Source: Candidatus Latescibacterota bacterium
Lineage (GTDB): Bacteria > Latescibacterota > UBA2968 > UBA8231
Assembly: GCA_964291625.2 (NCBI GenBank)
Contig: OZ220089.1
Location: 2,624,001-2,688,000, forward strand
Length of the DNA stretch: 64,000 nt
Direction of reading: 5' to 3'
Positions 1 through 64,000 of the stretch are shown one piece after another (the stretch's first letter is position 1; the number at the start of each line of letters is the position of its first letter). The notes below the pieces were generated by a model. The model had not been told where the DNA came from, made no database searches, and saw only the letters and a list, made by a program, of their open reading frames with translations. The position numbers were made by a program, and so were the translations under genes.

Positions 1-233
1 TCCACGACTCCCGCCCGCGCCAGCCGCCGCAGGATCTCCCGCCGTGCCTCGAGGACCTCCTCGCGGTCCAGCAGTCCGGGCAGGAACAGGTATCCGTCCT
101 CGGCCAGCCGCCGCCGCTGAGCCTCGGGGTCGCAGGCGATGTCGCGGGAGCGCCGGAGCTCGCCGAAGGCGTCCGCCCCGGCATCCATGGCCTCGCCGTT
201 GTAAGTCGGTCCGGATTCGATCGCGTCTCTCAT
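1..233 (-). CDS. Phytanoyl-CoA dioxygenase (PhyH) family protein, N-terminal part (runs off window edge)
   Basis: Manual translation from ATG at 233: MRDAIESG...RRRLAEDGYLFLPGLLDREEVLEARREI, matching the typical PhyH N-terminal 'f.edGYl.l.gll..eev' pattern; not in the ORF track. Confidence 0.65.
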   Translation of the reverse strand, partial: MRDAIESGPTYNGEAMDAGADAFGELRRSRDIACDPEAQRRRLAEDGYLFLPGLLDREEVLEARREILRRLARAGVV

Positions 234-256
234 GCCTGCCAAAGGAAAAAGCCTGA

Positions 257-286
257 TTGCCCCCCGTCCACACCCCTTGCTATCTT
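257..286 (+). promoter_or_regulatory. Possible sigma70 promoter for the D,D-carboxypeptidase gene
   Basis: TTGCCC-18 nt-TATCTT with TG extended -10, about 63 nt before ATG 350. Confidence 0.3.
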
Positions 287-349
287 AGGCACTCCCCGCC
301 TGATCGCTCCATCAATACTCCCGCTGTCCCGAAGTCGACGGAACCTGGC

Positions 350-1492
350 ATGCGCTCTCTGCTCCGGATCCCTGTACGCCTTCTGTGCCTGGCGTGGTTG
401 GCCATCACCCCCATCAGCGCCGCCGCGTACGATGTCGGCGGCAACCCGCCTTTCGCCTCCGCCCTGCTGCTGGAGGCCTCCACCGGCTCCGTCCTGTTCG
501 AGTACCGGGCCGATACGCCGAGATCCCCCGCCAGCACCCAGAAGTTGCTGCTCCAGCTCCTGGTCATGGAAGCCCTGGAGGACGGCCGTTTCGCCCTGAC
601 CGACTCCGTTCACACCTCCGCCCGGGCCAGCCGTACGGGTGGGTCCCAGGTCTACCTGCAGCAGGGGGAGGTCTTTCCCCTCTCGGAGATGATGGCGGCC
701 ATCGTCATCTCCTCCGCCAACGACGCCTGTGTGGCGGTGGCCGAGCACATCGGCGGCTCGGTGGAGGGGTTCGTCGCAATGATGAACGCCAAGGCCCGGG
801 AGCTCGGCATGGCGTCGACGCGATGCGTGAACGTCCACGGACTCGATGACACCCCCCGGGACAAGGGCAACGTGACCACGGCCAGGGATCTCGGCATCGT
901 CGCACGGGCCCTGCTCCCGCACCGCCGGATCCTCGAGTGGTCCTCGATTCGCGTGCGCCCTTTCCGCAACGGTGCCTTCACCCTCTTCACGACGAACAAG
1001 CTCCTCCGCCGCTTTCAGGGGCTCGACGGGTTGAAGACCGGCTACACGAAACGGGCCGGGTCGTGCCTGGTGGCCACCGCCCAGCGCAGCGACATGCGGC
1101 TCATCTCCGTCATCATGGGAGCGCGCAGAGAGCGGTTGCGGGATCGGGAGACGGCCCGTCTGCTGGAGTGGGGCTTCGCCCACTTCGTCAAGGGGCCGCT
1201 GACCCTGGCGGGTGAGTCGGTCGGCAAGGTTTCCCTCGACTGGGGGCAGGAGCCGGAGGTGGCGGCGGTGACATCCGACACCTTCGTCGCCGTCCTCACT
1301 CCGGAGCAGCGCCGGCGGGTGGAGCGGCGGGTGGAACTGCCGGAGGAGCAGCCGGCGCCGGTGGCGGCCGGGGACACCCTCGGCGTGCTTCACCTGCGCC
1401 TGGACGACGCCGTCCTCGCCCGGGTCGAGCTCGTCGCCGCCGATTCGGTTGCGCGCATGAGCGTCTGGGAGAAGCTGCTCAGCTACTTCTAG
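350..1492 (+). CDS. dacA: D-alanyl-D-alanine carboxypeptidase (PBP5/6, peptidase S11)
   Basis: SxxK (ASTQK), SxN (SAN) and KTG (LKTGYT) motifs; signal peptide after ATG 350; PBP5 C-terminal domain. Confidence 0.9.
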   Translation: MRSLLRIPVRLLCLAWLAITPISAAAYDVGGNPPFASALLLEASTGSVLFEYRADTPRSPASTQKLLLQLLVMEALEDGRFALTDSVHTSARASRTGGSQVYLQQGEVFPLSEMMAAIVISSANDACVAVAEHIGGSVEGFVAMMNAKARELGMASTRCVNVHGLDDTPRDKGNVTTARDLGIVARALLPHRRILEWSSIRVRPFRNGAFTLFTTNKLLRRFQGLDGLKTGYTKRAGSCLVATAQRSDMRLISVIMGARRERLRDRETARLLEWGFAHFVKGPLTLAGESVGKVSLDWGQEPEVAAVTSDTFVAVLTPEQRRRVERRVELPEEQPAPVAAGDTLGVLHLRLDDAVLARVELVAADSVARMSVWEKLLSYF

Positions 1493-1515
1493 GCGCGCGC
1501 CGGAGCCCGGGGCCC

Positions 1516-2571
1516 TCAATAGGCGTCCGGCCTGACGGCCAGCGAACGGTCCTCCAGCGGCAGGGAGATGCGGCGGCCGCCCTCCCGGCTCGAGGCGACC
1601 AGGCCGAGGACGATCTCCTGGCTGCGGCAGGCCAGCTCGATCCCGCCCTGGGTATCGCTGTCCTCGTCGAGAGCTCTCACCAGGTCCTCCATGGCGCGCA
1701 GGGTGCCGCTCTCGAGGCGCACCTCCGGACCCGCCGTCTCCTCGAGGCCATGGTCGCCGCCCCGGCGCCAGGTGTAGCCGCTCCCGTTGGACAGGGTGCG
1801 CAGCTTGCCTTCGCTGCCGCAGGCCTCGAACTCGTATCCCCCGGAGGCGACGAAGTAGGCGTGCACGCCGCTGGTGAAGCGCACGTACCCCATCTCGATC
1901 GGCGGGTCGACAGTCAGGCGTCCCTCCCGCCACTGGTCTTCTGTGAACCGGCAGGTGGCCTGAACGAACTCCGCCTCCCCGTCGCCGGCCAGCATCAGCA
2001 GCATGTCGGCGGCGTGGGTGTGCCCCCACTGGGCCGCGCCCGTTCCGCAGTGCCCGATGACCGCCTGCAACTGGCCGATCCTGCCGTCGTCGATCATCTC
2101 CCGGGCGTTGCGGTAGAGGTGCACGTAGCGCCGCTGGGTCCCGTAGTTGAACTTGACCCCGTGGGCGGTGACCGCCGCCGCCATGGCGTCGGCCTCGGCC
2201 ATCGAGTTGCACAGCGGCTTCTCGCAGTAGAGGGCGCGCACGCCGTTCTCGGCGGCGAAGATCGTCACCGGCGCGTGCGGCGAGGGCCGGGTGGCGATGC
2301 AGACGATGTCCAGTCCCTCCTGCCGGATCATCTCCTCGGGGTCGGTGTACACCGCGGCCGCTCCGTACCGGGCCGCGGCCTCCTCCGCCTTGGTCGTGAC
2401 CGGGTCGCAGACCGCCGCCAGGTCCGTCCGGGCGCAGGCGCTGACCGCCGCTGCATGGGAGTACGGCAGGAAGAGCTCGCTGTCGGGACGGCCCTTCACC
2501 TCGTCGTCGATCGTGGCGCCCATCCGCCCGCATCCCACGAGGCCCGCGCGGTAGGTCGAAGCCATTTCCAT
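1516..2571 (-). CDS. Gfo/Idh/MocA family oxidoreductase
   Basis: GLVGCGRMG Rossmann motif, CEKP motif, GTQRRY. Confidence 0.9.
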   Translation of the reverse strand: MEMASTYRAGLVGCGRMGATIDDEVKGRPDSELFLPYSHAAAVSACARTDLAAVCDPVTTKAEEAAARYGAAAVYTDPEEMIRQEGLDIVCIATRPSPHAPVTIFAAENGVRALYCEKPLCNSMAEADAMAAAVTAHGVKFNYGTQRRYVHLYRNAREMIDDGRIGQLQAVIGHCGTGAAQWGHTHAADMLLMLAGDGEAEFVQATCRFTEDQWREGRLTVDPPIEMGYVRFTSGVHAYFVASGGYEFEACGSEGKLRTLSNGSGYTWRRGGDHGLEETAGPEVRLESGTLRAMEDLVRALDEDSDTQGGIELACRSQEIVLGLVASSREGGRRISLPLEDRSLAVRPDAY

Positions 2572-2599
2572 CCTCTCTTTTCGGGGGCCGGAGCCGGCC

Positions 2600-2628
2600 T
2601 TGACCGTATTTCGGGCGGGCCGTACGCT
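2600..2628 (+). promoter_or_regulatory. Sigma70-type promoter of tRNA-Val
   Basis: TTGACC (2600-2605), 17-nt spacer, TACGCT (2623-2628), 11 nt upstream of the tRNA. Confidence 0.7.
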
Positions 2629-2639
2629 CTTGCCTCGTC

Positions 2640-2716
2640 GGGCGATTAGCTCAGCTGGTTAGAGTGCCTGCTTGACATGCAGGAGGTCGCTGGTTCAATT
2701 CCAGCATCGCCCACCA
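2640..2716 (+). tRNA. tRNA-Val (anticodon GAC)
   Basis: Cloverleaf: acceptor GGGCGAT/ATCGCCC, D-arm GCTC/GAGT, anticodon stem CCTGC-TTGACAT-GCAGG, T-arm GCTGG-TTCAATT-CCAGC, encoded CCA. Confidence 0.97.
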
Positions 2717-2719
2717 TCC

Positions 2720-2753
2720 AAAGCTCTGGGGGGTTCCCCCCGGGGCTTTTTTT
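2720..2753 (+). terminator. Rho-independent terminator after tRNA-Val (possibly bidirectional)
   Basis: AAAGCTCTGGGGGG-TT-CCCCCCGGGGCTTT stem followed by a T-run; a convergent gene ends at 2754. Confidence 0.8.
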
Positions 2754-3902
2754 CTATTCCTCATCGGGGCCTGGCCGCACCAACCGTCCCGCCCGGAACG
2801 TGGCCAGCGGCTCCCAGCAGCCCCCTGCGCGTTCAGCGCCCCGGCAGTCCGCCAACCGTCCTTCCGGGTTCCAGTTCAGCAGCGCCAGGTCGGCGCAGGC
2901 CCCCGGGGCCAGCGTTCCGGCCTCTCCCTTCAGGCCGAGCAGCTTCGCCGGGCGCGCCGTGGCGCGCGCCAGAACCTCGGTCTCGGGCATGCCGGCGGCG
3001 ATGAACTTCGACATCGTCCGCGGCAGGTCGTGCCGGGGATTGCTGCCGAGGTGGCGGTTGTACTGATCGGTGGAGACGGTGTCGGGGTAGAACCCCTCGG
3101 CCATGGCGGCCTCGGCGTGGTCGAAGCTGAAGGACTGCATCCCGTGGCAGCCGTCGAACAGGACCCCGCGCTCCCGGGCCTCCCGGACCGCCGGGCGCAC
3201 CCTGCCGCCGGCGAGGATGTTGTCCTCGAGAAAGCTGTAGGTGTAGGTCACCAGATCGCCGCCCCGCAGGTGGGGCAACTGCTCCTCGAGGGGGAAGTCG
3301 CCCTGGAACCTCGGACCGTAGAGGATGGGGCGCCCGCAACGCTCGGCGGCCTCGATACCGCGGCGCATGATCTCCCTCGGATCGTGGGAGATCGCCGGAC
3401 TCCGCATGGTGTTGAAGGCGATGCCCCAGATCTCGTCGCCGGCCGCGGCGGCGGTGGCGGCGCACAGATCGATGTCGGCGTCCTCCAACTGCTCGAAGCA
3501 GTGTTCCCCCCGAGACTCGCCGTGCTTGGACAGGTGCAGGGCCAGGCGCACCCGCGTGCGGCAACCGCCGATCACCTCGTCGCGGTAGGCCGGCCAGTTG
3601 AGCGCTCCGGCGTCGCCCTGGGACATGCAGGTGGTGACCCCCCGAGGCAGGAAGTGCTCGTCCGGGTCGACGCCGTAGCGCGAGCCCCCGCGCGCCGGAT
3701 GGGCGTGCATGTCCACGAGGCCGGGCAGCAGCAGCGCATCCGGGTAGTCCAGGGTCCTGGCGGCGGAGCCTTCCACCGCCGGGCCCGAGGCGGCGATGCG
3801 GCCGCCGCGCACCGCGACCACGCCCGGGCCATCGAGGCCGGTCTCGGCGCAGAACACGCGGCCGGCGGTGATCAGCAGATCGTAGTCGGCTGCGCCGGTC
3901 AT
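2754..3902 (-). CDS. Amidohydrolase / deacetylase family metallohydrolase (dihydroorotase-like)
   Basis: MTGAADYDLLITAGRV start; PGLVDMHAH metal motif, GVTT..GDAG, PDTVSTD, GACADLALL. Confidence 0.85.
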   Translation of the reverse strand: MTGAADYDLLITAGRVFCAETGLDGPGVVAVRGGRIAASGPAVEGSAARTLDYPDALLLPGLVDMHAHPARGGSRYGVDPDEHFLPRGVTTCMSQGDAGALNWPAYRDEVIGGCRTRVRLALHLSKHGESRGEHCFEQLEDADIDLCAATAAAAGDEIWGIAFNTMRSPAISHDPREIMRRGIEAAERCGRPILYGPRFQGDFPLEEQLPHLRGGDLVTYTYSFLEDNILAGGRVRPAVREARERGVLFDGCHGMQSFSFDHAEAAMAEGFYPDTVSTDQYNRHLGSNPRHDLPRTMSKFIAAGMPETEVLARATARPAKLLGLKGEAGTLAPGACADLALLNWNPEGRLADCRGAERAGGCWEPLATFRAGRLVRPGPDEE

Positions 3903-4834
3903 GGGCTTCCCGGGGGAGGGCAGGAGATGGCGACGATCGGTGCGGGGGCCTTCCACTCGACCGCCCAGCTCCGTCCGCGGTCGCCGCTGCGGTACAGCCG
4001 GTCCTCGACCGAGGCCCAGGCCGCGCCGCCGGCGTCGAAGGCCACCTGGAAGGTGTCCACGTTGTCCAGGGTGGTCTCCGGAAAGCCGGCGTCCGGCGAC
4101 GCCCACGAACGACCGGCATCGCCGCTGCGGAAGAGCCGACCCGTGCCCTCGGCGCGGGGCCCGCGGCTCACCGAGGCCAGCAGGCAGTCCGGGTCCTCGG
4201 GATGGACGGCGATGGCCCGCCCGTACCGGCACGGCAGGCCGTCGGCGCGGTGGCGCCACGACTCGCCCCGGTTCTCGCTGACGAAGACGGCGTCGGCGGT
4301 ATTGACGTAGACCCGCTCCGGGGCGGCGGGGCAGACCGCCACCTGGTGCACGTCCGGGTGCAGGCCGGGATTCACCGGCGCCCAGGACTGCCCCGCGTCG
4401 GCGGAGCGCACGATGCTGCCCACGTGAATGTCGGCGTACACGTCGTCGCCGGAGCGGGCGAGGCTGCGCACCGCCGGCGGACCTCCCCAGGGGGTGTACC
4501 AGTCGCCGCGGACCTCCAGGCGGTCGAAGGACTCGACCCGGGCCGCCGGCTGGCCGTCCTCCAGCCGGTAGAGGTGGGCCGGCTCGGTGCCGATGAGCAG
4601 GGTCAGCGGGTCCTCCCGCAGCACCTGGATGCAGTGGATCTCGTCGCCGATGCCGCTGGCCACGTGATCGGTGCCCCCGGGCCCGAAGACGGCGACCCCG
4701 CCGTCTGCCTGCGCCGCCACACCGCCCCCGGCGAAGGCGTCGACCATGACCGCCCCGTCGTGGACCCGCGCCGGTTCCGGCCTCGGCGCCGGCGCCTCGG
4801 CGCGGTAGACCCCCTCTTCGGTCAGAATCAGCAT
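3899..4834 (-). CDS. BNR/Asp-box repeat beta-propeller protein (sialidase/VPS10-like)
   Basis: Repeated Asp-boxes RSADAGQSW, SENRGESW, RSGDAGRSW, RSGDRGRSW; ATG at 4834. Confidence 0.75.
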   Translation of the reverse strand: MLILTEEGVYRAEAPAPRPEPARVHDGAVMVDAFAGGGVAAQADGGVAVFGPGGTDHVASGIGDEIHCIQVLREDPLTLLIGTEPAHLYRLEDGQPAARVESFDRLEVRGDWYTPWGGPPAVRSLARSGDDVYADIHVGSIVRSADAGQSWAPVNPGLHPDVHQVAVCPAAPERVYVNTADAVFVSENRGESWRHRADGLPCRYGRAIAVHPEDPDCLLASVSRGPRAEGTGRLFRSGDAGRSWASPDAGFPETTLDNVDTFQVAFDAGGAAWASVEDRLYRSGDRGRSWAVEWKAPAPIVAISCPPPGSP

Positions 4835-4851
4835 GGTGATCTCCCGCGGCC

Positions 4852-6030
4852 TCAGGCCGCCCGTGTCTCCAACCACTCCCTGGTGATTCCCAGTCCGAAG
4901 CCCGGTGCGTCGCTGGGCACGAGCTCCCCGTTCTCGATGACGGCGGTCCCTGGCAGCTTCACCATCTCGGCCAGCGGCACCCCCGGCGGCGAGACCCCCT
5001 CGGAACGCTCTCCCCAGGCGACGGCGGGCATGGCGAAGGAGAGGTGCTGTCCGTACGGGTAGTTCATGCCGCCGTGGGGGAGCACGCTCTGGCCGTGCCC
5101 TTCGGCGAGGTGGCAGATGCGCAGGACGGCGCTGATGCCGCCTACCCAGCGGATGTCGGGCTGGAAGATGTCGATCAGCCCGTTGGCCGCGGCGAAGGCG
5201 AAGGGCGGGATGGAGTACCAGTGCTCGCCGGTGGCCAGGATCTGGTGGGGGATGCGCTGCCGCAGTCGGGAGTAGCTGCCGAGGTCCTCCGGACGCAGGG
5301 AGTCCTCGAACCACTTGATGCGGTAGGGCTTCAAGGCCTCGGAGAGGCGCACCACGTACTCGACGTCGAAGGACATCCAGGCGTCGACCATCAACTCGCG
5401 CTCGTCGCCGATCAGCTCGCGGGCGGTGGCGACCAGCTCCTCGTTGCGGCGCAACCCCTCCATGTCGTCGGTCGGGCCGTGGCGGAAGAAGACCTTGACC
5501 GCCTTGAAGCCGAGCTCGAGGAACCACTCGATGGTGCTCTCCAGGCCGTAGTCGTGGCCGGTGGCGCTGGCGTAGCAGGGGATCGAGCTCTTCTGAGGAC
5601 CTCCCAGCAGCTCGTAGACCGGCCGCTGCAGCACCTTGCCCTTGAGGTCCCACAGGGCCATGTCGACGGCGCTGATGGCGTAGCTGGCCAGACCCGAGGT
5701 CCCGTAGTGGGCGGTGGCGCGCTGCATCACGTCGAAGAGCTTCTCCGTGGCCATGCAGTTCTGCCCCGTGATCAGCGGGCCCAGGTGGTCGTTGATGATG
5801 CTGACCGCGGGCGGCGAGAACGAGCCGAAGCCGAATCCCCACGTGCCGTCCCTGGCGGTGATCACGCAGGCCAGGTCCGTCCAGCGGCCGTGCCAGTCGG
5901 GCAGCAGGTCGGGGTAGCGGCGCATGGGACTGACCATGGGAGGCGCGTCCTCCCGCCGCGGGATGCGCGGCGGCGTCACCGGGTGGGGGGCGGCACGGAT
6001 GGGGAAGGCGCGGACCTCGTCAATGATCAT
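4852..6030 (-). CDS. Mandelate racemase/muconate lactonizing enzyme family (L-rhamnonate dehydratase-like)
   Basis: AISAVDMALWDLKGK..PVYELLGG, LMVDAW, WFED, TGEHWY, QPDIRWVGG. Confidence 0.88.
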   Translation of the reverse strand: MIIDEVRAFPIRAAPHPVTPPRIPRREDAPPMVSPMRRYPDLLPDWHGRWTDLACVITARDGTWGFGFGSFSPPAVSIINDHLGPLITGQNCMATEKLFDVMQRATAHYGTSGLASYAISAVDMALWDLKGKVLQRPVYELLGGPQKSSIPCYASATGHDYGLESTIEWFLELGFKAVKVFFRHGPTDDMEGLRRNEELVATARELIGDERELMVDAWMSFDVEYVVRLSEALKPYRIKWFEDSLRPEDLGSYSRLRQRIPHQILATGEHWYSIPPFAFAAANGLIDIFQPDIRWVGGISAVLRICHLAEGHGQSVLPHGGMNYPYGQHLSFAMPAVAWGERSEGVSPPGVPLAEMVKLPGTAVIENGELVPSDAPGFGLGITREWLETRAA

Positions 6031-6151
6031 GGGCGCCAAAGAACCGGCCGGGGGCTTCGGCGAGTCAATTGGCGGCCGGGTGCGGGATGCCGGATTGCGC
6101 GGGACCCGGGAATCGCCCTGATTGCCGGCTCTCCGGCGGAAGGAGCGAGGC

Positions 6152-7309
6152 ATGCGCATCACCGACATCAAGGTCTACCCCACGCGGGTCGGACACCGGA
6201 ACCAGCTGATCGTCAAGGTGGAGACCGACGAGGGAATCCACGGCTGGGGGGAGTCCGGGGTCTCCGGCCGCGAGATGGCCGTGCAGGGAGCGGTACGCCA
6301 CTACCGCGAGTTCCTGATCGGGCGGGACCCGCGGCGGCCCGGGGCCCTGTGGCAGGAGATGTACCGCAGTCAGTACTTCGAGGGCGGAAGGATCCTGACG
6401 GGGGCGATCTCGGCCGTGGATATCGCCCTCTACGACATCACCGCCAGGGCCCTGGACGTGCCCGTCCATCAGCTCCTCGGCGGCAGGCAGCGCGACTTCG
6501 TCCCCTGCTTCGCCACCACCGGCGCCGGCTCGCTGGAACAGCTCGTCGCCAACACCAGGCTGCTCCTCGACAGCGGCTGGAGCGTGATCCGCACCGGCAT
6601 GGCCTCCCGCCCGGAGAGCGGCGCGGGGCGGTTCGAGCCGCGGGAATCGATCGGGGTCACCGCCGAGTGGCTCACCGCCCTGCGCGGCCAGATCGGCCCG
6701 GACCCGGTACTCGGCATCGACTACCACCACCGGCTGTCGGTGGCCGAGGCCGCTTCCTTCTGCCAGCGGATGCCCCCGGGGACCCTCGACTTCCTCGAGG
6801 AGCCGATCCGGGACGAATCGCCCGAGGCCTACGAGTCCCTGCGCACGATGACGGACGTGCCCTTCGCCATCGGAGAGGAGTTCCCCAGCAAGTGGCAGTT
6901 TCTGCCCTACATCGAGCGCGGCATCACCCAGTTCGCCCGCCTCGACATCTGCAACGTCGGCGGTTTCACAGAGGCGCTGAAGGTGGCCGCCATGTGCGAG
7001 GCCCACTACATCGACCTGATGCCCCACAACCCCCTGGGGCCGATCTGCACCGCCGCGAGCGTCCACCTCGGGGCGGCGGTGCCGAACTTCGCCTGGCTGG
7101 AGGCGCGGGTCTCGCCCACCGAGGACCTGGGGTTCCAGGACTCCGAGCTGTTCCCCGTGCAGCTGCAGTTGGAGGGGGACCGGTTCCCGGTGCCGGAGGG
7201 GCCCGGCCTCGGGGTGGAGTTCAACGAGGAGGCCGCGGCGGCGCAGCGCTTCGCATTCTGGGAGGCGCCTCACCTGCGGCGCCGGGATGGATCCTACACC
7301 AACTGGTGA
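6152..7309 (+). CDS. Mandelate racemase family, galactonate dehydratase-like
   Basis: RBS AAGGAG; VKVETDEGIHGWGE, AISAVDIALYD, IDYHHR, EEP, GEE, PHNPLGP. Confidence 0.88.
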   Translation: MRITDIKVYPTRVGHRNQLIVKVETDEGIHGWGESGVSGREMAVQGAVRHYREFLIGRDPRRPGALWQEMYRSQYFEGGRILTGAISAVDIALYDITARALDVPVHQLLGGRQRDFVPCFATTGAGSLEQLVANTRLLLDSGWSVIRTGMASRPESGAGRFEPRESIGVTAEWLTALRGQIGPDPVLGIDYHHRLSVAEAASFCQRMPPGTLDFLEEPIRDESPEAYESLRTMTDVPFAIGEEFPSKWQFLPYIERGITQFARLDICNVGGFTEALKVAAMCEAHYIDLMPHNPLGPICTAASVHLGAAVPNFAWLEARVSPTEDLGFQDSELFPVQLQLEGDRFPVPEGPGLGVEFNEEAAAAQRFAFWEAPHLRRRDGSYTNW

Positions 7310-7327
7310 GCGGGGCCGGGGCGGATC

Positions 7328-8278
7328 TCAGTTGACGACGTTCCGGGGACTCCCGTCGAGGAAGGCCCGCACGTTGTCGACCACGGTGTCCAACAGGCGC
7401 TGGCGGGCGGCCCCCGTGGCCCAGGCGTTGTGGGGCGTGATGTAGCAGTTCCGCACCCCGTAGAGCGGATGCCCGGCGGCCGGCGGCTCCACGGCCATCA
7501 CGTCCAGACCGGCGCCGGCGATGCGCCCCTCCTGGAGAGCTTCTCGGAGGGCCTCCTCGTCCACCAGGGGCCCGCGGCTGGTGTTGATGAGGAAGGCCGT
7601 CGGCTTCATCAGCGACAGCCGCCTGCGATCGACGATCCCCTCCGTCTCCGGCGTCAGCGGGCAGTGCAGGGAGACGGCGTCACAGCGGCGGAAGAGGTCG
7701 TCCAGGCCGGCGTGTTCCACCCAGTCGAGGGACGGGTCCGGGGTGCGGGTGTGGGCCAGGACCCGCATGCCGAAGGCCCTCGCCAGCTCGGCGGTGCGGC
7801 GGCCGATGCGGCCCATACCGACGATGCCGAAGAGCAGTCCCTCGAGTTCGACGAGGGGATGGTCCCAGAAGCTGAAGTCCCGGCACTCGGCCCAGCGGTC
7901 GGCGTTGACCGCGGCGGCGTGGTCGCCGATGCGCTGGGTCAGGTTGAGGAGGTGGGCGATGGCCGCCTGGGCTACCGAGGCGGTGCCGTAGGTGGGCACG
8001 TTGCACACCGGGATGCCGCGTTCACGGGCGGCCTCGATGTCAACGATGTTGAAGCCGGTGGCCAGCACGCCTATGTATCGAAGCCCGGGCAGTTCGTCGA
8101 GATGGCGGCCGGAGAGGATGGTCTTGTTGGTAAGGAGGATATCGGCCCCGCGGGCTCTCTCCAGGACCTGATCGGCAGTGGAGTGTTCGTGAACGGTGAC
8201 GTCGCCCAGGGACTCGAGGCCGGACCAGGTGAGGTCGCCGGGATTCAGGGTGAAGCCATCGAGCACGACGATCTTCAT
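7328..8278 (-). CDS. D-2-hydroxyacid dehydrogenase (glycerate dehydrogenase/HprA-like)
   Basis: MKIVVLDGFTLNPGDL, GIVGMGRIG, SLHCPLT, INTSRG, LDV..EPP, TPHNAW. Confidence 0.92.
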   Translation of the reverse strand: MKIVVLDGFTLNPGDLTWSGLESLGDVTVHEHSTADQVLERARGADILLTNKTILSGRHLDELPGLRYIGVLATGFNIVDIEAARERGIPVCNVPTYGTASVAQAAIAHLLNLTQRIGDHAAAVNADRWAECRDFSFWDHPLVELEGLLFGIVGMGRIGRRTAELARAFGMRVLAHTRTPDPSLDWVEHAGLDDLFRRCDAVSLHCPLTPETEGIVDRRRLSLMKPTAFLINTSRGPLVDEEALREALQEGRIAGAGLDVMAVEPPAAGHPLYGVRNCYITPHNAWATGAARQRLLDTVVDNVRAFLDGSPRNVVN

Positions 8279-8410
8279 GAGTCGCGGGCGGCGCCGAAGG
8301 TGGCTGCCGCTGGAGGCAGGGCGAGACGGACCTGGCCGGGCCGGCCGGGCTCGGAGGGATGGAGTCAGCGGCCCCGGGTCCGGGGCCGCCCGTGTGTCCG
8401 GGGCAGGGGG

Positions 8411-9172
8411 CTACTCCCTGATCCGGAAAGCGATGGCCGCGTTGATCGCCTCGGTGGTTCCGCCTGAGGTGATGAAATCCTGAACCTCGGCGGCGTTGAC
8501 GATCTCGGTGCTGAAGTGGTCGTTGAAGATGAAGAAGTCTTCGAACCCGACGACACCGTCGCCATCCAGGTCGAAGACCGGGTCGAAGCCGTCGTCGCCT
8601 TCCCTCCGGCCGAGGTTCTCGTGGAGCAGAAAGAAGTCGTCCAGGCCGACTCTCGCTCCCACGTAGCTGAACCAGCCGAGGACCAGGTTGCCATCGGCAT
8701 CGCGGGGCAGCGGGGCCGGGGTGACGGTACGGGCCCGGTCGGCCTCGGACCCGGGCTCGATGACCAGCATGGCCTCGTTGTCGGCATCGTAGGCCCGGAC
8801 CTCGTAGACGTACACCCCGCCGCCCGCGGTGATGTCGCCGTCGGTGTACTCGGTGATGCCGGGCGGGGTGCTGCCGATCTTGGACGGCTCCGAACCGTCG
8901 ATGCTGCGATACACGCGGTATCCGTGGACGAGGTTGCGGTAAACGTGCTGGCCGCCGAAAGTCGATCCCACGGCGTTGTCGTCGTCCGACGCGGTCCAGG
9001 TCAGGAGGACGTTGTCCTCCGCGAAAACGGCGGTGAGGCCGGTGGCCGGCGCGGGCGGGATGTCGTCGATGGAGCGGACCAACCCGTCGCCCTGGCCGTC
9101 GGAACGGACGGGGCCGAAGCAAAGGATGGCGGCGCACAGGCCGACGGCGGTTCCCTTCTTGGCAGAGAGCAT
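8411..9172 (-). CDS. Secreted protein with fibronectin type III domain and C-terminal dockerin/EF-hand-like domain
   Basis: Signal peptide; FN3 pattern PPAPATGLTA..VLLTW..GYRVYRS..YTD..YVYEVRAYD; C-terminal FDLDGDGVVGFEDFFIF. Confidence 0.7.
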   Translation of the reverse strand: MLSAKKGTAVGLCAAILCFGPVRSDGQGDGLVRSIDDIPPAPATGLTAVFAEDNVLLTWTASDDDNAVGSTFGGQHVYRNLVHGYRVYRSIDGSEPSKIGSTPPGITEYTDGDITAGGGVYVYEVRAYDADNEAMLVIEPGSEADRARTVTPAPLPRDADGNLVLGWFSYVGARVGLDDFFLLHENLGRREGDDGFDPVFDLDGDGVVGFEDFFIFNDHFSTEIVNAAEVQDFITSGGTTEAINAAIAFRIRE

Positions 9173-9303
9173 ACGTTACCTCCGGAGGGTTGAGCAGGCC
9201 GCTTGTGACAGGCCGGCTAGCACCCTAACCGCTCCGGAGGGAGAAGTCAAGCGAAAAACGGGCCGCCGCGTCGGGGCAGCGGGCTCACGAAACGGGAGGA
9301 TCC

Positions 9304-9777
9304 ATGAACAGTCTCGCGGAGCGGGAGATCCCTCTGCTGGAGCAGACCCTCTCCCTGCGCACGCAGTTGCTGGACATCCTGGGCGACGCCGATCTCGCTC
9401 ACGCCCTGCCCGGCAACCCGTCTCTCGGCGCGCTGTGCCGCGAGGCGGGTCAGTTGGAGGAGATCTACACCGACTCCTTCCGGACCTTCACCGTGGACTG
9501 GAGAGAGCGGCCGGCGCCCGGGGGAGCGGCGAGGAGAGTGACGGTCCTGCGGGAGTGGTACGCCCGCTCGGACGCTGCCCTGAAGGAGGCCCTATGCGCC
9601 CTCAGCGAGGAGGATGTCCAGGGGAAGCGGATCGATCGCGGGGATTTCAGCGTGCCCGTGGGAGTGCAGTTTCACATCTACCGCGAGTCGATCCTGATCT
9701 TCTGCGGCAAGGCGAGCGTATACCTGCGCTCCCTCGGCGAGGACCTGCCCGAGCAGTGGCGGCAGTGGATCGGTTGA
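9304..9777 (+). CDS. Hypothetical protein, DinB/YfiT-like helical bundle
   Basis: RBS GGGAGG; pattern 'D.DL....pG..SLG.L' typical of DinB-like proteins. Confidence 0.55.
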   Translation: MNSLAEREIPLLEQTLSLRTQLLDILGDADLAHALPGNPSLGALCREAGQLEEIYTDSFRTFTVDWRERPAPGGAARRVTVLREWYARSDAALKEALCALSEEDVQGKRIDRGDFSVPVGVQFHIYRESILIFCGKASVYLRSLGEDLPEQWRQWIG

Positions 9778-9914
9778 TCCGGCCCATCGCCGGGGAGCGC
9801 CGCGCCGGTACGCTCCCCGCGCCTGGTGTTCCCCGTGCCGGGTTCTCGCCCGCGCCCCCCAACCACCCTATCCTTCCCTGACCCTGTCTCCGCCTGCCAA
9901 TCCCCGGAGGCCCC

Positions 9915-10367
9915 ATGCTCACAGCGTGGATCGTCGCGGGCGCGATCATGATCCTGCTGGAGTTGTTCCTGCCCGGAATGGTGCTCGGCTTTCTCGGGTC
10001 GAGCGCCCTGATCGTGGCCGCCCTCATCTGGCTGGGCTGGATCGACAGCCTGATCTCGGCCCTCACCACCTGGTTCATCCTCTCCCTCGTCCTGCTCCTG
10101 AGTCTGCGCGGCCTGTTCCTCCGCTTCGTCGGGGGCAGGTCCGAGCGCCAGTCCACCGACGAGGAGGAGGATGCCTACGGCACGGTCGTGGACGTGGTGG
10201 AGAGGATCTCACCGGACCGGGCGGGACGGATCCACTACCGGGACGCCACCTGGCAGGCGATCTGCCATGATCGCACCATCGAGGCCGGAGAGAAGGCGAT
10301 CCTCGCCTATCGCGAGAACCTCGCGTGGGTCGTCGAGCCCGCCGGGCTGGAGGAAAGCGATCCTTGA
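9915..10367 (+). CDS. NfeD family protein (short, OB-fold)
   Basis: ILLELFLPG TM hairpin, C-terminal GRIHYRDATWQA; directly upstream of SPFH genes. Confidence 0.85.
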   Translation: MLTAWIVAGAIMILLELFLPGMVLGFLGSSALIVAALIWLGWIDSLISALTTWFILSLVLLLSLRGLFLRFVGGRSERQSTDEEEDAYGTVVDVVERISPDRAGRIHYRDATWQAICHDRTIEAGEKAILAYRENLAWVVEPAGLEESDP

Positions 10368-10384
10368 AACGGGAGAGTTGAGCC

Positions 10385-11317
10385 ATGCCGCTTCTGACCT
10401 ACTTCACGATCCTGGTGCTGATCGCCCTGTTCGTGGTGCTCAAGACGTTCGTCGTCGTGCCCATGCGCGAGGCGGTCATCGTCGAGCGCCTGGGCAAGTT
10501 CCGGGCGGTCCTGCCGCCGGGGTTCCACTTCCTCATCCCCTTCTGCGACCGCATCGCCTACCGCCACGAGACCCGCGAGCAGGTGATCGACGTCCCCAGC
10601 CAGGCCTGCATCACCCGCGACAACATCCAGGTCGAGGTCGACGGTCTGGTCTACCTGCAGGTGCTCGACCCCGAGCGGGCCAGCTACGGCATCGAGGACT
10701 ACCGCCGCGCCAGCGTCAACCTGGCGCAGACGACGATGCGGGCCGAGATCGGCAAGCTGACCCTGGGCCAGTGCTTCTACGAGCGAGAGTCCCTGAACGA
10801 GACGATCGTGCAGGAGATCGACAAGGCGTCGAACCCCTGGGGCATCAAGGTGCTGCGCTACGAGCTGCGGAACATCACGCCCTCGGCCAACGTGGTGAAC
10901 ACCCTGGAGAAGCAGATGGAGGCGGAGCGCGAGAAGCGCGCCGAGATCACCCGCGCCGCCGCCGAGAAGGAGTCCACCATCAACCTCTCCGAGGGCGAGC
11001 GCCAGGAGGAGATCAACATCTCGGAGGGCGAGAAGCAGCGCCGGATCAACGTCGCCAAGGGCCGGGCGGAGGCGATCTCCATCATCGCCGAGGCCACCGC
11101 CGAGGGCACCGAGCGGATCGCCGCCGCGGTCCAGAAGGAAGGGGGGTCGGCGGCGCTGAAGATGCAGCTGGTGGAGGAGTACATCGAGATGATCAGCGAG
11201 ATCGCGGGAAAGTCCAACGTCTCCGTCGTGCCCCTGGAGCTGGCCCGGATCAAGGGCTTCTTCGAGGGGCTGGGCGAGGTCTCCGGTGGCACGCCGACCC
11301 AGAAGAAGGGAGCCTGA
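10385..11317 (+). CDS. SPFH/band 7 (stomatin-like, paraslipin) protein
   Basis: VERLGKF, PGFHFLIPF, ITRDN..VDG, LAQTTMR, WGIKVLRYE, coiled-coil AERxKRA. Confidence 0.92.
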   Translation: MPLLTYFTILVLIALFVVLKTFVVVPMREAVIVERLGKFRAVLPPGFHFLIPFCDRIAYRHETREQVIDVPSQACITRDNIQVEVDGLVYLQVLDPERASYGIEDYRRASVNLAQTTMRAEIGKLTLGQCFYERESLNETIVQEIDKASNPWGIKVLRYELRNITPSANVVNTLEKQMEAEREKRAEITRAAAEKESTINLSEGERQEEINISEGEKQRRINVAKGRAEAISIIAEATAEGTERIAAAVQKEGGSAALKMQLVEEYIEMISEIAGKSNVSVVPLELARIKGFFEGLGEVSGGTPTQKKGA

Positions 11318-11318
11318 C

Positions 11319-12248
11319 ATGTCGACCGTCTTCGAGATCTTCAACTTCACCGTCTGGGGCGTTCTGCTCCTGGTCCTGATCGTCATGTTCCTGCGCTCGA
11401 TCCGGCTGGTGCCGACCCAGTCGGCGTACGTCGTCGAGCGGCTCGGCCAGTACTCCAGGACGCTGAATCCCGGTTTTCACGCCCTGGTGCCCTTCATCGA
11501 AAGGGTGGCCTTCATCCGCGACCTCAAGGAGGAGACCGTGGACGTGCCGCCCCAGGAGTGCTTCACCCGGGACGAGGTCCAGGTCGAGGTGGACGGCGTC
11601 CTCTACATCTCGGTCACCGACCCGGTGAAGGCCAGCTACGGGGTGACCAACTACTCCTTCGCCGCCATGCAACTGGCGCAGACGACGACCCGCTCCGTCA
11701 TCGGCACCCTCGAGCTCGACCGCACCTTCGAGGAGCGCGACCTGATCTCGGCCAAGGTCGTGGAGGTGCTGGAGAGGTCGGGGGAGACCTGGGGGATCCG
11801 CGTCCACCGCTACGAGATCAAGAACCTGTCGCCGCCGCCGACGGTGAAGGACGCCATGGAGAAGCAGGTCACCGCCGAGCGCGACCGCCGCGCCATCGTG
11901 GCCCAGTCGGAGGGCGACAAGCAGAGCCGCATCAACACCTCGGAGGGCCGGCGCCTGGAGCTGATCAACCGCTCGGAGGGCGAGATGCAGCGCACCATCA
12001 ACGAGGCCCAGGGCCAGGCCGAGGAGGTCCGGGCCATCGCCCACGCGACGGCCGAGTCGATCGAGAAGATCGCGGCCTCGATCAGCGTCGCCGGCGGCGC
12101 CCAGTCGGTGCACCTGCAGCTGGCGGAGCGCTACCTGAAGAGGCTGCGTGCTCTGGCCGACGGCAAGACGGACGTGCTCCTGCCCGTGGACCTGGCCAAC
12201 CCTCAGCAGCTGCTGGACGCCATCGAGTTGCGCGGGCCTGACGGATAG
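11319..12248 (+). CDS. SPFH/band 7 (stomatin-like) protein, second paralog
   Basis: VERLGQY, PGFHALVPF, LAQTTTRSVIG, WGIRVHRYEI; ATG 1 bp after the previous stop. Confidence 0.92.
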   Translation: MSTVFEIFNFTVWGVLLLVLIVMFLRSIRLVPTQSAYVVERLGQYSRTLNPGFHALVPFIERVAFIRDLKEETVDVPPQECFTRDEVQVEVDGVLYISVTDPVKASYGVTNYSFAAMQLAQTTTRSVIGTLELDRTFEERDLISAKVVEVLERSGETWGIRVHRYEIKNLSPPPTVKDAMEKQVTAERDRRAIVAQSEGDKQSRINTSEGRRLELINRSEGEMQRTINEAQGQAEEVRAIAHATAESIEKIAASISVAGGAQSVHLQLAERYLKRLRALADGKTDVLLPVDLANPQQLLDAIELRGPDG

Positions 12249-12340
12249 CGCTGTCGGCCGCGGGGCCACGACTCGACACCACTCCCGCGGGCAGGGCGCC
12301 CCCGGCGGTCGGCGGGTGGGGAGCCGCCAGGGGCTGACGG

Positions 12341-15300
12341 TCACTGGTCGGAGAGTCCGACCAGCAGCCGCGAGTACTCGTCCTCCAGCGGATCGACCTC
12401 GCCCCGGAGGGCCGCCCGCGCGAAGACGATGCCCGGCCGCTCGACACGGCGGGCCCGGGCCAGCACGCCGAAACCCTCCGTCCCGGAGCCCCGCTGGCCC
12501 TCGCCGAGGGACTCGAACTCCGACAGGACGCGGAACAGGCCGCGCCGGGCGCCGACCACCCTGGCCAGCACCTCGGGCGCGGTGAGCCCCTCCCGCCAGG
12601 AGCGGCGGACCCCGAGGAGCCGGCCCTCGATGTCACGCACGAGTCCGCCCGGCCCCACCAGGGTCGTGAGCTGATGGACCGTGGCCCGGGCGCCGCTGTG
12701 ACACAGCAGGGCGGCGGCGCCAAGGTCGTCGTCGTCGTAGTCGCGGAAGCCGGCGATAGTCGCCAGGGCCTCCTCGGCGCAGGCCTGCCACTGCGGCGCG
12801 TCGTCCCCTTCCGGAAGGGCGGGCAGGTCGAGGGTGTGGCCGATGAAGGGGCCGATGGAGGCGCCTTCCCCGCGGGCGGCTTCGAACCCCAGCCGCATCA
12901 GTTCCGCGGCCACGCCCAGGGCCGCCCGCTCCCCCTCGGCGGCCAGCACCTCCCGCAGCAGCCTCGAGGCCGCCGCCCGCGTGAGGAGTCCGCCCTCGAG
13001 TTCCGGTTCCCGCCCCGCGGCCTCCGCGATCCTCTTCCGGCCCGCCGCCGAGCGGCCGAGGCAGGCGAGCCCGAAGAGGGCGTCCATGCCCGGCAGCAGG
13101 TCCTCCAGGAGATCGGGATCCCGGGCCAGGTGGGCGGCGATGGACAGCCGCTCGCGGGTCTCGCCCTGGGCCATCTCCGTGAGGGGGAGGAAGACGGCCG
13201 CCTGGTCGCCGTCGAAGTCGACGTCCAGCAGGCCGCAGGCCAGGGGGCAGAGGCGGATGGCATGGCCCGGGACCGGCAGGGGCCGGAAGGCCAGCATCGC
13301 CGTGGGGCTGACGGATGGAGCGTGATTGAGGATGATCCAGTGGGCCTCCATGGTGGCGGCGAGGGCGGCCCCGGCCTCGGAGAAGCGCCTGCTGACCGCT
13401 TCGGGATCCCCCAACTCGCGCGCCGCCAGCGGCCCGAAGAGGCTCCAGGCCATCTCCTCCGGCAGACCGATCCGGTCGGCCGCCAGGTCGCTTCCGGGGA
13501 CGATTACGGCGCGGCCGCTGAAGAGCACATTCTCATCCCGCCCCGGCTCCGGGGCCGGCGCCAGTCCGTCGTACAGGGCCGACACGGCGGCGGCCAGGTC
13601 GTCCCGGGCCGCGGCTGCCAGGGGCTCGGGAGCCTTATCCTTCAGCAGCCGCGCGAGCCGGGCGTTGGCGGCGGCGACCCCGGGATACCCGGCGGCCTCC
13701 TCCGCGTTGCAGACCTCGGACAGGGTCTCCCCCGGCAGCCACGGGTGGGGGACGCCGGCGGCCAGGGACAGCGTCGGCCCCGGGTGTGGTTCCAGCCGGA
13801 AGGCGACGCCCCCGGCGCCGGCTTCGGCGCGGATTCCGGCCTGCGCCAGCCCAGCCGCCAGGGCGGCGAAGGCGGGTGAGGGGGTGGTCGCCGGCTCGAC
13901 CGGTCCGGCGGCGGCCCTGCCGGCCAGGGAACCCGCGTCGCCGCGCCGGGTGGAGCAGGTGTTGGTCAGCTCCCGGATCACCGCGGGTGCGCCGGCCTCG
14001 GCCAAGGCCCGCACCTCCATCACCCCCAGGCGCTGGCCCCTGTCGTCCGGGTGGACGGCGGCCCTCAGCTTCGGGCGCGCGCGGTGCAGCGTGCAGCCCC
14101 AGTAGACCCATCCGGCCGTGGCCGGCCGCCGCAGGGGCGTGCCGCCGAGGGTCAGCCTGGTCATGCCGTCGGCGCGCAGGCCGCTGCCCCGAAGCAGGTC
14201 CCGCAGCTGCTCGTCCGAGGGCGCCTCGAAGGGCGGCACCACGGCGGGCTCCCCCCGCAGGAGGGCCGCGTGGCCGAGGGCGGCCTCCCGGACCAGCCCC
14301 ATGACCCAGCGGGACGGGATGCCCGAGAAGCTGAAGACCAGCTCCACGGGGGTGCCGTCCGGCAGCCGCGGCATCTCCTCGTCGGGCGCCACCCGCGACA
14401 CGACGCCCTTGACCCCGTGCCGGTTGCTGAGCTTGTCGCCGGCTTCGAGGGGGTCCGGGCAGGCGAGCTTGCGGGCGCCGGACCGGCTGACCAGCAAGGC
14501 GTCGTCGAAAGCGTCGCCGTCCCAGGAGACCAGGGCCGTGAGGAGGTTCCGGCCGCACCAGAAGTCCGGCGCCGTCGGCTCGAGGCCGGTCCGCACCAGG
14601 GCCGGCTCCCTCTCGGCGGGCGCCAGCCACTGGCGCATCATGTTGGCGCCCATGAGCACGCGGTTGCCGTCGTCGTTCTCGAGGAAGGGGACGCAGGCGC
14701 CGGAGATGCCCAGTCCCTCCGCGGGCTGCGCGTCGACGATCACCAGCCGGCGGCCTCGGATCTCCGCTCCCCGGGAAATCGTCAGGACGCGGCCGATGTT
14801 CGGTCCTTCCGGGGTCTCGAAGGGGCAGGTGCGGCCGAAGTGGGCCGGGGTGAACACCTCCTGGCGGCCGGGGACCAGGAGCCGGCGCAGGTGCGCGGCC
14901 CGGGACAGCCAGTTGGTGTCGTCGAGCCGCTCGCCGCAGGAGGCCAGGAAGGCCTGGAACCAGTCCCCCAGAGGCGCCAGGGTCCGCAGGAGGGACCCGT
15001 CGAGGGGGGTGTGCTCGGGGACCTGGCCCAGGCGGGCCTCGATGAAGGTGGAGAGCCGGTCGCCGAGACAGCCGATGCGCGCCTCGGCCAGGTCGTCGCG
15101 GTCGGCCACGGGAGGCACGACCAGCTCGACGCCGCCCGAGGGGTCGCGCTCCCCCCCGGGGATCGTCCTCGGAGGCGGCAGGCTGGGACTGGCCTCCGCC
15201 ACCCGGAAGACGCCCTCTTCGTCCGGCGCGGGCAGCCCGTCGTATTCGACCTCGAAGTCCCCCTCGACCGAGGGTCCGCCGAGGACGATCCGGCAGGCGT

Positions 15301-15427
15301 GCTCGCCGGCCCCTTCGGCGCGGTAGCTGCTCACCCCCAGCCGTGCGGCCAGCAGCTCGGGAAGGCGGCGGTGCAGGAAGTCGTCGAAGGAGGCCTTGTG
15401 CCACGGGTTGGCCGGCGTCGTTCTCAT
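12341..15427 (-). CDS. Miniature fused DNA-directed RNA polymerase beta-beta'-like protein (1028 aa)
   Basis: Colinear RpoB motifs (CPFETPEGPNIG; VPFLENDDGNRVLMGANMMRQ; GDKLSNRHGVKGVVS; GIPSR; GQRLGVMEV) followed by RpoC motifs (FSGRAVI..GLPEEMA; LNHAP; DVDFDGDQ; SGAR; REGL..GARRGL; RGEVDPL..LLVG). Confidence 0.93.
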   Translation of the reverse strand: MRTTPANPWHKASFDDFLHRRLPELLAARLGVSSYRAEGAGEHACRIVLGGPSVEGDFEVEYDGLPAPDEEGVFRVAEASPSLPPPRTIPGGERDPSGGVELVVPPVADRDDLAEARIGCLGDRLSTFIEARLGQVPEHTPLDGSLLRTLAPLGDWFQAFLASCGERLDDTNWLSRAAHLRRLLVPGRQEVFTPAHFGRTCPFETPEGPNIGRVLTISRGAEIRGRRLVIVDAQPAEGLGISGACVPFLENDDGNRVLMGANMMRQWLAPAEREPALVRTGLEPTAPDFWCGRNLLTALVSWDGDAFDDALLVSRSGARKLACPDPLEAGDKLSNRHGVKGVVSRVAPDEEMPRLPDGTPVELVFSFSGIPSRWVMGLVREAALGHAALLRGEPAVVPPFEAPSDEQLRDLLRGSGLRADGMTRLTLGGTPLRRPATAGWVYWGCTLHRARPKLRAAVHPDDRGQRLGVMEVRALAEAGAPAVIRELTNTCSTRRGDAGSLAGRAAAGPVEPATTPSPAFAALAAGLAQAGIRAEAGAGGVAFRLEPHPGPTLSLAAGVPHPWLPGETLSEVCNAEEAAGYPGVAAANARLARLLKDKAPEPLAAAARDDLAAAVSALYDGLAPAPEPGRDENVLFSGRAVIVPGSDLAADRIGLPEEMAWSLFGPLAARELGDPEAVSRRFSEAGAALAATMEAHWIILNHAPSVSPTAMLAFRPLPVPGHAIRLCPLACGLLDVDFDGDQAAVFLPLTEMAQGETRERLSIAAHLARDPDLLEDLLPGMDALFGLACLGRSAAGRKRIAEAAGREPELEGGLLTRAAASRLLREVLAAEGERAALGVAAELMRLGFEAARGEGASIGPFIGHTLDLPALPEGDDAPQWQACAEEALATIAGFRDYDDDDLGAAALLCHSGARATVHQLTTLVGPGGLVRDIEGRLLGVRRSWREGLTAPEVLARVVGARRGLFRVLSEFESLGEGQRGSGTEGFGVLARARRVERPGIVFARAALRGEVDPLEDEYSRLLVGLSDQ

Positions 15428-15428
15428 G

Positions 15429-16034
15429 TCAGTCTTCCTCCCAGTCGATCCCCAGCTCGCGCCAGGATCGAGCGATCTGTTTGCGGGCGTGGTGGATCCG
15501 GGACTTCACCGTGCCCTCGGGTATGCCCAGCTCCAAAGCGGCCTGGCGAGTGTTCATGTTGCCGTCGTAGATCAGCCGGATGACCTTGCGCCGGTCCTCC
15601 GGCAGGCGCGTCACCAGGCCGCGCAGCAGCCGCCGGCGCTCCGCCAGGGCCAGGACCTCGTCGGGCGGAAGGGTGGAGGCGTCGATCATCCATTCCGGCA
15701 CCCGCTCCTCCCTCCCCTCCTCTCCCTCCATGGCGGGGGGAGGCTGCAGCGGCTGCTCGTGACGGCGCCGGACCGAGCGGATGTGGTTGAGGGCCAGGTT
15801 CGTGGCGATGCGCAGCAGCCAGGCGAGCAGGGGGCCCTCGCCCTTCCACTGTCCGGCGCGGTGCCACAGACGGAGGAAGACCTCCTGACCGACGTCGGCG
15901 GCGTCCTCGTCATGGCGATGGATGCGCCGCAGGTGACGCTGCACATCGGCGCGGTAGCGCTCGAAGAGCTTGGCGAAGTCCTCCTGCCGCCCCTCGATCA
16001 CCCCGCGGACCAGCTCCTCGTCGCTCTTCCCCAT
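15429..16034 (-). CDS. ECF-subfamily sigma-70 factor
   Basis: SDEELV, region 2 DAADVGQEVFLRLW..WLLRIATN, region 4 LPEDRRKV..LGIPEGTVKSRIHHAR; RBS GGAGG. Confidence 0.93.
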   Translation of the reverse strand: MGKSDEELVRGVIEGRQEDFAKLFERYRADVQRHLRRIHRHDEDAADVGQEVFLRLWHRAGQWKGEGPLLAWLLRIATNLALNHIRSVRRRHEQPLQPPPAMEGEEGREERVPEWMIDASTLPPDEVLALAERRRLLRGLVTRLPEDRRKVIRLIYDGNMNTRQAALELGIPEGTVKSRIHHARKQIARSWRELGIDWEED

Positions 16035-16049
16035 CCGGCCTCCACCCGG

Positions 16050-16077
16050 TTGACACCGCCGGCGCCTGCCGGGTTCA
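16050..16077 (-). promoter_or_regulatory. Putative ECF-sigma (autoregulatory) promoter
   Basis: Minus strand TGAACC-16 nt-TGTCAA, ending 15 nt upstream of the sigma ATG; fits the AAC/GTC ECF consensus. Confidence 0.55.
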
Positions 16078-17421
16078 CCGGGCCGGGGGAGCCGGTTCCG
16101 CGATGCAGTAGAGGTGGTGTCGTCCCCGCAGATAGAGCTCGCCGCCGGCCAGGGCCGCCGAGGCGCTGAAGCTGTCGTCGAGGTGGTTGACGGCCAGGAC
16201 GGCGGGGGCGTCCGCGTGGCTGACGACCACGGTGGCGCCGTTGCGGCCGGTGACGTAGACGCGGCCGGCGGCGGCGACGGGAGAGGCGAAGACCCGGTCG
16301 AGGCCCTTCAACCGCATCGGCCCCGGCCGGTCCCCCCCGGTCCGGGCGTCGACGCGGGTGAGGATGTTCTGGAAGTGGCGGACGAAGTAGAGGGCGTCGC
16401 CGTAGAGCAGGAGGGAGGGGACGTACGGCGCCCCCCGGGTGCGGCTCCAGGCGGCCCGGCGGCTGCGGCTGTCCTCGCCCTCGGAGGGTTGGAGGGGAAT
16501 CGCCAGCACCGCCTGCCGGTCGTAGCTGCTCCCCGCGAAGACGAGGCCGAAGCCGGCCACCGGCGTGGCGACCACGTTCTCCACCGAGAGCCCCGGACAC
16601 TCCCAGATCCTGCGGCCGTCGGCGAGGTCGTAGCCGCGCACTCCCCCGGAGCCGCTGACCACGACCTGGGGCCGGCCGCCGGCCTCGGTGACGATGGGGG
16701 TGGTCCAGGACGAGGCCGGTGCGCGGGGGCTCTTCCAGCGGAGGGCGCCCGTCCCCTTGTCGAAGGCGGCGAGGAAGGACTCCCCCTCGTGGTCCCAATT
16801 GACGATCAGAGCCCCGCCGGCGACCGCCGGCGAGCTGCCTTCGCCGTGGCCGTGGAGCGGCTCCAGGGGGCCGAGGTCCAACTCCCACAGCAGCTCCCCA
16901 TCGAGATCGAGGCCGTAGATCCCGTGGGAGCCGAAGGAGGCGACCAGGTGCTCGCCGTCGGTCACCGCCGAGGCGGAGGCCAGGCTCGCCGTGTAGTGGC
17001 CGCCGGCGCGGGGCAGGGCCTCGCGCACCACCCGCTGCCAGAGGACCTGTCCCGTGCGGCGGTCCAGGGCGAGGACGACGAACCGGTGGCGGTGAGTGAC
17101 CGGCCGTTCGTCGTGGCTGCCCGGCAGGCCGCTGAGCTTCGGACGCAGAGGTTCGCCGTAGGGGACGGCGGCGGTGATGAAGATCCGGTCGCCCCAGACC
17201 ACCGGCGTCGAGTGGCCGCCGCCGGGAAGCGCCGCCTTCCAGCGCAGGTTGCGGGTCTCGCTCCACTCGAGCGGTGGATCGGCGTGGGGTGCGGCGCCGG
17301 TGCCCAGGGGGCCGCGCCAGGCGGGCCAGAAGCGGTCCCCATCGGTCTCCGGCTCGCCGGAGGCCGCGGTCAGCAGGCAGCAGACCACCGCGAGGGCCGC
17401 GGATGGGCCCATGCGGACCAT
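16075..17421 (-). CDS. PQQ-binding-like beta-propeller repeat protein (BamB-like), secreted
   Basis: Signal peptide, WPAWRGP..G, WSETRNLRWK..LPG.GHSTPVVWGDRIF, repeated SSP / W..G motifs. Confidence 0.88.
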   Translation of the reverse strand: MVRMGPSAALAVVCCLLTAASGEPETDGDRFWPAWRGPLGTGAAPHADPPLEWSETRNLRWKAALPGGGHSTPVVWGDRIFITAAVPYGEPLRPKLSGLPGSHDERPVTHRHRFVVLALDRRTGQVLWQRVVREALPRAGGHYTASLASASAVTDGEHLVASFGSHGIYGLDLDGELLWELDLGPLEPLHGHGEGSSPAVAGGALIVNWDHEGESFLAAFDKGTGALRWKSPRAPASSWTTPIVTEAGGRPQVVVSGSGGVRGYDLADGRRIWECPGLSVENVVATPVAGFGLVFAGSSYDRQAVLAIPLQPSEGEDSRSRRAAWSRTRGAPYVPSLLLYGDALYFVRHFQNILTRVDARTGGDRPGPMRLKGLDRVFASPVAAAGRVYVTGRNGATVVVSHADAPAVLAVNHLDDSFSASAALAGGELYLRGRHHLYCIAEPAPPAR

Positions 17422-17423
17422 TC

Positions 17424-19520
17424 TCAGACCACGGGGGGCGGGTCCGCTCTCCGTGCGGGCTCGGGATCGGCCAGGCGCAACAGGTCCCGCCGGGCGGAGG
17501 ACTGCGCCACCCGCACCCGCAGGACCTGGCCGGGCGCGGCCTGCAGCCGCTGCCCCCGGGGGGCGGGGACGTGGCACGCCACCGGGCCCTCGGGCAGCAG
17601 GACCAGGTGGCCGGGCCCGCGCGGCTCGGCGACCACGCACTGCAGCCGCGCCTTGTCCCCAAGGCTTTCGAGCCATTTGAGCGTCCAGTAGCGGCGGCTG
17701 CAGCGGCGCACGCGCTCCGCCGTCTCCCGGGCCTCGCGCGTCTCCAGCAGGATGCGCTCCAGGTCCTCTGCCGTCAGGGGGTCGGAGCGCCGGCCCGCGA
17801 TCCACAGCAGCTGCCGCTGCATGGCCAGGTCGACGTAGCTCGACAGGGGGCCGGCGCCCGGAGCGCAGGCCGGAAGTCCGAGACCCGCGTGGGGGGCGGG
17901 GGACGTCCCGAGCCTCTCGCGCGGGGTCCCGCTCTCGTGCAGATGGGTGCGGAGGACCTCGGCCGACGTGGAGTCGGCGGCGAGGGGGACGCCGGACTCG
18001 GCGGGCGGGGCCTCGCGCACCGCGTGGATCGCGGGCGCCGCGTCGCGGCAGAGGCGGGCGATCGCTTCGGCGGCCAGCAGGCCCAGCTCCGAGTCGACGC
18101 GATCCTCAACCCCCTCCGCCGCCGGCTCCGCCCGTCCTTGACGGACCGCGATCCGGTCGGCGGGATGCAGTTGCTGCCAGGCCCCCGCCCGCCGCCGCCT
18201 CTGCCGCCGCCCCTCGGCCAGCGCCGCCAGGCGGCGCACCGGGGCGCTGCCCTCGCCGGCCGCGAGCGCCGCACGGGGCCGGGCGCGGCCCAGGGACAGC
18301 CGCACCTTCTGCGGCGCCAGCTCCCGGTCCAGGCGCACGCTCAGGATCAGGACGGGTCGGGCCTCGTCCGCCGTCAGCCGGCAGGCGTCGGTCAGATCCG
18401 GCGGCAGCATCGGGATCTCCCGCTCCAGCAGGCGCACGCTGAGTCCCCGGGCGGCGGCTTCCTGATCGATGGCGCCGCCGTCCTCCACCCACAGGGCCGG
18501 CACGGCCATGTGGATGTCGACGACGGTGTGGCCGAGCAGGCTCCGGCGGAGACGGTAGGCCCGCTGGCCGCAGCGGGTGACGCAGAGGCCCGCGCCCCAG
18601 CGTCGGCGGCCTGCCCACCCAGCGAGGACGGCCGAGGGGTCGAGGCCGCGCGCCGCTCTCTTCGCCGCCTCGGAGAATGCCACGGGCAGGCCGAGGCGGT
18701 GCAGCTCCAGGTTCTCGTCGGCGGACCAGTGACCCAGGCGGACGAGGACGTCGAAGGCGGCGTGGCTTCCGTGCAGGTTGGCAGCCTTCATCAGCCGGGC
18801 GGCCTCCGCGCTCGCCTCGCCCAGGGCGGCGGCCTCGAGCAGGTCCACCGCCGAGTCCGCCCCGACGGGACGGGGGCTGGATGGGTGCCCGTCGGCGACC
18901 CTTCGGACCCACGAGGCCAGCTCGGTCTGGCGGCCTTCCTCCCTCTCCTCGCGGGCCGAGGATGCCTCGATCCCCTCTACCGCCGCCGGGGAGCGGGGGC
19001 GCCAGCGGGCGCCGTGGCGCTCGAACCGGTGGCCGCGCCACAGGGCCCGGAGCATGCCGGCCCGGCGGCTGGCGTTCGGATCGCCGGGGTCGTGGAGCTC
19101 GACCAGATCGTCGAGCCGCCACTCGCCGCCCTCCGGGCCCCCCTCGAGAGCGACCTGCCAGAGGGCCGTGAGATCGACGGCGCCGCGGGCCTGCTCGCGC
19201 CTCCGGTCGATGCGGCGGAGGTCGGCCAGCGCCATCTCGGGGGTGTGCATCGACACGTACTCCGGGGATACGTCCACCACCTTGTCGCGGCGGAGGTGGA
19301 GCCGGCGGCCGTCGACGCCGACGACGTCGTAGCCCCTGCGGTTCTGCGGATCCCGGGCGAGGTAGCCGCACTGAAGCTGGCCGCCGCGGCGGAACTCGAG
19401 CACCGCGCCGGCGCGCTCGAGAGCGGGCTTCGCGCCGCGTTCGGCCTGCACCAGGCGCGCCACCTCCCGGCGGGAGGCGTCGTCGAGGGAGTTGGTCAGA
19501 TGTCGCGGCCAGCGGACCAT
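17424..19520 (-). CDS. RNB (RNase II/R)-family protein with degenerate catalytic motifs and S1-like C-terminus
   Basis: LLEREIPMLPP.L, PAPHAGLGL..GPLSSYVDLAMQRQL (cf. H.GL....TSPIRRY.DL..HR), RRYWTLKWL; the catalytic acidic D-x(7,8)-DD stretch is not visible. Confidence 0.7.
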   Translation of the reverse strand: MVRWPRHLTNSLDDASRREVARLVQAERGAKPALERAGAVLEFRRGGQLQCGYLARDPQNRRGYDVVGVDGRRLHLRRDKVVDVSPEYVSMHTPEMALADLRRIDRRREQARGAVDLTALWQVALEGGPEGGEWRLDDLVELHDPGDPNASRRAGMLRALWRGHRFERHGARWRPRSPAAVEGIEASSAREEREEGRQTELASWVRRVADGHPSSPRPVGADSAVDLLEAAALGEASAEAARLMKAANLHGSHAAFDVLVRLGHWSADENLELHRLGLPVAFSEAAKRAARGLDPSAVLAGWAGRRRWGAGLCVTRCGQRAYRLRRSLLGHTVVDIHMAVPALWVEDGGAIDQEAAARGLSVRLLEREIPMLPPDLTDACRLTADEARPVLILSVRLDRELAPQKVRLSLGRARPRAALAAGEGSAPVRRLAALAEGRRQRRRRAGAWQQLHPADRIAVRQGRAEPAAEGVEDRVDSELGLLAAEAIARLCRDAAPAIHAVREAPPAESGVPLAADSTSAEVLRTHLHESGTPRERLGTSPAPHAGLGLPACAPGAGPLSSYVDLAMQRQLLWIAGRRSDPLTAEDLERILLETREARETAERVRRCSRRYWTLKWLESLGDKARLQCVVAEPRGPGHLVLLPEGPVACHVPAPRGQRLQAAPGQVLRVRVAQSSARRDLLRLADPEPARRADPPPVV

Positions 19521-19528
19521 GGTCCCTG

Positions 19529-19580
19529 AGGGTATCCTCTCCACTTCGACAGTGTCAACCGCAATCCGAGGGCCTATAAT
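19529..19580. promoter_or_regulatory. Divergent sigma70-like promoter region
   Basis: Minus strand: TTGACA (19558-19553)-18 nt-TACCCT (19534-19529), 8 nt before ATG 19520. Plus strand: perfect TATAAT at 19575-19580, 14 nt before ATG 19595. Confidence 0.45.
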
Positions 19581-19594
19581 CTGCGGCGGCCGTC

Positions 19595-20176
19595 ATGGTT
19601 TCCCGCGCATCCACATCCCGTCCCCCGCCTCCGGCGCTGCGCCGGTTCTTCGGGGCCATGGTGCGCCCCTGCTTCGCCAGCCTCGGACTCGGCGCGGGGG
19701 AGCTGGCCGACTACGTCACCGACCTGCTCGCCCGTTTTTCGCGCACCGACCAGCTCTACCGGGTCCGCGACAGCCGCGGACGGCCCCTGCACACCCTCAC
19801 CGACCTGCTGCTGGAGCTGATGGAGGAGTGGGGATCCGACCGGGCCTGGTCCTTCGACCGGGAGGTCGACCTGCGCCGCCACTGCGGCGACTACGCCCTC
19901 TTTCTGTCCGGCGTCTTCCGCCCCCACGTCGAGGCCGGCGGACACCTCTCCTACTACCTGAGGGAAGGGGGCGAGAGCTACCGGCTCGTGGGCGAGCACC
20001 TGCAGCTGGCGGGCGCCCGCCAGGCCCGCCTCTTCCGGGGCATGGCCGACCGCTTCGAGGAGCTGTCGGGGACCCTCGACTACCTGCGCAAGGTGCACAT
20101 GGCGCCGGCCCTGCACGGGCATCCGTACGGCGCCGCCCTCCGCGGCTTCGAGGTGGACGGCGCCGGAGAGTCCTGA
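19595..20176 (+). CDS. Conserved hypothetical protein
   Basis: Host-like codon usage; motifs YVTDLLARF, RRHCGDYALFLSGVF, YYLREG..SY resemble a widespread uncharacterised helical family. Confidence 0.65.
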   Translation: MVSRASTSRPPPPALRRFFGAMVRPCFASLGLGAGELADYVTDLLARFSRTDQLYRVRDSRGRPLHTLTDLLLELMEEWGSDRAWSFDREVDLRRHCGDYALFLSGVFRPHVEAGGHLSYYLREGGESYRLVGEHLQLAGARQARLFRGMADRFEELSGTLDYLRKVHMAPALHGHPYGAALRGFEVDGAGES

Positions 20177-20231
20177 CCCCGGCGGGGCATCGGCCGCGGG
20201 GGACGCAGCGGCCCCGGCACGCCATCCACGG

Positions 20232-21302
20232 ATGACCCAGGTCCTGCCTCCCCTGCCGCGCATCACGCCGCGCGGCGTCCTCCTGACGGCGGCGGCCTGG
20301 CTGCTCTACACCGTCGCCTTCGAGATCTACTTCGCCGTCATGCTGGGGGCTCCCCTCGGCGCCTCCCTTCCAGGCCGCGCCATCGGCAGCGCCTGGATGG
20401 GGCTCTACAGCGTGCCCGTCTGGCTGGTCGTCATCCGGGGCCTCGACCGGTCCGCCTGGGGCTGGCGGGTCCTGGCCCACGCGATCCTCTGCCCGCTGTA
20501 CGTGGCCGCCAACTGGTACACCATGGACCTCATCTCCCGATGGATGTACGGCGCGCCGATCGCGCCCGCGGACCTGGTGATCTGGCAGTTGCTGGGGTTC
20601 GTGTTCACCTACATGGTGCAGTTCGGGCTGTTCCACATCGTCCGGGCCGGGCAGAAACTGCGCTGGCGTGAGAGCCGGCAGGCGGCGCTGGAGCGCCTGC
20701 TGCGCGAGCAGCAGCTGGCGGTCCTGCGGTCGCAGCTGAACCCGCACTTCCTGTTCAACAGCCTGAACACGATCAGCGCCGTCCTCGGCCAGGACGCCGA
20801 GAAGGCGCGCCGGCTGATCGCCCGACTGGGAGACGTGCTGCGCTACGCCGTCGATTCCGTGGAGCGGGATACGGTTTCCCTGGCCGAGGAGTGGGCGCTG
20901 ACGCGCAGCTACCTCGAGGTCGAGCAGGCGCGTCTCGGGGAGCGGCTCGAGGTGCTGGCGGAGATGGCCGGTCCTGTCCTCACGTCCGAGGTGCCTCCCA
21001 TGATCCTGCAGCCGCTGGTGGAGAACGCCATCGTCCACGGCGTCGCTCCCCTTCCCGAGGGCGGGCGCCTGCGGGTCTCGGCGGATCAGGCGGCGGACCG
21101 GGTGGTGCTCGCGGTGAGCAACACCGGGGCGGTCGTTGCGGGCGATGCCGCCCTCTGGGAGTCCCGGGGCACCGCCCTCAGGAACATCCGGACCCGCCTG
21201 CGGACCCTGTACGGGGACGGGGCGGAGTTGCGGTTGTCGTCACCGGCCGCGGGTGGATTCGAGGCGGTGGTTCGCCTGCCGGCCAGGGGCTCGCATGACT
21301 GA
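20232..21302 (+). CDS. LytS/YehU-type sensor histidine kinase
   Basis: TM N-terminus; LRSQLNPHFLFNSLNTI, LQPLVENAIVHG. Confidence 0.93.
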   Translation: MTQVLPPLPRITPRGVLLTAAAWLLYTVAFEIYFAVMLGAPLGASLPGRAIGSAWMGLYSVPVWLVVIRGLDRSAWGWRVLAHAILCPLYVAANWYTMDLISRWMYGAPIAPADLVIWQLLGFVFTYMVQFGLFHIVRAGQKLRWRESRQAALERLLREQQLAVLRSQLNPHFLFNSLNTISAVLGQDAEKARRLIARLGDVLRYAVDSVERDTVSLAEEWALTRSYLEVEQARLGERLEVLAEMAGPVLTSEVPPMILQPLVENAIVHGVAPLPEGGRLRVSADQAADRVVLAVSNTGAVVAGDAALWESRGTALRNIRTRLRTLYGDGAELRLSSPAAGGFEAVVRLPARGSHD

Positions 21303-22006
21303 GGAGACCACCGCTCTCATCGCCGACGACGAGGCCCCCGCCCGCGAATTGCTGGCCGAGTATCTCGGGCGCTTCCCGCAGATCCGCATCGTGGCGGTCT
21401 GCGCCGACGGGGCCCAGGCCGTGCGAGAGATCGACCGCCACCGGCCCTCCCTGGCCTTCCTCGACATCCACATGCCGGCGCCGACCGGTCTGGAGGTGCT
21501 GACGCGGGTCCGCCACCTCCCCCGGGTGGTCTTTACCACCGCTCACCCCGAGTTCGCCGTCCAGGCCTTCGAGGTCAACGCCGTCGACTACCTGCTGAAG
21601 CCGTACGACTTCGAGCGCTTCGTGGCCGCCGTCGACAAGGCCCTGAAGGCGTCCCACGGCAGCGAGCTGGATCGCCTGGTCTCCCTGCTTCACGATGCTC
21701 GGAGGCGGGAGGCGCCCGGACAGCTCTTCCTCAAGGTTTCGGGGAGAATCGTCGCCGTTGCCGTCGACCAGGTCCGCTGGCTCCAGGCCGAGGGCGACTA
21801 CACCCGCGTCCACACCCGGGGCGGGTCCCACTTCGTCAGCGAGGGTCTGGGCGGCCTGGAGGCGCGGCTCGACCCCGGCCGGTTCATGCGCGTCCACCGG
21901 TCCGCCATAGTCGCCATCGAGGCCCTCCGGGAGCTGACCAGCGACGGCGACGGAGGCTACGTGGCCCGCCTCGACGACGACACCGAGGTGAGGGTCTCGC
22001 GAACCC

Positions 22007-23795
<1,789 letters not shown>

Positions 23796-23955
23796 TCAGC
23801 GGCGGGTCCAGGGCGCCGAAGGGAGGTGCGGACGATCGATCCAAGGGGGTTTCCGCCGGTGCGCCCCCTGGACCTGGACCCTACCTTTTCGACCTTCGAG
23901 GGTTGATTGAGCCGGGCCCGAGCCTGCCTGGGCCCGCAACGAGAGGAGGACATCG

Positions 23956-25638
23956 GTGCTGAGACTGATCGCCTTCTTCCTCGAGCACCGCGGGCGGCGC
24001 CGGGGCATCGTGCGGCTCCTGTGGGTGCTCTCCGCCTTCGTCCTCACCATCATCCTCTACAGTGTCCTCTTCCACCTGCTCATGCTCGAGGAGGGCAAGT
24101 ACTTCTCCTGGTTCGACGGGGTGTACTGGACGCTCACCACGATGTCCACCACAGGCTTCGGGGACATCACCTTCGAGGCCGTTCCCGGGCGGGTCTTCAC
24201 CGCAATCGTGCTCGTCAGCGGCACGCTCTTCATGCTGATCCTGCTGCCCCTCACCTTCCTGCAGTTCTTCTGGATGCCGTACATGGAGGCCCAGGCCCTG
24301 AGGCGCCGCCCGCGCAAGCTCGACGCCGGCACCCGCGACCACGTCATCCTGGTGCAGCACGACGCCATGTCGATCGCCCTGATCGAACGGCTCGTGCAGT
24401 TCCAGTACTCGTACGTGCTGATCGAGCCCGACCCTGCCGAGGCCGCGCGCCTGGCCGACGAGGGGATCAACGTGATCCTCGGCGACCTCGACGATCCCAG
24501 GACCTACCGGGGGGCGCGGGTGGCCGATGCCGCCCTCGTGGTCGCCGCCCGCTCCGACGAGATGAACACGCAGATCGCCTCGACGGTGCGCGCCATCTCC
24601 GAGAGCACGCCGATCATCGGCACCGCCGACCTGACGGCCTCGGTGGACATTCTCGAGCTGGCGGGGTGCGACCACGTCCTGCAGCTGGGCGACCTGCTGG
24701 GCGAGTCCCTGGCGCGGCGCACCACGGCGGGAGACGCCATGGCCCACGTCATCGGCGAGTTCGGCCAGCTGCTGATCGCCGAGGCGACGACGACGAACAC
24801 GCCCATCGTCGGCCAGACCCTGGTCGAGGCGGACCTGCGCAGGAAGGTGGGGATCCACGTGATCGGCGTCTGGGAGCGGGGGCAGTTCCAGCCGGCGCGG
24901 CCGGAGACCCGCATCACCACCCAGACCGTCCTCGTCCTGGCCGCCGACCAGGGCCAGCTCTACCGCTACAACAGCCTTTTCGCCATCTACAACCAGTCCG
25001 CAGAGCCGGTGATCATCATCGGCGCCGGCCGTGTCGGCCGCGCCGTGGCCCGCTCCCTGGAGGAGCGCAACGTCGACTACTGCATCGTCGAGCGCGATCC
25101 GGAGGCCGCCGGCGACGCCGGAAAGATGGTGGAGGGCTCAGCGGCGGAGCTGGAGGTGTTGGAGGAGGCCGGCATCCGGACGGCGCCGGCCGCGGTCCTC
25201 ACCACCCGGGACGACGACACCAACGTCTACCTGGCCATCTACTGCCGAAAGCTGCGGCCCGACATCCAGATCATCGCCCGGGCCAACCAGGAGCGGAACG
25301 TGCAGACCCTGCACCGGGCCGGCACCGACTTCGTCATGTCCTATCCGTCCATGGGGGCGCGGGAGATCACCAACCAGCTGCAGCGAAGCAGCACCCTCAC
25401 CATCGCCGAGGGACTGGGGGTGCTCCGGCTGCCGGTGCCCCGGGGCCTGGGCGGCACCAGTATTGCGGGGTCGGAGATCCGTCCGCGGACCGGGTGCTCG
25501 GTGGTGGCGGTCAGCCGGGACGGCTCGACCAGCGTCAACCCGGATCCGACCGAGGCCCTGCCGCCGGGCGGCGAGATGATCCTGATCGCCACGGCCGAGG
25601 GCGAGCGCCTCTTCCTCAAGGAGTTCGGCGGGGACTGA
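23956..25638 (+). CDS. Potassium channel protein with two TrkA-N/TrkA-C (RCK) domains
   Basis: Pore TTMSTTGFGDI; IIIGAGRVG; RBS AGGAGG. Confidence 0.9.
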   Translation: MLRLIAFFLEHRGRRRGIVRLLWVLSAFVLTIILYSVLFHLLMLEEGKYFSWFDGVYWTLTTMSTTGFGDITFEAVPGRVFTAIVLVSGTLFMLILLPLTFLQFFWMPYMEAQALRRRPRKLDAGTRDHVILVQHDAMSIALIERLVQFQYSYVLIEPDPAEAARLADEGINVILGDLDDPRTYRGARVADAALVVAARSDEMNTQIASTVRAISESTPIIGTADLTASVDILELAGCDHVLQLGDLLGESLARRTTAGDAMAHVIGEFGQLLIAEATTTNTPIVGQTLVEADLRRKVGIHVIGVWERGQFQPARPETRITTQTVLVLAADQGQLYRYNSLFAIYNQSAEPVIIIGAGRVGRAVARSLEERNVDYCIVERDPEAAGDAGKMVEGSAAELEVLEEAGIRTAPAAVLTTRDDDTNVYLAIYCRKLRPDIQIIARANQERNVQTLHRAGTDFVMSYPSMGAREITNQLQRSSTLTIAEGLGVLRLPVPRGLGGTSIAGSEIRPRTGCSVVAVSRDGSTSVNPDPTEALPPGGEMILIATAEGERLFLKEFGGD

Positions 25639-25671
25639 ACCACCCGGGCCGCCCTCGGGCGCAGGGGCGGG

Positions 25672-26046
25672 TCAGCGGCGGTTGGACTCCTGCTTGAGCC
25701 AGTAGCGGATGCCTCTGCCGGCGTGGGGCTCCCCCGCGTAGCGCGGAATCACGTGCAGGTGGGCGTGGAAGACCGTCTGTCCGGCCACGGCGCCGCAGTT
25801 CCATCCCAGGTTGTATCCCTGCGGGCTGTGCCGGGCATCGAGGAAGGCCCTGACCTCGGCCAGGAGTGAGAAGGCCGAGGTGATCTCTTCCGGTGTGAGT
25901 TCGAAGACCGACGGCCGATGGGCTCTCGGGACGATGACCCCGGACCCTTGCAGGATCGGGTGCTTCAGATCGATGGAGAGACTCGATCCGTTCTCGAGCG
26001 GTGTGGGTTGGTCCTGGACCAGGGGGGGACAGAAGGGACAGCTCAC
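25672..26046 (-). CDS. HIT family hydrolase
   Basis: CPFC, GYNLGWN.G..AGQTVFHAHLHVIPR. Confidence 0.92.
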   Translation of the reverse strand: MSCPFCPPLVQDQPTPLENGSSLSIDLKHPILQGSGVIVPRAHRPSVFELTPEEITSAFSLLAEVRAFLDARHSPQGYNLGWNCGAVAGQTVFHAHLHVIPRYAGEPHAGRGIRYWLKQESNRR

Positions 26047-26058
26047 GGCCGGCCGCCC

Positions 26059-27435
26059 TCAGCCTTCCCGCTTCAGCTCCGCGACGCTGTCGCGCACCGT
26101 CTCGACGAGCTGGTCCACGTGCTCGCCCTCCAGGGGCAGGGAGATGCTGCCCCCCGCCCGCCAGTAGATCCCCCGGTTCAGCAGGCGCAGGTGCAGCCAG
26201 CGCTGCAGCTGCGCGTCGTCGGCCGCCGCCTCGCGGTAGTTGCGCGGCGGCTTCTCCAGGAAGTAGACGCGGAAGATCGAGCCGGCCACGACCACGCAGG
26301 CCGCCAGGCCCAGCCCGGCGAAGGTCCGCTCCAGCCCCCGGGCCGCGGCCTGCGCCAGCTCCGAGATCCGCTCGTAGGCGGCGGGGGTCATCGTCTCCAG
26401 TGTGACCTTCCCCGCGGTCAGGGCGAAGGGGTTGGCGTTGAACGTCCCAGACTGCGGGATCCTCGCCCCCTCGCGGGGATCGTAGAGGGCCATGACCTCC
26501 TCGCGGCCCCCGAAGACGGCTCCCGGGGTGCCGCCGGCGATGACCTTGCCGAGGCAGGTGAGGTCGGGCCGCACGCCCAGGTGCTCCTGCACCCCTCCCG
26601 GCCCCATGCGGAAGCTGACGATCTCGTCGAAGATCAGGAGCGCCCCGGCCCGGTGGGTCGCCTCGCGCAGGCGCTCGAGGAAGCCCTCCTCGGGCAGGGC
26701 CAGCCCCGCCGCCGTGGACAGGGGATCGACGATGACGGCCGCGAGCCGGCTGCCGTGCTCGGCGAGCAGGGCCTCGACGGCGCCGGCGTCGTTGAAGGGC
26801 AGGACCACCACGTCCCCGAGGGCGGCCGAGGAGAGACCGGCCGTGGACGCCACGGAATGCGGGGTCTCGGCGGGACCCAGCTCCGGACCGACCGGCGGCA
26901 GGTAGCTGACCATGGCGTGATCGTCGACGCCGTGGAAGGCACCCTCGAACTTGGCCGTCCCCGTGCGCCCGGTGAAGGCGCGGGCGGCTCTCAGGGCGTT
27001 GATCACGGCCTCGGAGCCGGAGCTGCAGAACCGCAGCCTCTCCAGCGACGGCAGCCGCCGGCGGATGAGCTCCGCCATCTCGACCTCGAGGGCCGTGGGG
27101 CGGCTGAACCCGGTGCCCCGGCCCACGGCCTCCCGCAGGGCCGAGATCACGGCGGGATGGGCGTGCCCGAGGATGAGGGCGGTGTTGTTGTTGACGAAAT
27201 CCAGCAGCCGGTGGCCGTCGAGGTCGTGGAGCCACACGCCCTCGCCCCGCTCGGCGTACAGGGGGAAGGGAGGCATGTGCACGCCGGTGCGGGTGTTGCC
27301 GCCCGGCAGGCTGCCGGCGGCGCGGGCGAACATCGCCGCCGAGCGCGGGTTGCGCTCCGCGAAGAGGGCCTCCTCCTCGGCGCCGGCGGCGGCCAGCGCC
27401 GGGCGGTCGATCCTGCCGGCGGCGGCCCGGGTCAC
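26059..27435 (-). CDS. Class III aminotransferase (glutamate-1-semialdehyde aminomutase-like)
   Basis: LPGGNTR, DLDGHRLLDF, SGSEA, FEGAFHG, LIFDEI, PDLTCLGKVIAGG, SGTFNANP; GTG start overlapping the upstream stop. Confidence 0.88.
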   Translation of the reverse strand: MTRAAAGRIDRPALAAAGAEEEALFAERNPRSAAMFARAAGSLPGGNTRTGVHMPPFPLYAERGEGVWLHDLDGHRLLDFVNNNTALILGHAHPAVISALREAVGRGTGFSRPTALEVEMAELIRRRLPSLERLRFCSSGSEAVINALRAARAFTGRTGTAKFEGAFHGVDDHAMVSYLPPVGPELGPAETPHSVASTAGLSSAALGDVVVLPFNDAGAVEALLAEHGSRLAAVIVDPLSTAAGLALPEEGFLERLREATHRAGALLIFDEIVSFRMGPGGVQEHLGVRPDLTCLGKVIAGGTPGAVFGGREEVMALYDPREGARIPQSGTFNANPFALTAGKVTLETMTPAAYERISELAQAAARGLERTFAGLGLAACVVVAGSIFRVYFLEKPPRNYREAAADDAQLQRWLHLRLLNRGIYWRAGGSISLPLEGEHVDQLVETVRDSVAELKREG

Positions 27436-30008
27436 GGGGCTTCCTCCTCGGCGCCGCCGGCGGGCGCGTCCAGCCGCCGGATCCGTCCCGGGGGCGGCGG
27501 GGTCACCGTCCCCTGCCGGCCGGCGTAGCGGATCTGGGCGTCCACGATCTGCACCTCCGTGTTGGTCCACTCCACCTCGCGGTCGAAGAATCGGTCTCCC
27601 CGCACGACGATGTAGTCCTCGGCGGCCAGGGTGTAGGTGCGTTCCAGGTCGAGGTCGTGCTCGACCACCCGCCGGCCCTCGGGCCGCGACCGGTCGACGG
27701 CATAGGAGAGGCCCGCCACCTGCATGGGCCGCTCCTTGCCGTCGCGGACGTCGAACTCGAGGATGGCGAGGACCTCGGCGCCGGTGAGTTCGAAGGTGTA
27801 GAGCTCGTCGCGGAAGTTCATGCGGAAGATGGCGCCGATGGTGATCTCCCCTTCCTCCAGGGGCTGGCGGATGCCGTCGTTGTTCTGGAAGGCGATGTCG
27901 GCGCCGGTGGCGAAGAGGATGGAGTCGCAGAACCAGTTGCCGAGGGCGGTGTCGTACCAGGGCCCGGTGAGATCCTCGTTGGAGAGGGTCGAGGCCGCCG
28001 TGGCCACGGGAGGCACCGACTCGCACGCCGACGGGTCCCCTGCCCGCCAGAGGCCCGCCTCGTCCCGTTGCAGGCACAGCTCGTCGCCGCCGCCGAGGGC
28101 CACCTCGGCGCCGTCGATCCACACCGCCGCGGAGTCGAGCCCGGCCAAGGGGCCGGTGCGGTTCAGGCGGAAGGCGGAGAGGTTGTCGGTGAGGATCCGG
28201 GGGGCCGGTCCCGTGAGGTCGATGGTCAGCTCCATCGGGTTGGCCCACATGACCGCCCGCTCCATCCCCGCCCACTCGGTCTGCCCGTGGGCCGGCAGGA
28301 TGGCGGAGAGGAACAGGTGCCCGGGACGGGTCTCGTCCACCTGGGCCCGGGCGTACCAGGGCAGGGTGCGGCGGCCCTCGTGAACCCGGACCTCCGTGGG
28401 CCGACCCGCTCCTTCGGGGGTGCGCCAGCGCAGGCCGAGGACGGTGTTGCCGTCGTAGCGCTCGTCCTCCTCCACCTCGCTCAGCTTGAGGCTGAAGTCG
28501 AAGCCGCCGCGCCGCTGCTCGGCGCGCACGAGCACCCGGTGGCGCCCCGGCGTCAGGTGGATGGGCACTCGCTCGCAGGGCAGGAAGTGACGCCGCCGGC
28601 CGCGGAACCGGTGGACCTGCCGCCCGTCGATCCAGACCGTCAGTCCTTCGTCCGACCCGACCCACACCTCGGCGGGCTCGTCGCGGGGGGCGTCGAACTC
28701 GGCGTAGGCGTAGACCACGCAATGGGTCGGGTCGGAGAAGTGGCGGTCGAGGTCGATCCGGTCGTCGTGGAAGTAGACGGGTCCCGTCCAGCCGCCGGCG
28801 CCGGGGCGGGGCGTCACCGACGGATCGACGCCGGGGTCGGTGACCGCGGGGATCGGCCCCTTGAGGAGCCAGGTGCGGTTGCCCATGCCGTAGCGGGCGT
28901 TCTCGTCCTGGTGCTTCTTCTCGAAGCGGAGGACGAGGGCCTCGAGGTCGCCCCGCACCCGGATGCGGTCGAGGTCGGCCACGCCCAGGCCGCGGCGCTG
29001 CCCCAGCTGCAGGAACTCCATGTCGGCGGGGTTCAGGCCCATCAGGCGCGCGGCCACGGCGTCGACGGCGAGCGGGTCGGGGCCGGCCAGGATCGTGTTG
29101 ACGCGCACGGGGATCCCGCCCTCTTTGCGGATCCGTTCCCGCTGCATGCCGACGATGGCGTCGACCACGGCGAAGTCGACGCCGGCCACGCCGGCGAGGT
29201 CGACGATCGTTTCGTCGAGGGTTTGGGGCGCGTGCCACAGGCCGGGGCTGCCCGATTCCGGCGGCCAGCCTCTCAGCTTCGGCCAGCCGTACTTCAGACC
29301 CGGGGCGATGCCGATCAGGTTCTTCAGGGCCACGGTCATGCCCACGGCGCCGGTGATCTTCAGCACCGGCACGCTGATCAGGACCGATGCCTCCCGCACC
29401 GTCCGCGGCACCCAGTAGGTCGGGGCCGCCAGCGCCCCTCCCGGCGGCTCCACCTCGACGGCGTCGTCGTAGTTGAGGTCGACGATGCGCAGGTCGGCCC
29501 CCGCCAGGTCGGGGTCGCTGAGCAGGGCGCGGTACCCGGCCGCCTCGAAGCCGTCGCCGACCTCCACCTGGTCGAGCTGCCGGATCAGGTCGGCGCGCTC
29601 GGGCGGGATCCAGACGCCGCCCTCGGCGATCGTCAGCCGCGCGCCGGGCGCCCATTCGTGGACCGCCTCGAGGACCGCCTTGACCACGCGCCAGTCGGTG
29701 ATGTCGCCCCGCACGTGCTCGACGTGCACGATGTTGACCTTGCAGACCACGTCGACGACGCCGTCGGGCCCCGGCTTCGCGGCCCGGACCAACTCGCGCA
29801 GTCCGGCCTGCTCCACGGCGGCGCGCACCATGGGGCGGACGTGGGCGGCGTAGTCGAGGGGACGGTCGGGGGGCGCCGGCGCCGGCAGGCCGGCGTCGTC
29901 GGAGCGCACCACGGAGACCACCGGCCCGGCGGAGGGCCAGGCGGCCGCGGCCATCGCCAGGACCAGGGCCGTGCTCGGGCCGAGGATCCGGGCGGCGGCC
30001 GGCCTCAT
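27432..30008 (-). CDS. Secreted multidomain protein: DUF362 + PA14-like beta-sandwich + 5'-nucleotidase C-terminal domain
   Basis: Signal peptide; DUF362 motifs (KVN..ITD..VV, ISVPVLK..MTVALKNLIG, VVDAIVG, DPLAVDAVAARLMG); VGSDEGLTVWIDG; LGNWFCD..ADIAFQN..GIR..GEIT..LTGAEV..LE. Confidence 0.7.
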   Translation of the reverse strand: MRPAAARILGPSTALVLAMAAAAWPSAGPVVSVVRSDDAGLPAPAPPDRPLDYAAHVRPMVRAAVEQAGLRELVRAAKPGPDGVVDVVCKVNIVHVEHVRGDITDWRVVKAVLEAVHEWAPGARLTIAEGGVWIPPERADLIRQLDQVEVGDGFEAAGYRALLSDPDLAGADLRIVDLNYDDAVEVEPPGGALAAPTYWVPRTVREASVLISVPVLKITGAVGMTVALKNLIGIAPGLKYGWPKLRGWPPESGSPGLWHAPQTLDETIVDLAGVAGVDFAVVDAIVGMQRERIRKEGGIPVRVNTILAGPDPLAVDAVAARLMGLNPADMEFLQLGQRRGLGVADLDRIRVRGDLEALVLRFEKKHQDENARYGMGNRTWLLKGPIPAVTDPGVDPSVTPRPGAGGWTGPVYFHDDRIDLDRHFSDPTHCVVYAYAEFDAPRDEPAEVWVGSDEGLTVWIDGRQVHRFRGRRRHFLPCERVPIHLTPGRHRVLVRAEQRRGGFDFSLKLSEVEEDERYDGNTVLGLRWRTPEGAGRPTEVRVHEGRRTLPWYARAQVDETRPGHLFLSAILPAHGQTEWAGMERAVMWANPMELTIDLTGPAPRILTDNLSAFRLNRTGPLAGLDSAAVWIDGAEVALGGGDELCLQRDEAGLWRAGDPSACESVPPVATAASTLSNEDLTGPWYDTALGNWFCDSILFATGADIAFQNNDGIRQPLEEGEITIGAIFRMNFRDELYTFELTGAEVLAILEFDVRDGKERPMQVAGLSYAVDRSRPEGRRVVEHDLDLERTYTLAAEDYIVVRGDRFFDREVEWTNTEVQIVDAQIRYAGRQGTVTPPPPGRIRRLDAPAGGAEEEAP

Positions 30009-30742
30009 TCGGCGTCGTAGTCGGTGAGGGGCCGCATCCAGATGTTGCGGAAGCGCGTGGGGTTGCCGTGGTCCTGCAGCTTCAGGGGGCCTTCCTCGTC
30101 GTGGGGCGAGGCGTAGGAGCTGGTGTTGCGGTGGCCCGTGGGGCCCATCGCCTCCTGGCGGTGGTGCAGCAGAAGGCCGTTGTGGAACAGGGTGAGGCGC
30201 GCCGGCTCCACCAGCCAGCCCTCGTCCCACCGCGGGGTCTCGAAGATGAGGTCGAAGGACTGCCACTCCCCGGGCGGGCGGCAGGCGTTCACGAAGGGCG
30301 GGAACTGGCCGTAGATCGAGCCGGCGCCGCCGTCGGCGTAGGTGGGGTTGTCGTAGCCGTCGAGGACCTGGATCTCGTAGAGCCCCATGAGGAAGACGCC
30401 GCTGTTGCCGCGGCCCTGGCTCTCGCCGACCACCTCGGACGGGGTCGCCCACTCGAGGTGGAGCTGGCAGTCCGCGAAGCGCTTGACGGTCTGCACGTCC
30501 CCGGTGCCGGGGACGACCTCCAAGTGGCCGTCCTCCACCTTCCAGGCCGCTTCCTCCCCCGGGTCACGGGCGCTCTCCCACTCGGACAGGCCGGTGCCGT
30601 CGAAGAGGACCACCGCGTCGGAGGGCGGCCCCCCCGGCGCGGCGGCGGGGGTGACGATGCGGGGATGCGGGCGCCGGCTGTCGTGGACGCGCCAGGGCTG
30701 TCCCGGAATCAGGTCGGTGTCGTCGTATCCAAGGCTTGCCAT
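30005..30742 (-). CDS. DUF1080 (3-keto-disaccharide hydrolase) family protein
   Basis: PPSDAVVLFDG, QLHLEW, GNSGVF, YEIQVLD, GEWQSFD, LQDHGNP.RFRNIW. Confidence 0.9.
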   Translation of the reverse strand: MASLGYDDTDLIPGQPWRVHDSRRPHPRIVTPAAAPGGPPSDAVVLFDGTGLSEWESARDPGEEAAWKVEDGHLEVVPGTGDVQTVKRFADCQLHLEWATPSEVVGESQGRGNSGVFLMGLYEIQVLDGYDNPTYADGGAGSIYGQFPPFVNACRPPGEWQSFDLIFETPRWDEGWLVEPARLTLFHNGLLLHHRQEAMGPTGHRNTSSYASPHDEEGPLKLQDHGNPTRFRNIWMRPLTDYDAE

Positions 30743-30767
30743 CGATCCTCCTTCAGGCCTCCCGGCC

Positions 30768-31502
30768 TCATTCGGCGTCGTAGTCGGTGAGCGGCCGTAT
30801 CCAGATGTTGCGGAAACGCATGGGGCCGTGGTCCTGCAGCAGCAGGGGGCCTTCCTCGCCGTGAGGGGAGGCGTAGGAGCTGGTGTCGAGGTGGACCGTG
30901 GGGCCCATCGCCTCCTGGCGGTGGTGCAGGAGAAGGCCGTTGTGGAGGACGGTGAAGCGCGCCGGTTCCACCAGCCAGCCCTCGTCCCAGCGGGGGGTCT
31001 CGAAGAAGATGTCGTAGGACTGCCACTCCCCGGGCGGGCGGCAGGCGTTCACGAAGGGCGGGAACTGGCCGTAGATCGAGCCGGCGGCGCCGTCGGCGTA
31101 GGTGGGGTTGTCGTAGCCGTCGAGGATCGAGATCTCGTAGAGCCCCATGAGGTAGACGCCGCTGTTGCCGCGGAGCTGGCAGTCGCCGGTGACCTCGGCC
31201 GGCGCCGCCCACTCCAGGTGAACCTGGCAGTCCCCGAAGCGCTTGACCGTCTGTATGTCTCCCGTGCCGGGCACGACCTCCACGTGGCCGCTCTCCACCT
31301 TCCAGCCCGCCGCCTCCCCCGGGTTGCCGGCGCTCTCCCACTCGGACAGGTCGGTGCCGTCGAAGAGCACCACCGCGTCGGAAGGCGGCCGCCCCGGCTC
31401 GGCGCCGGGGGTGACGACGCGGGGCTGCGGACGCCCGCTGTCGTGAACGCGCCAGGGCTGCCCCGGAAGCATGGCGGTGTCGTCGAATATCAGCCTCGCC
31501 AT
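30768..31502 (-). CDS. DUF1080 family protein, tandem paralog
   Basis: Same motifs; long stretches identical in DNA to the neighbouring copy. Confidence 0.9.
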   Translation of the reverse strand: MARLIFDDTAMLPGQPWRVHDSGRPQPRVVTPGAEPGRPPSDAVVLFDGTDLSEWESAGNPGEAAGWKVESGHVEVVPGTGDIQTVKRFGDCQVHLEWAAPAEVTGDCQLRGNSGVYLMGLYEISILDGYDNPTYADGAAGSIYGQFPPFVNACRPPGEWQSYDIFFETPRWDEGWLVEPARFTVLHNGLLLHHRQEAMGPTVHLDTSSYASPHGEEGPLLLQDHGPMRFRNIWIRPLTDYDAE

Positions 31503-31511
31503 GGTCCGTCT

Positions 31512-33125
31512 TCAGGCCGCCCGGCGCAGCACGTGCCCGGGGCAGCGGTCGGTGAGCGCGCCGCCGCTCACGGCGGCGACCCCGTTGACGTAGACGTGGT
31601 CGATCCCCAGCGGGAAGCGGTAGGGATCGTCGAAGTCCGCTCTCTCCCCCACGCTCTCGGGATCGAAGACGACGAGATCCGCCCAGGCGCCCTCGCGCAG
31701 CACGCCCCGTCCGTGGAGGCGGAAGCGCGCCGCGGCGTGGCCGGTGAGCTTGTGCACGGCCTGCTCCCAGGTGAGGGCCCCCTGGTCGCGGATGAAGTGC
31801 CGCAGGAAGTAGGGGAAGGCGCCGTACGACCGCGGGTGGTGCTTGCCCTCGGCCAGGACGCCCTCGGGAATGAGCGAGAAGCCGTCGGAGATCACGCCGC
31901 CGGCGTCGTGGCGGGCGATGTTGAGGAAGTCCTCCTCGCTCACGTCCTCGGCCAGCATCCAGGGCCGCGCCTCCTCCTCGACCAGGATGTCGAGGACGGC
32001 GTCGTGCGGGTCCTGGCCCCGGAGCCGGCCGATCTCGGCGAAGGAGCGGCCCGTCAGGTGGGCGTTGGCGTCGCCGGCGCTGCCGAGCCAGATGCGGTCC
32101 CAGGTCCCCTCCTTCGCGAGGTTGCGCTTGCGGCTGCCGCCGCTCTCGGCCCCGTGGGCGAGGGTGTCGGCCTGGATGGCGCGGCGCTGCTCCGGGTCGC
32201 GCAGCCGGCGCAGGAGCGCCTCGTCGCCGCCGTCGAGGGCCCAGGGCGGCAGCAGCGACTTCAGGGTCGTGGAGCCGATCGTGTAGGGGATGGCGTCGCA
32301 GCTGACGTCGACGCCGCGCTGCCGCAGGGCGTCGAGGTCGGCCAGCAGGCCGGCGGTGGCGCCCAGCATGGGGGAGCCCGGCTGCATGTGGGAGACGTGT
32401 CCGGCCACGCCGGCGCCCTCGGCCACGGCGGTCACCTCGGCCACGGCCTCGGCGATCCCCTTCGTCTGGTTGCGGATGTGGCTGGTGTAGATGCCGCCGA
32501 AGGGGGCGATGACCTGCCCGAGGGCGACGAGCTCGTCCAGCGGCGCGTACGGCCCGGGGGCGTAGGCCAGGCCGCTGGACAGGCCGACGGCGCCGTCCTC
32601 CATGGCCCGGGCGGTGAGCTGCCTCATGCGCTCCAGCTCCGCCGGCGTCGCCTCGCGGTCGTCCCAGCCCATGGCCGCCACGCGCACGTTCCCGTGGCCC
32701 ACGAGGGCGGCCACGTTGGTGCCGATCCCCTGGTCCTCGAGGCGGGCGAAGTAGCCGTCGAAGCCGGTCCAGTCGCACTCGAGGCCGCGGGTCATGGCCG
32801 GATCCAGGGGCCCGTAGTAGGGCTCGTGGTCGCGGGTGGGGGCCGCCGAGACCCCGCAGTTGCCGACGACCTGGGTGGTGATCCCCTGGGCCACGGAGGA
32901 GGAGGCGCGCCCCTCCAGGAGGAGGGTGAGGTCGGAGTGGGTGTGGATGTCGATGAAGCCCGGGGCGACGAAGCGCCCGGAGGCGTCGATGGTGGACCCG
33001 GCCGAGGACCCGGCGAGATCGCCGACGGCGGCGACCCGGCCGTCCTGGACGGCCACGTCGGCGGCGCGCGCCGGGGCGCCGGTGCCGTCGAGGAGACGGC
33101 CTCCGGTGACGAGCAGATCGTACAC
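31512..33125 (-). CDS. N-acyl-D-amino-acid deacylase (D-aminoacylase)
   Basis: APGFIDIHTHSD, GITTQVVGNCG, GLSSGLAYAPG, SHIR, HPRSYGAFP, ADLVVFDP. Confidence 0.92.
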   Translation of the reverse strand: MYDLLVTGGRLLDGTGAPARAADVAVQDGRVAAVGDLAGSSAGSTIDASGRFVAPGFIDIHTHSDLTLLLEGRASSSVAQGITTQVVGNCGVSAAPTRDHEPYYGPLDPAMTRGLECDWTGFDGYFARLEDQGIGTNVAALVGHGNVRVAAMGWDDREATPAELERMRQLTARAMEDGAVGLSSGLAYAPGPYAPLDELVALGQVIAPFGGIYTSHIRNQTKGIAEAVAEVTAVAEGAGVAGHVSHMQPGSPMLGATAGLLADLDALRQRGVDVSCDAIPYTIGSTTLKSLLPPWALDGGDEALLRRLRDPEQRRAIQADTLAHGAESGGSRKRNLAKEGTWDRIWLGSAGDANAHLTGRSFAEIGRLRGQDPHDAVLDILVEEEARPWMLAEDVSEEDFLNIARHDAGGVISDGFSLIPEGVLAEGKHHPRSYGAFPYFLRHFIRDQGALTWEQAVHKLTGHAAARFRLHGRGVLREGAWADLVVFDPESVGERADFDDPYRFPLGIDHVYVNGVAAVSGGALTDRCPGHVLRRAA

Positions 33126-33129
33126 GGGA

Positions 33130-35100
<1,971 letters not shown>

Positions 35101-35162
35101 GGGGAGATGGCTCCTTGCTGGGGATTCCGGTGAAGCCGGGGTAATATCCGCAGACCCCGACC

Positions 35163-35737
35163 TCAGGAAAAGAGGCGCCGCCGCAGCCACATGAGACCCA
35201 CCAGGGTCTTGGCGTCGGCGATCCGTCCGGCGTCCAGGGCGGCCCAGACCTCCTCCTCCGGCCACTCCAGGACCTCGATGCTCTCGCCCTCCTCCTCGAG
35301 CCCGCCGCCGGGGCCGCGGCGGCGGCCGGCGCTCACCGGCGCGTAGTAGAGAAGATCCGCTCCGAGGACCCGCCCGGGGTGAGGTAGAAGCTGCCGATCG
35401 GCTCCAGGCGGTCCACCTCGTAGCCGGCTTCCTCCAGGCACTCGGCGCGGGCCACATCCTCGGGGTCCTGGCCCCGGGAGACCGTCCCCGCCACCAGCTC
35501 GTGCAGCCAGCCCGGACCCTTGTCCCAGGTGGAGAAGCGGAACTGGCGCACCAGCACGACGACGCGGCGCTCGGGGTCGTGGAGCACCACCGCCGCCCCG
35601 TCGCCGCGGTCGACGTTGAGCCGCGTCAGGGGCGGGCTCATGGAGCCGTCGGGACGCTCGTGGCTGAGGTCGACCTCCTCGACGCTGAAGAAGCGGTCGA
35701 GCAGGGTCCGGCGGCCGTGGACCTCGACGCGGCCCAT
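35163..35737 (-). pseudogene. NUDIX hydrolase (NudK/ADP-ribose pyrophosphatase-like) split by a 1-bp frameshift
   Basis: Frame 1 carries [32 protein letters not shown]; the C-terminus [25 protein letters not shown] continues in another frame at about 35350. Confidence 0.75.
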
Positions 35738-35739
35738 CC

Positions 35740-36966
35740 TCAGGCGACGCCGCCGAGGATCTGCACCGTCACGGCCTCGCCCGCGGCGGCGGCCTGGTCC
35801 GGGTCGAGGACGACGATGCCGTTGGCCCCGAGCATGGAGGTGAGGATGTGGGAGCCCTGGGCCCGGTGCGAGGTGCTGGCCGTCAGGCGGCCGCCGCCGT
35901 CGAGGCGCAGCCGCGCCCGCAGGAAGTTGCGGCGGTCGCCGTCGTTGGCCACGTCGTGCTCCATGAGGGCCGTGCTCTCCGGCAGGGGCCAGCGCTCCGG
36001 CGGGTGGCCGGCGGCCTTGCGCACGGCGGGGCCGACGAACTGGAGGAAGGAGATCAGGCTCGACACGGGATTCCCCGGCAGGCCGAAGTAGGGCTTGCCC
36101 CGGAGCATGCAGAAGAACAGGGGCTTGCCAGGCTTCATGGCCACGCGCCACAGCACCTCCTCGGCGCCGAGGTCGTCGAGGACCTTCTTCACGTAGTCGT
36201 ACTCGCCCACGGAGACGCCGCCGGAGGAGACCACGAAGTCGCAGGCGAGGGCGGTCTCCACCGAGGCGCGGATGGCGGCCTCGTCGTCGGCCACCGTCGG
36301 CAGCAGCACCGGCTCGGCGCCGCAGGCGCGGGCCACGGCTCCGAGGGCGGGGGTGTTGCTGTTGACGATCTGTCCCGGCCCCCGGGGCTGGTCGATCTCG
36401 ACCAGCTCGTCGCCCGAGGAGAGGACGGCCACCGTGGGCCGGCGGCCGACGGGGACGAAGCTCTGCTGCACCGCCGCGAGGACCCCCACCTCGCCGGGGC
36501 CGAGCTCGACGCCGGCGCGGATCAGGGGCTCGCCCTCGCGCATGTCCTCGCCGCGGCGGCGGATGTTGGCGCCCTCCTCGTCCTCCGGAACCAGGACGTC
36601 GACGCGGTCGCCGTGGTCGCGGGTGTCCTCCACGCGGATCACCGTGTCGCAGCCCTCGGGGACCGGCGCGCCGGTCATGATGCGGCTCGCCTGACCGGCC
36701 TCCAGCCGCTTCTCCGGGACGCGGCCGGCGGGGATGTCCTCGATCACCGGCAGGGTCGCCGGGCTCTCCTTGGTGGCGGCGCCGACGTCGGCGAAGCGCA
36801 CGGCGAAGCCGTCCATGGCCGAGTTGTCGTGGGGGGGGTTGTCGTACGGGGCCGCCACGTCGGCGGCCAGGACCCGGCCGAGGGCCCCGGTGAGGGCGAC
36901 GCGCTCCGCTCCCAGGGGGCGGACGCGCTCCAGGACGGCGGCGCGCGCCTCCTCGACGGTGAGCAT
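35740..36966 (-). CDS. moeA: Molybdopterin molybdotransferase
   Basis: PPHDNSAMDGFAV, IMTGAPVP, SSGDEL, SSGGVSVG.YD, MKPGKP, GLPGNPVS. Confidence 0.95.
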   Translation of the reverse strand: MLTVEEARAAVLERVRPLGAERVALTGALGRVLAADVAAPYDNPPHDNSAMDGFAVRFADVGAATKESPATLPVIEDIPAGRVPEKRLEAGQASRIMTGAPVPEGCDTVIRVEDTRDHGDRVDVLVPEDEEGANIRRRGEDMREGEPLIRAGVELGPGEVGVLAAVQQSFVPVGRRPTVAVLSSGDELVEIDQPRGPGQIVNSNTPALGAVARACGAEPVLLPTVADDEAAIRASVETALACDFVVSSGGVSVGEYDYVKKVLDDLGAEEVLWRVAMKPGKPLFFCMLRGKPYFGLPGNPVSSLISFLQFVGPAVRKAAGHPPERWPLPESTALMEHDVANDGDRRNFLRARLRLDGGGRLTASTSHRAQGSHILTSMLGANGIVVLDPDQAAAAGEAVTVQILGGVA

Positions 36967-36997
36967 GGGTTGCTGGTGAGGTGCCGGCCGGGGCGGC

Positions 36998-37579
36998 CTA
37001 GGCGGGGGCCCTGTAGTAGGGGTTCTTGCCGTTGGCGTGGTCGGTGACGTCGTAGATCTCCTCGATCTCGGGCACCGACTCCTTGATCATCACCTCGATG
37101 CCCTGCTTGAGGGTGACGTCGGCCATGCCGCAGCCCTGGCAGCCGCCTTCGAGCTGGAGGTAGACGGTCTTCTCCTTCAGGTCGATCAGGGAGACCCGGC
37201 CCCCGTGGCCGGAGACGGCGGGGTTGATCTTCTCGTCGAGGACGTGCTGCACCCGGTCGAGGAGGGTGCCGTCGACGCCCTCGGGCAGGGTGCGGGGCCG
37301 CTCGATCTTGAATCCGGAGCCCATCAGGCCCTCGACGTAGTCGACGGTGGCCTCCTGCACGTTGTCGCCGCTGTCGGGGTCGACGTAGACGTCGAAACCG
37401 TCGTAGGGGATGACGGTGTCGTCGTCGCCCTCCTGGCCCTCGGCGATGAAGGCCATCCGGTAGTCGACTTTGAGGGGGGAGACGGAGGTCGCGCCGATGC
37501 GCAGGCCTTTGACCGGGTTGGGGCTCTTGCCGATGAGCTCGAGGATCTTGCTCTGCGCGAGGTCGGTAATCGTCAACAT
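36998..37579 (-). CDS. nfuA: Fe-S cluster biogenesis protein NfuA
   Basis: Degenerate A-type N-domain plus NifU domain INPAVSGHGG..GGCQGCG..VTDHA.G.NPYY. Confidence 0.9.
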   Translation of the reverse strand: MLTITDLAQSKILELIGKSPNPVKGLRIGATSVSPLKVDYRMAFIAEGQEGDDDTVIPYDGFDVYVDPDSGDNVQEATVDYVEGLMGSGFKIERPRTLPEGVDGTLLDRVQHVLDEKINPAVSGHGGRVSLIDLKEKTVYLQLEGGCQGCGMADVTLKQGIEVMIKESVPEIEEIYDVTDHANGKNPYYRAPA

Positions 37580-37679
37580 GGCCGGGGATTCACCAGGGTC
37601 CGGGTCGGGGGTTGCTGCTGTGGATGAGTGAACCTGAATTTACCTTCGAGGTGGGGTTCGTCAACGAAAGGCTTGAGAT

Positions 37680-38009
37680 ATGAGACAGAGCCTGGAGCAG
37701 ATCCTGGAGGACTCGCGCTCGGAGGACGCGCTCCTGCGCCGGAGCGCCGCCCGCGAGTTGTGCCCCTGCGAGCTGAAGGCCGACCACCCCGAGGCCTGGT
37801 CCCGCGTCTTCGAGCTCACCCGGGACGACGACGCCCAGGTGCGGCGCATCGCCTTCCACACCCTCACCGACGGGTCGCCGCGGCAGCGCGAGGCCGACGT
37901 GCTGGCCGCCCTCGAGGGCATGTACGACGATCCCGATCTCCGCCTGCGGCGCAGCGTCCGCCAGCGCCTCGCCAGGTACCGCCGCTCCGGCCGGATCAAC
38001 CACCACTAG
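37680..38009 (+). CDS. Small HEAT-repeat protein
   Basis: RRSAARELCPC, TRDDDAQVRRIA, DDPDLRLRR repeats. Confidence 0.7.
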   Translation: MRQSLEQILEDSRSEDALLRRSAARELCPCELKADHPEAWSRVFELTRDDDAQVRRIAFHTLTDGSPRQREADVLAALEGMYDDPDLRLRRSVRQRLARYRRSGRINHH

Positions 38010-38064
38010 AAGGGCCCTCCCGGGGGGCCTTGCCGCTCTCCGGGGGCCGGTTGATCTTTCCGGC

Positions 38065-38955
38065 ATGAGCGAGCTCACCCGCCGCACCCTGGGCCGCACG
38101 GGCCTGGAGGTCACCCAGCTCGGCTTCGGGGCCGCCGAGCGCGGACTGCCCGATTCGGCGGACTTCGACGCCCGGGCCGCCGCCGTCCTGAACGCCGCCC
38201 TCGACGCGGGCGTCAACCTCATCGACACGGCCCCCGACTACGGCGCCAGCGAGGAGCGCATCGGCCGCTACGTCGGCCACCGCCGGCGCGAGTTCCACCT
38301 GGCCACCAAGTGCGGCTGCAACATCGACGGCGACGGCAACCGCCTGGACCCGGGCCACCTGTGGACCGCCGACCGCCTGCGCTCCAACATCGACCAGAGC
38401 CTCCGCCGCCTGCGGACCGACTGCGTCGACCTGCTGCAGATGCACAATCCCACCGTGGAGGATGTCGAGCGGGGAGGGCTGGTCGAGGCCCTGGAGGAGA
38501 TCCGCGGCGCCGGCAAGGCGCGCTTCATCGGCGTCTCCTCCACGAACCCGCACCTGGCCGCCTTCGTCGCCTCCGGCGCCTTCGACGTCTTCCAGATCCC
38601 CTATTCCGCCCTCGAGCGCGAGCACGAGACGATGATCCAGGAAGCGGCCGACGCCGGCGCCGGGATCCTCGTCCGGGGCGGCATCAGCCTGGGGCACCGG
38701 GCCAACGAGGGGCGCCGGGCGACCTGGGAGAGGGCGGGCCTCGAGGAGCTCGCCGGCGGCATGAGCCGACACGAGTTCATCCTGCGATTCACCCTCGCCC
38801 ACCCGGCGTGCCACACCACGATCGTGGGGACCACCAACCTCGACCACATGCGGTCGAACCTTGACGCCGCCCGGGCCGGCCCCCTGCCGCCCGATCTCTA
38901 CGCCGAGGCCCGGGCGCGGCTGGCGGGCATCGGCGAGGTTCCGGAGGACGCGTGA
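38065..38955 (+). CDS. Aldo/keto reductase
   Basis: LGRTGLEVTQLGFG, IDTAPDYG.SEE.IG, ATKCG, SLRRL.TD..DL.Q.H. Confidence 0.93.
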   Translation: MSELTRRTLGRTGLEVTQLGFGAAERGLPDSADFDARAAAVLNAALDAGVNLIDTAPDYGASEERIGRYVGHRRREFHLATKCGCNIDGDGNRLDPGHLWTADRLRSNIDQSLRRLRTDCVDLLQMHNPTVEDVERGGLVEALEEIRGAGKARFIGVSSTNPHLAAFVASGAFDVFQIPYSALEREHETMIQEAADAGAGILVRGGISLGHRANEGRRATWERAGLEELAGGMSRHEFILRFTLAHPACHTTIVGTTNLDHMRSNLDAARAGPLPPDLYAEARARLAGIGEVPEDA

Positions 38956-40031
38956 TCAACGAGCACGACGCCGGCCGGCGGGCGGAGCTGCGGGCGGCCG
39001 TGGAGGCCATGCCTCGGGTCGGACTGGCGGCCCTTCCAACCCCTTTCGAGCCCTGCCCTGGCCTGACCAAGGCGCTGGGGGGCCCGCAGTTGTGGGCCAA
39101 GCGGGACGACCTCACGGGCCTGGCCGCCGGCGGCAACAAGACTCGCATGTTCGAGTTCGTCCTGGGCCAAGCCGTGGAGGACGGGGTCGACACCGTCGTC
39201 GGCGGGGCGGCGGTGCAGTCGAACTACTGCCGCCAGCTGGCCGCCGCCTGCTCGCGCCTCGGCCTCGAGTGCCACCTGGTGCTGCGCAAGGTCCGCGGCG
39301 AGCGGGACCGCGAGGTGCAGGGCGGCCTGCTTCTCGATCTGCTCGTCGGCGCGCGGGTGGAGCTGGTCGAGGACGAGGGGAGCTGGGAGAGTCTCGGAGC
39401 CCGCATCCGCGAGAAGGGGCGGCAGCTGACCGCGGCCGGGCGCAAGGTCCATGTCGCCCGCGTCGGCGACGAGTCCGGCATCGGGCTGTCGGCGGTGGGC
39501 TACGTGGCCGCCACCCTGGAGCTGCTCGACCAGGCCGAGGCCGCCGGGGTCCGCATCGACGAGATCTGGCTCTGCTCCACCGACTCCACGCAGGCCGGCA
39601 TCGCCCTGGCCCTGAAGCACCTGCGCTCGCCGATCCGCCTGGTGGGCCTGCCGGCCCTGCCGGAGCCGGTGACCTCGGGCTGGACCTTCGAGGAGTGCCT
39701 CTCGTCGGTGGCCAACGAGTGCGGGTCCATCCTCGGCCTGGGGACCACGGTCGAGCCGTCGGAGATGGTCAGCAAGGTCGATTACGTCGGCCCCGGGTAC
39801 GCCGTCCTCACCGAAGGGGCCCGCGAGGCGATGCTGCTGGCGGGCCGGCACGAAGGCCTGCTCCTCGATCCGGTCTACACCTCCAAGGCCATGGCGGGCC
39901 TGATCGACCACGTCCGGCGGGGCCTCATCCCCGCCGAAGGCAACGTCGTTTTCCTGCACACGGGGGGGCTCCCCGCCCTCTTCGCGTACGCCGATTCCCT
40001 CGGTCTCGACGAGGCCCTGAAGTCGGGCTGA
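38952..40031 (+). CDS. D-cysteine desulfhydrase / ACC deaminase family PLP enzyme
   Basis: KRDDLTG...GGNKTR, QSNYCR, EGLLLDPVYTSKAMAG, FLHTGG. Confidence 0.92.
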   Translation: MINEHDAGRRAELRAAVEAMPRVGLAALPTPFEPCPGLTKALGGPQLWAKRDDLTGLAAGGNKTRMFEFVLGQAVEDGVDTVVGGAAVQSNYCRQLAAACSRLGLECHLVLRKVRGERDREVQGGLLLDLLVGARVELVEDEGSWESLGARIREKGRQLTAAGRKVHVARVGDESGIGLSAVGYVAATLELLDQAEAAGVRIDEIWLCSTDSTQAGIALALKHLRSPIRLVGLPALPEPVTSGWTFEECLSSVANECGSILGLGTTVEPSEMVSKVDYVGPGYAVLTEGAREAMLLAGRHEGLLLDPVYTSKAMAGLIDHVRRGLIPAEGNVVFLHTGGLPALFAYADSLGLDEALKSG

Positions 40032-40194
40032 TCCGGGCGCCGGTCCGCCGCCGGCGGGGCTCCTTCCGGAGGGCCGGTTTCTCTGGTGGCGGGGGGGGCG
40101 GGTCCGTAACTTGTCGAAGACCTCCGCTCTGCCCGGAGGTGCCCGGAGCAAGCAGCGTCTGGCCCGACCCTTTCCCTACATCGAGGAGGATACC

Positions 40195-40656
40195 TTGCAG
40201 CGTCTCGAGAGAGGACTGATCGCGTCCCTGCTGACAGGGGTTCTCCTGGCGGCGGGTTGCGGCGGGGACGATCCCGTGGAGCCGGAACCCGAGGCCGCCC
40301 CGCCCGATCTCACGGGCACCTATGCCCTCCAGTCCTTCGCATCCGCCGCTCTCACGGCCGGGAACCCGCTGACCCCGCCCGACGTGAGCGGCATGTTCAC
40401 CGTGGAGCGGACATCCGTGGCGGGCGGCGAAGCCGCCGGGACTTTCGAGATGACGGTCTCGGTCCCCGACAGCGAGGGTGGAACCACTACGATCGTGGAC
40501 CAGGGGACCTACAGGAATTACATGGACGGCCAGTTGGAGCAGGTCGGCGAGTTGTGGCAGACCCGAGGGACCTACGAGATCGACGGCAATACCCTGACGA
40601 TCGAGGTCGCCGAGCCCGTCCTCGCCCTCTCGAAGACGGTCTGGCAGCGGCAGTAG
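40195..40656 (+). CDS. Lipoprotein, lipocalin-like beta-barrel
   Basis: RBS GAGGAGG before TTG 40195; lipobox LAAGC; LTGTYAL..GTY..GTYEIDGNTLTI. Confidence 0.65.
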   Translation: MQRLERGLIASLLTGVLLAAGCGGDDPVEPEPEAAPPDLTGTYALQSFASAALTAGNPLTPPDVSGMFTVERTSVAGGEAAGTFEMTVSVPDSEGGTTTIVDQGTYRNYMDGQLEQVGELWQTRGTYEIDGNTLTIEVAEPVLALSKTVWQRQ

Positions 40657-40657
40657 A

Positions 40658-42823
40658 GTGACGCCCGGCCGCTTCCCATACTCGCGCCGGGTCTGCCTGG
40701 CCGCGCTCCTGGCCCCCCTCTGGCTGGGGGCCGGGGAGCCGACGACGATCCGCGGCCTCGTCGTCGACGGGGAGACGGGGGCGCCCGTCGCCGGCGCCCA
40801 GGTGCTGGTGCGCTCGACGCCGCTGGCGGCCCTGACGGACGAGGAGGGGCGCTTCGAGGTCGCCCCGCCCGGCGGCACGTACACCCTCGTCGTGGCGGCC
40901 GAGGGGTTCCGCACGGTCGAGGGCGTGATCGAGTCGGACCCGGAGGAGGACGGCCCCCTGCGGATCTCCCTGGAGCGGATGTTCTTCGAAGTCCCGGGCC
41001 TGACGGTCACGGCCAACCGCGGCACTTACCCCGGCGACGCTCCCACCTCCGTCGCCGTCATCACCGGCGACGAGCTGCAGCGGCGGGAGGCCACCAACCT
41101 GAACGAGGCCCTCCCCTTCGCACAGGGCGTGACCTTCAACGCCGGACAGATGGACATCCGCGGGTCCAGCGGCCTCTCCCGGGGCGTGGGCAGCCGGGTG
41201 CTCATGCTCCTCGACGGCCACCGGACGCTCTCGGGGGTGGGCTCGTCCATCGACTTCGCGGTCCTTCCGGTCCTCGACGTGGAACGCATCGAGATCGTCA
41301 AGGGGCCGCACTCGACCCTCTGGGGGACCAACGCCATGGGGGGCGTGGTCAACGTGATCACCCGGCCCCCGAGGCGGGAGGCCCGGACCGTGGTGCGCGG
41401 GTACTACGGCCTCTACGACACCCCCGCCGGCCAGCGCTTCGCCGACGGGCGTCTCGCCATGCAGGGGCTTCAGCTCCAGCACTCCCGGAGGATCGGGGAC
41501 GTCCACGCGGCGGTCTTCGCGGCGCGGGAGAGCTCCGACGGTTTTCGCCAGAACGGCGGTCTGGACGGCTGGCGGCTGCGGGGGAAGGCCGTCCTCGGGG
41601 ACTCGGCCACCCCGCTGAAACTGTTTGCGACCTGGAAGCGCGACGACATGGAGGAGTTCTTCACCTGGCTCTCCGGGGACCGCCGGCTGGAGATCGATCC
41701 CGACAACCTGGGCGACTGGAGGCGCGAGTCGGACCTGATCCTCGGTTTCACGGCCACGCCGCTGGTGACGCCCGGGCTCAAGCTCGAGCTGCGGCCCCAG
41801 ATCCAGCACTTCCGAGGCCGCAACTACTTCGGCGACCCGGACGACCCGGACCACAACGACGACTTCCACCGCTCCACGCGCTACGGCACCGATCTGCAGC
41901 TATCGGTCTTCACGGTGGGCCGGCACACGGTGACGGTGGGCGGCGAGGCGGCCTACACCGGCGTGGCGTCGAACTTCCTGGAGCCGAGCCCGGAGGTGAC
42001 CGATCTGGCCTTTTTCGGCCAGGACGAGATCGAGCTGGCCGAGGGGTTGCGGGGCTCGGTCGGAATCCGGCTGGACAGGCACAAGGCCTCCTCCGCCGAG
42101 AGGGACCTGACCCTCAACCCGAAGGTCGGGATCGTCTACCGCCCCTCCCCGCGTCTGAGCCTGCGCAGCTCGCTGAGCCGCGGCTACCGGGCGCCGAGCG
42201 TCTCCGAACAGTACACCTCGACGGTCGTCTTCGGTTTCCGGGTCGTGCCGAACTTGGAGCTGCGCGGCGAGTCCGCGTGGGCCGGGGAGGTCGGGGCCAC
42301 CGTGAGCCCCGGCGGCCGGCTCTGGCTCGACGCGGGCCTCTTCTGGAGCGAGTACTCCGGTCTGATCGAGGTAGCCGTCGCGCCCGACCAGCTCTACACC
42401 TTCCAGTTCCGGAACGTCGTCGAAGCCAGGATCCGGGGGATCGACACGGGGTTTCGCGCCGAGCTGGTCCCCGACAGGCTCGACTTCCAGACGAACTACC
42501 TCTTCCTCGATTCCACGGATCTGGGCACGGGCCGCAGGCTCGCCTACCGCTCGCGTCACGTCGTCACCACCACCCTCTCCGGCTGGGACGACGTGGTCGC
42601 CCTCGACGTGCGCTACCGCAGCCGGCCCGAGGCGGTCCTCCTCTACCCCCTCGACGAACGCAGCGCCTTCACCGTGGTCGACCTGCGGTTGAATCTCGAG
42701 GTCATGGGCATGGACCTGCAGGCCCGGGTCGACAACCTGCTTCAGGCCGAGTACGTGGACGTGCAGGAACGGAACCCGGGCGCCTCACGGAGCCTCCGCA
42801 CCACCCTCACCTCCCGCTTCTGA
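40658..42823 (+). CDS. TonB-dependent receptor with N-terminal carboxypeptidase-regulatory-like domain
   Basis: GLVVDGETGAPVAGA, plug IRG..RVLMLLDG, VERIEIVKGPHSTLWG..AMGGVVNVIT, C-terminal F. Confidence 0.92.
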   Translation: MTPGRFPYSRRVCLAALLAPLWLGAGEPTTIRGLVVDGETGAPVAGAQVLVRSTPLAALTDEEGRFEVAPPGGTYTLVVAAEGFRTVEGVIESDPEEDGPLRISLERMFFEVPGLTVTANRGTYPGDAPTSVAVITGDELQRREATNLNEALPFAQGVTFNAGQMDIRGSSGLSRGVGSRVLMLLDGHRTLSGVGSSIDFAVLPVLDVERIEIVKGPHSTLWGTNAMGGVVNVITRPPRREARTVVRGYYGLYDTPAGQRFADGRLAMQGLQLQHSRRIGDVHAAVFAARESSDGFRQNGGLDGWRLRGKAVLGDSATPLKLFATWKRDDMEEFFTWLSGDRRLEIDPDNLGDWRRESDLILGFTATPLVTPGLKLELRPQIQHFRGRNYFGDPDDPDHNDDFHRSTRYGTDLQLSVFTVGRHTVTVGGEAAYTGVASNFLEPSPEVTDLAFFGQDEIELAEGLRGSVGIRLDRHKASSAERDLTLNPKVGIVYRPSPRLSLRSSLSRGYRAPSVSEQYTSTVVFGFRVVPNLELRGESAWAGEVGATVSPGGRLWLDAGLFWSEYSGLIEVAVAPDQLYTFQFRNVVEARIRGIDTGFRAELVPDRLDFQTNYLFLDSTDLGTGRRLAYRSRHVVTTTLSGWDDVVALDVRYRSRPEAVLLYPLDERSAFTVVDLRLNLEVMGMDLQARVDNLLQAEYVDVQERNPGASRSLRTTLTSRF

Positions 42824-42871
42824 TCCCGCCGCGCAGGGCGGGCCCCTGACACCCGTCCCCGCGGACCGGGG

Positions 42872-45580
42872 TCACTCCTCGACGAAGGCGGCCGCTCCCA
42901 GGAGCCGGACCTCGTCGCACGGCACGGCGGGATAGTCCCGCACGGTGATCGACCTCTCGGAGGCGCTCTCCACGTCATAGCCGGTGTCCGCTGCCAGCAG
43001 CCAGGTCCCGGGAAGGCTCTCGGGGTCGGGCGCGGCTTCGGCGAGGCGGAAGGTGCGGCCCTCCACCGAGGCGACGCGCAGGGGACCCTGCGCGCGGTCC
43101 AGGGTCAGGGTACGGCCGCCGCAGCGCAGGGCCGTGCCGCACAGCAGGAAGGCCCGCCGCAGATTCCCCCCGTCGTCCACGGAGGCGAACCCGAAGCGGC
43201 CCTCGATGGAGAGCGGCCCGACCTCGTGGGCGCCGCCCCCCGGCGCCGAGAGGATGTAGTCGGTGCATCCCCGCCGCTGGACGGCGACGCCCAGGGCGCC
43301 GGTGGCGGGGTCGTCCAGCAGCAGCCGGGCGCCGCGCACGGGGGACTCCTCGACATAGGGGGTGATGACCGCGGTGAAGCGGCTGACCAGGTCCGCGTCG
43401 CCGCGGCGCTCGGCCAGGACCTGCTGCACCGGCGGGGCGTGGAGCTGGTCGCCGGTGTCCGAGCGCCAGCCGGGGGCATCCGCCAGGAGCAGCCGGTCCA
43501 CGGGGTTGAGGAGGGTCAGGTCCATGCGCACCTCCTCGTTGAGCCAGGTGGCGGTGAAGGGCTGCCGCGGCCGGCCGGCGCGCAGGTTGTCGAGCCACTC
43601 GATCTCCTCGTCCACCGGCTCCAGGTCGACGCCTTCAAGGCCGGCCAGGCCTCCGTTGCAGTGGAAGCCGTACTGGTGCAGCCGGCCGCCGTCGACGCGG
43701 AAGAAGTCGACGGCATAGGTCCCGCCGGGGACATGGACGAGGGTGCAGGTGCGCTGGTAGCGTCCGCACTGCTCGTACTGCCCGGCCGAGGCCTGCACCA
43801 CCTCGACGCCGGCGCCCGTCCCGAACAGCTCCAGGGCGGCGGGCTCGGTGGCGCCCCTCTGACTCGCGGCGTCCACGGTGACGATGTTGTGGGAGAGGGT
43901 GCTCCGGGTCCACGCGTTCCTCGGATCGTCCCAGATGTAGCCGCGGTCGGCGGCCATCTCCTTCCCGTGGGCGATGTAGATGAGGCCCAGGCTGTCGTAG
44001 TGGCGGTGGCCGCCGCAGGCATAGCCGTTGAGGTACAGGGCCGTGTGCCCCTCCGGGTCGCCGCCCCGCAGGACGGCCACGTGCCAGCCCGGGAACCACT
44101 CGGTGCGGCGCGGCAGGCCGGTCTCGCCCGCGGCCGTCAGACCGGGGTCCCGGTGCCACAGGGCGTACTCCGTCCCCTTCTCCGCCAAGGGCGCGCCCTG
44201 GGCCTTCTCCAGCAGGCCGGCGTAGCCGCCGCCGTAGTGGGCGGCCAGGACCTCGGCGTGGATGGGGTCGATGCCCTGGCCGTCGTGGGAGTCGCCGATG
44301 ACGGGGTCCTGCAGGTTCGGGTCGAGCATGCGCACCATGCTCTCCAGGGCCAGGCGGTAGCGGTCGAACCGCTGGAAGGGATCGAGGTCGTCCAGGCGGG
44401 TCCCGCTCTCCGTCGCGTAGCCCTCCGGGTCGGAGTATCCAGTGAGCATCTCCGGGATCTCGCGCAGGAGGTTGAGGTGCATGGAGGAGTACCCCGGCGA
44501 CTCGGTGCAGAAGCCGTCGAAGTGGAAGGCCTCCTCCAGCAGGGCCTCGAGGCCCTCGATGGCACGGCGCACGCTCTCCGGCTTCTCGAAGAGGATGCCC
44601 GCCGCCGCGCTCAGGGCCCGGCCGGGGCCGCACTTGTTGTTGATGGCGCTCCAGTTCTCGGTGTCGGCCCAGCCGGCCAGGATGAGGTCGTCGACGATGC
44701 GGCGGTCCATCTCCGGCGTGATCACCGGGGAGCCGTCGTCGTGGAGGGCCCCGCGGATCAGGTCCCAGGCGAGGGTGGCCGAGAGGATCATCCGGCCGTC
44801 GGAGCCGCTGCACCCCATGCGCCCGGCGCCCCAGAAGCCGTTGTTGAGGACGGCGTGGTCGCCCTGGAGATGGCGGCCCTCGAAGGCGGTGATGATCGTC
44901 TCGGGGGGGAAGCGCCCGGCCGGCGGATGGGCGCCCATGGCGGCGGCCGCCTCCCCCGGGGGGCAGTCGGCGACGGTGCCGTCGTAGGAGTGGAAGAGCC
45001 AGGTGGGATAGCGCCGCGCCAGGCAGTCCATGATCGACGCCGACCAGCGGGCGCAGGCGGCGTCGCCGGTGAGGGCGTAGAGCTTGGCGAGGGGCAGCAT
45101 CTTCTCGAAGCACCAGTTGATCTTCATCGAGCGGATGATGCCGGTCCAGCTCGTGTGCACGGGCCAGTTCACCCACTTGAAGGCGTGCCGGCCCGACCTG
45201 TCTTCGGGATGGGCGCGCTCCTCGTCGGTCAGGTAGAAGGTGAAGGTCTGGCCCATCCGGGGGGCGGTGACGCTGCCGGTCTCGGGATGGTCGTCGCTGG
45301 GGTACTCGGTGCTGCAGTACTTGCAGACCAGGCGGTCGGGCTCCCGGACATCCCAGTCGTAGATGCCGGTCTCCCCCATGGTGGAGAGCCGGTTGACGCA
45401 GACCGGACAGTTCTGGCCGTACTGGGGCCAGGGGGTCAGCTCGGGCATCATCGCCTCGACGAAGCCGGGGTCCTGCTCCATCAGGTAGGCCACCTGCTGC
45501 GTCCACCCTTCGACGATGGCCTGGGCCCACGGGTGGCGGGCCACGTTCTCCCGGGCCCTGTCGACGTTGAGCAGCGGCAA
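42872..45580 (-). CDS. Heparinase II/III-like (polysaccharide lyase-type) protein
   Basis: RBS AAGGAGG before TTG 45580; DGFCTESPGY, GHRHYDSL..GKEMAADRGY, STLSHNIVTVD. Confidence 0.75.
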   Translation of the reverse strand: MPLLNVDRARENVARHPWAQAIVEGWTQQVAYLMEQDPGFVEAMMPELTPWPQYGQNCPVCVNRLSTMGETGIYDWDVREPDRLVCKYCSTEYPSDDHPETGSVTAPRMGQTFTFYLTDEERAHPEDRSGRHAFKWVNWPVHTSWTGIIRSMKINWCFEKMLPLAKLYALTGDAACARWSASIMDCLARRYPTWLFHSYDGTVADCPPGEAAAAMGAHPPAGRFPPETIITAFEGRHLQGDHAVLNNGFWGAGRMGCSGSDGRMILSATLAWDLIRGALHDDGSPVITPEMDRRIVDDLILAGWADTENWSAINNKCGPGRALSAAAGILFEKPESVRRAIEGLEALLEEAFHFDGFCTESPGYSSMHLNLLREIPEMLTGYSDPEGYATESGTRLDDLDPFQRFDRYRLALESMVRMLDPNLQDPVIGDSHDGQGIDPIHAEVLAAHYGGGYAGLLEKAQGAPLAEKGTEYALWHRDPGLTAAGETGLPRRTEWFPGWHVAVLRGGDPEGHTALYLNGYACGGHRHYDSLGLIYIAHGKEMAADRGYIWDDPRNAWTRSTLSHNIVTVDAASQRGATEPAALELFGTGAGVEVVQASAGQYEQCGRYQRTCTLVHVPGGTYAVDFFRVDGGRLHQYGFHCNGGLAGLEGVDLEPVDEEIEWLDNLRAGRPRQPFTATWLNEEVRMDLTLLNPVDRLLLADAPGWRSDTGDQLHAPPVQQVLAERRGDADLVSRFTAVITPYVEESPVRGARLLLDDPATGALGVAVQRRGCTDYILSAPGGGAHEVGPLSIEGRFGFASVDDGGNLRRAFLLCGTALRCGGRTLTLDRAQGPLRVASVEGRTFRLAEAAPDPESLPGTWLLAADTGYDVESASERSITVRDYPAVPCDEVRLLGAAAFVEE

Positions 45581-45711
45581 GGGGTCCTCCTTTTGTATCG
45601 ACCGGCGCGCGCCCTTCAGCCGGCCCGTTTCAAAGATTGACGCTCGGGTTCCGCTGCGGTAACCTCGCGCCGGAAGGGCCCCCTGCGCCAACAACCGCCG
45701 GAGAAGCGGCC

Positions 45712-46551
45712 ATGCCAGACTACGACTACCACTTCGACCGCGACGACCTCGATGCGGCTCTGTCCTGCCTGGACGAGCACGGCTTCTGCGTCATCCAGGG
45801 GATGATCGATGCGGACACGGTGGCGGCGCTGAAGGCCGGCATCGACCGCCACCTGGACCCCGACGGCGACCTGGGACCGGCGTCCAACCGCTACCACATG
45901 ACCTTCGCAGAGGACAGCGAGGAGGTCTGGAGGCTGGTCGACAATCCCGCCTTCATGCGTTTCATCCGGCGGGTCCACGGCACCGAGGACCTCTGCCTGC
46001 ACCGGTCGGCAGCCATCCTGCGCACCCCGGGCGAGGGCATGGGCGGCTGGCACCAGGACCACCGCGGGCACATCGCCCGCCCCCAGCGCGCCAACGACGT
46101 GCTCAACCGGTTTCCCATCCCCAGCGGCACCTGGTTCTACCTCAACGGCAGCGATCCCGGCCGCAGCGGCATCGCCGTCATCGAGAGGTCCCATCATCCC
46201 GACTGGGAGGGGCCGGAGGGGTACGCCATCGGTCCGGACCGCGTCGGGTTGCATCCGGAGGACGCCGCGCCGGACGCGTCGTACGACGGCATGTCCGTCC
46301 CCGGCTGCGTGCCGGTCCTGGCCGACCCGGGCGACCTCATCTGCTTCGCCGCCCTCACCTGGCACGCCAACATGGCCACCCGCGAGCGGCGTTATTCCTG
46401 CGGCATCGGCTTCCGGCCCAGGTCCTTCCGCATCGACGCGCCCTGGCCCCTGCCGGCCTCGGCCCGGGCCCTGGCCGAGCGGCTGCCCGACCGGCTCAAG
46501 CACTACATGGACGGATACGTCGGCTTCGACGGGGAGTGGCGGGCGGAGTAG
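45712..46551 (+). CDS. Phytanoyl-CoA dioxygenase (PhyH) family protein
   Basis: EHGFCVI, WHQD, PGDLICF..LTWH..N HxD/H triad. Confidence 0.85.
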   Translation: MPDYDYHFDRDDLDAALSCLDEHGFCVIQGMIDADTVAALKAGIDRHLDPDGDLGPASNRYHMTFAEDSEEVWRLVDNPAFMRFIRRVHGTEDLCLHRSAAILRTPGEGMGGWHQDHRGHIARPQRANDVLNRFPIPSGTWFYLNGSDPGRSGIAVIERSHHPDWEGPEGYAIGPDRVGLHPEDAAPDASYDGMSVPGCVPVLADPGDLICFAALTWHANMATRERRYSCGIGFRPRSFRIDAPWPLPASARALAERLPDRLKHYMDGYVGFDGEWRAE

Positions 46552-46571
46552 AGCCGCCGGACTCGGCTCGC

Positions 46572-47387
46572 TCAGGCGCGGGGCCAGAACTGGTTCCAGG
46601 CGGTCATCCAGTCGCCAGCGCGGCTCTCGACGGAGAGAGGCCCCGTCGCCTCGACCCCGGGGCGCCCCTTGAAATCGGCGAGCTTGTCGACACTGGCCAG
46701 CTCGATCCGGATCGTCGTCGGCCGCTCGGGGACGTAGGGCCGGGTGCGGACCGGATCGGTGAGCGCCTTCCGGGCCGCCTCCTCGATCCGCTCCCGGACG
46801 CGGGCGGGCGCCAGCTGCCGGGCGCTGAAGCGGCTCAGGCCCTTCTTGACCGCCACCGTCGGGAGCGAGTCGCCGAGGAGGGCCCTGGCCTCCCGGCAGA
46901 CGGCGGCGTCGCCGGTGACCAGGGCGACGGGGACCCCGTGGTGACCGTTGAGCGCCGCGTTGACGCCGGTCTCGCCCACGAGATCGTCGTTGAACCAGAG
47001 GTTCCGGTAGCGGACGCTGGAGATCGTGTGGCACAGCACCCCGTCGGGCGTGCCGTCGCGGGCGTGCATGCCGATGGGCAGACAGGCGTCGCACCCCGTC
47101 TCCCACATCTCGTCGTAGCGGCCCCACCCGTGGTGGGCGACCCACTCGCAGTCGGGGTGGATCTTGTCGGGGATGAGGGAGTTGAAGCCCCAGCCCTCGC
47201 CGGCGCCGTGGCAGTCGACGACGACGACCTCCGTCGCCCCGGCGGCCCTGGCTCCGCGCACGGCGGCATTGATCTCCTCCGTGTAGAGATGCCGCCCCTC
47301 CTCGAACATCGGGTCGCCGCCAGTCACCTGGTTCCACACGACGATGCCGCTCACCCCCTCCATGTCGGACATGATCAGCACGCGCAT
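46572..47387 (-). CDS. M55 family D-aminopeptidase (DppA-like)
   Basis: MSDMEGVSG, VVDCHG, GMHA..GVLCHT, GETGVNA, VTGD. Confidence 0.92.
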   Translation of the reverse strand: MRVLIMSDMEGVSGIVVWNQVTGGDPMFEEGRHLYTEEINAAVRGARAAGATEVVVVDCHGAGEGWGFNSLIPDKIHPDCEWVAHHGWGRYDEMWETGCDACLPIGMHARDGTPDGVLCHTISSVRYRNLWFNDDLVGETGVNAALNGHHGVPVALVTGDAAVCREARALLGDSLPTVAVKKGLSRFSARQLAPARVRERIEEAARKALTDPVRTRPYVPERPTTIRIELASVDKLADFKGRPGVEATGPLSVESRAGDWMTAWNQFWPRA

Positions 47388-47414
47388 CGTCGCGGCCTCC
47401 CTTGAGCCGCCGCT

Positions 47415-47681
47415 CTATCTGGGTGATGAGGGTGGAGCGAGGAGGGCCTTGAGGGAGCCCCAGCCGGCGCCCTGGACGGCGGTGGGGCCGCTCACCACGA
47501 GGCGGACCACGCCGAGGTGCGGCCCCCCCGACCTCATGGCGGCGAAGTAGGTCCCGGCCCCGGCGGGAGAGGCGACGATCTGGTGAGCGCCGGCGTGGTG
47601 GATCTGCTCCCAGTTCAGGCCGCCGTCGGTGCTCAGGAATGTGATCGCCAGGATCAGGAGCGCTGTTCGACACGGTTTCAT
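47415..47681 (-). CDS. 88-aa ORF: signal-like N-terminus, one Asp-box and a C-terminal TAV..WGxLK motif (possible internally deleted gene)
   Basis: Strong RBS AAGGAGGT; MKPCRTALLILAITF-LSTDGGLNW-...-PTAVQGAGWGSLKALL. Confidence 0.55.
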   Translation of the reverse strand: MKPCRTALLILAITFLSTDGGLNWEQIHHAGAHQIVASPAGAGTYFAAMRSGGPHLGVVRLVVSGPTAVQGAGWGSLKALLAPPSSPR

Positions 47682-47813
47682 GGCCGACCTCCTTGCCACT
47701 GATCCCTGTCTGTGACGGAAGATCCGATCCGCATGTCCGCTCGGCAAGGTCCCCTCGTTGACCGTCGTCGTGGCGGGGAATAGGATCTCCGCCAACCCGC
47801 CGGGAGGGACCCC

Positions 47814-48557
47814 ATGACGCCGGAACAGAAGTATCTCTTCGACCTGCAGGGCTTCGTCGTCCTCGAGGACGTGGTCCCGCGGTCGGTCATCGCGGCGTGC
47901 AACGAGGCCCTCGACGGATTCGAGGAGATGGACCCCGAGGACTACCCGCCCCCTCTCTGCCTCGGCACCGAGAAGACGGAGCAGGAGCTCTACATCTCCA
48001 ACATCCTCGAAGCGTCCCCGGTCTTCGCCCCCCTGATCGACATTCCCGAGGTCCTCGACATCGTGGCCGGAGTGACCGGCGGGCCCTGGCGCCTGAACCA
48101 CACCTACACGATCTACCGTTGGGGCGGCGGCTACACGGGCCTGCACATGCACGGCACGCCGATCATCCCCAAGTGCCAGTATCACTGCCGCAACGGACAG
48201 ATGGTCTCGACCCTGACCAAGGCGGTCTTTCCCATGCTCGACTGCGATGTCGAGGACGGGTGCTTCGCCGTGGTCCCGGGCGCCCACAAGAGCAACTTCC
48301 CGCGCCCCTGGGGACACCATCCCGCCGAGACCCCGGTCCTCGCCCCGGTCCCCGCCAGAGCCGGAGACGCCATCGTCTTCACCGAGGCCCTGACCCACGG
48401 CTCGACGATCAACGTATCGGGCCGTCCGCGCCGCACCCTCTACTACTGCTACAGCATCGGATACATGCCGGACTGGGGCGGCCAGGGCCTGCGCTTCAGC
48501 GACCGGGTCATGGGCGGCCTCACCGAGGCCCAGCGCGAGATCATCGAGCTGAAGTAG
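47814..48557 (+). CDS. Phytanoyl-CoA dioxygenase (PhyH) family protein
   Basis: QKYLFDLQGFVVL, LHMHG, VPGAHKSNF, AGDAIVFTEALTHG, RRTLYY. Confidence 0.88.
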   Translation: MTPEQKYLFDLQGFVVLEDVVPRSVIAACNEALDGFEEMDPEDYPPPLCLGTEKTEQELYISNILEASPVFAPLIDIPEVLDIVAGVTGGPWRLNHTYTIYRWGGGYTGLHMHGTPIIPKCQYHCRNGQMVSTLTKAVFPMLDCDVEDGCFAVVPGAHKSNFPRPWGHHPAETPVLAPVPARAGDAIVFTEALTHGSTINVSGRPRRTLYYCYSIGYMPDWGGQGLRFSDRVMGGLTEAQREIIELK

Positions 48558-48588
48558 GACGATCCCCGAACCTCGACAGGAGGCACGA

Positions 48589-49302
48589 ATGAGCCAGGCA
48601 TCGCCGGAAGTCTTCGAAGGTCTCAGGCAGCTCGATACCGCGACCATCTTCAACGCCGTCATCGAGGCCCGCGGCGCCAGCCAGGGCGGGCGCGAGCTCG
48701 AGGGTCAGGGCGGCATGCCCTTCAACTACATGGGGCCGGGGATGCAGTGCATGCTGCCGCGGCTCGGCATGGCCGTCGGCTACGCCGTCACCTGCGAGCT
48801 GACCACCCACGACCCGGACATGCCGGCCCTGGACTGGTACGAGTACTACGACTTCCTCGACGAGCACCCCGCCCCGATGGTGAGCATCATGAAGGACGTC
48901 GACACCCGCGCCGGCCGCGGCGCGGCCCTGGGGGACGGCATGGCCGCCACCCACAAGCACCTGGGCGTATCCGGCATCGTCGTCGACGGATCGATACGGG
49001 ACCTGGCGGGGATCGAGCGGGTGGGCCTGCCGGTCTGGGGAACGGGTACATCCCCCGGTCACGGAGTGCTGAGCCTGGTGCGCCACAACCACCCGATCAC
49101 GGTCAACGAGCTCCTGATCTTCCCCGGGGAGATCGTCGCCGCCGACCGCGACGGAGTGGTGAAGATCCCCGCGGGCGACGACGCCGCGAAGGTGCTGGAG
49201 AAGGGCCTGGAGATCCAGGAGCGGGAGGCCCGCTACCACGCCATGTTCTCCAGGCCCGGGCTGACCTGGCAGGATATCAAGGACTACAAGGCGGAGAAGT
49301 AG
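48589..49302 (+). CDS. RraA / HMG-CHA aldolase family protein
   Basis: AVGYAVT, ALGDGMA, GIVVDGSIRD, PGEIVAADRDGVV. Confidence 0.88.
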   Translation: MSQASPEVFEGLRQLDTATIFNAVIEARGASQGGRELEGQGGMPFNYMGPGMQCMLPRLGMAVGYAVTCELTTHDPDMPALDWYEYYDFLDEHPAPMVSIMKDVDTRAGRGAALGDGMAATHKHLGVSGIVVDGSIRDLAGIERVGLPVWGTGTSPGHGVLSLVRHNHPITVNELLIFPGEIVAADRDGVVKIPAGDDAAKVLEKGLEIQEREARYHAMFSRPGLTWQDIKDYKAEK

Positions 49303-49385
49303 GACGGCGCACTGCCGGTCCGGTGGCGAATACCGTGGACGTGCCGTCCCGTTCGACAAGGTATCGGATGACAATTACATTTTAG

Positions 49386-49419
49386 GCACACTATGTCCAT
49401 TCGGCGTGGACATAGGTGC
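49386..49419. promoter_or_regulatory. Inverted repeat, probable AbiEi autoregulatory operator
   Basis: GCAC-A-CTATGTCCA-ttcggcg-TGGACATAG-GTGC palindrome immediately at the antitoxin start, preceded by an AT-rich stretch. Confidence 0.55.
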
Positions 49420-50072
49420 TCATAAAGATCCCATTGTTACGCCACCAGATCGATCGGGATGTCTTCGATTACCAGCAGCTGGTCGCCTGTCTGTCCCGGT
49501 ACAGCAAGCCAAGGGACAGGATCCGCAGGTTGTTGGCCGGCGGAGAGATCGTGCGCATCAGGAAGGGATTGTACGCCTTTGGCGAGCCCTTCCGGCGAGC
49601 CCCCATCAGCCGGGAACTGCTGGCCAACCTCATCTACGGTCCTTCCTACATAAGCCTGGACTACGCGCTCAACTACCACGGACTCATACCGGAGCGCGTC
49701 CCCACGGTCACCTCGATGACGGTGGGGCGATCCCGCGCCTTCCTGACGCCTTTCGGCACTTTCTCCTATCGCCGCCTGAGCCCGGACCGCTACGCCGTCG
49801 GAGTCCTCCTCGAGGAGCGGAGGGACCTGTCCTTCCTGATCGCTTCTCCGGAAAAGGCCCTTGCGGACAAGGTCTGGACCGACAAGCGCTTCGACGGAAT
49901 CCGCCTGGGTGACTACGGGCCGTACCTGCTCGACGACCTGCGGCTGGATCCCGACCGACTGGCCGACCTCGACCAGGACCGCCTCGATTCGGTAGCGAGA
50001 GCCTGCGACTCGCGGAAGCTCCATCGGCTCGCGCGCTGCCTGAAGACGCTGAGGGATCAGGGCCATGCATGA
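49416..50072 (+). CDS. abiEi: Type IV TA antitoxin, AbiEi family transcriptional regulator
   Basis: GEIVRIRKGLY, PSYISLDYALNYHGLIPE, IASPEKALAD; overlaps the downstream toxin. Confidence 0.85.
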   Translation: MLIKIPLLRHQIDRDVFDYQQLVACLSRYSKPRDRIRRLLAGGEIVRIRKGLYAFGEPFRRAPISRELLANLIYGPSYISLDYALNYHGLIPERVPTVTSMTVGRSRAFLTPFGTFSYRRLSPDRYAVGVLLEERRDLSFLIASPEKALADKVWTDKRFDGIRLGDYGPYLLDDLRLDPDRLADLDQDRLDSVARACDSRKLHRLARCLKTLRDQGHA

Positions 50073-50928
50073 TGCCATCCGCACCATGCTCGCCCGCTAC
50101 GCGTTGCAGACGGACGACGATTGCGTCAATGCGCTCCGGGAGATACTGCAGGAACTGGCCCTGCTCGGTCTCTGGCGCAGCAAGTTCTTCGAACATGCCG
50201 CCTTCTACGGAGGCACGGCCCTGCGCGTGCTCCACGGCCTGGATCGCTATTCCGAGGACATCGATTTCTCGCTGCTCGCGCCCGACCCGGGGTTTTCGCT
50301 CGGGCAATACGGCGAGTCACTCGCCCGTGAGATCGGCAGTTTTGGTTTTCACGTCGAGTTCGAGCAAAGGGCGCCGACCCGGCGGACGGCCATCGAGTCC
50401 GCCTTCCTCAAGGCTGATACACTCGAGCAGCTGCTCGTCATCGAAGCCGACCCCGACCTGCTCGCCGGCCGGCATCCCGGGGCCGCCCTGAGGATCAAGC
50501 TCGAGGTCGACACCGATCCGCCCGGCGGCTTCGAGACCGAGAGCCGCTATCTGCTGCGCCCCATCCCGTTTGCCGTTCGTGCCTATTCCCTGCCCGACCT
50601 GCTCGCCGGCAAGTTGCACGCCATCCTGTGCCGGAAGTGGAGGACGCGGGTCAAGGGCCGGGACTGGTACGATCTGGCCTGGTACGCCGGCCGTCATCCG
50701 CGGGTGCGTCTTAGCCATCTCGAGGCGCGCATGAGGCAGTCGGGCGATCACCCGGAGGATGCGCCGTTGACCAGGGTGCGCTTGATGGAGCTCCTGAACC
50801 AGGCGGTCGACCGGCTCGATGTCGATCGCGCCCGGGACGACGTGGTCCGGTTCATTCCCGATCCACGGAGCGTCGAGATCTGGTCGAACGATTTCTTTTT
50901 CGAGGTCGTCCGGCGCATTGAAAGCTGA
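50065..50928 (+). CDS. abiEii: Type IV TA toxin, AbiEii nucleotidyltransferase
   Basis: FYGGTALR..GLDRYSEDIDF, IKLEVD, AGKLHA, KGRDWYD. Confidence 0.92.
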   Translation: MHDAIRTMLARYALQTDDDCVNALREILQELALLGLWRSKFFEHAAFYGGTALRVLHGLDRYSEDIDFSLLAPDPGFSLGQYGESLAREIGSFGFHVEFEQRAPTRRTAIESAFLKADTLEQLLVIEADPDLLAGRHPGAALRIKLEVDTDPPGGFETESRYLLRPIPFAVRAYSLPDLLAGKLHAILCRKWRTRVKGRDWYDLAWYAGRHPRVRLSHLEARMRQSGDHPEDAPLTRVRLMELLNQAVDRLDVDRARDDVVRFIPDPRSVEIWSNDFFFEVVRRIES

Positions 50929-50954
50929 CTACAGGTCGGAGCAGTAGGGAGGCC

Positions 50955-51815
50955 TCAGGCCGCCGGAAGCGCCGCCAGCGCCCGGCGCAGGAATGCCGCG
51001 TCCGCCCGGGCCCACTCCTCCAGGTTCGGCGGTGAGGTCTCGGCGTAGCCCACCTGGCGGATGATCGCCTCGTCGAAGCTGTACTCGGTGTGCACGGTCA
51101 GCGGTCCGTCGAAGCCGTAACCGCGGAGGATGCCGAGGCAGCGGCTCCAGTCGACGCAGCCCTCCCCCACCTTCACGAAGCAGGGGTTCCAGGGCGGACT
51201 CCTCTCCGGCTCGCGGCGGTACATCGCGTCCTTGATCCCCACGACGGAGAGATGATTGCGCACCATGGCCAGTCCCATCTCCCAGTCCTCGCCATCAAGG
51301 GCCTGGTGCCCGAGATCGGGATAGGCCCCGACCAGGCGCGGGTCGAATCCCCGGATCAGGTGCATCAAGCCGGCGCAATTCGAGCCGAGGCAGCCCCCGC
51401 TGTGGACCTGGTAGCAGGTCTGCACCCCGTGCTTCTCGCTGAGCCCGGCGAAGCCCTCCAGGTCCCTTCGCGCCGTATCGACGGCCTGCCAGTAGTCCTC
51501 GCCTGACGAGAACCGCCAGAACCCGATCTTCAGCCGCGGGACCCCGGCCTCGGCGCAGGCGGCATACAGACCCTCCGCGGCGGGGGTGGCGGGATCGAGG
51601 AAGTCCGTCGGCGCCGTCGCCAGCGGGCAGGAGAGCCCCTCCCTGCGCCACGCGGCCACCGCCTTGGGAAGCTCAGCCTCGGCGTTGCCGGGGTGAACCG
51701 GGTGCCCGGGACGCACGCAGACGTCGATCCCGTCGTATCCCAGCTCCAGCGCCTTGGCGCCCAACTCCGGCACCGGCAGATCCGCGAAGAACTTCGAGTT
51801 CAGAACGATCTGCAT
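50955..51815 (-). CDS. Sugar phosphate isomerase/epimerase (xylose isomerase-like TIM barrel)
   Basis: LGYDGIDVCVRPGH, QVHSG, DLGH, IKD, GEGCVDW, FDGPLTVHTEY. Confidence 0.85.
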   Translation of the reverse strand: MQIVLNSKFFADLPVPELGAKALELGYDGIDVCVRPGHPVHPGNAEAELPKAVAAWRREGLSCPLATAPTDFLDPATPAAEGLYAACAEAGVPRLKIGFWRFSSGEDYWQAVDTARRDLEGFAGLSEKHGVQTCYQVHSGGCLGSNCAGLMHLIRGFDPRLVGAYPDLGHQALDGEDWEMGLAMVRNHLSVVGIKDAMYRREPERSPPWNPCFVKVGEGCVDWSRCLGILRGYGFDGPLTVHTEYSFDEAIIRQVGYAETSPPNLEEWARADAAFLRRALAALPAA

Positions 51816-51867
51816 GCTTGCTGTCCCTCCTGAGGCCGCAGGCCCTGGGCGCGCAGCGATCCACCGG

Positions 51868-51920
51868 ATCGAGTGGCGCCGGGCTCATCGCCGGTCCAGG
51901 TCCCGTGCCCGGCGCCACAC
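51868..51920. repeat. REP-like palindromic unit (about 53 bp), copy 1
   Basis: ATCGAGTGGCGCCGGG...CCCGGCGCCACAC hairpin; similar units at 53844 and 53900. Confidence 0.7.
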
Positions 51921-51957
51921 GTTACATAAGAAGAGTGTGGTCGGTGGTCTCAACCCA

Positions 51958-52158
51958 GGGCGGTGACGGCGGCGCAGGCCGCGCCGGTGCGGCGCACTAC
52001 GCCGGGCCGGGGTCAACAACCTCTCACATCCAGGAGGCCCAGAGACCCGAGCGCAGCGAGGGGCTCGCCAGCCCAACGAATCCCTCTCGGCGATAGCCCC
52101 ACCAACGACGCCCGGCGTACGCGCCGCCGAGGCGCGGCCGGAGCCGCCGGCACCGCCC
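51958..52158. repeat. About 200-bp element with ~48-bp imperfect terminal inverted repeats (MITE-like or structured RNA), copy A
   Basis: Begins GGGCGGTGACGGCGGC..TACGCCGGG, ends CCCGGCGTA..GCCGCCGGCACCGCCC; highly similar copy at 53992-54193. Confidence 0.8.
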
Positions 52159-52274
52159 CCTCGCGGGAGCCGTCGCTGGAATCCGAGCGGTCGCTGGTCG
52201 ACAATCAGGACGTGACGGATTATCAATCACGACATGATCGATTTGCACCGGCCCGTTTCAACTGAAAGGACACC

Positions 52275-53780
52275 ATGGATACCTCCGCCGGCCGCCGCGA
52301 CGGCTTCCTCCTCCTGAACGGGATCGATGAGACCCACCACGCCGTCCGCCGCGTCTGCGAGGCCGAAAAGCACCCCAACAACCCGGTCCTGCCCCTCGGC
52401 GACATGCACGAGTGGGACTCCGCCCAGGCCCGCCCGTGGTCGTCGCCGACGGTCATCTGGGACGAGGAGGACCGCGTCTTCAAGGCCTGGTACTCCGGGT
52501 CCGACATCGCGCCGGAACGCTGGACCGCGGTCGGCTACGCCACCAGCCCCGACGGCGTGACCTGGGAGAAGCCGCGGCTGGGGCTGCACGAGTTCCGCGG
52601 GTCCCGCGACAACAACATCGTCGTCATGGGCTACGGACCCGTGATCAAGGACGCGGCCGAGCCGGACCCGGCCCGGCGCTACAAGATGATCCTGCGAGGG
52701 CCGAGGCCGCGCACCGACGGCGCCGTGGCTCCGGCGGCGGGGCCGGGCCGCGGAGTGCGGCTGAACTACTCGCCCGACGGCATCCACTGGACCGAGGGAC
52801 CGGACCTGCGCCTGCCGGAGTGGCGGGACCGCTCCCTCGCCTACGGCGACCCCGGCGCCCTGATCCGCGACGACCAGGAGCCCGATCCTTCGCGCCGGTT
52901 CAAGCTGGTGTGGCAGGCCCTGGTGCCGATGGACAAGCCCGACAAGGAGGGGGGGCGGGCGAAGTTCCTCTCCTATGGACCGGACATGGAGCACCTGCGG
53001 GCAGCGGACCACAACCCGATCCTCTCGCCCGCCGACGGTGTCGAGTACGACAACCACCACGTCATGCTGGCCCCCTACAGGGGTGCCTGGGCCATGCCCT
53101 ACGAGTTCGGCTGGTACGTGCCCAACGGCTACGGCGTCTACGGCACCTACTGCGCCGACGTGCGGCTGGCGGTCAGCGCCGACGGCGAGCGCTTCGAGCG
53201 GATCGACGCCCATCAGCCGCTGATCCCTCGCGGCGGCAACCAGGAGTGGGACGGCGGCCTGCTGGTGATCGCCGACAAGCCGGCCGTCCGGGACGGCGTG
53301 ATCCATCTCTTCTACGGCGGCAACGGCGAGGAGTGGACCAGCTGGCCCGGCGAGAACACGCCAGACCACTACCCCTACGGGAGCACCGGCCAGGTCCGCC
53401 TGTCGCGGCTGGGGCTGGCCACCCTGCGGGAAGACGGGTGGACCTGCCTCGAGTCAGCCGACCGCGAGGTCCCCGGCTGGGCGGTCACCACCCCCGTCGA
53501 CCGGACCGACCCCTCCACCTGCCTGACCGTGAACGTCGGGCAGGTGCGCCAGAACCGGAGCTGGATGGAGGTGGAGGTGCTGGACGCCGAGACGCTGGAG
53601 CCCCTGAAGGGCTTCCGGCGGGAGGACTGCCAGGACCTGTGCACCGACGGCTGGCGCCAGCAGGTGCGCTGGCGCGGGGGCGGGATTCGCGAGGTCGGGG
53701 GGGCGCGCTTCCGGCTGAAGTTCTGGCTCTATGGAGCCGCCCGGCTCTACGCCTACGGATTCGACGCCGCCGGAGGCTGA
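52275..53780 (+). CDS. Five-bladed beta-propeller glycoside-hydrolase-like protein (GH32/GH130 clan-like)
   Basis: KHPNNPVL, FKAWY, YATSPDGVTWEKP.LG, DP.RRYKM, SPDGIHW, WDGG, GLATLREDGW. Confidence 0.75.
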   Translation: MDTSAGRRDGFLLLNGIDETHHAVRRVCEAEKHPNNPVLPLGDMHEWDSAQARPWSSPTVIWDEEDRVFKAWYSGSDIAPERWTAVGYATSPDGVTWEKPRLGLHEFRGSRDNNIVVMGYGPVIKDAAEPDPARRYKMILRGPRPRTDGAVAPAAGPGRGVRLNYSPDGIHWTEGPDLRLPEWRDRSLAYGDPGALIRDDQEPDPSRRFKLVWQALVPMDKPDKEGGRAKFLSYGPDMEHLRAADHNPILSPADGVEYDNHHVMLAPYRGAWAMPYEFGWYVPNGYGVYGTYCADVRLAVSADGERFERIDAHQPLIPRGGNQEWDGGLLVIADKPAVRDGVIHLFYGGNGEEWTSWPGENTPDHYPYGSTGQVRLSRLGLATLREDGWTCLESADREVPGWAVTTPVDRTDPSTCLTVNVGQVRQNRSWMEVEVLDAETLEPLKGFRREDCQDLCTDGWRQQVRWRGGGIREVGGARFRLKFWLYGAARLYAYGFDAAGG

Positions 53781-53843
53781 GCACGCCCCGGGAACGGGGC
53801 CGTGGATGTGGCGTGCCCCTGACCATCAGGCCGCGAAACACCG

Positions 53844-53953
53844 ATCGATTGGCGCCGGGGTTACCCCCCGGTTCAGGTCTCGTGCCCGGCGCCACACCAA
53901 TCGAGTGGCGCCGGGGTCACCGCCGCCTCTGGTCTCCGTGCCAAGCGCCACGC
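53844..53953. repeat. Two tandem REP-like palindromic units (copies 2 and 3)
   Basis: ATCGATTGGCGCCGGG..CCCGGCGCCACAC and ATCGAGTGGCGCCGGG..CCAAGCGCCACGC. Confidence 0.7.
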
Positions 53954-53991
53954 TGTCCAGCAAGAGAGAGTGCGGGCCGGTGGCACCCCCA

Positions 53992-54193
53992 GGGCGGTGC
54001 CGGCGGCGCAGGCCGCGCCGGCGCGGCGCACTACGCCGGGCCGGGGTCAACAACTGTGCCCATCCGGAAGGCCCAGAGACCCGGGCGCAGCGAGGGGCTC
54101 GCCAACCCAACGAATCACCCTCAGGCGATAGATCCCCCAACCATGCCCGGCGTACGCGCCGCCAAGGCGCGGCCGGAGCCGCCGGCGCCGCCC
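53992..54193. repeat. About 200-bp long-stem element, copy B (same orientation as copy A)
   Basis: Shares GCGGCGCACTACGCCGGGCCGGGGTCAACAAC, AGGCCCAGAGACCCG, GCGCAGCGAGGGGCTCGCCA, CCCAACGAATC and GCCCGGCGTACGCGCCGCC with copy A. Confidence 0.8.
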
Positions 54194-54203
54194 AAAAGGC
54201 AGA

Positions 54204-55076
54204 TCACACCTCCCGGGGCGTGTACCTCGCCTCCCAGGCCCGCGCCTCGGGAAACCCGATCAACTCGTCCAGCTCCGCGAAGTCCGCCATCTCCCCCGCG
54301 ACCTCCCGCGTCGTCCCCTGTTCCTTCAACGCCCTGAGCGTCTTCTGGATCGACCGGATGCAGCCGAGGATCAGCGAGTGCGGATAGGCGGCGATCCTGA
54401 ACCCTATCTCCTGGAGCTCGGCCGTTGAGAGGAAGGGAGTCTTCCCTCCCTCGATCAGGTTCGCCATGGTGGGGACGCCGAAGGAGCCGGCCGCGGCCCT
54501 GAGCTCCTCCAACGTGGTTGGCGCCTCGAGGAAGACGACGTCCGCCCCCGCCCGCTCGTAGAGCTTGCCCCGCTTCACCGCCTCCTCCAGTCCCATCACC
54601 GCGATGGCGTCGGTGCGCGCGACGATCAGGAAGTCGTCGCTGCGCCGGGAGTGGGCGGCCGCCTCCACCTTGAGCGCCATCTCCTCCGCCCCGATCAGCC
54701 GCTTGCCCGGGGTGTGGCCGCACTTCTTCGGCATCTCCTGGTCCTCGATCTGGATCGCCTGGGCGCCGGCCTGCTCGTACTCCTGGACCGTCCGCCGCAT
54801 GTTGAGGGCGTTTCCGTAACCGGTGTCGCCGTCGGCGAGGACGGGAATGCCGACGCAGCGGACCAGGTTGTGGACCCGCTCCAGCATCTCGGAGAACGTG
54901 GCCAGACCGGCGTCGGGGAGCCCCACGTGGGAAGCCACGTGGGCGTAGCCGCCGAGGTAGACGGCCTCGAAGCCGGCCCGCTCGATGAGGCGGGCCGAGA
55001 TCATGTCGTAGCAGCAGGGCGCGACCAGGATCCGGTCGCGGGCGAGGAGTTGCTTGAGTGTGGTCTGGTCTTGCAT
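54204..55076 (-). CDS. Isocitrate lyase / PEP mutase family enzyme (PrpB / oxaloacetate decarboxylase-like)
   Basis: GLPDAGL, ADGDTGYG, IEDQ..PKKCGH, ARTDA, GADVVFLEA. Confidence 0.92.
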   Translation of the reverse strand: MQDQTTLKQLLARDRILVAPCCYDMISARLIERAGFEAVYLGGYAHVASHVGLPDAGLATFSEMLERVHNLVRCVGIPVLADGDTGYGNALNMRRTVQEYEQAGAQAIQIEDQEMPKKCGHTPGKRLIGAEEMALKVEAAAHSRRSDDFLIVARTDAIAVMGLEEAVKRGKLYERAGADVVFLEAPTTLEELRAAAGSFGVPTMANLIEGGKTPFLSTAELQEIGFRIAAYPHSLILGCIRSIQKTLRALKEQGTTREVAGEMADFAELDELIGFPEARAWEARYTPREV

Positions 55077-55289
55077 GGCGCCTCGGATCGGGGGATAGGA
55101 TGGGGACACTGTCGCTGCTCAGCCAGGAGCGGGCAAGAGTCGGAAGGTGAAGGGTGCGAGGAGGGTGCTGGATCGGGTCCTTGCACCAAGACCGGTCCGG
55201 GCGTAATTCGGAAGTAACTTGACTGCCGGAAAAGCGCCGCCTAACGTAGGCAATCTCCAGCCAAGTGCAACGAATTAAGGATCAAAGAG

Positions 55290-56903
55290 ATGCAGATTTC
55301 ATATGCCATTGAGAACATCAGGCGCCTGAGCCGTGTTCCTGAAATCGAAATGCGGCCAATTACAATTCTGGTCGGCAGGAACAGTGCCGGGAAGAGTACC
55401 TTTCTGCGGTCACTTCCGCTCATCCGTCAGTCGTTGGAGACTCGTAGCAGCGCACCAATACTCTGGTTTGGTGACCTAGTGGATTTTGGCGATCCAACTA
55501 CCGCAATCGGGGAAGGAAAGGAAGTAAAGCAAGCTGCCTTTAGCTTCTCGGTCAGTGGAATACAGGAGAGATACTTCCCGAGGTACTATGACCACACCGG
55601 ATACTATACCGTGCCCGAATCGGTTGAAGTGCGACGGGTTTGGATTCGGTATGTAATTGGCACACGGGGAGATGAGACCGTATTGGAGAGCATACAGATC
55701 AGGATCCCGGACGAGAAGATAGACGTTTCGTTTGACATTGGTAGTCAGGAAGAGTCCTTTGGGCAGATTAGAATCAACGGGGTGCCCGCAGACTTCCTTA
55801 CCGAAGGGTATGAGGTCAGGACGATGGACCGCAGCCTCTTTGCGCCACCCATAGTCACCGTCAAGACAGTGGAAAAGGAGGGCAAGTCCAGAAGGGTGCC
55901 GAGGAGGCAGAATGTGCTTGCTGAGGCGCTAGCAGATGTCTTCCGACGCCAGACCACAAGGCACCTTAGTGACGCCAGATTTCAGCATGAAGTGCGGAGA
56001 GTACTGTCGAAGAGCCCTTTTGATGACCAGAGAATCGAGAGGTTGATGCAAACCTCGGGTACAGCAACCTTTCGGGAGATCTACCAGCGGCTGTTGTCGG
56101 ATGAAGAGAGTGATTTCGTAACAGAGGTATTCTCAATTCAACGTCTCTCAAGGGTGTGTGTGGTATTGGATGTCCTAGGGGATAGACTATCGGAGTACTT
56201 CCTCAACGTGGGTTACTTGGGCCCTGTTAGGGCTGCCAGCGAGCGCTACTACCGAAGGCAGGAGTTGGAGGTCTCAGAGATAGCTCCAAACGGCTCCAAC
56301 TTTCCCATGTTCCTGGCATCGTTGACACGGCCGGAACTAGAGAGTTTTTCCCGTTGGGTCGAAGGCATTTTCAGTTACGGGGTTCGGGTTCGACGAACTA
56401 GCGGGCACATTAGCATCGAGTTAGTTTCGCAGGGGAGGTCTGTGAATGTGACAGACACAGGCTATGGCGTCTCCCAGATATTGCCAGTGCTCGGAATGTT
56501 GTGGTGGGCGGTTAACCATCCGCCGCGTACTACCCACTGGCGGCGACCTAGAAGGGTAGGGGTACGCACCCTTGCGATCGAGCAGCCGGAGTTGCACCTA
56601 CATCCTGCGCATCAGGCCAAGCTGGCGGATGTGTTTGCATCCACAGTCGGGAACTCCGATGGCAGGTCAAGCTCGGCGCGCAGACTCGGAATTAGACTGG
56701 TTGTCGAGACCCACAGTGAGGCTCTAATCAACCGGCTGGGCGAGCTCGTAGAGGAAGGGAAAGTAGACGCGGGTGCCATCCAGATCGTGGTCTTCTCGGC
56801 TGATGAGGATTTGGCCTCCGCGACTAAGGTATCACTATCCAGATTTGATGATAGCGGAGCCCTAAGTGACTGGCCGTATGGATTCTTCAAGTACTCAGAG
56901 TGA
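55290..56903 (+). CDS. ABC/AAA_21-type ATPase with DUF3696-like C-terminus (defence-associated)
   Basis: Walker A GRNSAGKS, signature TGYGVSQILP, Walker B/D-loop IEQPELHLHP, H-loop VETHSE, C-terminal G.LSDWPYGFF; low GC. Confidence 0.88.
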   Translation: MQISYAIENIRRLSRVPEIEMRPITILVGRNSAGKSTFLRSLPLIRQSLETRSSAPILWFGDLVDFGDPTTAIGEGKEVKQAAFSFSVSGIQERYFPRYYDHTGYYTVPESVEVRRVWIRYVIGTRGDETVLESIQIRIPDEKIDVSFDIGSQEESFGQIRINGVPADFLTEGYEVRTMDRSLFAPPIVTVKTVEKEGKSRRVPRRQNVLAEALADVFRRQTTRHLSDARFQHEVRRVLSKSPFDDQRIERLMQTSGTATFREIYQRLLSDEESDFVTEVFSIQRLSRVCVVLDVLGDRLSEYFLNVGYLGPVRAASERYYRRQELEVSEIAPNGSNFPMFLASLTRPELESFSRWVEGIFSYGVRVRRTSGHISIELVSQGRSVNVTDTGYGVSQILPVLGMLWWAVNHPPRTTHWRRPRRVGVRTLAIEQPELHLHPAHQAKLADVFASTVGNSDGRSSSARRLGIRLVVETHSEALINRLGELVEEGKVDAGAIQIVVFSADEDLASATKVSLSRFDDSGALSDWPYGFFKYSE

Positions 56904-58000
56904 TGATCTACCAACTGGACTGCACTAGGGAAGAACTGGCCAGTGCGAGCCGGGATGAGTTGGAAGATGTCTTTTCGAGACTGGTTGATGCGGATCGGGC
57001 AGGGCGGCACTTCTTTATTGTGAGAAGAGATCTGTGTGAATGGGCAAGGAGGAACCTCAGACTCTCTAGATTGGATAGTGCTCGGCTAGCGACTATCAAG
57101 GAAGAGTACGCGATACGGGGGGCTCTTCTGGAAGACAGTCATGTCTGTGTCAAGGTGAGAATAGGCAATTCGGGGGTTAGGTGTGATAGAGGGTTAGGGT
57201 TCTCGATTGGCCATGAGTGCCTAGTCTCCGGGGAGTACTTATTGGTGAGTGCCGGATTTGTCGTTGAGGATTTGACATCAGACGGAAAGGTGTATGACCA
57301 GATATTGAGGGAAGCATTGAAGGTCTCGAAGGTGCCGTCATATAGGGTTGAATTCATACATGGAGGGGGTTCTCAGGTTGGGGAGATCTTTGAGGCGGAG
57401 ATTGGGAAGGGCAGGGTGGTGGTGTGTGTTGTTGATCATGACCGATTGGCGCCTATGGATAGTAAGTCAGCGGGCGCTCGGCAGATACTGCTCATTCAGA
57501 CTCAAAGGAATGAGAGCCCTGGTGGTGGCCGAGGGAGTTTCATAGGGTTGGGGACCACCACTGTTGGGCGAGAGGTAGAGAACCACATTCCGTATCATCT
57601 CATAAAGGGAATGTGGGACATGAACTATCGCCACTTCGCTGAACTCGACAGAATCGTCGCTCAAGTGGGTTGCGTGCGGAAGGAGGATTGCTTTTGGCAG
57701 TATTTCGACATCAAGGAAGGCCTCTGTGGGGAAGAACTGATGAAGTTGCTGGGTGGGGAAAAGATTTCACAAGATGTGATCGAGTGGATCTGTGGTAGAG
57801 TCGGATGTGATATTGAGGAGTTGGCGAGTGTTCAGATTGATGGATTCGGAGATAGGGTGGTGAAACTCTTTCTAGGGAGTCCGCAGGCACTGGCGGGGTT
57901 TCACGAATTTGTGCGGTCTGAGTACTGGCAGTCTATGTACGCGGGATTCTACGAGAGGCTTCTGTGGTTCTGCGCTGCTCCACGCGCAGTTCGAACATAA
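56900..58000 (+). CDS. Putative OLD-type TOPRIM nuclease domain protein
   Basis: VVEDLTSD..Y, HGGGS, VVDHD (DxD), REVENHIP; overlaps the ATPase stop; low GC. Confidence 0.65.
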   Translation: MMIYQLDCTREELASASRDELEDVFSRLVDADRAGRHFFIVRRDLCEWARRNLRLSRLDSARLATIKEEYAIRGALLEDSHVCVKVRIGNSGVRCDRGLGFSIGHECLVSGEYLLVSAGFVVEDLTSDGKVYDQILREALKVSKVPSYRVEFIHGGGSQVGEIFEAEIGKGRVVVCVVDHDRLAPMDSKSAGARQILLIQTQRNESPGGGRGSFIGLGTTTVGREVENHIPYHLIKGMWDMNYRHFAELDRIVAQVGCVRKEDCFWQYFDIKEGLCGEELMKLLGGEKISQDVIEWICGRVGCDIEELASVQIDGFGDRVVKLFLGSPQALAGFHEFVRSEYWQSMYAGFYERLLWFCAAPRAVRT

Positions 58001-58172
58001 GAAGCCCTGAGGACGAAGAGTGACTGGCTGAGACAGTCAGACCATCACAGCGCACGCTGGCTATCGTGTGATTGTGTAGTTCTTGGGGGGGAGGGTAGTG
58101 GGGCGGAGAGGTCTTGGGGGGGATGTGGTTGCCGTCTCTGGATTGGGCAAGCCCGCTTGGAGCGTCCCAAGC

Positions 58173-58916
58173 TCAGTCGCCCGGGAAGTGCCCCTTGTAC
58201 TCAAGACCCAGCAGCTCCCGCGAGCGGGCGACGTTGCAGTGCCGGTCCGCCTCCGGGTGGCTGGCGGTGTGCATGATGTCGAAGTCGATCGTCTCGGACT
58301 CGAGGGCCAGGTGGCAGGCCTCGGCCAGATCGTGCCGGCAGACCCAACTGATGCCGCCGCGGGCGGGGGAACCGTCCCGGGTGATCCCCAGCCGGCTGTC
58401 ACCGATGCTGGCCGGACGGAAGATGATGATGCGCAGGCCGTAGGCGTCGTGAAACTGGCGGCACATCTCCTCCTGCAGGCGCTTGGTGATGCCGTAGAGG
58501 GTGCCTTCCTTGCTGCGCACGTCCGACGACAGGAACACGCCGTCCGGATGCTGGACCACGCAGGAGCTCATGTGCACGACCCGCCTGAGCCCGTGCCGCC
58601 GGGCCGACTCCAGGACGTTCCACATCCCCTTGAGGTTGATGAGGAAGGGGTTCACGTCGTCCTCGTGGGGGCCCTCGTACCCGAAGTAGGCGGCCAGGTG
58701 GACGACACCGTCCATGCCATCCAGGGTCCTGTGGACGGCGTGGAAGTCGGCGAGGTCCCCGTAGTGCCTGTCGCCCTCCCAGTCCCCGTCGAAGCGGTGG
58801 TACACCGACCAGGCCTCCGGGCTGTGGTCGAAGGCGCGCACCTCGTGGCGGCCGGCGAAGTTCTCCAGCACGGCGCGGCCGGCCCACCCCGCGGCGCCCA
58901 TGACGGCGACCTTCAT
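58173..58916 (-). CDS. NAD-dependent epimerase/dehydratase
   Basis: MKVAVMGAAGWAG, VVHLAA, MSS, YGITK. Confidence 0.9.
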   Translation of the reverse strand: MKVAVMGAAGWAGRAVLENFAGRHEVRAFDHSPEAWSVYHRFDGDWEGDRHYGDLADFHAVHRTLDGMDGVVHLAAYFGYEGPHEDDVNPFLINLKGMWNVLESARRHGLRRVVHMSSCVVQHPDGVFLSSDVRSKEGTLYGITKRLQEEMCRQFHDAYGLRIIIFRPASIGDSRLGITRDGSPARGGISWVCRHDLAEACHLALESETIDFDIMHTASHPEADRHCNVARSRELLGLEYKGHFPGD

Positions 58917-59059
58917 GATGGTCTCTCCCCTCCCCGAATTACGCTGGTGTCGAAGGCTACAATAGAGAGCCCCTTCCGGGCTCTCAAGGCGGTTGGCCCT
59001 CGATCGTCGGAAGGATAGATTGACCCGCCATGTCGCGCCCAACGAGAAGCGCTGAAGTC

Positions 59060-60511
59060 ATGACAGTGCACATCGGCGGCGAGCGGCAGCTCTTCCTCGA
59101 CGACCACGTCACCGAGGGGCTGGACGGGCTCGAGCGGGTCCTGCAGCGGCCCTCGAAGCTGGACAGGCCGGTCCTGGAAGGCGACGAGCCCTGGGAAGGG
59201 AGCACGGCCGCCATCATCGGCAACTCCCTGCACCACGACGAGGACGAGGGCCTGTTCAAGGCGTGGTACGACACCGCCGCGGGCGTCGCCCATGCCACGT
59301 CGCGGGACGGTCTCCAGTGGGAGAAGCCGAGGCTCGGGATCCTTGAGCATGACGGATCGACGGCGAACAACCTCGTCAGCCCCGGCCGGAACTTCAGCGT
59401 CGTCAAGGATCCGCGGGAGGGAGACCCGTCGCGGCGCTACAAGGCGATGTACTGGCATACGCGGAGGGACCCCGAGGCGCCCTGGGGCGGCAAGGGCCAC
59501 TTCGTGGCATACTCCCCCGATGGTGTGCACTGGACTCCGGAGGCGCGGAACCCCGTCGCCGACTTCCGCAACGGGCTGACGGATGGCCAGTTCGTCCTCG
59601 GCTGGGACGCCGCCCACGGCAAGTATGTCGCCTACATGCGGCCCAGCGTCTGGTTCTTCGAGCCCGACAAGAGGACCTCCGCCTGGGTCGCCAGCGACGA
59701 CTTCATCGACTGGGGCCCGGCAGTCCTGGCCGTTGCGCCCGACGAGTCGGACGCGCCCGAAGTCGAGTACTACCGGATGACGGTGGCGAAGTACGAGGGC
59801 ATCTACCTGGGCTTCATCTGGGTGTACCACAACGACGAGGTGGAGTTCGGGGACCAGTCCCGCAACACGGTTCTGGCCGTGAGCCGGGACGGCATCACCT
59901 GGAGCAAGCCCTTCGGGAGCGAGACCTTCCTCGAAACGGGGGAAGCCGGCGAGTGGGACTCTCGATGGGCGGGGGTCTGCAACATGATCCCCGTCGACGA
60001 CGAGCTGCGGCTGTACTACTCCGGCGCCAACATACCGCACAACGTCCTGGCCGAGGGTGGGGGCCGGGGCTCGGTGCGGGACTGGCCGGGCCGGGTGATC
60101 GACGGCGAGCGCCGGGCCTACGCCGTGGGCGTCGCCAGACTGAGGCGGGACGGCTTCGCGGCCCTCCGCCCGAGGTCTGGCGAGGGGATGCTGACGACCA
60201 GGCCGCTGACCTTCCTCGGCACCAGGCTTCACCTGAACGTGGACAGCTCGGCGGGCAGCGTGGAGGTGGAGGTGACGGACGAGGGAGGCGAACCGCTGGA
60301 AGGCTATTCCCGTGGCGACTGTGTACCCATCTCGACCGACTCGACGGACTTCAGGGTGAAGTGGAGGGGGGACAGGGATCTCGTCCATGCTACCGATACG
60401 GCGGCGGATCTCGGCGGTGACATGCTGGCTTTCAGGTCCAGGCTGAGGAAGCCGGTGAGGCTGCGGTTCCATCTTTGGGATGCGAGCCTGTACTCGTTCC
60501 GGATCGGTTGA
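59060..60511 (+). CDS. Five-bladed beta-propeller glycoside-hydrolase-like protein
   Basis: RQLFLDD, ATSRDGLQWEKP.LG, DP.RRYK, SPDGVHW, SRDGITW, RLRRDGF, RLHLN, LYSF. Confidence 0.78.
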   Translation: MTVHIGGERQLFLDDHVTEGLDGLERVLQRPSKLDRPVLEGDEPWEGSTAAIIGNSLHHDEDEGLFKAWYDTAAGVAHATSRDGLQWEKPRLGILEHDGSTANNLVSPGRNFSVVKDPREGDPSRRYKAMYWHTRRDPEAPWGGKGHFVAYSPDGVHWTPEARNPVADFRNGLTDGQFVLGWDAAHGKYVAYMRPSVWFFEPDKRTSAWVASDDFIDWGPAVLAVAPDESDAPEVEYYRMTVAKYEGIYLGFIWVYHNDEVEFGDQSRNTVLAVSRDGITWSKPFGSETFLETGEAGEWDSRWAGVCNMIPVDDELRLYYSGANIPHNVLAEGGGRGSVRDWPGRVIDGERRAYAVGVARLRRDGFAALRPRSGEGMLTTRPLTFLGTRLHLNVDSSAGSVEVEVTDEGGEPLEGYSRGDCVPISTDSTDFRVKWRGDRDLVHATDTAADLGGDMLAFRSRLRKPVRLRFHLWDASLYSFRIG

Positions 60512-60528
60512 TCGAGAGGGATTGCACC

Positions 60529-61374
60529 ATGCAATTCAGCGAGCAACAACTGGAGCAGTACCGCACCCTCGGCTACGTCATCGTCGACTGCCCTTTCCCC
60601 GAGAGCCTGACCGAGGCATGCATGGCGGCGGTCGAGAGGGCGGCCCGGGACCCCTCGGAGGGTCCGGCCGACGGCAGCAAGAGGAATCACCATCGACTGC
60701 GCCCCCAGGTCGAGGACTCCTACTGGTGCGCCCTCGATCACTCCCTGCCGTTTGTGCGGATCATCCTGCATCCGGAGATCATCGAGTTGGCCCGCCAGCT
60801 GAACGGAGTGAGCGACATCTACCTGCGCAACGGCGGCATCAACGAGCAGGCGCCGAACCGGTCGGTGGGGTGGCACATCGACGGGGGGCCCGGCTGGGCG
60901 GAGTTCATGCACTACTTCTCCGGCGCTTCGCGGGAGAACGGGTGTCTGCGCATCGTGCCGGGCAGCCAGAACGGACCGCCTGACTCTCTGCAGGAGAGAG
61001 CCGCCCGCCTCAGGGATGCACGGGGGATCCCCGGGTCCCAGGCCGACGACGGCTGGGAGGATGTTCCCCTCGACGAGGAGATCTCCCTCGAGGTGGAGCC
61101 CCACCAGCTGATCGTGCGGCATTCGTGGCTGTTTCACGCGACCTGGCTCAACCGCACGAACGAGGGCCGGTACATGAGCCACTGGCTGTTCCATCCCCAC
61201 ACGGTGGACAACCACCGCTTCACCTGGGGGGACTACCTGACCCCCGAGCTGCTCGATTCGCTGAGCCCGGAGCAGCGGGAGGTGCTGTGGCTGGAGCGGG
61301 ACTTCGACATCGACCCCGCGTACGACAGGGAGCGGTCGCGCGAGCTGGGACGGGTGAAGTGGGGCGTCGTGTGA
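60529..61374 (+). CDS. Phytanoyl-CoA dioxygenase (PhyH) family protein
   Basis: QLEQYRTLGYVIV, WHID, NGCLRIVPGS, LFHA..NRT. Confidence 0.85.
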   Translation: MQFSEQQLEQYRTLGYVIVDCPFPESLTEACMAAVERAARDPSEGPADGSKRNHHRLRPQVEDSYWCALDHSLPFVRIILHPEIIELARQLNGVSDIYLRNGGINEQAPNRSVGWHIDGGPGWAEFMHYFSGASRENGCLRIVPGSQNGPPDSLQERAARLRDARGIPGSQADDGWEDVPLDEEISLEVEPHQLIVRHSWLFHATWLNRTNEGRYMSHWLFHPHTVDNHRFTWGDYLTPELLDSLSPEQREVLWLERDFDIDPAYDRERSRELGRVKWGVV

Positions 61375-62606
61375 ATCCCTGGGAAGAGGGCATCGAGCAG
61401 GCGAGGGCGGTGGCGCTCGACATCCTGCAGCCGTCCGAGTCGCAGCTGGAGCACGGACTGGCCCTGCACCGGGACGCCTTGGTGTGCGAGTCGTACAGCC
61501 TCGGGCTGCAGGCGCCGATCGACGGCGAGGCCGTGGCGGGGGCCGTGGAGTCGGGGGCGTCGGAGGTGGAGCTGCAGTACCTGTCCGAGCAGATGCGCAT
61601 GACCCGCTGGGCGGCGGACGACGAGCTGAAGGCGGAGTACCTCGCGGCCTGGGGGGCGTCGGGGGTGACCTGCTCCTTCCAGAACACCGGCGAGGAGGGC
61701 AACGACCCCATGCGCATGCTGGGGCGGCTGGCCCACTACACCCACCTGACGGACCGCCTGCGCGACCACGTGGCGCGCGCCGCCTTCCCCGGCGACATCG
61801 CCGCCGCCAAGGCCGCCGGCCGGCACTGCATCTACCAGACGTGCAACGGCGTCCCCCTGCCGGGAGAGCAGACCACGGTCGAGCAGGAGCTGCGCTTCAT
61901 CAGCCAGTTCTTCGAGCTCGGCTGCCGCATGATGCACCTGACCTACAACCGCCGGAACCCGATCGGCGATGGCTGCGCCGAGCCGGCCAACGCCGGTCTG
62001 AGCGACTTCGGCCGGGCGGTGATCGCCGAGATGAACGAGGTCGGCGTGATCGTCGACGTGGCCCACTCCGGGTGGCGGACCTGCCAGGAGGCGGCCGAGG
62101 TGTCGCAGAAGCCGATCGTCTCCAGCCATTCCGCCTGCGCCGCCCTGAACCACCACCACCGCGGCAAGCCGGACGAGGTGATGCGGGCCATCGCCGACAA
62201 GGGCGGGACCCTGGGCATCACCAACGTGCCCGCCTTCCTCGGCGGCAGCGGCTGCGTCGACGCCCTGCTCGACCACGTCGACCACGCGGTGAGGGTGGTC
62301 GGCGCCGATCACGTCACGATCGGCACGGACCGCGCCTACGTCAGCTGCCGCACCCGCGAGGAGAACGCCAAGGTCCGGGGGCGGAGGGGCGTCCGCCGCC
62401 GCTGGGAGGCGCTGTGGCCGGCCGGCGATCCCGTGCAGCGGCCGGAGTGGCGCCAGGATCGCATGGTGCAGAGCATGGCGTGGACCAACTTCCCCCTCTT
62501 CACGGTCGGCCTGGTGCAGCGGGGGTACTCCGACGACGACATCCGCAAGATCCTCGGCGGCAACATCCTGAGGGTTGCGCGCGAGGTGCTGGGAGAGGGG
62601 CGCTGA
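61371..62606 (+). CDS. Membrane dipeptidase (peptidase M19) family protein
   Basis: LTYNRRN.IGDG, GLSDFGR.VIAEMN..G.IVDVAH, SHS, IGTD, KILGGN.LRV. Confidence 0.88.
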   Translation: MNPWEEGIEQARAVALDILQPSESQLEHGLALHRDALVCESYSLGLQAPIDGEAVAGAVESGASEVELQYLSEQMRMTRWAADDELKAEYLAAWGASGVTCSFQNTGEEGNDPMRMLGRLAHYTHLTDRLRDHVARAAFPGDIAAAKAAGRHCIYQTCNGVPLPGEQTTVEQELRFISQFFELGCRMMHLTYNRRNPIGDGCAEPANAGLSDFGRAVIAEMNEVGVIVDVAHSGWRTCQEAAEVSQKPIVSSHSACAALNHHHRGKPDEVMRAIADKGGTLGITNVPAFLGGSGCVDALLDHVDHAVRVVGADHVTIGTDRAYVSCRTREENAKVRGRRGVRRRWEALWPAGDPVQRPEWRQDRMVQSMAWTNFPLFTVGLVQRGYSDDDIRKILGGNILRVAREVLGEGR

Positions 62607-63613
62607 TGTACCGGCCCCTGGACCGCATCACACTCAAGTCGGGTGAAGAGGTGGAAGCCGGCGTCGTGCAGGGTCCCGACCTCCGGTGGGCCCCCCGCGT
62701 GGAAGGCCTCCTGAGCCACAAGGGTCCGCAGTGGCGCTGGGGCAACGAGCAGGTCCTGCGCACGGCGACCGGCCTCGACGTCTTCTACTACCTGCTGTCC
62801 CGGGACGGCGATCCCTTCGCCATCATGATGACCACCGAGCACCGCGGCGTGGGGCTCCTCGGCCACGTCTACACCCGTCCCGAGGACCGCCGTCAGGGAG
62901 CGGCCATGCAGCTGCTGGGCCGCCTCATGGACGACTTCCGCCAGCGCTGCGGGCAGGCCCTGTTCCTGGGCACGGGCTACGATTCCCCGGCCTACCACAT
63001 CTACAGGGCTCATGGCTTTGCGAGCATCGAGCCGGAGAGCGGCCAGATGGCGTACTACAGCACCTCCCTGGAGGAGTTCGAGGCGGCCTTCTTCGCCCCG
63101 GGCGCAACCGCCGCGGCACCCGCCGGCTGGCTGCACTGGCCGGCGTCGACGCCGCTCTTCGCGGGGGCCTTCCCCGGCGTCGTGCGCGGCGCCGGCCTGG
63201 GTCTGTGGGGCCGCCGCACCACCGAAGGGCCGTTCCTGCCCCTGCTGCAGGACCAGTTGGAGCGGCACGCAAGCGGCCTCCCCCCTCGGGCGCTGGCCCT
63301 GGTGCAGCAAGCCACCCGGGCCGTCGTCGGTCTGGCCATGTGGTCGGACCATCCCCTGTGGCCCGACGCCTGCCTGGTCGACCTCTACTGCCATCCCGAC
63401 TATTGGGACCGGGGAGGCGCCCTGCTCCAGGCGCTGCAGAGACCCGCCGGGCGCACCTGCCTGGCCTACTGCGACGCGGGTCTGCAGCCCAAGGCCGAGG
63501 CCCTGGGCGCGGCCGGCTTCCGCCGCGGCGCCACCTTGAGCAAGCGAGTGGCCGCCGACCGGGGGGGATCAGGCCGGGTCGACGTGGAGGTGTGGGAGAG
63601 TCACCGTGGATAG
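62606..63613 (+). CDS. GNAT family N-acetyltransferase
   Basis: HVYTRPEDRRQGAA acetyl-CoA motif, PAYHIYRAHGF; ATG overlaps the upstream stop. Confidence 0.8.
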   Translation: MYRPLDRITLKSGEEVEAGVVQGPDLRWAPRVEGLLSHKGPQWRWGNEQVLRTATGLDVFYYLLSRDGDPFAIMMTTEHRGVGLLGHVYTRPEDRRQGAAMQLLGRLMDDFRQRCGQALFLGTGYDSPAYHIYRAHGFASIEPESGQMAYYSTSLEEFEAAFFAPGATAAAPAGWLHWPASTPLFAGAFPGVVRGAGLGLWGRRTTEGPFLPLLQDQLERHASGLPPRALALVQQATRAVVGLAMWSDHPLWPDACLVDLYCHPDYWDRGGALLQALQRPAGRTCLAYCDAGLQPKAEALGAAGFRRGATLSKRVAADRGGSGRVDVEVWESHRG

Positions 63614-63629
63614 AAAGGACTGCGAGGGC

Positions 63630-64000
63630 ATGAGCGAGCTTCGACTTCTGACCGACGACCAGATGCGGCAGTTCATCGTCGACGGGTACGTGGTCGTGCG
63701 CCCCGACCTGGACGACGCGTTCCACGAGAGGGTTTACGCGGAGACGCAGACGGTCTTCGAGAAGGAGGGCAACCCGGGCAACAACCTCGTGCCGAGGATC
63801 CCGGCGGTGCAGCGGGTCCTCGACTCTCCCGAGGTCCGGGGAGGGCTGACCAGCATTCTCGGGGAGGGGTACTACACCCAGCCGCACCGCCACTGCCACT
63901 TCAATCCGCCCGGCAGCCAGGGGCAGCACCTGCACCAGGACGGCTCCAGCCGCTGGTCCCACCACACGCGCCGGATCCTCCTCTTCTACTACCCCCAGGA
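63630..64000 (+). CDS. Phytanoyl-CoA dioxygenase family protein, N-terminal part (runs off window edge)
   Basis: Manual translation MSELRLLTDDQMRQFIVDGYVVV..NPGNN..HRHCH..QHLHQD. Confidence 0.75.
   Translation, partial: MSELRLLTDDQMRQFIVDGYVVVRPDLDDAFHERVYAETQTVFEKEGNPGNNLVPRIPAVQRVLDSPEVRGGLTSILGEGYYTQPHRHCHFNPPGSQGQHLHQDGSSRWSHHTRRILLFYYPQ

What the first reader, a model, noticed from the sequence alone, without database searches (positions are those of the whole stretch)
12341..15427. Miniature single-chain beta-beta' RNA polymerase-like protein (1028 aa)
Seen: one uninterrupted ORF carries RpoB blocks followed by RpoC blocks, all in canonical order. RpoB blocks: LDDTNWLSRAAHLRR; HFGRTCPFETPEGPNIG; VPFLENDDGNRVLMGANMMRQ; GRNLLTALVSWDGDAFDDALLVS; GDKLSNRHGVKGVVS at 14405-14440; DGTPVELVFSFSGIPSR; GWVYW..H; GQRLGVMEVRAL; PSPAFAAL. 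RpoC blocks: LSLAAGVPHPWL; clamp helices; FSGRAVI..GLPEEMAWSLFGP; ILNHAP; DVDFDGDQ at 13205-13225; SGAR; REGL..GARRGL; region-H-like tail. Known: cellular beta plus beta' total roughly 2,500-2,750 aa; the Helicobacter and Wolbachia fusions are full length; phage single-chain two-barrel enzymes such as YonO are far more diverged. Here the three Mg-binding Asp, both beta lysines (E. coli K1065/K1073 equivalents), the D814 equivalent and the R1106 equivalent are retained in about 40% of the length. It is not in the rplL-rpoBC-rpsL context, has host-like GC and has no phage neighbours. Inference: a domesticated, minimised RNAP paralog with a selected function. I do not know of a description of this architecture.
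Basis: partly seen in the sequence, partly recalled or inferred. Interest (0 to 1): 0.96.

Follow-up and report, generated by a model that had tools for sequence, protein, structure and literature searches.

The report
Miniature single-chain RNA polymerase with sigma
A bacterial chromosome carries, beside its normal RNA polymerase genes, a one-gene miniature version of the enzyme's two catalytic subunits that always travels with its own sigma factor and its own promoter, a compact transcription module found in many phyla for which I found no description in print.

Summary
Window 12341-15427 (-) is an intact 1028-aa ORF with bacterial beta blocks followed by beta' blocks: Pfam Rpb2_3, Rpb2_6 and Rpb1_2. 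The AlphaFold2 model has pLDDT 89.3 and pTM 0.86. The same genome has canonical rpoB (1278 aa) and rpoC (1363 aa) in the rplJL-rpoBC context.

It belongs to a large family of constant length: 117 of the 120 best homologs are 1001-1092 aa. It occurs in 65 of 168 genomes of its phylum, and depositors' labels name at least eight phyla. The Mg-binding DFDGD and both beta lysines are invariant in 35 of 35 sequences.

New here:
- An ECF-type sigma gene lies directly upstream on the same strand in 15 of 15 cross-phylum loci.
- A promoter, TGAAC-N14-CGGTGTC, sits just upstream of that sigma in 38 of 40 evaluable loci.
- In some genomes an ABC exporter or an unknown gene sits between sigma and polymerase.

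The flap, trigger loop, lobes, jaw and zinc domain are deleted; the sigma-binding clamp helices are kept.

Best reading: a self-contained sigma plus single-chain-core transcription module, autoregulated. Its biological role is unknown. No description was found in 7 literature searches.

The parts
12341..15427 (-). Gene for the 1028-aa single-chain beta-beta' RNA-polymerase-like protein (stop codon 12341-12343)
14993..15427 (-). Residues 1-145: N-terminal domain found only in this family (conserved helix 8-30, then a beta-sheet), with no Pfam match. It may be a remnant of the beta N-terminal domains.
   Evidence: No Pfam hit. Secondary structure. Residues 1-150 find 140 cluster representatives. 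55 of them are 943-1101 aa and none is longer. Language-model look-alikes are phage proteins with Rpb2_1/Rpb2_2, a weak lead.
14762..14926 (-). Residues 168-222: beta fork region (Rpb2_3), including CPFETPEGPNIG
   Evidence: E204, E207, G208 and N210 are invariant in 35 of 35.
13814..14566 (-). Residues 288-538: beta double-psi barrel without the flap (SBHM insert), followed by the whole beta C-terminal region
   Evidence: BLAST: residues 288-320 match own beta 758-790 and residues 321-492 match beta 1038-1225. hhalign: residues 328-538 match beta 1045-1271 of 1278, E 2.3e-46.
14396..14440 (-). GDKLSNRHGVKGVVS: the two catalytic-site lysines, K332 and K340
   Evidence: G330, D331, K332, R336, G338 and K340 are invariant in 35 of 35.
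13562..13687 (-). Residues 581-622: beta' clamp helices (coiled coil), the main sigma region-2 docking site in canonical RNAP (that role is recalled knowledge)
   Evidence: Two helices, 581-596 and 601-622. They align to own beta' 264-304. Family conservation.
13148..13531 (-). Residues 633-760: switch-2 motif (FSGRAVI) and the beta' double-psi barrel
13202..13225 (-). DVDFDGDQ: the Mg-binding aspartate triad D737, D739 and D741
   Evidence: D737, F738, D739, G740 and D741 are invariant in 35 of 35.
12488..12730 (-). Residues 900-980: funnel motif SGAR and bridge helix (helix 950-980)
   Evidence: (beta'' models).
12344..12475 (-). Residues 985-1028: short C-terminal tail. No room is left for a trigger loop. 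The likeness to beta' region H is weak.
   Evidence: Only 48 residues follow the bridge helix. There is no Rpb1_5 hit, whereas own beta' has one at 744-1275. BLAST to beta' 1292-1315 gives only 18.9 bits.
15429..16034 (-). Gene for a 201-aa ECF-type sigma factor. Its stop codon is one base from the polymerase ATG.
   Evidence: Sigma70_r2 2e-14 and Sigma70_r4_2 9e-14. TIGR02937 scores 92.9 bits against a cut-off of 42.9. Orthologs lie directly upstream of the polymerase gene in 15 of 15 loci.
16052..16077 (-). Promoter-like element TGAACCCGGCAGGCGCCGGCGGTGTC (ECF type: -35 TGAAC, 14 bases, CGGTGTC), 17 bases upstream of the sigma start. Its TGA is the stop codon of the upstream gene.
   Evidence: One match in the window is no more than chance gives. 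The evidence is its fixed place and spacing across phyla.

Best explanation
The locus is a self-contained two-gene transcription module. One gene encodes an ECF-type sigma factor. The other encodes a catalytically competent RNA polymerase core reduced to a single 115-kDa chain.

The chain keeps:
- the beta fork and hybrid-binding blocks;
- both double-psi barrels with their Mg-binding and lysine residues;
- the beta C-terminal region;
- the beta' clamp helices, switch 2, funnel and bridge helix.

It has lost the beta lobes, the flap, the beta' N-terminal 260 residues (zinc domain), the trigger loop and the jaw.

Shown:
- the architecture;
- invariance of the catalytic residues;
- purifying selection;
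- obligate linkage to the sigma;
- a conserved ECF-type promoter directly upstream of the sigma.

Inferred:
- The module's sigma recognises that promoter, so the operon is autoregulated.
- The sigma docks on the retained clamp helices of the mini-core, so the pair initiates at this promoter class independently of the host core.
- The outputs are the operon itself and whatever cargo sits inside it (an ABC exporter or a 396-aa protein in some genomes).

The cellular role is not known. The exporter cargo and the loss of several regulatory and inhibitor-binding modules (their inhibitor-binding role is recalled knowledge) make a stress- or inhibitor-insulated expression unit my leading guess.
For: Enzyme.
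- D737, D739, D741, K332, K340, the ETPEGPN block and N262/M263/R265 are invariant in 35 of 35 sequences that are 44-91% identical to the window protein.
- The model is confident: pLDDT 89.3, pTM 0.86. Its best PDB fold matches are beta and beta' chains (E to 3e-22).
- Reading frames of 966-1244 aa without stops were found in the phylum scan.
- dN/dS is 0.29-0.35 in 4 comparisons. Two of them give identical values and are probably the same genome.

Sigma link.
- The ortholog is directly upstream on the same strand in 15 of 15 loci from depositor-labelled Latescibacterota, Chloroflexota, Poribacteria, Planctomycetota and Myxococcales. It is 37-93% identical to the window sigma.
- No other neighbour is conserved across phyla.
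- In the phylum, 60 of 65 polymerase-positive genomes have a sigma ortholog at 251 bits or more. Generic ECF sigmas score 123 bits or less.
- Only 1 of 103 polymerase-negative genomes has the ortholog, and there it lies at a contig end.
- The clamp helices survive a reduction that removed most peripheral modules.

Complex prediction, mini-core residues 1-795 with sigma.
- Score 0.50 (runs 0.53, 0.45, 0.50); best of 3 controls 0.00. The tool calls this 'weak support'.
- The mark was reached by 58 of 80 solved complexes and 2 of 110 mismatched pairs. At 0.60 or under it was reached by only 7 of those 80, and by both of the mismatches that passed.
- The runs agree in at least 76% of contacts. Partner pLDDT is at least 68.
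- My own alignments were used, so these counts hold only roughly.
- Sigma-core complexes are solved, so the pass may reflect likeness to them.

Promoter.
- TGAAC-N14-CGGTGTC (at least 11 of the 12 specified letters) lies within 160 nt upstream of sigma in 38 of 40 evaluable loci, giving 27 distinct sequences. L019 is counted.
- The spacing is invariant.
- It is the only exact match at that spacing in the 5.9-Mb genome.

Expression hint. A 1070-nt contig from a metatranscriptome library covers 15123-16185.
Against: - No biochemistry exists for any member.
- The flap, which anchors sigma region 4 in canonical holoenzymes (recalled knowledge), is deleted. Yet the promoter keeps a canonical ECF -35/-10 geometry. 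This fits a sigma working on the host core at least as well.
- The complex score is only 'weak support', and no interface was given.
- No second credible promoter was found, so the pair has no visible regulon beyond itself. This is odd for a transcription system.
- The window protein has His at the Rpb1-R446 position and Asp at the Asn of NADFDGD. The switch-2 basic residues and the GQR arginine vary. Substrate or template may therefore differ from canonical transcription.
- One genome (G144) has the polymerase without sigma or promoter.
- The RNA-library contig runs 108 nt upstream of the promoter, and DNA can be present in such libraries. It shows neither the start site nor transcription.
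- dN/dS of about 0.3 is moderate, not strong, constraint.
Confidence: 0.55

Rival explanations
1. The sigma is an ordinary autoregulated ECF sigma that uses the host core RNAP. The mini-polymerase is simply the regulated product of the operon. It acts without sigma as a specialised nucleotide polymerase, for example on single-stranded DNA or RNA templates, on primers or on R-loops, as the sigma-less single-chain enzymes do.
For: - The promoter geometry is canonical for ECF sigmas.
- The flap is deleted.
- Lobes and jaw, which hold downstream duplex DNA (recalled knowledge), are missing.
- Sugar- and substrate-contact positions vary.
- Complex support is only weak.
- G144 keeps the polymerase without sigma.
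- YonO works as a single chain with no known sigma (PMC5467207, passages read).
Against: - The sigma family is tightly bound to the polymerase: 60 of 65 against 1 of 103 genomes.
- It has no other recognisable promoter in the genome.
- The clamp helices are retained and conserved.
- ECF operons usually carry an anti-sigma, and none is seen here.
Confidence: 0.25
2. The protein is a non-catalytic core mimic. It may be a sigma sink in the gene position that anti-sigma factors usually occupy. Or it may be a decoy that soaks up RNAP-binding inhibitors, with the ABC exporter cargo removing them.
For: - The gene sits exactly where anti-sigma genes sit in ECF operons (recalled knowledge), and the clamp helices are kept.
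- An ABC exporter lies inside the cassette in 9 fetched genomes.
- His replaces the 'invariant' Arg in the window clade.
Against: - The three Asp and both Lys, along with the fork and hybrid-binding blocks, are invariant in 35 of 35. A mere sigma-binding protein would not need this.
- A 1000-aa fold is costly for a sink.
- Yeast rpb1-R446A has no growth defect (PMC2919709, section 9, read).
Confidence: 0.07
3. It is a remnant or passenger of a phage, plasmid or other mobile element (a viral RNAP with its own sigma), not a host function.
For: - The distribution is patchy: 65 of 168 genomes, 5 of 10 in the window's genus including the window's own genome.
- Within one genus, copies are 46% and 86-91% identical.
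- Polymerases 81% identical occur in two different taxonomic families.
- Decayed copies exist.
- The N-terminal look-alikes are phage proteins, a weak lead.
Against: - No place covering at least 80% of the query in 50,697 phage or 72,556 plasmid records.
- The best 80 viral-contig loci show no whole-length match. The many that cover residues 180-967 are 22-27% identical, and the one I opened (L098) has separate 902-aa and 1000-aa genes.
- No PADLOC hit, and PHROGs matched only full-size families.
- Neighbours are ordinary and differ between loci, with no integrase or phage genes seen.
- GC is host-like.
Confidence: 0.08

Closest known systems
Canonical bacterial RNAP beta and beta' (RpoB/RpoC; the genome's own copies at G000 C2)
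   Same: The blocks are 30-40% identical and in the same order: fork, hybrid binding, both double-psi barrels, beta C-terminus, clamp helices, switch 2, funnel and bridge helix. The protein is paired with a sigma-70-family factor.
   Different: It is one chain of 1028 aa against 2641 aa. It lacks Rpb2_1, Rpb2_2 and Rpb2_45, the flap, and Rpb1_1, Rpb1_3, Rpb1_4 and Rpb1_5 (trigger loop, jaw). It scores far below the equivalog cut-offs. It is not in the ribosomal-protein operon.
Full-length beta::beta' fusions
   Same: Beta is followed by beta' in one reading frame.
   Different: Those profiles are 2839-2890 positions long. The window protein scores 136-149 bits against cut-offs of 5372 and 4632. 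They are the cell's only RNAP; this one is an extra, reduced copy.
Orf6 of yeast killer plasmid pGKL2 (982-aa Rpb2::Rpb1 fusion; PMC2919709, section 5, read)
   Same: Same order, nearly the same size, about half of each subunit deleted. Both barrels, fork, hybrid binding, switch 3 and bridge helix are kept. There is no trigger-loop homology.
   Different: Orf6 is on a eukaryotic cytoplasmic plasmid, derives from eukaryotic-type subunits and has no sigma. I had no Orf6 sequence on hand, so sequence likeness was not tested.
YonO of Bacillus prophage SPbeta (PMC5467207, passages read)
   Same: A single-chain enzyme of about 100 kDa of the two-barrel class without a trigger loop. It proves that such a reduced enzyme can be a processive DNA-dependent RNAP.
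   Different: YonO shares only the DxDGD stretch with this family (hhalign probability 0.3%, E 0.21). It has no Pfam hit. It is prophage-borne, and no sigma is known for it.
Phage multisubunit-type RNAPs (a Caudovirales lineage with beta and beta', PMC7481178, listing and start of abstract only; tail-fused P23-45 RNAP, 10.1101/2022.12.01.518664, listing only)
   Same: They are reduced two-barrel enzymes. One BFVD 'minor tail protein' aligns over 1166 columns at TMq 0.38.
   Different: The viral-contig relatives that cover residues 180-967 are 22-27% identical. The one I opened (L098) has separate 902-aa and 1000-aa genes. Viral fold matches are weaker than cellular ones.
Autoregulated ECF sigma operons (sigma plus anti-sigma)
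   Same: The sigma passes the ECF superfamily model. It has an ECF-type promoter directly upstream of its own gene, and a conserved partner gene downstream.
   Different: The partner is a polymerase core, not an anti-sigma. The ECF reclassification paper (PMC7826278) has 0 occurrences of rpoB, rpoC, Rpb or 'beta subunit' in its main text.

Membership tests
Two-barrel (double-psi beta-barrel) RNA polymerase superfamily | Beta'-type barrel with the DxDGD Mg-binding loop | tested here: met
   Rpb1_2 7e-16. DFDGD is invariant in 35 of 35.
Two-barrel (double-psi beta-barrel) RNA polymerase superfamily | Beta-type barrel with the two basic-loop lysines (Rpb2 K979/K987) | tested here: met
   Rpb2_6 8e-26. 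K332 and K340 are invariant in 35 of 35.
Two-barrel (double-psi beta-barrel) RNA polymerase superfamily | All eight residues called invariant by Ruprich-Robert and Thuriaux: 3 Asp, Rpb2-D837, Rpb1-R446, Rpb1-P448 and 2 Lys | tested here: inconclusive
   The window has 7 of 8. The R446 position is His (NHAP), while the family majority has Arg. The D837 position (FDD / FED) is Asp in 33 of the 35 sequences.
Two-barrel (double-psi beta-barrel) RNA polymerase superfamily | The two barrels face each other to form one active site | not testable with these tools
   The model is confident (pTM 0.86), but no coordinates were available to measure distances.
DNA-dependent members of the superfamily (markers of PMC2919709, section 9) | Switch-2 lysine (Rpb1-K332), funnel G/K (Rpb1 G750/K752) and Rpb2-R1020 | tested here: inconclusive
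   The funnel motif SGAR is present. The switch-2 FSGR core is present, but the basic residue upstream is absent in the window clade. GQR is present here but variable in the family.
Bacterial RpoB (TIGR02013) and RpoC (TIGR02386) equivalogs | Whole-protein score above the curated cut-off, with the full domain set | tested here: not met
   154.7 bits against 801.15, and 99.1 bits against 963.5. Six beta and five beta' Pfam domains are found in the genome's own copies, against three in total here.
Full-length beta/beta' fusion (NF007172, NF011417) | Score above cut-off; about 2850 residues | tested here: not met
   136.4 bits against 5372, and 148.7 bits against 4632. Length is 1028 aa.
YonO-like single-chain RNAPs | Detectable sequence relationship to YonO | tested here: not met
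   hhalign of the family profile against YonO: probability 0.3%, E 0.21, 23 columns.
Killer-plasmid Orf6-type Rpb2::Rpb1 fusion | Sequence relationship to Orf6; cytoplasmic linear-plasmid context | not tested
   No Orf6 sequence was available from a tool. The context differs (bacterial chromosome).
ECF sigma factors (the partner gene) | Sigma regions 2 and 4 only; score above the TIGR02937 cut-off | tested here: met
   Sigma70_r2 and Sigma70_r4_2. 92.9 bits against 42.9.
ECF sigma factors (the partner gene) | Cognate anti-sigma factor in the operon (common, not universal) | tested here: not met
   Only the polymerase gene is conserved beside the sigma.
Known anti-phage defence systems (PADLOC) | Match to a defence-system protein model | tested here: not met
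   0 families for the polymerase, the sigma and the two upstream genes.

The most novel reading that the evidence does not exclude
The cassette is a portable, orthogonal gene-expression platform. A sigma and a single-chain core need neither the host core nor alpha or omega. They read one private promoter and thereby express only themselves and whatever cargo is inserted between them (an ABC exporter, or an unknown 396-aa protein). Because the enzyme lacks the trigger loop, flap and other modules through which host regulators, many antibiotics and phage proteins act on RNAP, the platform would keep running when host transcription is shut down. That would make it the first sigma-dependent single-chain cellular RNAP, and the smallest sigma-dependent RNAP I know of.
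Probability: 0.35. Interest if true: 0.92.

Novelty: new variant of a known kind. Interest (0 to 1): 0.85.

Why it matters
- Bacteria are taught to have one RNAP core. A second, radically reduced core with a dedicated sigma, present in 39% of sampled genomes of one phylum and in many other phyla, would change that picture.
- It gives a natural experiment on which parts of beta and beta' are needed for sigma-dependent initiation. Flap, trigger loop, lobes, jaw and zinc domain are all gone; the clamp helices are kept.
- It would link the canonical enzyme to YonO-like and plasmid single-chain enzymes.
- It could supply a compact two-protein orthogonal transcription system with a defined 26-bp promoter for synthetic biology.
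- If the rival reading is right (a sigma-regulated polymerase acting on other templates), it is a new bacterial nucleic-acid polymerase of unknown product, which is also of interest.

Tried and rejected
Defence system: PADLOC gave 0 families for 4 proteins.

Phage or plasmid origin:
- PHROGs matched only full-size beta/beta' families.
- tblastn found no place covering at least 80% of the query in phages (24 records, all partial) or plasmids (68 records, all partial; canonical rpoBC where annotated).
- IMG/VR: none of the best 80 loci matches the whole length. Most cover residues 180-967 at 22-27% identity, and the rest are partial at up to 39%. The one opened (L098) has separate 902-aa and 1000-aa genes.

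Conserved neighbours: all-against-all clustering of ORFs in 16 loci found only the sigma and the polymerase, plus shadow ORFs and Poribacteria-only synteny. Pfam on 10 flanking genes showed no theme: oxidoreductases, a TrmB regulator, a PD-(D/E)XK nuclease, another ECF sigma with TPR, and 4 without a hit. The RNB, PQQ-propeller and SPFH genes beside the window copy recur only in the 86%-identical locus.

Regulon:
- The exact promoter occurs once in G000 at the family spacing.
- In 5 other genomes there were 12 exact matches, against 0 for the reversed pattern. 4 are the sigma promoters. 8 lie inside long ORFs and lack the downstream motif. G129 had none.
- A weight-matrix scan of G000 was not decisive. 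The own site scored 18.1 and six other sites scored as high or higher, up to 22.2.

Sigma-polymerase fusion proteins (a 'Rosetta stone'): the search of longer proteins with the sigma gave 1 unrelated hit. This is weak evidence of absence.

RNA elements and signals: Rfam found only one tRNA in the window. No sigma-70-type promoter or intrinsic terminator was found in 11800-16500.

Reads:
- All four runs are stored as contigs, so no 5' ends, strand or expression level can be read.
- Parts of the gene are without cover in X2, X3 and X22, which proves nothing.
- A 'skips 2351' joint in one X1 contig has only 20 letters on its shorter side. I take it as another organism or a repeat.

dN/dS: the sigma value of 1.04 for L088 is an artefact of my script. 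That copy has an in-frame TGA at codon 104.

ABC exporter type: it matches MsbA-like families, but none reaches a curated cut-off. No link to a particular substrate can be claimed.

- Supplements of papers were closed. The ECF classification's supplementary tables may list this sigma group and its gene context.

Literature: 7 searches and reading in four papers found no description of this family. Iyer and Aravind 2012 (J Struct Biol), recalled as possibly relevant, is not in the library and was not seen.

Full report
THE OBSERVATION

Window 12341-15427 on the minus strand is an uninterrupted ORF of 1028 codons.

Profile and sequence searches confirm that it is real RNAP sequence in the order beta then beta':
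- Pfam Rpb2_3 covers residues 168-222, Rpb2_6 residues 327-443 (8e-26) and Rpb1_2 residues 695-759 (7e-16).
- Bacterial rpoB and rpoC models match at 2e-45 and 2e-28, but far below their equivalog cut-offs.
- PDB beta chains match to 6e-41 and beta' chains to 2e-26.

An AlphaFold2 model built on a 35-sequence family alignment is confident: mean pLDDT 89.3, pTM 0.86. Its best PDB fold matches are beta and beta' chains of bacterial and plastid RNAP. Each covers about half of the model (TMq 0.3-0.4, E to 3e-22).

The same genome (5.9 Mb, 2 contigs) carries a canonical rpoB (1278 aa, six Pfam domains) and rpoC (1363 aa, five RNAP domains). They lie between the L10 and L7/L12 genes and the S7 gene on the other contig. 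The 1028-aa protein is therefore an extra copy, 39% of the length of beta plus beta'.

WHAT IS KEPT AND WHAT IS LOST

BLAST and profile alignments to the genome's own subunits give this map:

| Mini-protein residues | Own subunit |
|---|---|
| 140-223 | beta 449-542 (fork) |
| 231-283 | beta 614-666 |
| 288-320 | beta 758-790 |
| 321-538 | beta 1038-1271 of 1278 |
| 578-973 | beta' 261-770, one alignment of 391 columns (clamp helices, switch 2, the DFDGD barrel, funnel, bridge helix) |

Deleted parts:
- Beta 1-450, apart from a family-specific N-terminal domain of about 145 residues.
- Beta 791-1037. This is the insert in the beta barrel that forms the flap. The identification of that stretch as the flap rests on established knowledge and on PMC7824862 (passages read), not on a call.
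- Beta' 1-260.
- Nearly everything after the bridge helix. Only 48 residues follow helix 950-980 and there is no Rpb1_5 match, so there is no room for a trigger loop or jaw.

THE FAMILY

The word-indexed protein search listed 120 best hits. Of these, 117 are 1001-1092 aa and cover at least 99% of the query at 43-91% identity. The other 3 are shorter pieces. Almost all source-given names are 'hypothetical protein'; one JGI entry merely lists the three Pfam domains.

The family-specific N-terminal 150 residues were searched against 1.84 billion cluster representatives. They found 140 representatives at E up to 0.001. Of these, 55 are 943-1101 aa and none is longer. The rest are 66-924 aa, as expected of fragments from short contigs. 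The ESM Atlas holds two clusters of this size, with 73 and 135 members.

Depositors' labels name Gemmatimonadota, Latescibacterota, Chloroflexota, Poribacteria, Planctomycetota, Myxococcales, Hydrogenedentes and Armatimonadetes.

In the window's own phylum:
- 65 of 168 genomes have it; among high-quality genomes, 19 of 52; by genus, 16 of 49.
- The distribution is patchy. In the window's genus it is 5 of 10, counting the window's genome, with copies 86-91% and 46% identical.
- One genome has two copies.
- The matches lie in frames of 966-1244 aa without stops.

Across 35 sequences that are 44-91% identical to the window protein, these residues are invariant: D737, F738, D739, G740, D741, G330, D331, K332, R336, G338, K340, E204, E207, G208, N210, N262, M263 and R265.

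dN/dS against four close relatives is 0.29-0.35. Two of these give identical values and are probably one genome.

Positions that contact the substrate sugar or the second metal are less fixed:
- The Arg of NRAP is His in the window clade.
- The Asn of NADFDGD is Asp, Gln or Glu in some members.
- The GQR arginine varies.

According to PMC2919709 (section 9, read), the Arg is one of eight residues invariant in all two-barrel polymerases, although its alanine mutant in yeast grows normally.

THE PARTNER

A 201-aa sigma gene lies directly upstream, at 15429-16034, with its stop one base from the polymerase ATG. It has regions 2 and 4 only and passes the ECF superfamily model at 92.9 bits against a cut-off of 42.9.

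Of the 80 loci kept from one-genome-per-species contigs, 15 match the query over its length (one is cut by its contig end). The other 65 are partial matches that I read as canonical rpoBC. In 15 of those 15, a sigma 37-93% identical to the window's sits directly upstream on the same strand. Nothing else is conserved across phyla.

In the phylum scan the sigma family stands out sharply:
- Orthologs score 251-319 bits, generic ECF sigmas at most 123 bits.
- 60 of the 65 polymerase-positive genomes have an ortholog.
- Of the other five, G072 and G141 have pieces only (G141's in two parts), G150 is cut by a contig end, G147 has a deletion, and G144 has none.
- Of the 103 polymerase-negative genomes, one has the sigma, 374 bases from a contig end on the side where the polymerase would lie.

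The sigma alignment shows a conserved P-x-W-M-I-D motif in the linker between regions 2 and 4, and an acidic W-E-E tail.

THE PROMOTER

Immediately upstream of the sigma start, all phyla share TGAAC, exactly 14 bases, then CGGTGTC. A looser conserved stretch (around GTAGAGG) follows about 8-16 bases further on. It keeps its distance from GTC whether the start codon is 17 or 40 or more bases away.

Among 41 loci with an intact sigma match, 40 have upstream sequence. Of these, 38 carry the element with at least 11 of its 12 specified letters within 160 nt of the sigma start (L019 is counted). The two exceptions share one variant. The 38 comprise 27 distinct sequences, and many loci are close relatives.

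In the window the element is at 16052-16077 (-). Its TGA is the stop codon of the upstream gene. A single match in the window is no more than chance gives (27 of 100 shuffles). The evidence is the conserved place and spacing.

The motif is a typical ECF promoter (comparison recalled, not tested), which points to autoregulation by the module's own sigma.

I found no further target:
- In the whole genome the exact element at this spacing occurs once.
- In five other genomes, 4 of 12 exact matches are the sigma promoters. The other 8 lie inside long ORFs.
- A weight-matrix scan was not decisive.

CARGO

In part of the phylum a third gene on the same strand sits between the sigma and the polymerase, downstream of the single promoter.
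- An MsbA-like ABC exporter is found in nine fetched genomes. Eight are from one genus. One is from another taxonomic family: there the polymerase is 81% identical to that genus's copy, but the exporter only 40%.
- A soluble 396-aa protein without any family hit is found in three genomes.

Decayed copies also exist:
- a sigma with an in-frame stop;
- a sigma in two pieces, and a promoter fused to a truncated polymerase;
- a polymerase with neither sigma nor promoter.

HOW IT MOST LIKELY WORKS

The invariant catalytic residues and the confident fold argue for an active nucleotide polymerase. YonO shows that a 100-kDa single chain without a trigger loop can be a processive DNA-dependent RNAP (PMC5467207, passages read).

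The near-obligate, co-evolving sigma argues that the sigma is the enzyme's initiation factor. So does the retention of the clamp helices in a protein stripped of most peripheral modules.

A complex prediction of residues 1-795 with the sigma gave a score of 0.50 (runs 0.53, 0.45, 0.50) against a best control of 0.00. The tool rates this 'weak support':
- The mark was reached by 58 of 80 solved complexes and 2 of 110 mismatched pairs.
- At 0.60 or under it was reached by only 7 of those 80, and by both mismatches that passed.
- Contacts agree in at least 76%. Partner pLDDT is at least 68.
- My own alignments were used.
- Sigma-core complexes are solved, so the pass may be from likeness to them.

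Against this reading:
- The flap that positions sigma region 4 is gone, yet the promoter has canonical geometry. This would be natural if the sigma simply used the host core.
- The module has no visible regulon but itself.

I therefore give 0.55 to the sigma-plus-mini-core holoenzyme and 0.25 to a sigma-regulated, sigma-independent polymerase. Small weights go to a non-catalytic mimic and to a mobile-element passenger.

The role in the cell is open. The exporter cargo, and the loss of modules through which regulators and inhibitors act, suggest an expression unit insulated from insults to host transcription. That is a guess.

EXPRESSION AND ASSEMBLY

- A 3796-nt contig without differences spans 12525-16300 in run X1. 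X1 is possibly the source sample.
- A DNA run (X3) and two metatranscriptome-library runs (X2, X22) of sponge metagenomes hold close variants in pieces.
- One X2 contig of 1070 nt bridges the polymerase start, the whole sigma gene and the promoter.
- Because these are contigs, and DNA can be present in RNA libraries, transcription is hinted at, not shown.

COMPARISON WITH WHAT IS KNOWN

- It is not an RpoB or RpoC equivalog, nor a full-length beta/beta' fusion.
- It is not related to YonO beyond the metal loop.
- It has no phage or plasmid copy in the collections searched.
- It is no known defence protein.
- The nearest described architecture is the 982-aa Rpb2::Rpb1 fusion Orf6 of yeast killer plasmids, which also lacks trigger-loop homology (PMC2919709, section 5, read). 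That is a eukaryotic plasmid enzyme without a sigma.
- Seven full-text searches found no description of a bacterial, sigma-linked miniature beta-beta' protein. Subscription papers and supplements could not be checked.

I rate it a new variant of a known kind (single-chain two-barrel RNAP), of high interest.

Noticed in passing
L190 1953-3746, L191 1833-3593 (and L194-L200): An MsbA-like ABC exporter gene (597 or 586 aa) sits between the sigma and the mini-polymerase in nine fetched genomes. The two exporter versions are only 40% identical, although the flanking polymerases are 81% identical.
   Followed up: partly
L192 1660-2850 (also L201, L202): A soluble 396-aa protein occupies the same slot between sigma and polymerase in three genomes. 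It has no Pfam or NCBIfam hit and no hydrophobic segments.
   Followed up: partly
L088 (G165), L207 (G141), L205 (G147), L193 (G144): Decaying cassettes: a sigma with an in-frame TGA at codon 104; a sigma in two pieces; the promoter and sigma start fused to a polymerase lacking about 91 N-terminal residues; and a 1047-aa polymerase frame with no sigma and no promoter motif.
   Followed up: partly
window 16067: In DNA run X3 a contig carries a 14-base insertion inside the promoter spacer. It duplicates the -35 region. This is a strain variant that would change the otherwise invariant spacing.
   Followed up: no
window 16075-19544 (-): Upstream on the same strand lie a PQQ-like beta-propeller protein and an RNB-domain (RNase II/R-like) protein with a double HTH domain. 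They are conserved beside the cassette only in the 86%-identical relative. The two ORF calls overlap by about 380 bases, so one start is probably further downstream.
   Followed up: partly
window 9915-12248 (+): An NfeD gene plus two SPFH/Band-7 genes converge on the 3' end of the polymerase gene. No intrinsic terminator pattern was found in the 92-base gap.
   Followed up: no
window 2640-2713 (+): One tRNA gene, the only Rfam match in the window.
   Followed up: no
ESM Atlas clusters: Further clusters carry Rpb2_6 and Rpb1_2 in one chain of 1164-1787 aa (one is named with an inorganic pyrophosphatase). Other families of fused, intermediate-size RNAP-like proteins therefore exist in metagenomes.
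   Followed up: no
G000 C1:1820765-1820817 and C1:1825308-1825360 (-), outside the window: Two near-identical ECF-promoter-like sites 4.5 kb apart turned up in the weight-matrix scan. They are probably the promoters of another ECF system.
   Followed up: no
(record titles): Close relatives of the window protein carry different phylum labels from their depositors: 91% identical is labelled Gemmatimonadaceae, 86% identical is labelled Candidatus Latescibacterota. At least one label is doubtful. Most runs that hold parts of the locus are sponge metagenomes, but only small shares were laid.
   Followed up: no

Follow-up and report, generated by a model that had tools for sequence, protein, structure and literature searches.

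Bacteria, in the textbook view, operate a single RNA polymerase core with interchangeable sigma factors, and sigma factors of the ECF class are usually autoregulated through AAC/GTC promoters and co-transcribed with an anti-sigma gene located directly downstream. The locus described here, which lies in a 64-kb window (i.e., the whole stretch of DNA that was analyzed, 64,000 nucleotides in length), raises the question of what purpose is served by an ECF-type sigma gene that directly precedes a gene for a fused, miniature RNA polymerase, designated mini-RNAP. The pair resembles an undescribed miniature transcription machine, and the reading to which we assign a probability of roughly 55% is that of a dedicated two-polypeptide holoenzyme, in which the ECF-type sigma and the single-chain, pruned beta/beta-prime polymerase would act as one functional unit.

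Layout of the locus and its putative promoter

Both genes are located on the minus strand (Table 1), and the 1-bp spacing attributed to them in an earlier note on this DNA is borne out by the sequence, the sigma stop codon TGA (15431-15429) being followed by a single C (15428) and the polymerase ATG (15427-15425). The TGAACC-N16-TGTCAA element reported upstream of the sigma gene was likewise found (TGTCAA at 16055-16050), as was the GGAGG ribosome-binding site, which is positioned 4 nt from the sigma ATG (16034). According to Pfam, the neighboring genes are of the RNB (17424-19544), PQQ_2 (16075-17805) and Band_7 type, the last of these being convergent and ending at 12248, and Pfam searches of these neighbors revealed no anti-sigma-like gene beside the pair, in agreement with what had been claimed; a co-transcribed, neighboring anti-sigma is a usual but not universal ECF trait. 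A detail absent from the earlier note is that the TGA of TGAACC (16077-16075) also terminates the upstream PQQ/BamB-like gene, which leaves an intergenic gap of just 40 nt. Furthermore, the RNA library of a sponge sample contains a contig of 1070 nt that spans positions 15123-16185, thereby bridging the sigma/polymerase junction and extending 108 nt upstream of the promoter motif, with DNA carry-over being possible.

Table 1. Features of the sigma/mini-RNAP locus, with positions in the window.
Feature	Position	Strand	Basis or remark
Promoter motif TGAAC-N16-GTGTC, ECF type (putative)	16052..16077	-	-35 TGAAC 16077-16073; -10 GTGTC 16056-16052
GGAGG ribosome-binding site	16039..16043	-	Sequence only
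ECF-type sigma, 201 aa (P0002)	15429..16034	-	Pfam, NCBIfam
Fused beta/beta-prime mini RNA polymerase, single chain, 1028 aa (P0001)	12341..15427	-	Pfam, NCBIfam, AF2, Foldseek
Family-specific N-terminal domain, residues 1-150	14978..15427	-	Takes the place of beta 1-430 (lobes); no RpoB counterpart
Beta fork/Rpb2_3 segment, residues 168-222	14762..14926	-	Pfam E 6e-08; alignment to solved beta chains
11-residue linker 316-326 in place of the flap (SBHM insert)	14450..14482	-	Alignment to beta
Beta barrel catalytic motif G-D-K-x-S-N-R-H-G-x-K-G, residues 330-341	14405..14440	-	116-sequence alignment
Clamp-helix hairpin, residues 581-622	13562..13687	-	hhalign to the genome's own RpoC, beta-prime about 262-305
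Beta-prime barrel metal-binding motif D-F-D-G-D, residues 737-741	13205..13219	-	116-sequence alignment
F-loop and bridge-helix segment, residues 903-975	12503..12721	-	hhalign to the genome's own beta-prime about 690-790

The promoter motif occurs once in the window, where 0.04 occurrences are expected (100 shuffles), and four times in the 5.9-Mb genome, as compared to none for the reversed control. Among relatives, it was detected upstream of the sigma gene in 32 (strict) or 35 (loose) of 37 regions, at 38-140 nt from the sigma start and with N16 spacing in 34 of the 35 motif-bearing regions, against a background of one strict and ten loose matches across 1.26 Mb taken from these loci, and of 0.075 matches per set of 37 shuffled regions. 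Its retention among relatives places the motif far beyond chance and is in keeping with the claim that the operon possesses its own ECF-type promoter; this putative promoter is most likely recognized by the sigma that it precedes, and would thus be autoregulatory. A regulon scan, proposed in the earlier note, produced no convincing further copies upstream of genes in the six genomes scanned: all 16 extra strict matches fell inside open frames of at least 200 codons, and counts were close to those of the reversed-pattern control. A sigma-directed enzyme would therefore have no visible target besides its own operon.

These promoter data bear on a tentative alternative, in which the sigma serves the host core alone and has the mini-RNAP as its single target, the latter being a sigma-free, YonO-like enzyme that would act on special templates (nicked, single-stranded or RNA) in priming or repair. 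It accommodates both the N16 spacing, which is usual for ECF promoters of the normal holoenzyme, and the scan result, since the operon would then constitute the whole regulon.

The sigma factor and the anatomy of the polymerase chain

The sigma factor is a genuine member of the ECF (group 4) sigma-70 proteins, as the earlier note had proposed: it contains regions 2 and 4 only (Sigma70_r2, PF04542, E 2e-14; Sigma70_r4_2, PF08281, E 9e-14) and scores 92.9 bits against the curated model TIGR02937, for which the cut-off is 42.9, while no named ECF equivalog model of NCBIfam reached its cut-off. Its own genome harbors no second copy, the next ECF match having an E value of 1e-12. Alignment of 37 orthologs, 36-93% identical, revealed features particular to this family, i.e., a conserved P-x-W-M-I-D in the linker and an acidic tail of the W-E-E type.

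The RNAP-like protein also proved to be what had been claimed, a real beta/beta-prime fusion. It matches Rpb2_3 (E 6e-08), Rpb2_6 (E 8e-26) and Rpb1_2 in Pfam, its AF2 model is of high quality (pLDDT 91.8, pTM 0.90), the top Foldseek matches in the PDB are bacterial beta or beta-prime chains throughout, and the best PDB sequence matches are likewise to bacterial beta (E 6e-41) and beta-prime (E 2e-26). Of RpoB, it retains the fork and the catalytic barrel, including the conserved Lys/Arg residues of the latter (of 116 sequences, all have K332 and R336, and 115 have K340); of RpoC, it retains the clamp helices, the bridge helix and the Asp triad of the NADFDGD-type motif (D737 and D741 in all 116 sequences, D739 in 115). 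The active-site residue R265 is likewise present in all 116. Conservation peaks in the two barrels (0.74-0.77, versus 0.66 overall). With hhalign, the clamp helices, switch 2 and the bridge helix could be matched to the beta-prime subunit of the same genome (probability 99.9, E 5e-31), and the clamp hairpin is modeled by AF2 as two helices (residues 581-596 and 601-622), in which N588, R590, P600, L603, L611 and L622 are 90-100% conserved. In bacterial RNA polymerase, this beta-prime coiled coil docks sigma region 2.

The chain falls far short of full-length RpoB (TIGR02013, 154.7 bits versus a cut-off of 801) and RpoC (TIGR02386, 99.1 bits versus 963.5), and lacks the beta lobes, flap, beta-prime N-terminus, trigger loop and jaw. 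No counterpart was found in the mini-RNAP for residues 1-430 of the genome's own beta (the lobes) or for residues 779-919 of Bacillus subtilis beta, and the genome's own beta 786-1041 shrinks to eight profile positions. Similarly, comparison by hhalign and hmmsearch left residues 1-260 (including the zinc-binding N-terminus) and 784-1363 of the genome's own beta-prime without a counterpart, hmmsearch having established this for the latter; only some 50 residues follow the F-loop/bridge segment, which leaves no trigger-loop or jaw half. The N-terminal domain is new. Modeled with a pLDDT of 84.5 (residues 1-155), it gave no Foldseek match in the PDB at E<=0.001 (best E 0.24), while its profile retrieved 204 representatives at E<=0.001, with the domain at or near the N-terminus (start residue <=58) in 149 of the 150 matches listed. 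In every solved holoenzyme known to us, sigma region 4 is held by the flap, which also fixes the distance between the -35 and -10 elements. The deletion of the flap, for which the N-terminal domain might substitute but which that domain, unlike anything solved, does not resemble, counts against a dedicated holoenzyme, since this reading gives no account of how sigma region 4 would be placed on the mini enzyme; the loss of this region 4 support also favors the view that the sigma works with the host core; the retained and conserved sigma-docking clamp helices, and the conserved linker and tail features of the sigma, are not explained by that view.

Retention of the clamp helices is equally compatible with a third, improbable reading, i.e., that the mini-RNAP is a mimic which sequesters the sigma through these helices and frees it upon a signal. 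The gene sits where ECF operons usually place an anti-sigma, with no other such gene nearby. However, catalytic residues kept in 115-116 of 116 sequences, within barrels that are the most conserved parts of the protein, would not be needed in a pure decoy, and a released sigma would have no evident promoter to switch on besides that of its own operon. On these grounds, the mimic or anti-sigma model of the earlier note is disfavored.

Binding of the sigma to the mini-RNAP, as required for a dedicated holoenzyme, is weakly supported by complex prediction. Using purpose-built alignments, the sigma and polymerase residues 1-799 yielded a score of 0.39, as compared to 0.00 for the best of three controls, with at least 65% contact agreement between runs and a partner pLDDT of at least 65. 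Among solved complexes, 58 of 80 reach the mark applied, as do two of 110 mismatched pairs, while at scores of 0.60 or below it is reached by just seven of the 80, together with both passing mismatches; moreover, solved sigma/core complexes exist, so that a passing score may reflect likeness only. The weak predicted binding points away from a sigma that serves the host core alone, yet it would fit a sequestering mimic equally well.

Conservation and distribution of the pair

The sigma/polymerase pairing is not a matter of chance. An orthologous sigma gene, whose product is 37-93% identical, is located upstream, on the same strand, at 38 of 39 loci of the family, covering at least eight phylum labels, and the 39th locus offers just 52 nt of upstream sequence. 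In about 29 of the 38, the sigma stop either overlaps the polymerase start or is separated from it by no more than approximately 25 nt. Across the 39 loci, conservation extends to no third gene. Of 151 genomes belonging to the phylum, 53 carry the polymerase and 51 the sigma ortholog, with both present in 50 (one of which carries two copies of each), the polymerase alone in three and the sigma alone in one; in two of these four single-gene genomes the gene is at a contig end. Thus, the conserved pair that the earlier note suggested looking for was recovered (38 of 39 loci, 50 of 54 carriers), and with both pair and promoter conserved across phyla, homologs devoid of the sigma, named there as grounds for refutation, are not the rule. 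Neither this near-perfect co-occurrence nor the tight translational coupling is accounted for if the sigma serves the host core only, a view that does find support in one genome (G153; a single contig, 93% complete) which retains an intact polymerase frame without a sigma ortholog.

The pair was found in Latescibacterota, Poribacteria, Chloroflexota, Armatimonadota, Planctomycetota, Myxococcota, Gemmatimonadota and others, all carriers being uncultured. Within the genus its spread is patchy (three of eight other species) and its neighborhoods are variable, and the known single-chain two-barrel polymerases described in the available portions of two reports (PMC5467207, PMC7824862) come from phages or mobile elements, which together would be in keeping with a pair that belongs to, and serves, a mobile element, prophage or anti-phage defense island. 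We consider this highly improbable. Of 72,556 plasmid records 68 matched, and of 50,697 phage records 24 matched, none covering at least 80% of the query, and the annotated matches among those listed were all ordinary rpoB/rpoC; PADLOC returned no families, and PHROGs only full-length beta- or beta-prime-like families. In addition, no conserved integrase, transposase or phage gene lies alongside, and in a quick tree, 34 sequences group largely by phylum label, with six label changes as compared to a possible minimum of five and a shuffled mean of 16.6.

A proposed holoenzyme and its relation to known systems

In the dedicated holoenzyme that we favor, the operon would be driven by the TGAAC-N16-GTGTC promoter through recognition by its own sigma, and the N16 spacing, being usual for ECF promoters, suggests that the first rounds of transcription would be performed by this sigma on the host core enzyme. 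As the polymerase is translationally coupled to the sigma, both would be made together, and the mini-RNAP may then capture the sigma through its clamp helices, forming a two-polypeptide holoenzyme that would synthesize RNA in spite of its many missing parts, its two-barrel active site being complete. Such capture would also provide the negative feedback that is otherwise supplied by an anti-sigma. Physical binding, polymerase activity and a reading of the promoter by this enzyme are what we infer from the above. Of the three models in the earlier note, that of a self-contained system fits best, while the data are neutral toward that of a backup polymerase; because the flap for sigma region 4 is missing, its self-contained reading of an N16 promoter is a step that we infer rather than a result. 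A fully autonomous, promoter-specific two-polypeptide machine, in which the sigma would first drive its operon via the host enzyme and then be taken over by a mini-RNAP that dispenses with alpha, omega, flap, lobes and trigger loop, is a bolder and doubtful version. Many phage proteins and antibiotics block RNA polymerase via surfaces that are absent from the mini-RNAP, so that under this version a small RNA programme would persist while the main enzyme is shut down.

If true, a second chromosomal, single-chain core with a private sigma would be an exception to the one-core rule, and, in its autonomous form, would represent the smallest natural sigma-dependent polymerase and reveal which core parts are dispensable for promoter recognition and initiation. 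A natural minimal enzyme of 1028 aa with a 201-aa sigma renders two old questions testable, i.e., which parts of the 400-kDa core are needed for promoter-directed initiation, and how sigma region 4 is positioned without a flap. Candidate roles of the pair include backup transcription, a special RNA product and feedback control. Its compactness makes it attractive as an orthogonal expression module, and since all carriers are uncultured, heterologous biochemistry is the way in.

No published description of such a pair was found in the literature, and no polymerase-like partner was found in described ECF groups; for example, the main text of an ECF reclassification (PMC7826278) contains no mention of Rpb, RpoB, 'RNA polymerase subunit' or 'beta subunit'. 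According to the available part of a review (PMC8999054), ECF groups without an anti-sigma do exist, and these resemble the present system in having a conserved partner gene that is not an anti-sigma. Compared to a bacterial core with an ECF sigma, the pair shares the two barrels, fork, switch 2, clamp helices and bridge helix, a sigma with regions 2 and 4 only, and a putative promoter of the AAC/GTC type with 16-nt spacing, while it differs in having one chain of 1028 aa rather than about 2640 aa (the genome's own RpoB and RpoC measure 1278 and 1363 aa), a new N-terminal domain in addition to the losses described above, and no anti-sigma at its locus. Natural full-length beta::beta-prime fusions (NF011417, NF007172) have the same subunit order in one polypeptide, but their models comprise 2839-2890 positions and they constitute the cell's only polymerase; the mini-RNAP scores 148.7 and 136.4 bits against these models (cut-offs 4632 and 5372), and in its genome rpoB and rpoC are also present as normal, unfused genes. 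The YonO protein of prophage SPbeta, as portrayed in the available portions of PMC5467207 and PMC7824862, is likewise a single-chain, two-barrel RNA polymerase of about 100 kDa without a flap-type insert; it is phage-borne and very distant from multisubunit enzymes, and no report of a sigma partner was found in those portions, whereas the mini-RNAP is clearly derived from bacterial beta/beta-prime, chromosomal and paired with a sigma. Finally, Salmonella phage Arash, by the accessible text of PMC10585845, encodes a multisubunit polymerase that is present with a sigma in its virions, and thus also combines a non-host beta/beta-prime-type polymerase with its own sigma-family factor. The Arash enzyme consists of separate large subunits packaged in phage particles, whereas the pair described here, known from its genes, is cellular and chromosomal, and couples a much smaller single chain to an ECF-type sigma.

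The operon and its two products

The ECF-type sigma factor P0002 matched the Pfam domains Sigma70_r2 and Sigma70_r4_2 and scored 92.9 bits against TIGR02937 (cut-off 42.9), and none of the named ECF equivalog models was passed. It is unique in its own genome, where the runner-up ECF match had an E-value of 1e-12 in tblastn. The adjacent P0001, the single-chain fused beta/beta-prime mini-RNAP, carries three Pfam domains (see table) and scored far under the full-length level with the rpoB model (154.7 bits, cut-off 801), and 99.1 bits with the rpoC model (cut-off 963.5). The mini-RNAP gene is present in single copy; on its other contig the genome also has a single ordinary rpoB (1278 aa) and a single ordinary rpoC (1363 aa). 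Proteins with a name in the databases bear 'hypothetical' or Pfam-domain-only names. The best sequence matches of P0001 among solved chains are to bacterial beta (E 6e-41) and bacterial beta-prime (E 2e-26). An AlphaFold2 model built from a 116-sequence alignment is of high confidence (pLDDT 91.8, pTM 0.90), and its best Foldseek matches in the PDB were all bacterial beta or beta-prime chains.

The two genes close a head-to-tail series of four on the minus strand of the window (G+C 70%), in which they are preceded by an RNB-domain gene and a PQQ/BamB-type propeller gene; the RNB and propeller open frames overlap in different frames. Both of these neighbours were rejected as members of the system, since among the relatives L001, the closest, is alone in having them. 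Re-reading of the sequence bore out what the earlier note had reported of the sigma/mini-RNAP junction (TGA, C, ATG) and of the region upstream of the sigma gene. This region contains a TGAAC-N16-GTGTC motif (TGAACC-N16-TGTCAA in the note) and a GGAGG ribosome binding site, which lies 4 nt 5' of the sigma ATG. The propeller gene runs into the -35 element, its stop codon forming the first three bases of that element, which leaves an intergenic gap of just 40 nt. The window contains a single copy of the motif (0.04 expected from shuffles); neither a sigma-70-type promoter nor an intrinsic terminator was found in 11800-16500, and an Rfam scan of 9000-21000 found no family.

The window stretch or a near relative is present in sequencing runs labelled sponge metagenome. 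One RNA-library contig of 1070 nt, covering 15123-16185 with 8 differences, spans the sigma/polymerase junction and reaches 108 nt past the motif, bearing in mind that RNA libraries can hold DNA and that contigs show no ends. No cover was seen for parts of the stretch in X2 or X22, to which no meaning is attached. A DNA contig of a related strain from run X3 (depth 4.7) has, at window position 16067, a 14-nt insertion with a second copy of the promoter's -35 region.

Features of the locus, of the mini-RNAP and of related sites
Feature	Position	Strand	Remarks
RNB-domain exoribonuclease-like gene	17424-19544	minus	
PQQ/BamB-type propeller gene	listed from 17805, end 16075	minus	
Operon motif, TGAAC and GTGTC	16077-16073 and 16056-16052	minus	separated by N16
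Sigma gene (P0002)	15429-16034	minus	201 aa
Mini-RNAP gene (P0001)	12341-15427	minus	1028 aa
Band_7 gene	end 12248		convergent
P0001, family-specific domain	residues 1-150		replaces beta 1-430
P0001, Rpb2_3 (Pfam)	residues 168-222		
P0001, 11-residue linker	residues 316-326		stands where the canonical flap is (~140-255 residues)
P0001, Rpb2_6 (Pfam)	residues 327-443		
P0001, clamp-helix hairpin	residues 581-622		
P0001, Rpb1_2 (Pfam)	residues 695-759		
P0001, Asp-triad barrel	residues 737-741		D-F-D-G-D
P0001, F-loop/bridge helix	residues 903-975		
Inserted gene, loci L012 and L026	L012 6162-7958, L026 6002-7762		586-598-aa ORF, read as ABC-transporter-like from sequence
Inserted gene, locus L018	L018 6783-7928		381-aa ORF, unrelated
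Top PWM match, window's genome	G000:C1:3116277-3116302 = L085 8278-8303	plus	antisense in 1260-aa UvrD/helicase-IV-like gene
Weaker intergenic site, TGAACTT ... GGAGTC	G000:C1:2303404-2303432 (L114)	minus	40 nt 5' of 117-aa STAS-domain gene

Retained and lost parts of the mini-RNAP

The profile of the mini-RNAP relatives, hereafter the family, was aligned to the ordinary ('own') beta and beta-prime subunits of the window's genome and to solved chains, the flap being delimited as B. subtilis beta 779-919 or own beta 786-1041. In P0001 the N-terminal domain is followed by the beta fork and then the beta barrel, and the C-terminal part of beta (own beta 1044-1271) extends to residue ~540. The beta-prime part joins on from own beta-prime residue ~238, so that the clamp helices, switch 2, the barrel and the F-loop/bridge helix are retained, together with a funnel of reduced size. 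That alignment returned no counterparts of beta-prime 1-260 and 784-1363 in the mini-RNAP; the latter half of canonical beta-prime carries the trigger loop and the jaw. Sigma region 2 docks mainly on the beta-prime coiled coil, and the clamp helices of the family bear a conserved stripe (N588, R590, P600, L603, L611 and L622). The three triad aspartates are kept in 116, 115 and 116 of the 116 family sequences, barrel residues K332, R336 and K340 in 116, 116 and 115, and R265 in all 116. Conservation is highest in the two barrels (0.74-0.77 vs 0.66 overall). This pattern of conservation, read from the alignment, fits an active enzyme.

Three rifampicin-resistance positions of B. subtilis beta, Q469, H482 and S487, were followed through its alignment with the mini-RNAP (window 14880-14950, residues ~162-185). 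The first corresponds to E166 (family consensus Q), the second is kept as H179 and the third falls within a two-residue deletion; on this basis the rifampicin pocket of the mini-RNAP may be altered.

Predicted alone, the N-terminal domain has a confident fold (pLDDT 84.5), for which Foldseek returned nothing in the PDB at E<=0.001 (best E 0.24), and its identification as a relocated flap or lobe was rejected for want of a structural match. When 1.84 billion representatives were searched with its profile, 204 matched at E<=0.001, about 200 clusters at 50% identity, and in 149 of the 150 matches listed the domain lies at or near the N-terminus (start at or before residue 58). The proteins that carry it are of ~1000 residues, or shorter pieces that are taken to be fragments, and the mini-RNAP family is real yet rare. 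In an unrelated protein of 2213 aa, P0275, 11 repeated stretches match the beta-sheet part of the profile (positions 38-118), and a widespread repeat fold may have been the source of the N-terminal domain.

Complex prediction for the sigma factor with polymerase residues 1-799, from author-built alignments, gave a score of 0.39 (best control 0.00), graded as weak support: 58 of 80 solved complexes reach the mark, as do 2 of 110 mismatches, yet only 7 of the 80 reach it at scores of 0.60 or below, where both passing mismatches also lie. The runs share at least 65% of contacts with a partner pLDDT of at least 65, and solved sigma/core complexes may be remembered by the predictor.

Co-inheritance of the pair and of its putative promoter

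A scan of one genome per species yielded 594 confirmed stretches, the best 80 of which comprised 39 family members and 41 ordinary rpoBC loci. All 39 family loci are from metagenome-assembled genomes, labelled Latescibacterota, Poribacteria, Chloroflexota, Armatimonadota, Planctomycetota, Myxococcota, Gemmatimonadota or unclassified. The neighbourhood analysis that the earlier note proposed came out in favour of a conserved pair: 38 of the 39 loci have an orthologous sigma gene (37-93% identical) upstream of the polymerase and in the same orientation, and the remaining one has only 52 nt of upstream DNA. The sigma stop overlaps the polymerase start or lies within ~25 nt of it in ~29 of these 38 loci; a spacer of 73-263 nt is present in six, and another gene is interposed in three, all from Latescibacterota (L012, L026 and L018). 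In L012 a loose motif lies 125 nt 5' of the polymerase gene, separated from sigma by the inserted ORF, and no such motif was seen 5' of the polymerase gene in L018 or L026. Several genomes of genus g19 have a similar 2-kb sigma-polymerase gap, judged from spacing. All-against-all clustering of the flank ORFs of the family loci revealed no third conserved gene.

Of 151 genomes sampled from the window's phylum, 53 contain the polymerase and 51 the sigma ortholog; 50 have both genes, three have only the polymerase and one has only sigma. Two of the unpaired cases (genomes G132 and G048) sit at contig ends. In G147 (locus L115), sigma and approximately the first 114 polymerase codons are missing and the promoter motif is kept ~140 nt upstream, while the single-contig genome G153 (locus L116) has an open polymerase frame of 1047 aa and a sigma ortholog nowhere; an 89-aa ORF 5' of that frame was rejected as a sigma remnant (hhalign probability 0.3). 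Carriage is patchy: three of eight other species of the window's genus have the pair, compared with 20 of 20 in a second genus. A quick tree, built from 34 sequences with six loci left out for incomplete genes, tracks phylum labels (6 changes, minimum 5, shuffled mean 16.6). A mobile-element or defence origin of the pair finds no support: PADLOC returned no families, the plasmid and phage collections yielded no full-length mini-RNAP relative, and PHROGs matches were only to beta- or beta-prime-like families.

The upstream regions of the window and 36 loci were compared, and TGAAC-N16-G[T/C]GTC was found in 32 of these 37, a looser form in 35 (34 of them spaced by N16) and near-variants in the other two, giving the consensus TGAAC(C/T)T ... 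CGGTGTC. The motif starts 38-64 nt 5' of the start codon, or 140 nt in one case. The remaining 1.26 Mb of these loci, read on both strands, contains one strict and 10 loose matches, and shuffled upstream regions gave 0.075 matches per set of 37. As judged from these comparisons, the putative promoter is a strong phylogenetic footprint that spans phyla.

Possible targets of the promoter and probable function of the pair

The genome scan from which the earlier note hoped to define a regulon led back to the operon. The strict motif has four matches in the 5.9-Mb genome of the window, including the operon (reversed control 0), while TGAAC-N15-GGTGTC gave 5, 3, 2, 12 and 5 matches in five other carriers (reversed control 2, 0, 1, 0 and 10), numbers near those of the control save for 10 copies in a repeat. 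These 10 identical matches (L086-L111, genome G004) were rejected as targets, as all lie within a ~1.25-kb repeat, read as an insertion sequence, of which at least 10 copies each carry a perfect match; the 16 matches outside the operon and the repeat were likewise dismissed, all being within open frames of at least 200 codons. The top PWM match in the window's genome scored 25.1 bits vs 21.5 for the operon site and was treated as a chance occurrence; it lies antisense inside a helicase gene whose product carries topoisomerase zinc ribbons. The weaker intergenic site has GGAGTC instead of GGTGTC and precedes a STAS-domain gene with a divergent Fic-domain gene; a search of five related carriers at E<=1e-15 did not recover the STAS protein, and its gene is therefore no conserved target. 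As the evidence stands, the operon itself would be the sole conserved target of this promoter type in the six carrier genomes.

This outcome also bears on the proposal that the mini-RNAP is an RNAP mimic acting as an anti-sigma, or a pure decoy. Either role is unlikely, because the catalytic residues are conserved and sigma has no other promoter to control. The best reading, to which we assign a probability of roughly 0.55, is that sigma and mini-RNAP form a dedicated holoenzyme with an autoregulated operon; the kept clamp helices, the coupled synthesis, the co-inheritance and the invariant active site speak for a physical partnership and for a functioning enzyme. A serious rival holds that sigma serves only the host enzyme. 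It draws on the canonical N16 spacing and on the absence of the flap, an element described as binding sigma in parts of PMC7824862; the clamp helices, coupled synthesis and co-inheritance point instead to a sigma/mini-RNAP partnership, and we consider the rival the less probable of the two readings. The lost flap and the canonical spacing suggest that the conserved promoter is read by sigma on the host core, at least initially. Of the self-contained two-gene transcription system that had been proposed, the dedicated holoenzyme is the best reading, while its independence of the host core is in doubt.

No description of the pair was found in the full-text literature, including PMC2919709, PMC7824862 and PMC7826278, in a search of main texts. 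The present analysis contributes the conservation of the promoter, a regulon limited to the operon, a map of the domains against the own subunits, counts of how often the two genes co-occur, and the decayed variants of the pair. The mini-RNAP also differs from natural beta/beta-prime fusions, against whose models P0001 scores 148.7 and 136.4, with cut-offs of 4632 and 5372, respectively.

Follow-up and report, generated by a model that had tools for sequence, protein, structure and literature searches.

The locus and its promoter

On the minus strand of the window, by which we mean the whole analysed stretch of 64,000 nucleotides, a promoter, a sigma factor gene and a polymerase gene follow one another. 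The largest element is an ORF of 1028 aa (12341..15427), which was identified as a single-chain mini RNA polymerase from its translation, Pfam, NCBIfam, alignments to the host's own subunits and an AlphaFold2 model. An earlier sequence-only reading of this DNA had given it the range 12341-13330, which covers only the final third of the gene, although the residue positions named inside that range were correct. Upstream lies the gene of a dedicated ECF sigma factor of 201 aa (15429..16034), whose stop codon is located 1 nt ahead of the polymerase start codon, as read from the junction sequence. The sigma protein contains regions 2 and 4 only (Pfam Sigma70_r2, 2.1e-14; Sigma70_r4_2, 9.1e-14) and scores 92.9 bits against NCBIfam TIGR02937, where the cut-off is 42.9; it has the features of an ECF (group IV) sigma factor. 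The sigma gene is preceded by a conserved ECF-type promoter. Its -35 element, TGAACC (16072..16077), shares nucleotides with the stop codon of a beta-propeller gene lying upstream; the -10 element, CGGTGTC (16052..16058), lies 13 nt downstream of the hexamer and is followed by the ribosome-binding site GGAGG (16039-16043).

The same order of elements recurs in related loci. All 21 loci compared (the window and 20 others chosen from 64 other matching genomes) had a sigma ortholog (E <= 1e-49) upstream of the polymerase gene and on the same strand, adjacent to it in 15 cases and 1.3-2.3 kb off in 6, and the promoter TGAACC-N13-CGGTGTC stood ahead of the sigma gene in every one of them. Among 30 short loci, eight showed no visible sigma gene; six of these were re-examined as 20-kb loci, and each of the six had the sigma gene 1.3-2.3 kb upstream. 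As for a distant subgroup of the family, the sigma-polymerase arrangement was observed in 8 of 10 metagenome contigs, the other two extending only 1 and 267 nt upstream. Overall, the polymerase gene, its dedicated ECF sigma gene and the ECF-type promoter ahead of them form a fixed three-part module.

Across 15 non-redundant promoter sites, positions 5-9 of the -35 element were invariant. When the 5.9-Mb genome was scanned with a motif matrix, the sigma promoter scored 24.8 bits and the runner-up 18.6 bits; the exact promoter pattern was found once in this genome, and in genomes G000, G037, G042 and G081 it matches only the module. Matrix matches of 13-18.6 bits exist in this genome as well, leaving room for a wider regulon. 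Two exact matches in genome G010 were rejected as promoters, both being located inside a TPR/PMT_2 coding frame. Genomes G103 and G105 have one exact match each, though the mini polymerase gene is absent from them. Two metatranscriptome runs contained 95-99% identical contigs across a 10.6-kb stretch, which a DNA run covers as evenly. One contig from an RNA library corresponds to positions 15123-16185.

The polymerase family itself is present in 65 of the 168 genomes of the phylum. The 120 homologs listed are mostly about 1000-1090 aa long, with a few shorter partials, and nearly all of them are unnamed or annotated as 'hypothetical'; in a profile search, about 75 clusters at 50% identity were represented by a full-length sequence. 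The distribution given here comes from a separate genome search, as all 80 matches kept in a contig scan with the family alignment were canonical rpoB-rpoC loci. Likewise, only canonical rpoB and rpoC were matched among 72,556 plasmid and 50,697 phage records, and no members of the mini polymerase family were found there. The defence models of PADLOC-DB 2.0 gave no family match to either the polymerase or the sigma factor at E <= 0.01. No published description of the family was found in the open literature searched, including the main text of PMC7826278. Single-chain mini RNA polymerases of this kind, the ORF among them, make up a widespread family.

Architecture of the single chain

According to Pfam and the alignments to the host's own subunits, the ORF represents a fusion of a pruned beta subunit (N-terminal) with a pruned beta-prime subunit (C-terminal); all coordinates below refer again to the minus strand. 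The beta portion includes the fork region with ETPEGPNIG (residues 168-222, 14762..14926; Pfam RNA_pol_Rpb2_3, 6.3e-08) and the beta double-psi barrel (residues 327-443, 14099..14449; Pfam RNA_pol_Rpb2_6, 8.1e-26). The NTP-binding basic block of this first barrel (GDK..RHG.KG) is present as GDKLSNRHGVKG, and among 73 sequences K332, R336 and G338 are invariant, while H337 and K340 are at least 90% conserved. When aligned to the beta subunit of the same genome, residues 140-223 correspond to host positions 449-542, residues 288-320 to 758-790 and residues 321-492 to 1038-1225. Host positions 1-448 are absent, a 139-aa N-terminal domain standing in their place, and the flap is deleted ahead of the barrel, host positions 791-1037 having no counterpart. 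A protein-cluster search with residues 1-165 returned viral clusters with Rpb2_1/Rpb2_2 (score 0.91-0.92, 130-146 shared features), which we regard as a lead only.

In the beta-prime portion, residues 581-758 align to host positions 264-476 (E 7e-27, BLASTP against the same-genome copy). This segment includes the equivalent of the clamp helices, or coiled coil (residues 581-622, 13562..13687), modelled by AlphaFold2 as two helices, 581-596 and 601-622; within the family, P600 and L603 do not vary, and N588, R590 and R593 are conserved to at least 90%. A switch-2-like FSGRAVI is recognisable as well. The beta-prime double-psi barrel (residues 695-759, 13151..13345; Pfam RNA_pol_Rpb1_2, 7.1e-16) harbours His702, Asp735 and the metal triad D737/D739/D741 (13205-13219), the latter established from the DNA reading and the alignment to the host beta-prime. 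The bridge helix (residues 950-975, 12503..12580) is supported both by an AlphaFold2 helix and by the alignment of residues 902-964 to host positions 690-761 (E 7e-4). Its GARRGL motif (residues 959-964, 12536-12553) is followed by 64 residues up to the C-terminus. These include a highly conserved tail (residues 988-1028, 12344..12466), which resembles the end of region H: residues 1001-1024 match host positions 1292-1315 weakly (E 2.9) yet collinearly, and R991, A992, P998, G999, A1005, E1010, D1012, L1014 and G1024 are invariant or nearly so. The alignments to host beta and beta-prime are both collinear with the mini polymerase.

Host beta-prime positions 1-263 and 762-1291 are missing. In place of the latter segment, the mini polymerase has 36 residues (965-1000), and nothing in its alignment to the host beta-prime corresponds to IGEPGTQLTLRTFH, the motif of the host trigger loop near residues 897-912. 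The sequence-only reading had noticed the absence of the trigger loop, the roughly 65 residues after GARRGL and their likeness to region H, and it is borne out on the first two points, while the weak collinear match agrees with the third. It had also proposed looking for a replacement of the trigger loop in a structure model; past the bridge helix, the AlphaFold2 model has a low-confidence loop (976-987) and then three short helices, with no trigger-helix hairpin. We considered loop 976-987 as a substitute and rejected it, the stretch from GL to VL being about 24 residues long in most members and its sequence unconserved. The absence of the trigger loop is family-wide: in each of 77 sequences, the tail after G959 comprises 63-86 aa. 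Overall, the beta lobes and flap, the beta-prime N-terminal clamp and the trigger loop are gone from the mini polymerase, along with everything else between the bridge helix and the end of region H.

What is left remains close in plan to the canonical enzyme. The two double-psi barrels come in the same order as in rpoB/rpoC, and the fork, the GDK..RHG.KG barrel, the clamp helices, FSGRAVI, the DFDGD triad, the bridge helix and the end of region H are all shared with canonical beta and beta-prime. Its partner, too, comes from the sigma-70 family (as an ECF factor), and the -35/-10 promoter is of the typical kind. With two double-psi barrels and DxDxD in the second, the protein belongs to the two-barrel polymerase superfamily. 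The AlphaFold2 model (pLDDT 91.4, pTM 0.88) was compared with the PDB by means of Foldseek, and all 48 matches listed (ranks 1-50 with two gaps) were beta or beta-prime of bacterial or plastid polymerases, or close relatives; the top match had an E-value of 6.1e-23, and the query TM-score did not exceed 0.41 among the matches listed. The chain has 1028 aa versus about 2600 aa for canonical beta plus beta-prime, and it scores far below the cut-offs of the canonical NCBIfam families: 99.1 bits versus 963.5 for beta-prime (TIGR02386) and 154.7 versus 801 for rpoB. Full-length fusions of beta and beta-prime also occur naturally, being represented in NCBIfam by NF011417 and NF007172.

Sigma region 2 usually docks on the beta-prime clamp helices, and sigma region 4 is anchored by the canonical flap tip. 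Complex prediction lends weak support to docking of the sigma factor on the mini polymerase: the pair reached an ipSAE of 0.48 versus 0.00 for the best control, the runs agreed in at least 48% of contacts and the partner pLDDT was at least 64. In calibration, the pass mark was attained by 58 out of 80 solved complexes and by 2 out of 110 mismatched pairs; passes at 0.60 or lower came from only 7 of the 80 together with both mismatches. Since sigma and beta-prime make a textbook pair, this one may have passed because it resembles structures already solved. The flap tip being deleted, a two-domain ECF sigma factor would have to sit on the mini enzyme without this anchor, which counts against the proposed docking.

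The sugar-contact residues

In the host beta-prime, the sugar-contact motifs read NRAPTLH and NADFDGD; the mini polymerase has NHAPSVS and DVDFDGD, with zero gaps between the motifs in the BLASTP alignment and 33 residues from His702 to Asp735. The codons leave no ambiguity on the minus strand: Asn701 is aat, His702 is cac (13322-13324), Asp735 is gac (13223-13225), and DVDFDGD spans 13205-13225. The canonical Arg/Asn sugar pocket is thus replaced with His/Asp in this clade. Both replacements, and the ungapped spacing, had been claimed from the sequence alone and are confirmed here; so is the broader statement that all ribose-selecting elements are altered while the metal ligands are kept. Of the three known ribose contacts, the equivalents of Arg425 and Asn458 are changed and the trigger loop is missing; the triad is intact.

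The ribose-contact roles assigned here to Arg425, Asn458 and the trigger loop (E. coli numbering) follow PMC7862312, which calls Arg425 and Asn458 universally conserved and Arg425 the main determinant of sugar selectivity in E. coli. The same paper reports that R425K lowers selectivity by a factor of 17 in binding and of 25 in incorporation, that R425L is strongly defective in processive synthesis, and that N458S reduces selectivity about 4-fold. Since E. coli relies chiefly on Arg425 for discriminating sugars, altered sugar selectivity in the His/Asp clade is a fair hypothesis.

Within the mini polymerase family as a whole, Arg and Asn are the norm. Among 140 near-full-length members, Arg occupies the 702 position in 121 and Asn the 735 position in 88, so the homolog comparison that the sequence-only reading had proposed turned out largely against its interpretation. 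The His/Asp pair is limited to a clade of the genus with at least 80% identity, where it is identical in 5 of 5 members, and to a few other lineages. The natural residues at the Arg425 position across the family are Arg, His, Lys and others; His is the commonest substitute and has at least five independent origins. In 8 of the 9 sequences with His, residue 735 is Asp or Glu, but acidic residues are also frequent beside Arg (23 R/D and 4 R/E of the 140), and Asp735 is therefore not tied to His. We tried two forms of coupling and could support neither: between loss of Arg and acidic 735 (11-12 independent pairs, median p = 0.625) and between His and acidic 735 (5 phylogenetically independent pairs, p = 0.25).

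Two other enzymes help to put these changes in perspective. YonO of the Bacillus prophage SPbeta has, according to PMC5467207, no trigger-loop homology, yet it is as efficient as the multisubunit enzyme, to which its homology is called very distant, and it strongly prefers NTPs. YonO is like the mini polymerase in being one chain of about 100 kDa with a catalytic Asp triad and without a trigger loop, and it thus functions as a minimal two-barrel enzyme; the mini family differs in being detectable by Pfam (1e-16 to 1e-26), chromosomal and tied to a sigma factor, and our comparison with YonO concerns function and architecture only. With such a counterexample (PMC5467207), slow, non-processive or dNTP-using chemistry does not follow from the absence of the trigger loop. 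Keeping in mind this precedent and the Arg/Asn norm of the family, altered chemistry is therefore no more than a possibility. The second enzyme is PolD, the archaeal family D polymerase and the sole two-barrel DNA polymerase according to PMC7708050, in which the Arg of RxPxLH is absent and a His of the same loop acts as a steric gate. The likeness to its DP2 subunit consists in a two-barrel site where this Arg is gone and a His lies in the loop facing the sugar. However, the PolD His comes one residue after Pro (invariant PHT), whereas in the mini polymerase it has replaced the Arg itself and precedes Pro by two residues; there is no PHT motif, NHAPSVS having no His after Pro. Unlike DP2, the remainder of the mini polymerase is plainly derived from beta and beta-prime.

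Possible roles of the module

We consider it reasonably probable that the mini polymerase is an active, NTP-using enzyme serving as a sigma-linked effector, and that His/Asp is a clade-specific variant of its ribose pocket. Autoregulation is ordinary among ECF factors, the sigma promoter being read by the host holoenzyme that carries the same sigma. In such a scenario, the host holoenzyme with the dedicated sigma factor would fire the single promoter, and sigma and mini polymerase would both be made. The mini enzyme would then act as the effector, a catalytically active polymerase that manages without a trigger loop, uses NTPs and probably binds the same sigma factor with the clamp helices it has kept. 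Its catalytic competence is favoured by the triad, intact in 137 of 140 members, by the conserved basic residues of the beta barrel and by the dN/dS of 0.35-0.38 within the clade. If it resembles YonO in this respect, it would have neither intrinsic cleavage nor proofreading and would be less accurate. His702/Asp735 would represent a tolerated and possibly compensated alternative that may weaken discrimination against 2'-deoxy substrates. If the sigma factor guides the mini enzyme to the same motif, its sole target in the genome would be its own operon; otherwise, either weaker sites exist or the mini enzyme works without sigma. It is also important to keep in mind that loss of the Arg425 equivalent could matter more than this explanation assumes.

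The changes in the pocket may also be read as lineage-specific drift, with a module under weakened constraint heading to loss and with His/Asp slightly deleterious or neutral, which we regard as unlikely but deserving attention. Only 5 of the 10 genomes of the genus, this one included, carry the gene, and a 95%-complete congener has kept the promoter and the sigma 5' end, while the region matching window positions 12244-15799 is deleted, save for 97 nt of the polymerase 3' end that survive, displaced, elsewhere in its locus. The clade has a dN/dS of 0.35-0.38 versus 0.11-0.20 in three Arg-bearing genera, and 23 of 323 positions that are otherwise at least 85% conserved are altered in it. However, neighbouring genes in the same genus pair range from 0.16 to 0.58, so that the 0.35 of the mini polymerase is unexceptional there; the reading frame is intact in all five clade members, which uniformly retain the triad, the beta-side basic residues, His702 and Asp735, and the recurrence of His in other lineages also argues against drift. 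That recurrence, in the company of an acidic 735, would suit a pocket remodelled in the clade for other chemistry, as the sequence-only reading supposed, such as incorporation of dNTPs or mixed substrates, primer-like short products or terminal transfer. The clade-specific changes at conserved positions are concentrated in residues 690-745 (5 of 23 versus 18 of 300 elsewhere, Fisher p = 0.017, for a segment picked after the data were seen), and the E. coli substitutions (PMC7862312) and the PolD gate (PMC7708050) point the same way. We nevertheless judge such remodelling to be quite unlikely, given the Arg/Asn norm, the frequency of acidic 735 beside Arg, the independent-pair result for His, the different placement of the PolD His (PMC7708050) and the strong NTP selectivity of YonO (PMC5467207); an acidic 735 could, moreover, equally bind the ribose diol.

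The position of the gene allows for yet another scenario, in which the protein would be a non-catalytic regulator, a mimic of the core enzyme that sequesters its sigma factor via the clamp helices. The polymerase gene occupies the usual place of an anti-sigma gene, 1 nt downstream of the ECF sigma gene with no recognisable anti-sigma gene in between; the clamp helices are kept, the sigma promoter appears to serve this operon alone, and the predicted complex weakly agrees. The D-D-D triad is lost in 3 of 140 members, and catalysis is therefore not indispensable everywhere in the family. Against this, the triad is intact in the other 137, the residues that bind the NTP on the beta side hardly vary if at all, and a two-barrel core of 1000 aa with a bridge helix far exceeds the needs of a sigma sink; we find a purely regulatory role improbable. 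It is tempting to imagine, finally, that sigma and mini enzyme compose a self-contained holoenzyme, which in the lineages with His and an acidic 735 would ignore the 2'-deoxy barrier and make DNA or DNA/RNA chains from a promoter. We consider this scenario highly improbable and mention it for its consequences: if true, a branch of RNA polymerase would have turned to DNA synthesis under the direction of a sigma factor, much as PolD arose from a two-barrel RNA polymerase.

Returning to the active, NTP-using effector, a trigger loop and a core of five subunits, about 400 kDa in all, are commonly considered necessary for a cellular RNA polymerase. If our explanation is true, a single chain of 110 kDa, clearly derived from beta and beta-prime and tied to its own sigma factor and promoter, would be smaller than any other sigma-programmable polymerase known and would offer a natural test of what RNA polymerase can do without. 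The variants at the Arg425 position that the family offers could be used to test deoxynucleotide gating in an enzyme without a trigger loop. And if the sigma factor, polymerase and promoter prove to be an orthogonal set, the module could become a compact expression tool.

A compact single-chain polymerase related to the host enzyme

The mini polymerase is a single chain of 1028 residues translated from a minus-strand ORF (12341-15427). The sequence-only reading placed its residues correctly, although the range it gave, 12341-13330, covers the last third of the gene only. Alignments were made against the organism's own beta-prime and beta, taken from the same assembly. On the beta-prime side, mini residues 581-758 match host 264-476 (E 7e-27), residues 902-964 match host 690-761 (E 7e-4), and the last 24 residues match host 1292-1315 weakly but collinearly (E 2.9), leaving 36 mini residues to stand in for about 530 host residues (762-1291). 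The first 263 beta-prime residues are missing, while the clamp helices, a switch-2-like segment, the catalytic barrel and the bridge helix are kept in the alignment. Only four blocks align to host beta (mini 140-223, 231-283, 288-320 and 321-492 with host 449-542, 614-666, 758-790 and 1038-1225, respectively), so that the mini chain lacks both the beta lobes (host 1-448) and the flap (host 791-1037). Pfam recognizes a beta fork domain, a beta barrel and a beta-prime barrel, and the NCBIfam rpoB and rpoC models match piecemeal, far under their cut-offs.

In a confident AlphaFold2 model built with 73 relatives as input (pLDDT 91.4, pTM 0.88), residues 950-975 form the bridge helix and 976-987 a floppy loop, and three short helices follow. 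All 48 Foldseek PDB matches listed were beta or beta-prime of bacterial or plastid polymerases or close relatives; among these, query TM-scores did not exceed 0.41 and no solved structure had the compact single-chain form. The bridge-helix motif GARRGL (residues 959-964; 12536-12553, minus strand) is followed by 64 residues, in agreement with the earlier estimate of about 65. The trigger loop, reported missing from the sequence, is indeed absent: the host motif IGEPGTQLTLRTFH stays unpaired in the alignment, and the model lacks a trigger-helix hairpin. Since the tail behind the bridge-helix motif is equally short (63-86 residues) in 77 diverse relatives, this absence is a family trait. Overall, the mini polymerase retains a conserved catalytic core and lacks the trigger loop, the flap and the lobes.

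Homologs number at least 120, mostly of about 1000-1090 aa with a few shorter partials, almost none of them carrying a name beyond "hypothetical"; source names among those listed include Gemmatimonadota, Hydrogenedentes, Armatimonadetes and Chloroflexota. Searching 1.84 billion representatives with a profile gave about 75 full-length 50%-identity clusters before fragments and canonical enzymes appeared. In the window's phylum, 65 of 168 genomes carry the gene (19 of the 52 of high quality), as do 5 of 10 in the genus, the window's own included. Contigs 95-99% identical to window 9000-19600 are present in several sponge-metagenome runs, including two RNA libraries (X2, X22, X3), so close relatives live in sponge-associated communities. 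Searches of 72,556 plasmid and 50,697 phage records found no family member, and no PADLOC defence model matched the polymerase or its sigma factor. Elsewhere in the window, a low-GC island (55290-58000, plus strand; GC 0.53 at 56-58 kb vs about 0.70 elsewhere) encodes an AAA_15/AAA_21 ATPase and a 366-aa partner matching the PADLOC candidate defence pair PDC-M55A (3.5e-39) and PDC-M55B (1.1e-4); the island contains no Rfam family and no tandem repeat.

Sugar-contact residues and selection in the genus

Read directly from the DNA (minus strand), His702 is encoded by cac (13322-13324) and Asp735 by gac (13223-13225), the latter opening the motif DVDFDGD (13205-13225). The altered motifs noticed in the sequence were borne out: NHAPSVS and DVDFDGD stand opposite NRAPTLH and NADFDGD of host beta-prime, and the stretch from one motif to the other is ungapped. 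Among the 73 sequences aligned first, 65 have Arg at position 702, 7 have His and 1 has Thr; at position 735, 49 have Asn, 17 Asp, 5 Gln and 2 Glu. Both alignments were then merged into 140 rows of at least 900 aa, with 8 shorter rows left out; here Arg (121) and His (9) occupied position 702, and Asn (88), Asp (35), Gln (8) and Glu (6) position 735. The sequence-only reading had named the keeping of Arg and Asn by homologs as evidence that would refute it; these counts show that homologs largely do keep them, but His recurs elsewhere.

His at 702 requires at least 5 changes on a FastTree tree; the replacement recurs and is apparently tolerated. Of the 9 rows with His, 8 have an acidic residue (Asp or Glu) at 735, but the coupling gives p = 0.25 on the 5 phylogenetically independent pairs, all that exist, and Arg with an acidic residue at 735 is common (27 rows). 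The metal triad is intact in 137 of 140 merged rows. Three proteins with degenerate triads, P0171 (DFDGN), P0173 (GFSAQ) and P0205 (GFGGL), also lack Arg at 702; they may have been inactivated or have no catalytic role.

His and Asp are present throughout the window's close clade (five sequences, at least 80% identity). This clade departs at 23 of the 323 positions that the other 68 sequences conserve at 85% or more. Five of the changes (S696H, R702H, V717L, H727C and A736V) fall within residues 690-745, i.e., 5 of 23 conserved positions there vs 18 of 300 elsewhere (Fisher p = 0.017, for a segment picked post hoc). Within the genus, the polymerase has a dN/dS of 0.35-0.38 and sigma one of 0.33; three Arg-bearing genera give 0.11-0.20. 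Five neighbouring genes span 0.16-0.58 in the same genome pairs, and the polymerase value is thus not exceptional for the genus. The window's copy is itself intact, with purifying selection acting on it.

The module is not kept by every congener. In G167, a genome of the genus that is 95% complete, the syntenic locus L136 (G167:C1:3852000-3862000) lacks window 12244-15799, a stretch with the polymerase gene and two-thirds of sigma (its 3' part). [quoted passage not shown] Judged from these sequences, the module is dispensable and was lost at least once in the genus.

A dedicated sigma factor and promoter

A single nucleotide separates the end of the ECF sigma gene (15429-16034, minus strand) from the polymerase start codon, and a ribosome-binding site GGAGGA sits within the last sigma codons. 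Linkage was examined in the window and 20 larger loci chosen from 64 other matching genomes (ortholog cut-off E <= 1e-49). All 21 loci have a sigma ortholog upstream in the same orientation, adjoining in 15 and 1.3-2.3 kb off in 6 (L122, L124, L125, L126, L127 and L131). The insert is a fused ABC exporter (ABC_membrane + ABC_tran) in L122, L124 and L125, and a 414-aa ORF in that of L127 had no Pfam match. Beyond sigma, no neighbour was conserved across the 21 loci. In a distant subgroup of 10 metagenome contigs (GC 54-70%), sigma was directly upstream in 8; the other two carry only 1 and 267 nt of upstream sequence.

Each of the 21 loci has a promoter-like TGAACC-N13-CGGTGTC some 50 nt upstream of sigma, with a spacer 1 base shorter in one of them; the window's copy is at 16052-16077 (minus strand). 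The polymerase gene is linked to the sigma gene and the promoter throughout the loci studied. With a matrix from 15 non-redundant sites (24.8-29.4 bits), the window site scores 24.8 bits and the next best in the 5.9-Mb genome 18.6 bits, and in G000, G037, G042 and G081 the exact pattern hits nothing but the module, so the promoter in its strict form appears to serve only the sigma/polymerase operon in the window's genome.

A PQQ/BamB-like beta-propeller gene (16075-17805, minus strand) ends in a stop codon (16075-16077) that supplies bases 1-3 of the -35 hexamer TGAACC. As listed, this ORF is overlapped by about 380 nt by an RNase II/R-like gene (RNB + HTH_RNase_II; 17424-19544, minus strand), and its listed start is probably too far upstream. 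In a DNA-run contig of X3, from a related strain (95-99% identical), a 14-nt insertion behind 16067 repeats the -35 hexamer on the minus strand.

Proposed working and chemistry

The simplest reading is that the host core with the ECF sigma would fire the module promoter, which has ordinary ECF geometry, in positive autoregulation; the product that matters from this operon would be the mini polymerase. Sigma may also bind the mini polymerase itself. The beta-prime clamp coiled-coil is the main dock of sigma region 2, and both clamp helices are kept (N588, R590 and R593 at least 90% conserved; P600 and L603 invariant). The flap tip, which holds sigma region 4, is missing, so that such a holoenzyme would have to be arranged differently. 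Regions 2 and 4 of sigma are joined by a linker with a V-P-G/E-W-M-I-D motif (VPGWMID, residues 112-118; 15681-15701, minus strand) behind an acidic run; P113, W115 and D125 do not vary among 18 orthologs, in which D118 is at least 90% conserved. This motif might be a contact specific to the mini polymerase or part of a rearranged holoenzyme. Complex prediction of mini residues 1-799 with sigma gave weak support for docking at ipSAE 0.48 (runs 0.48, 0.49 and 0.33; best control 0.00), with at least 48% of contacts in common between runs and partner pLDDT of at least 64. In calibration, the mark was passed by 58 of 80 complexes of solved structure and by 2 of 110 mismatched pairs; with a score of 0.60 or less, only 7 of the 80 passed, along with both mismatches. 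Since sigma and beta-prime are a textbook pair, the pass may reflect resemblance to solved structures.

Regarding chemistry, YonO, the single-chain SPbeta prophage polymerase, is reported to lack trigger-loop homology and to equal the multisubunit enzyme in efficiency, with a strong NTP preference, lower accuracy and an inability to cleave RNA (PMC5467207). In E. coli, discrimination against 2'-dNTPs depends mainly on Arg425: R425K lowers it 17-fold at the binding step and 25-fold at incorporation, processive synthesis is strongly defective in R425L, and N458S loses about 4-fold (PMC7862312). Archaeal PolD has a His as steric gate in the equivalent loop, but at another motif position than His702 (PMC7708050). 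From these comparisons, we expect the mini family to be NTP-using RNA polymerases, with the His/Asp clade probably discriminating sugars less well.

No description of the family was found in the open literature searched, nor in the main text of PMC7826278, which reclassifies the ECF factors. Overall, the mini polymerase falls among the two-barrel RNA polymerases, a kind already known, and its His/Asp change is a clade-level variant; the remarkable part is the mini family and its coupling to a sigma factor and promoter.
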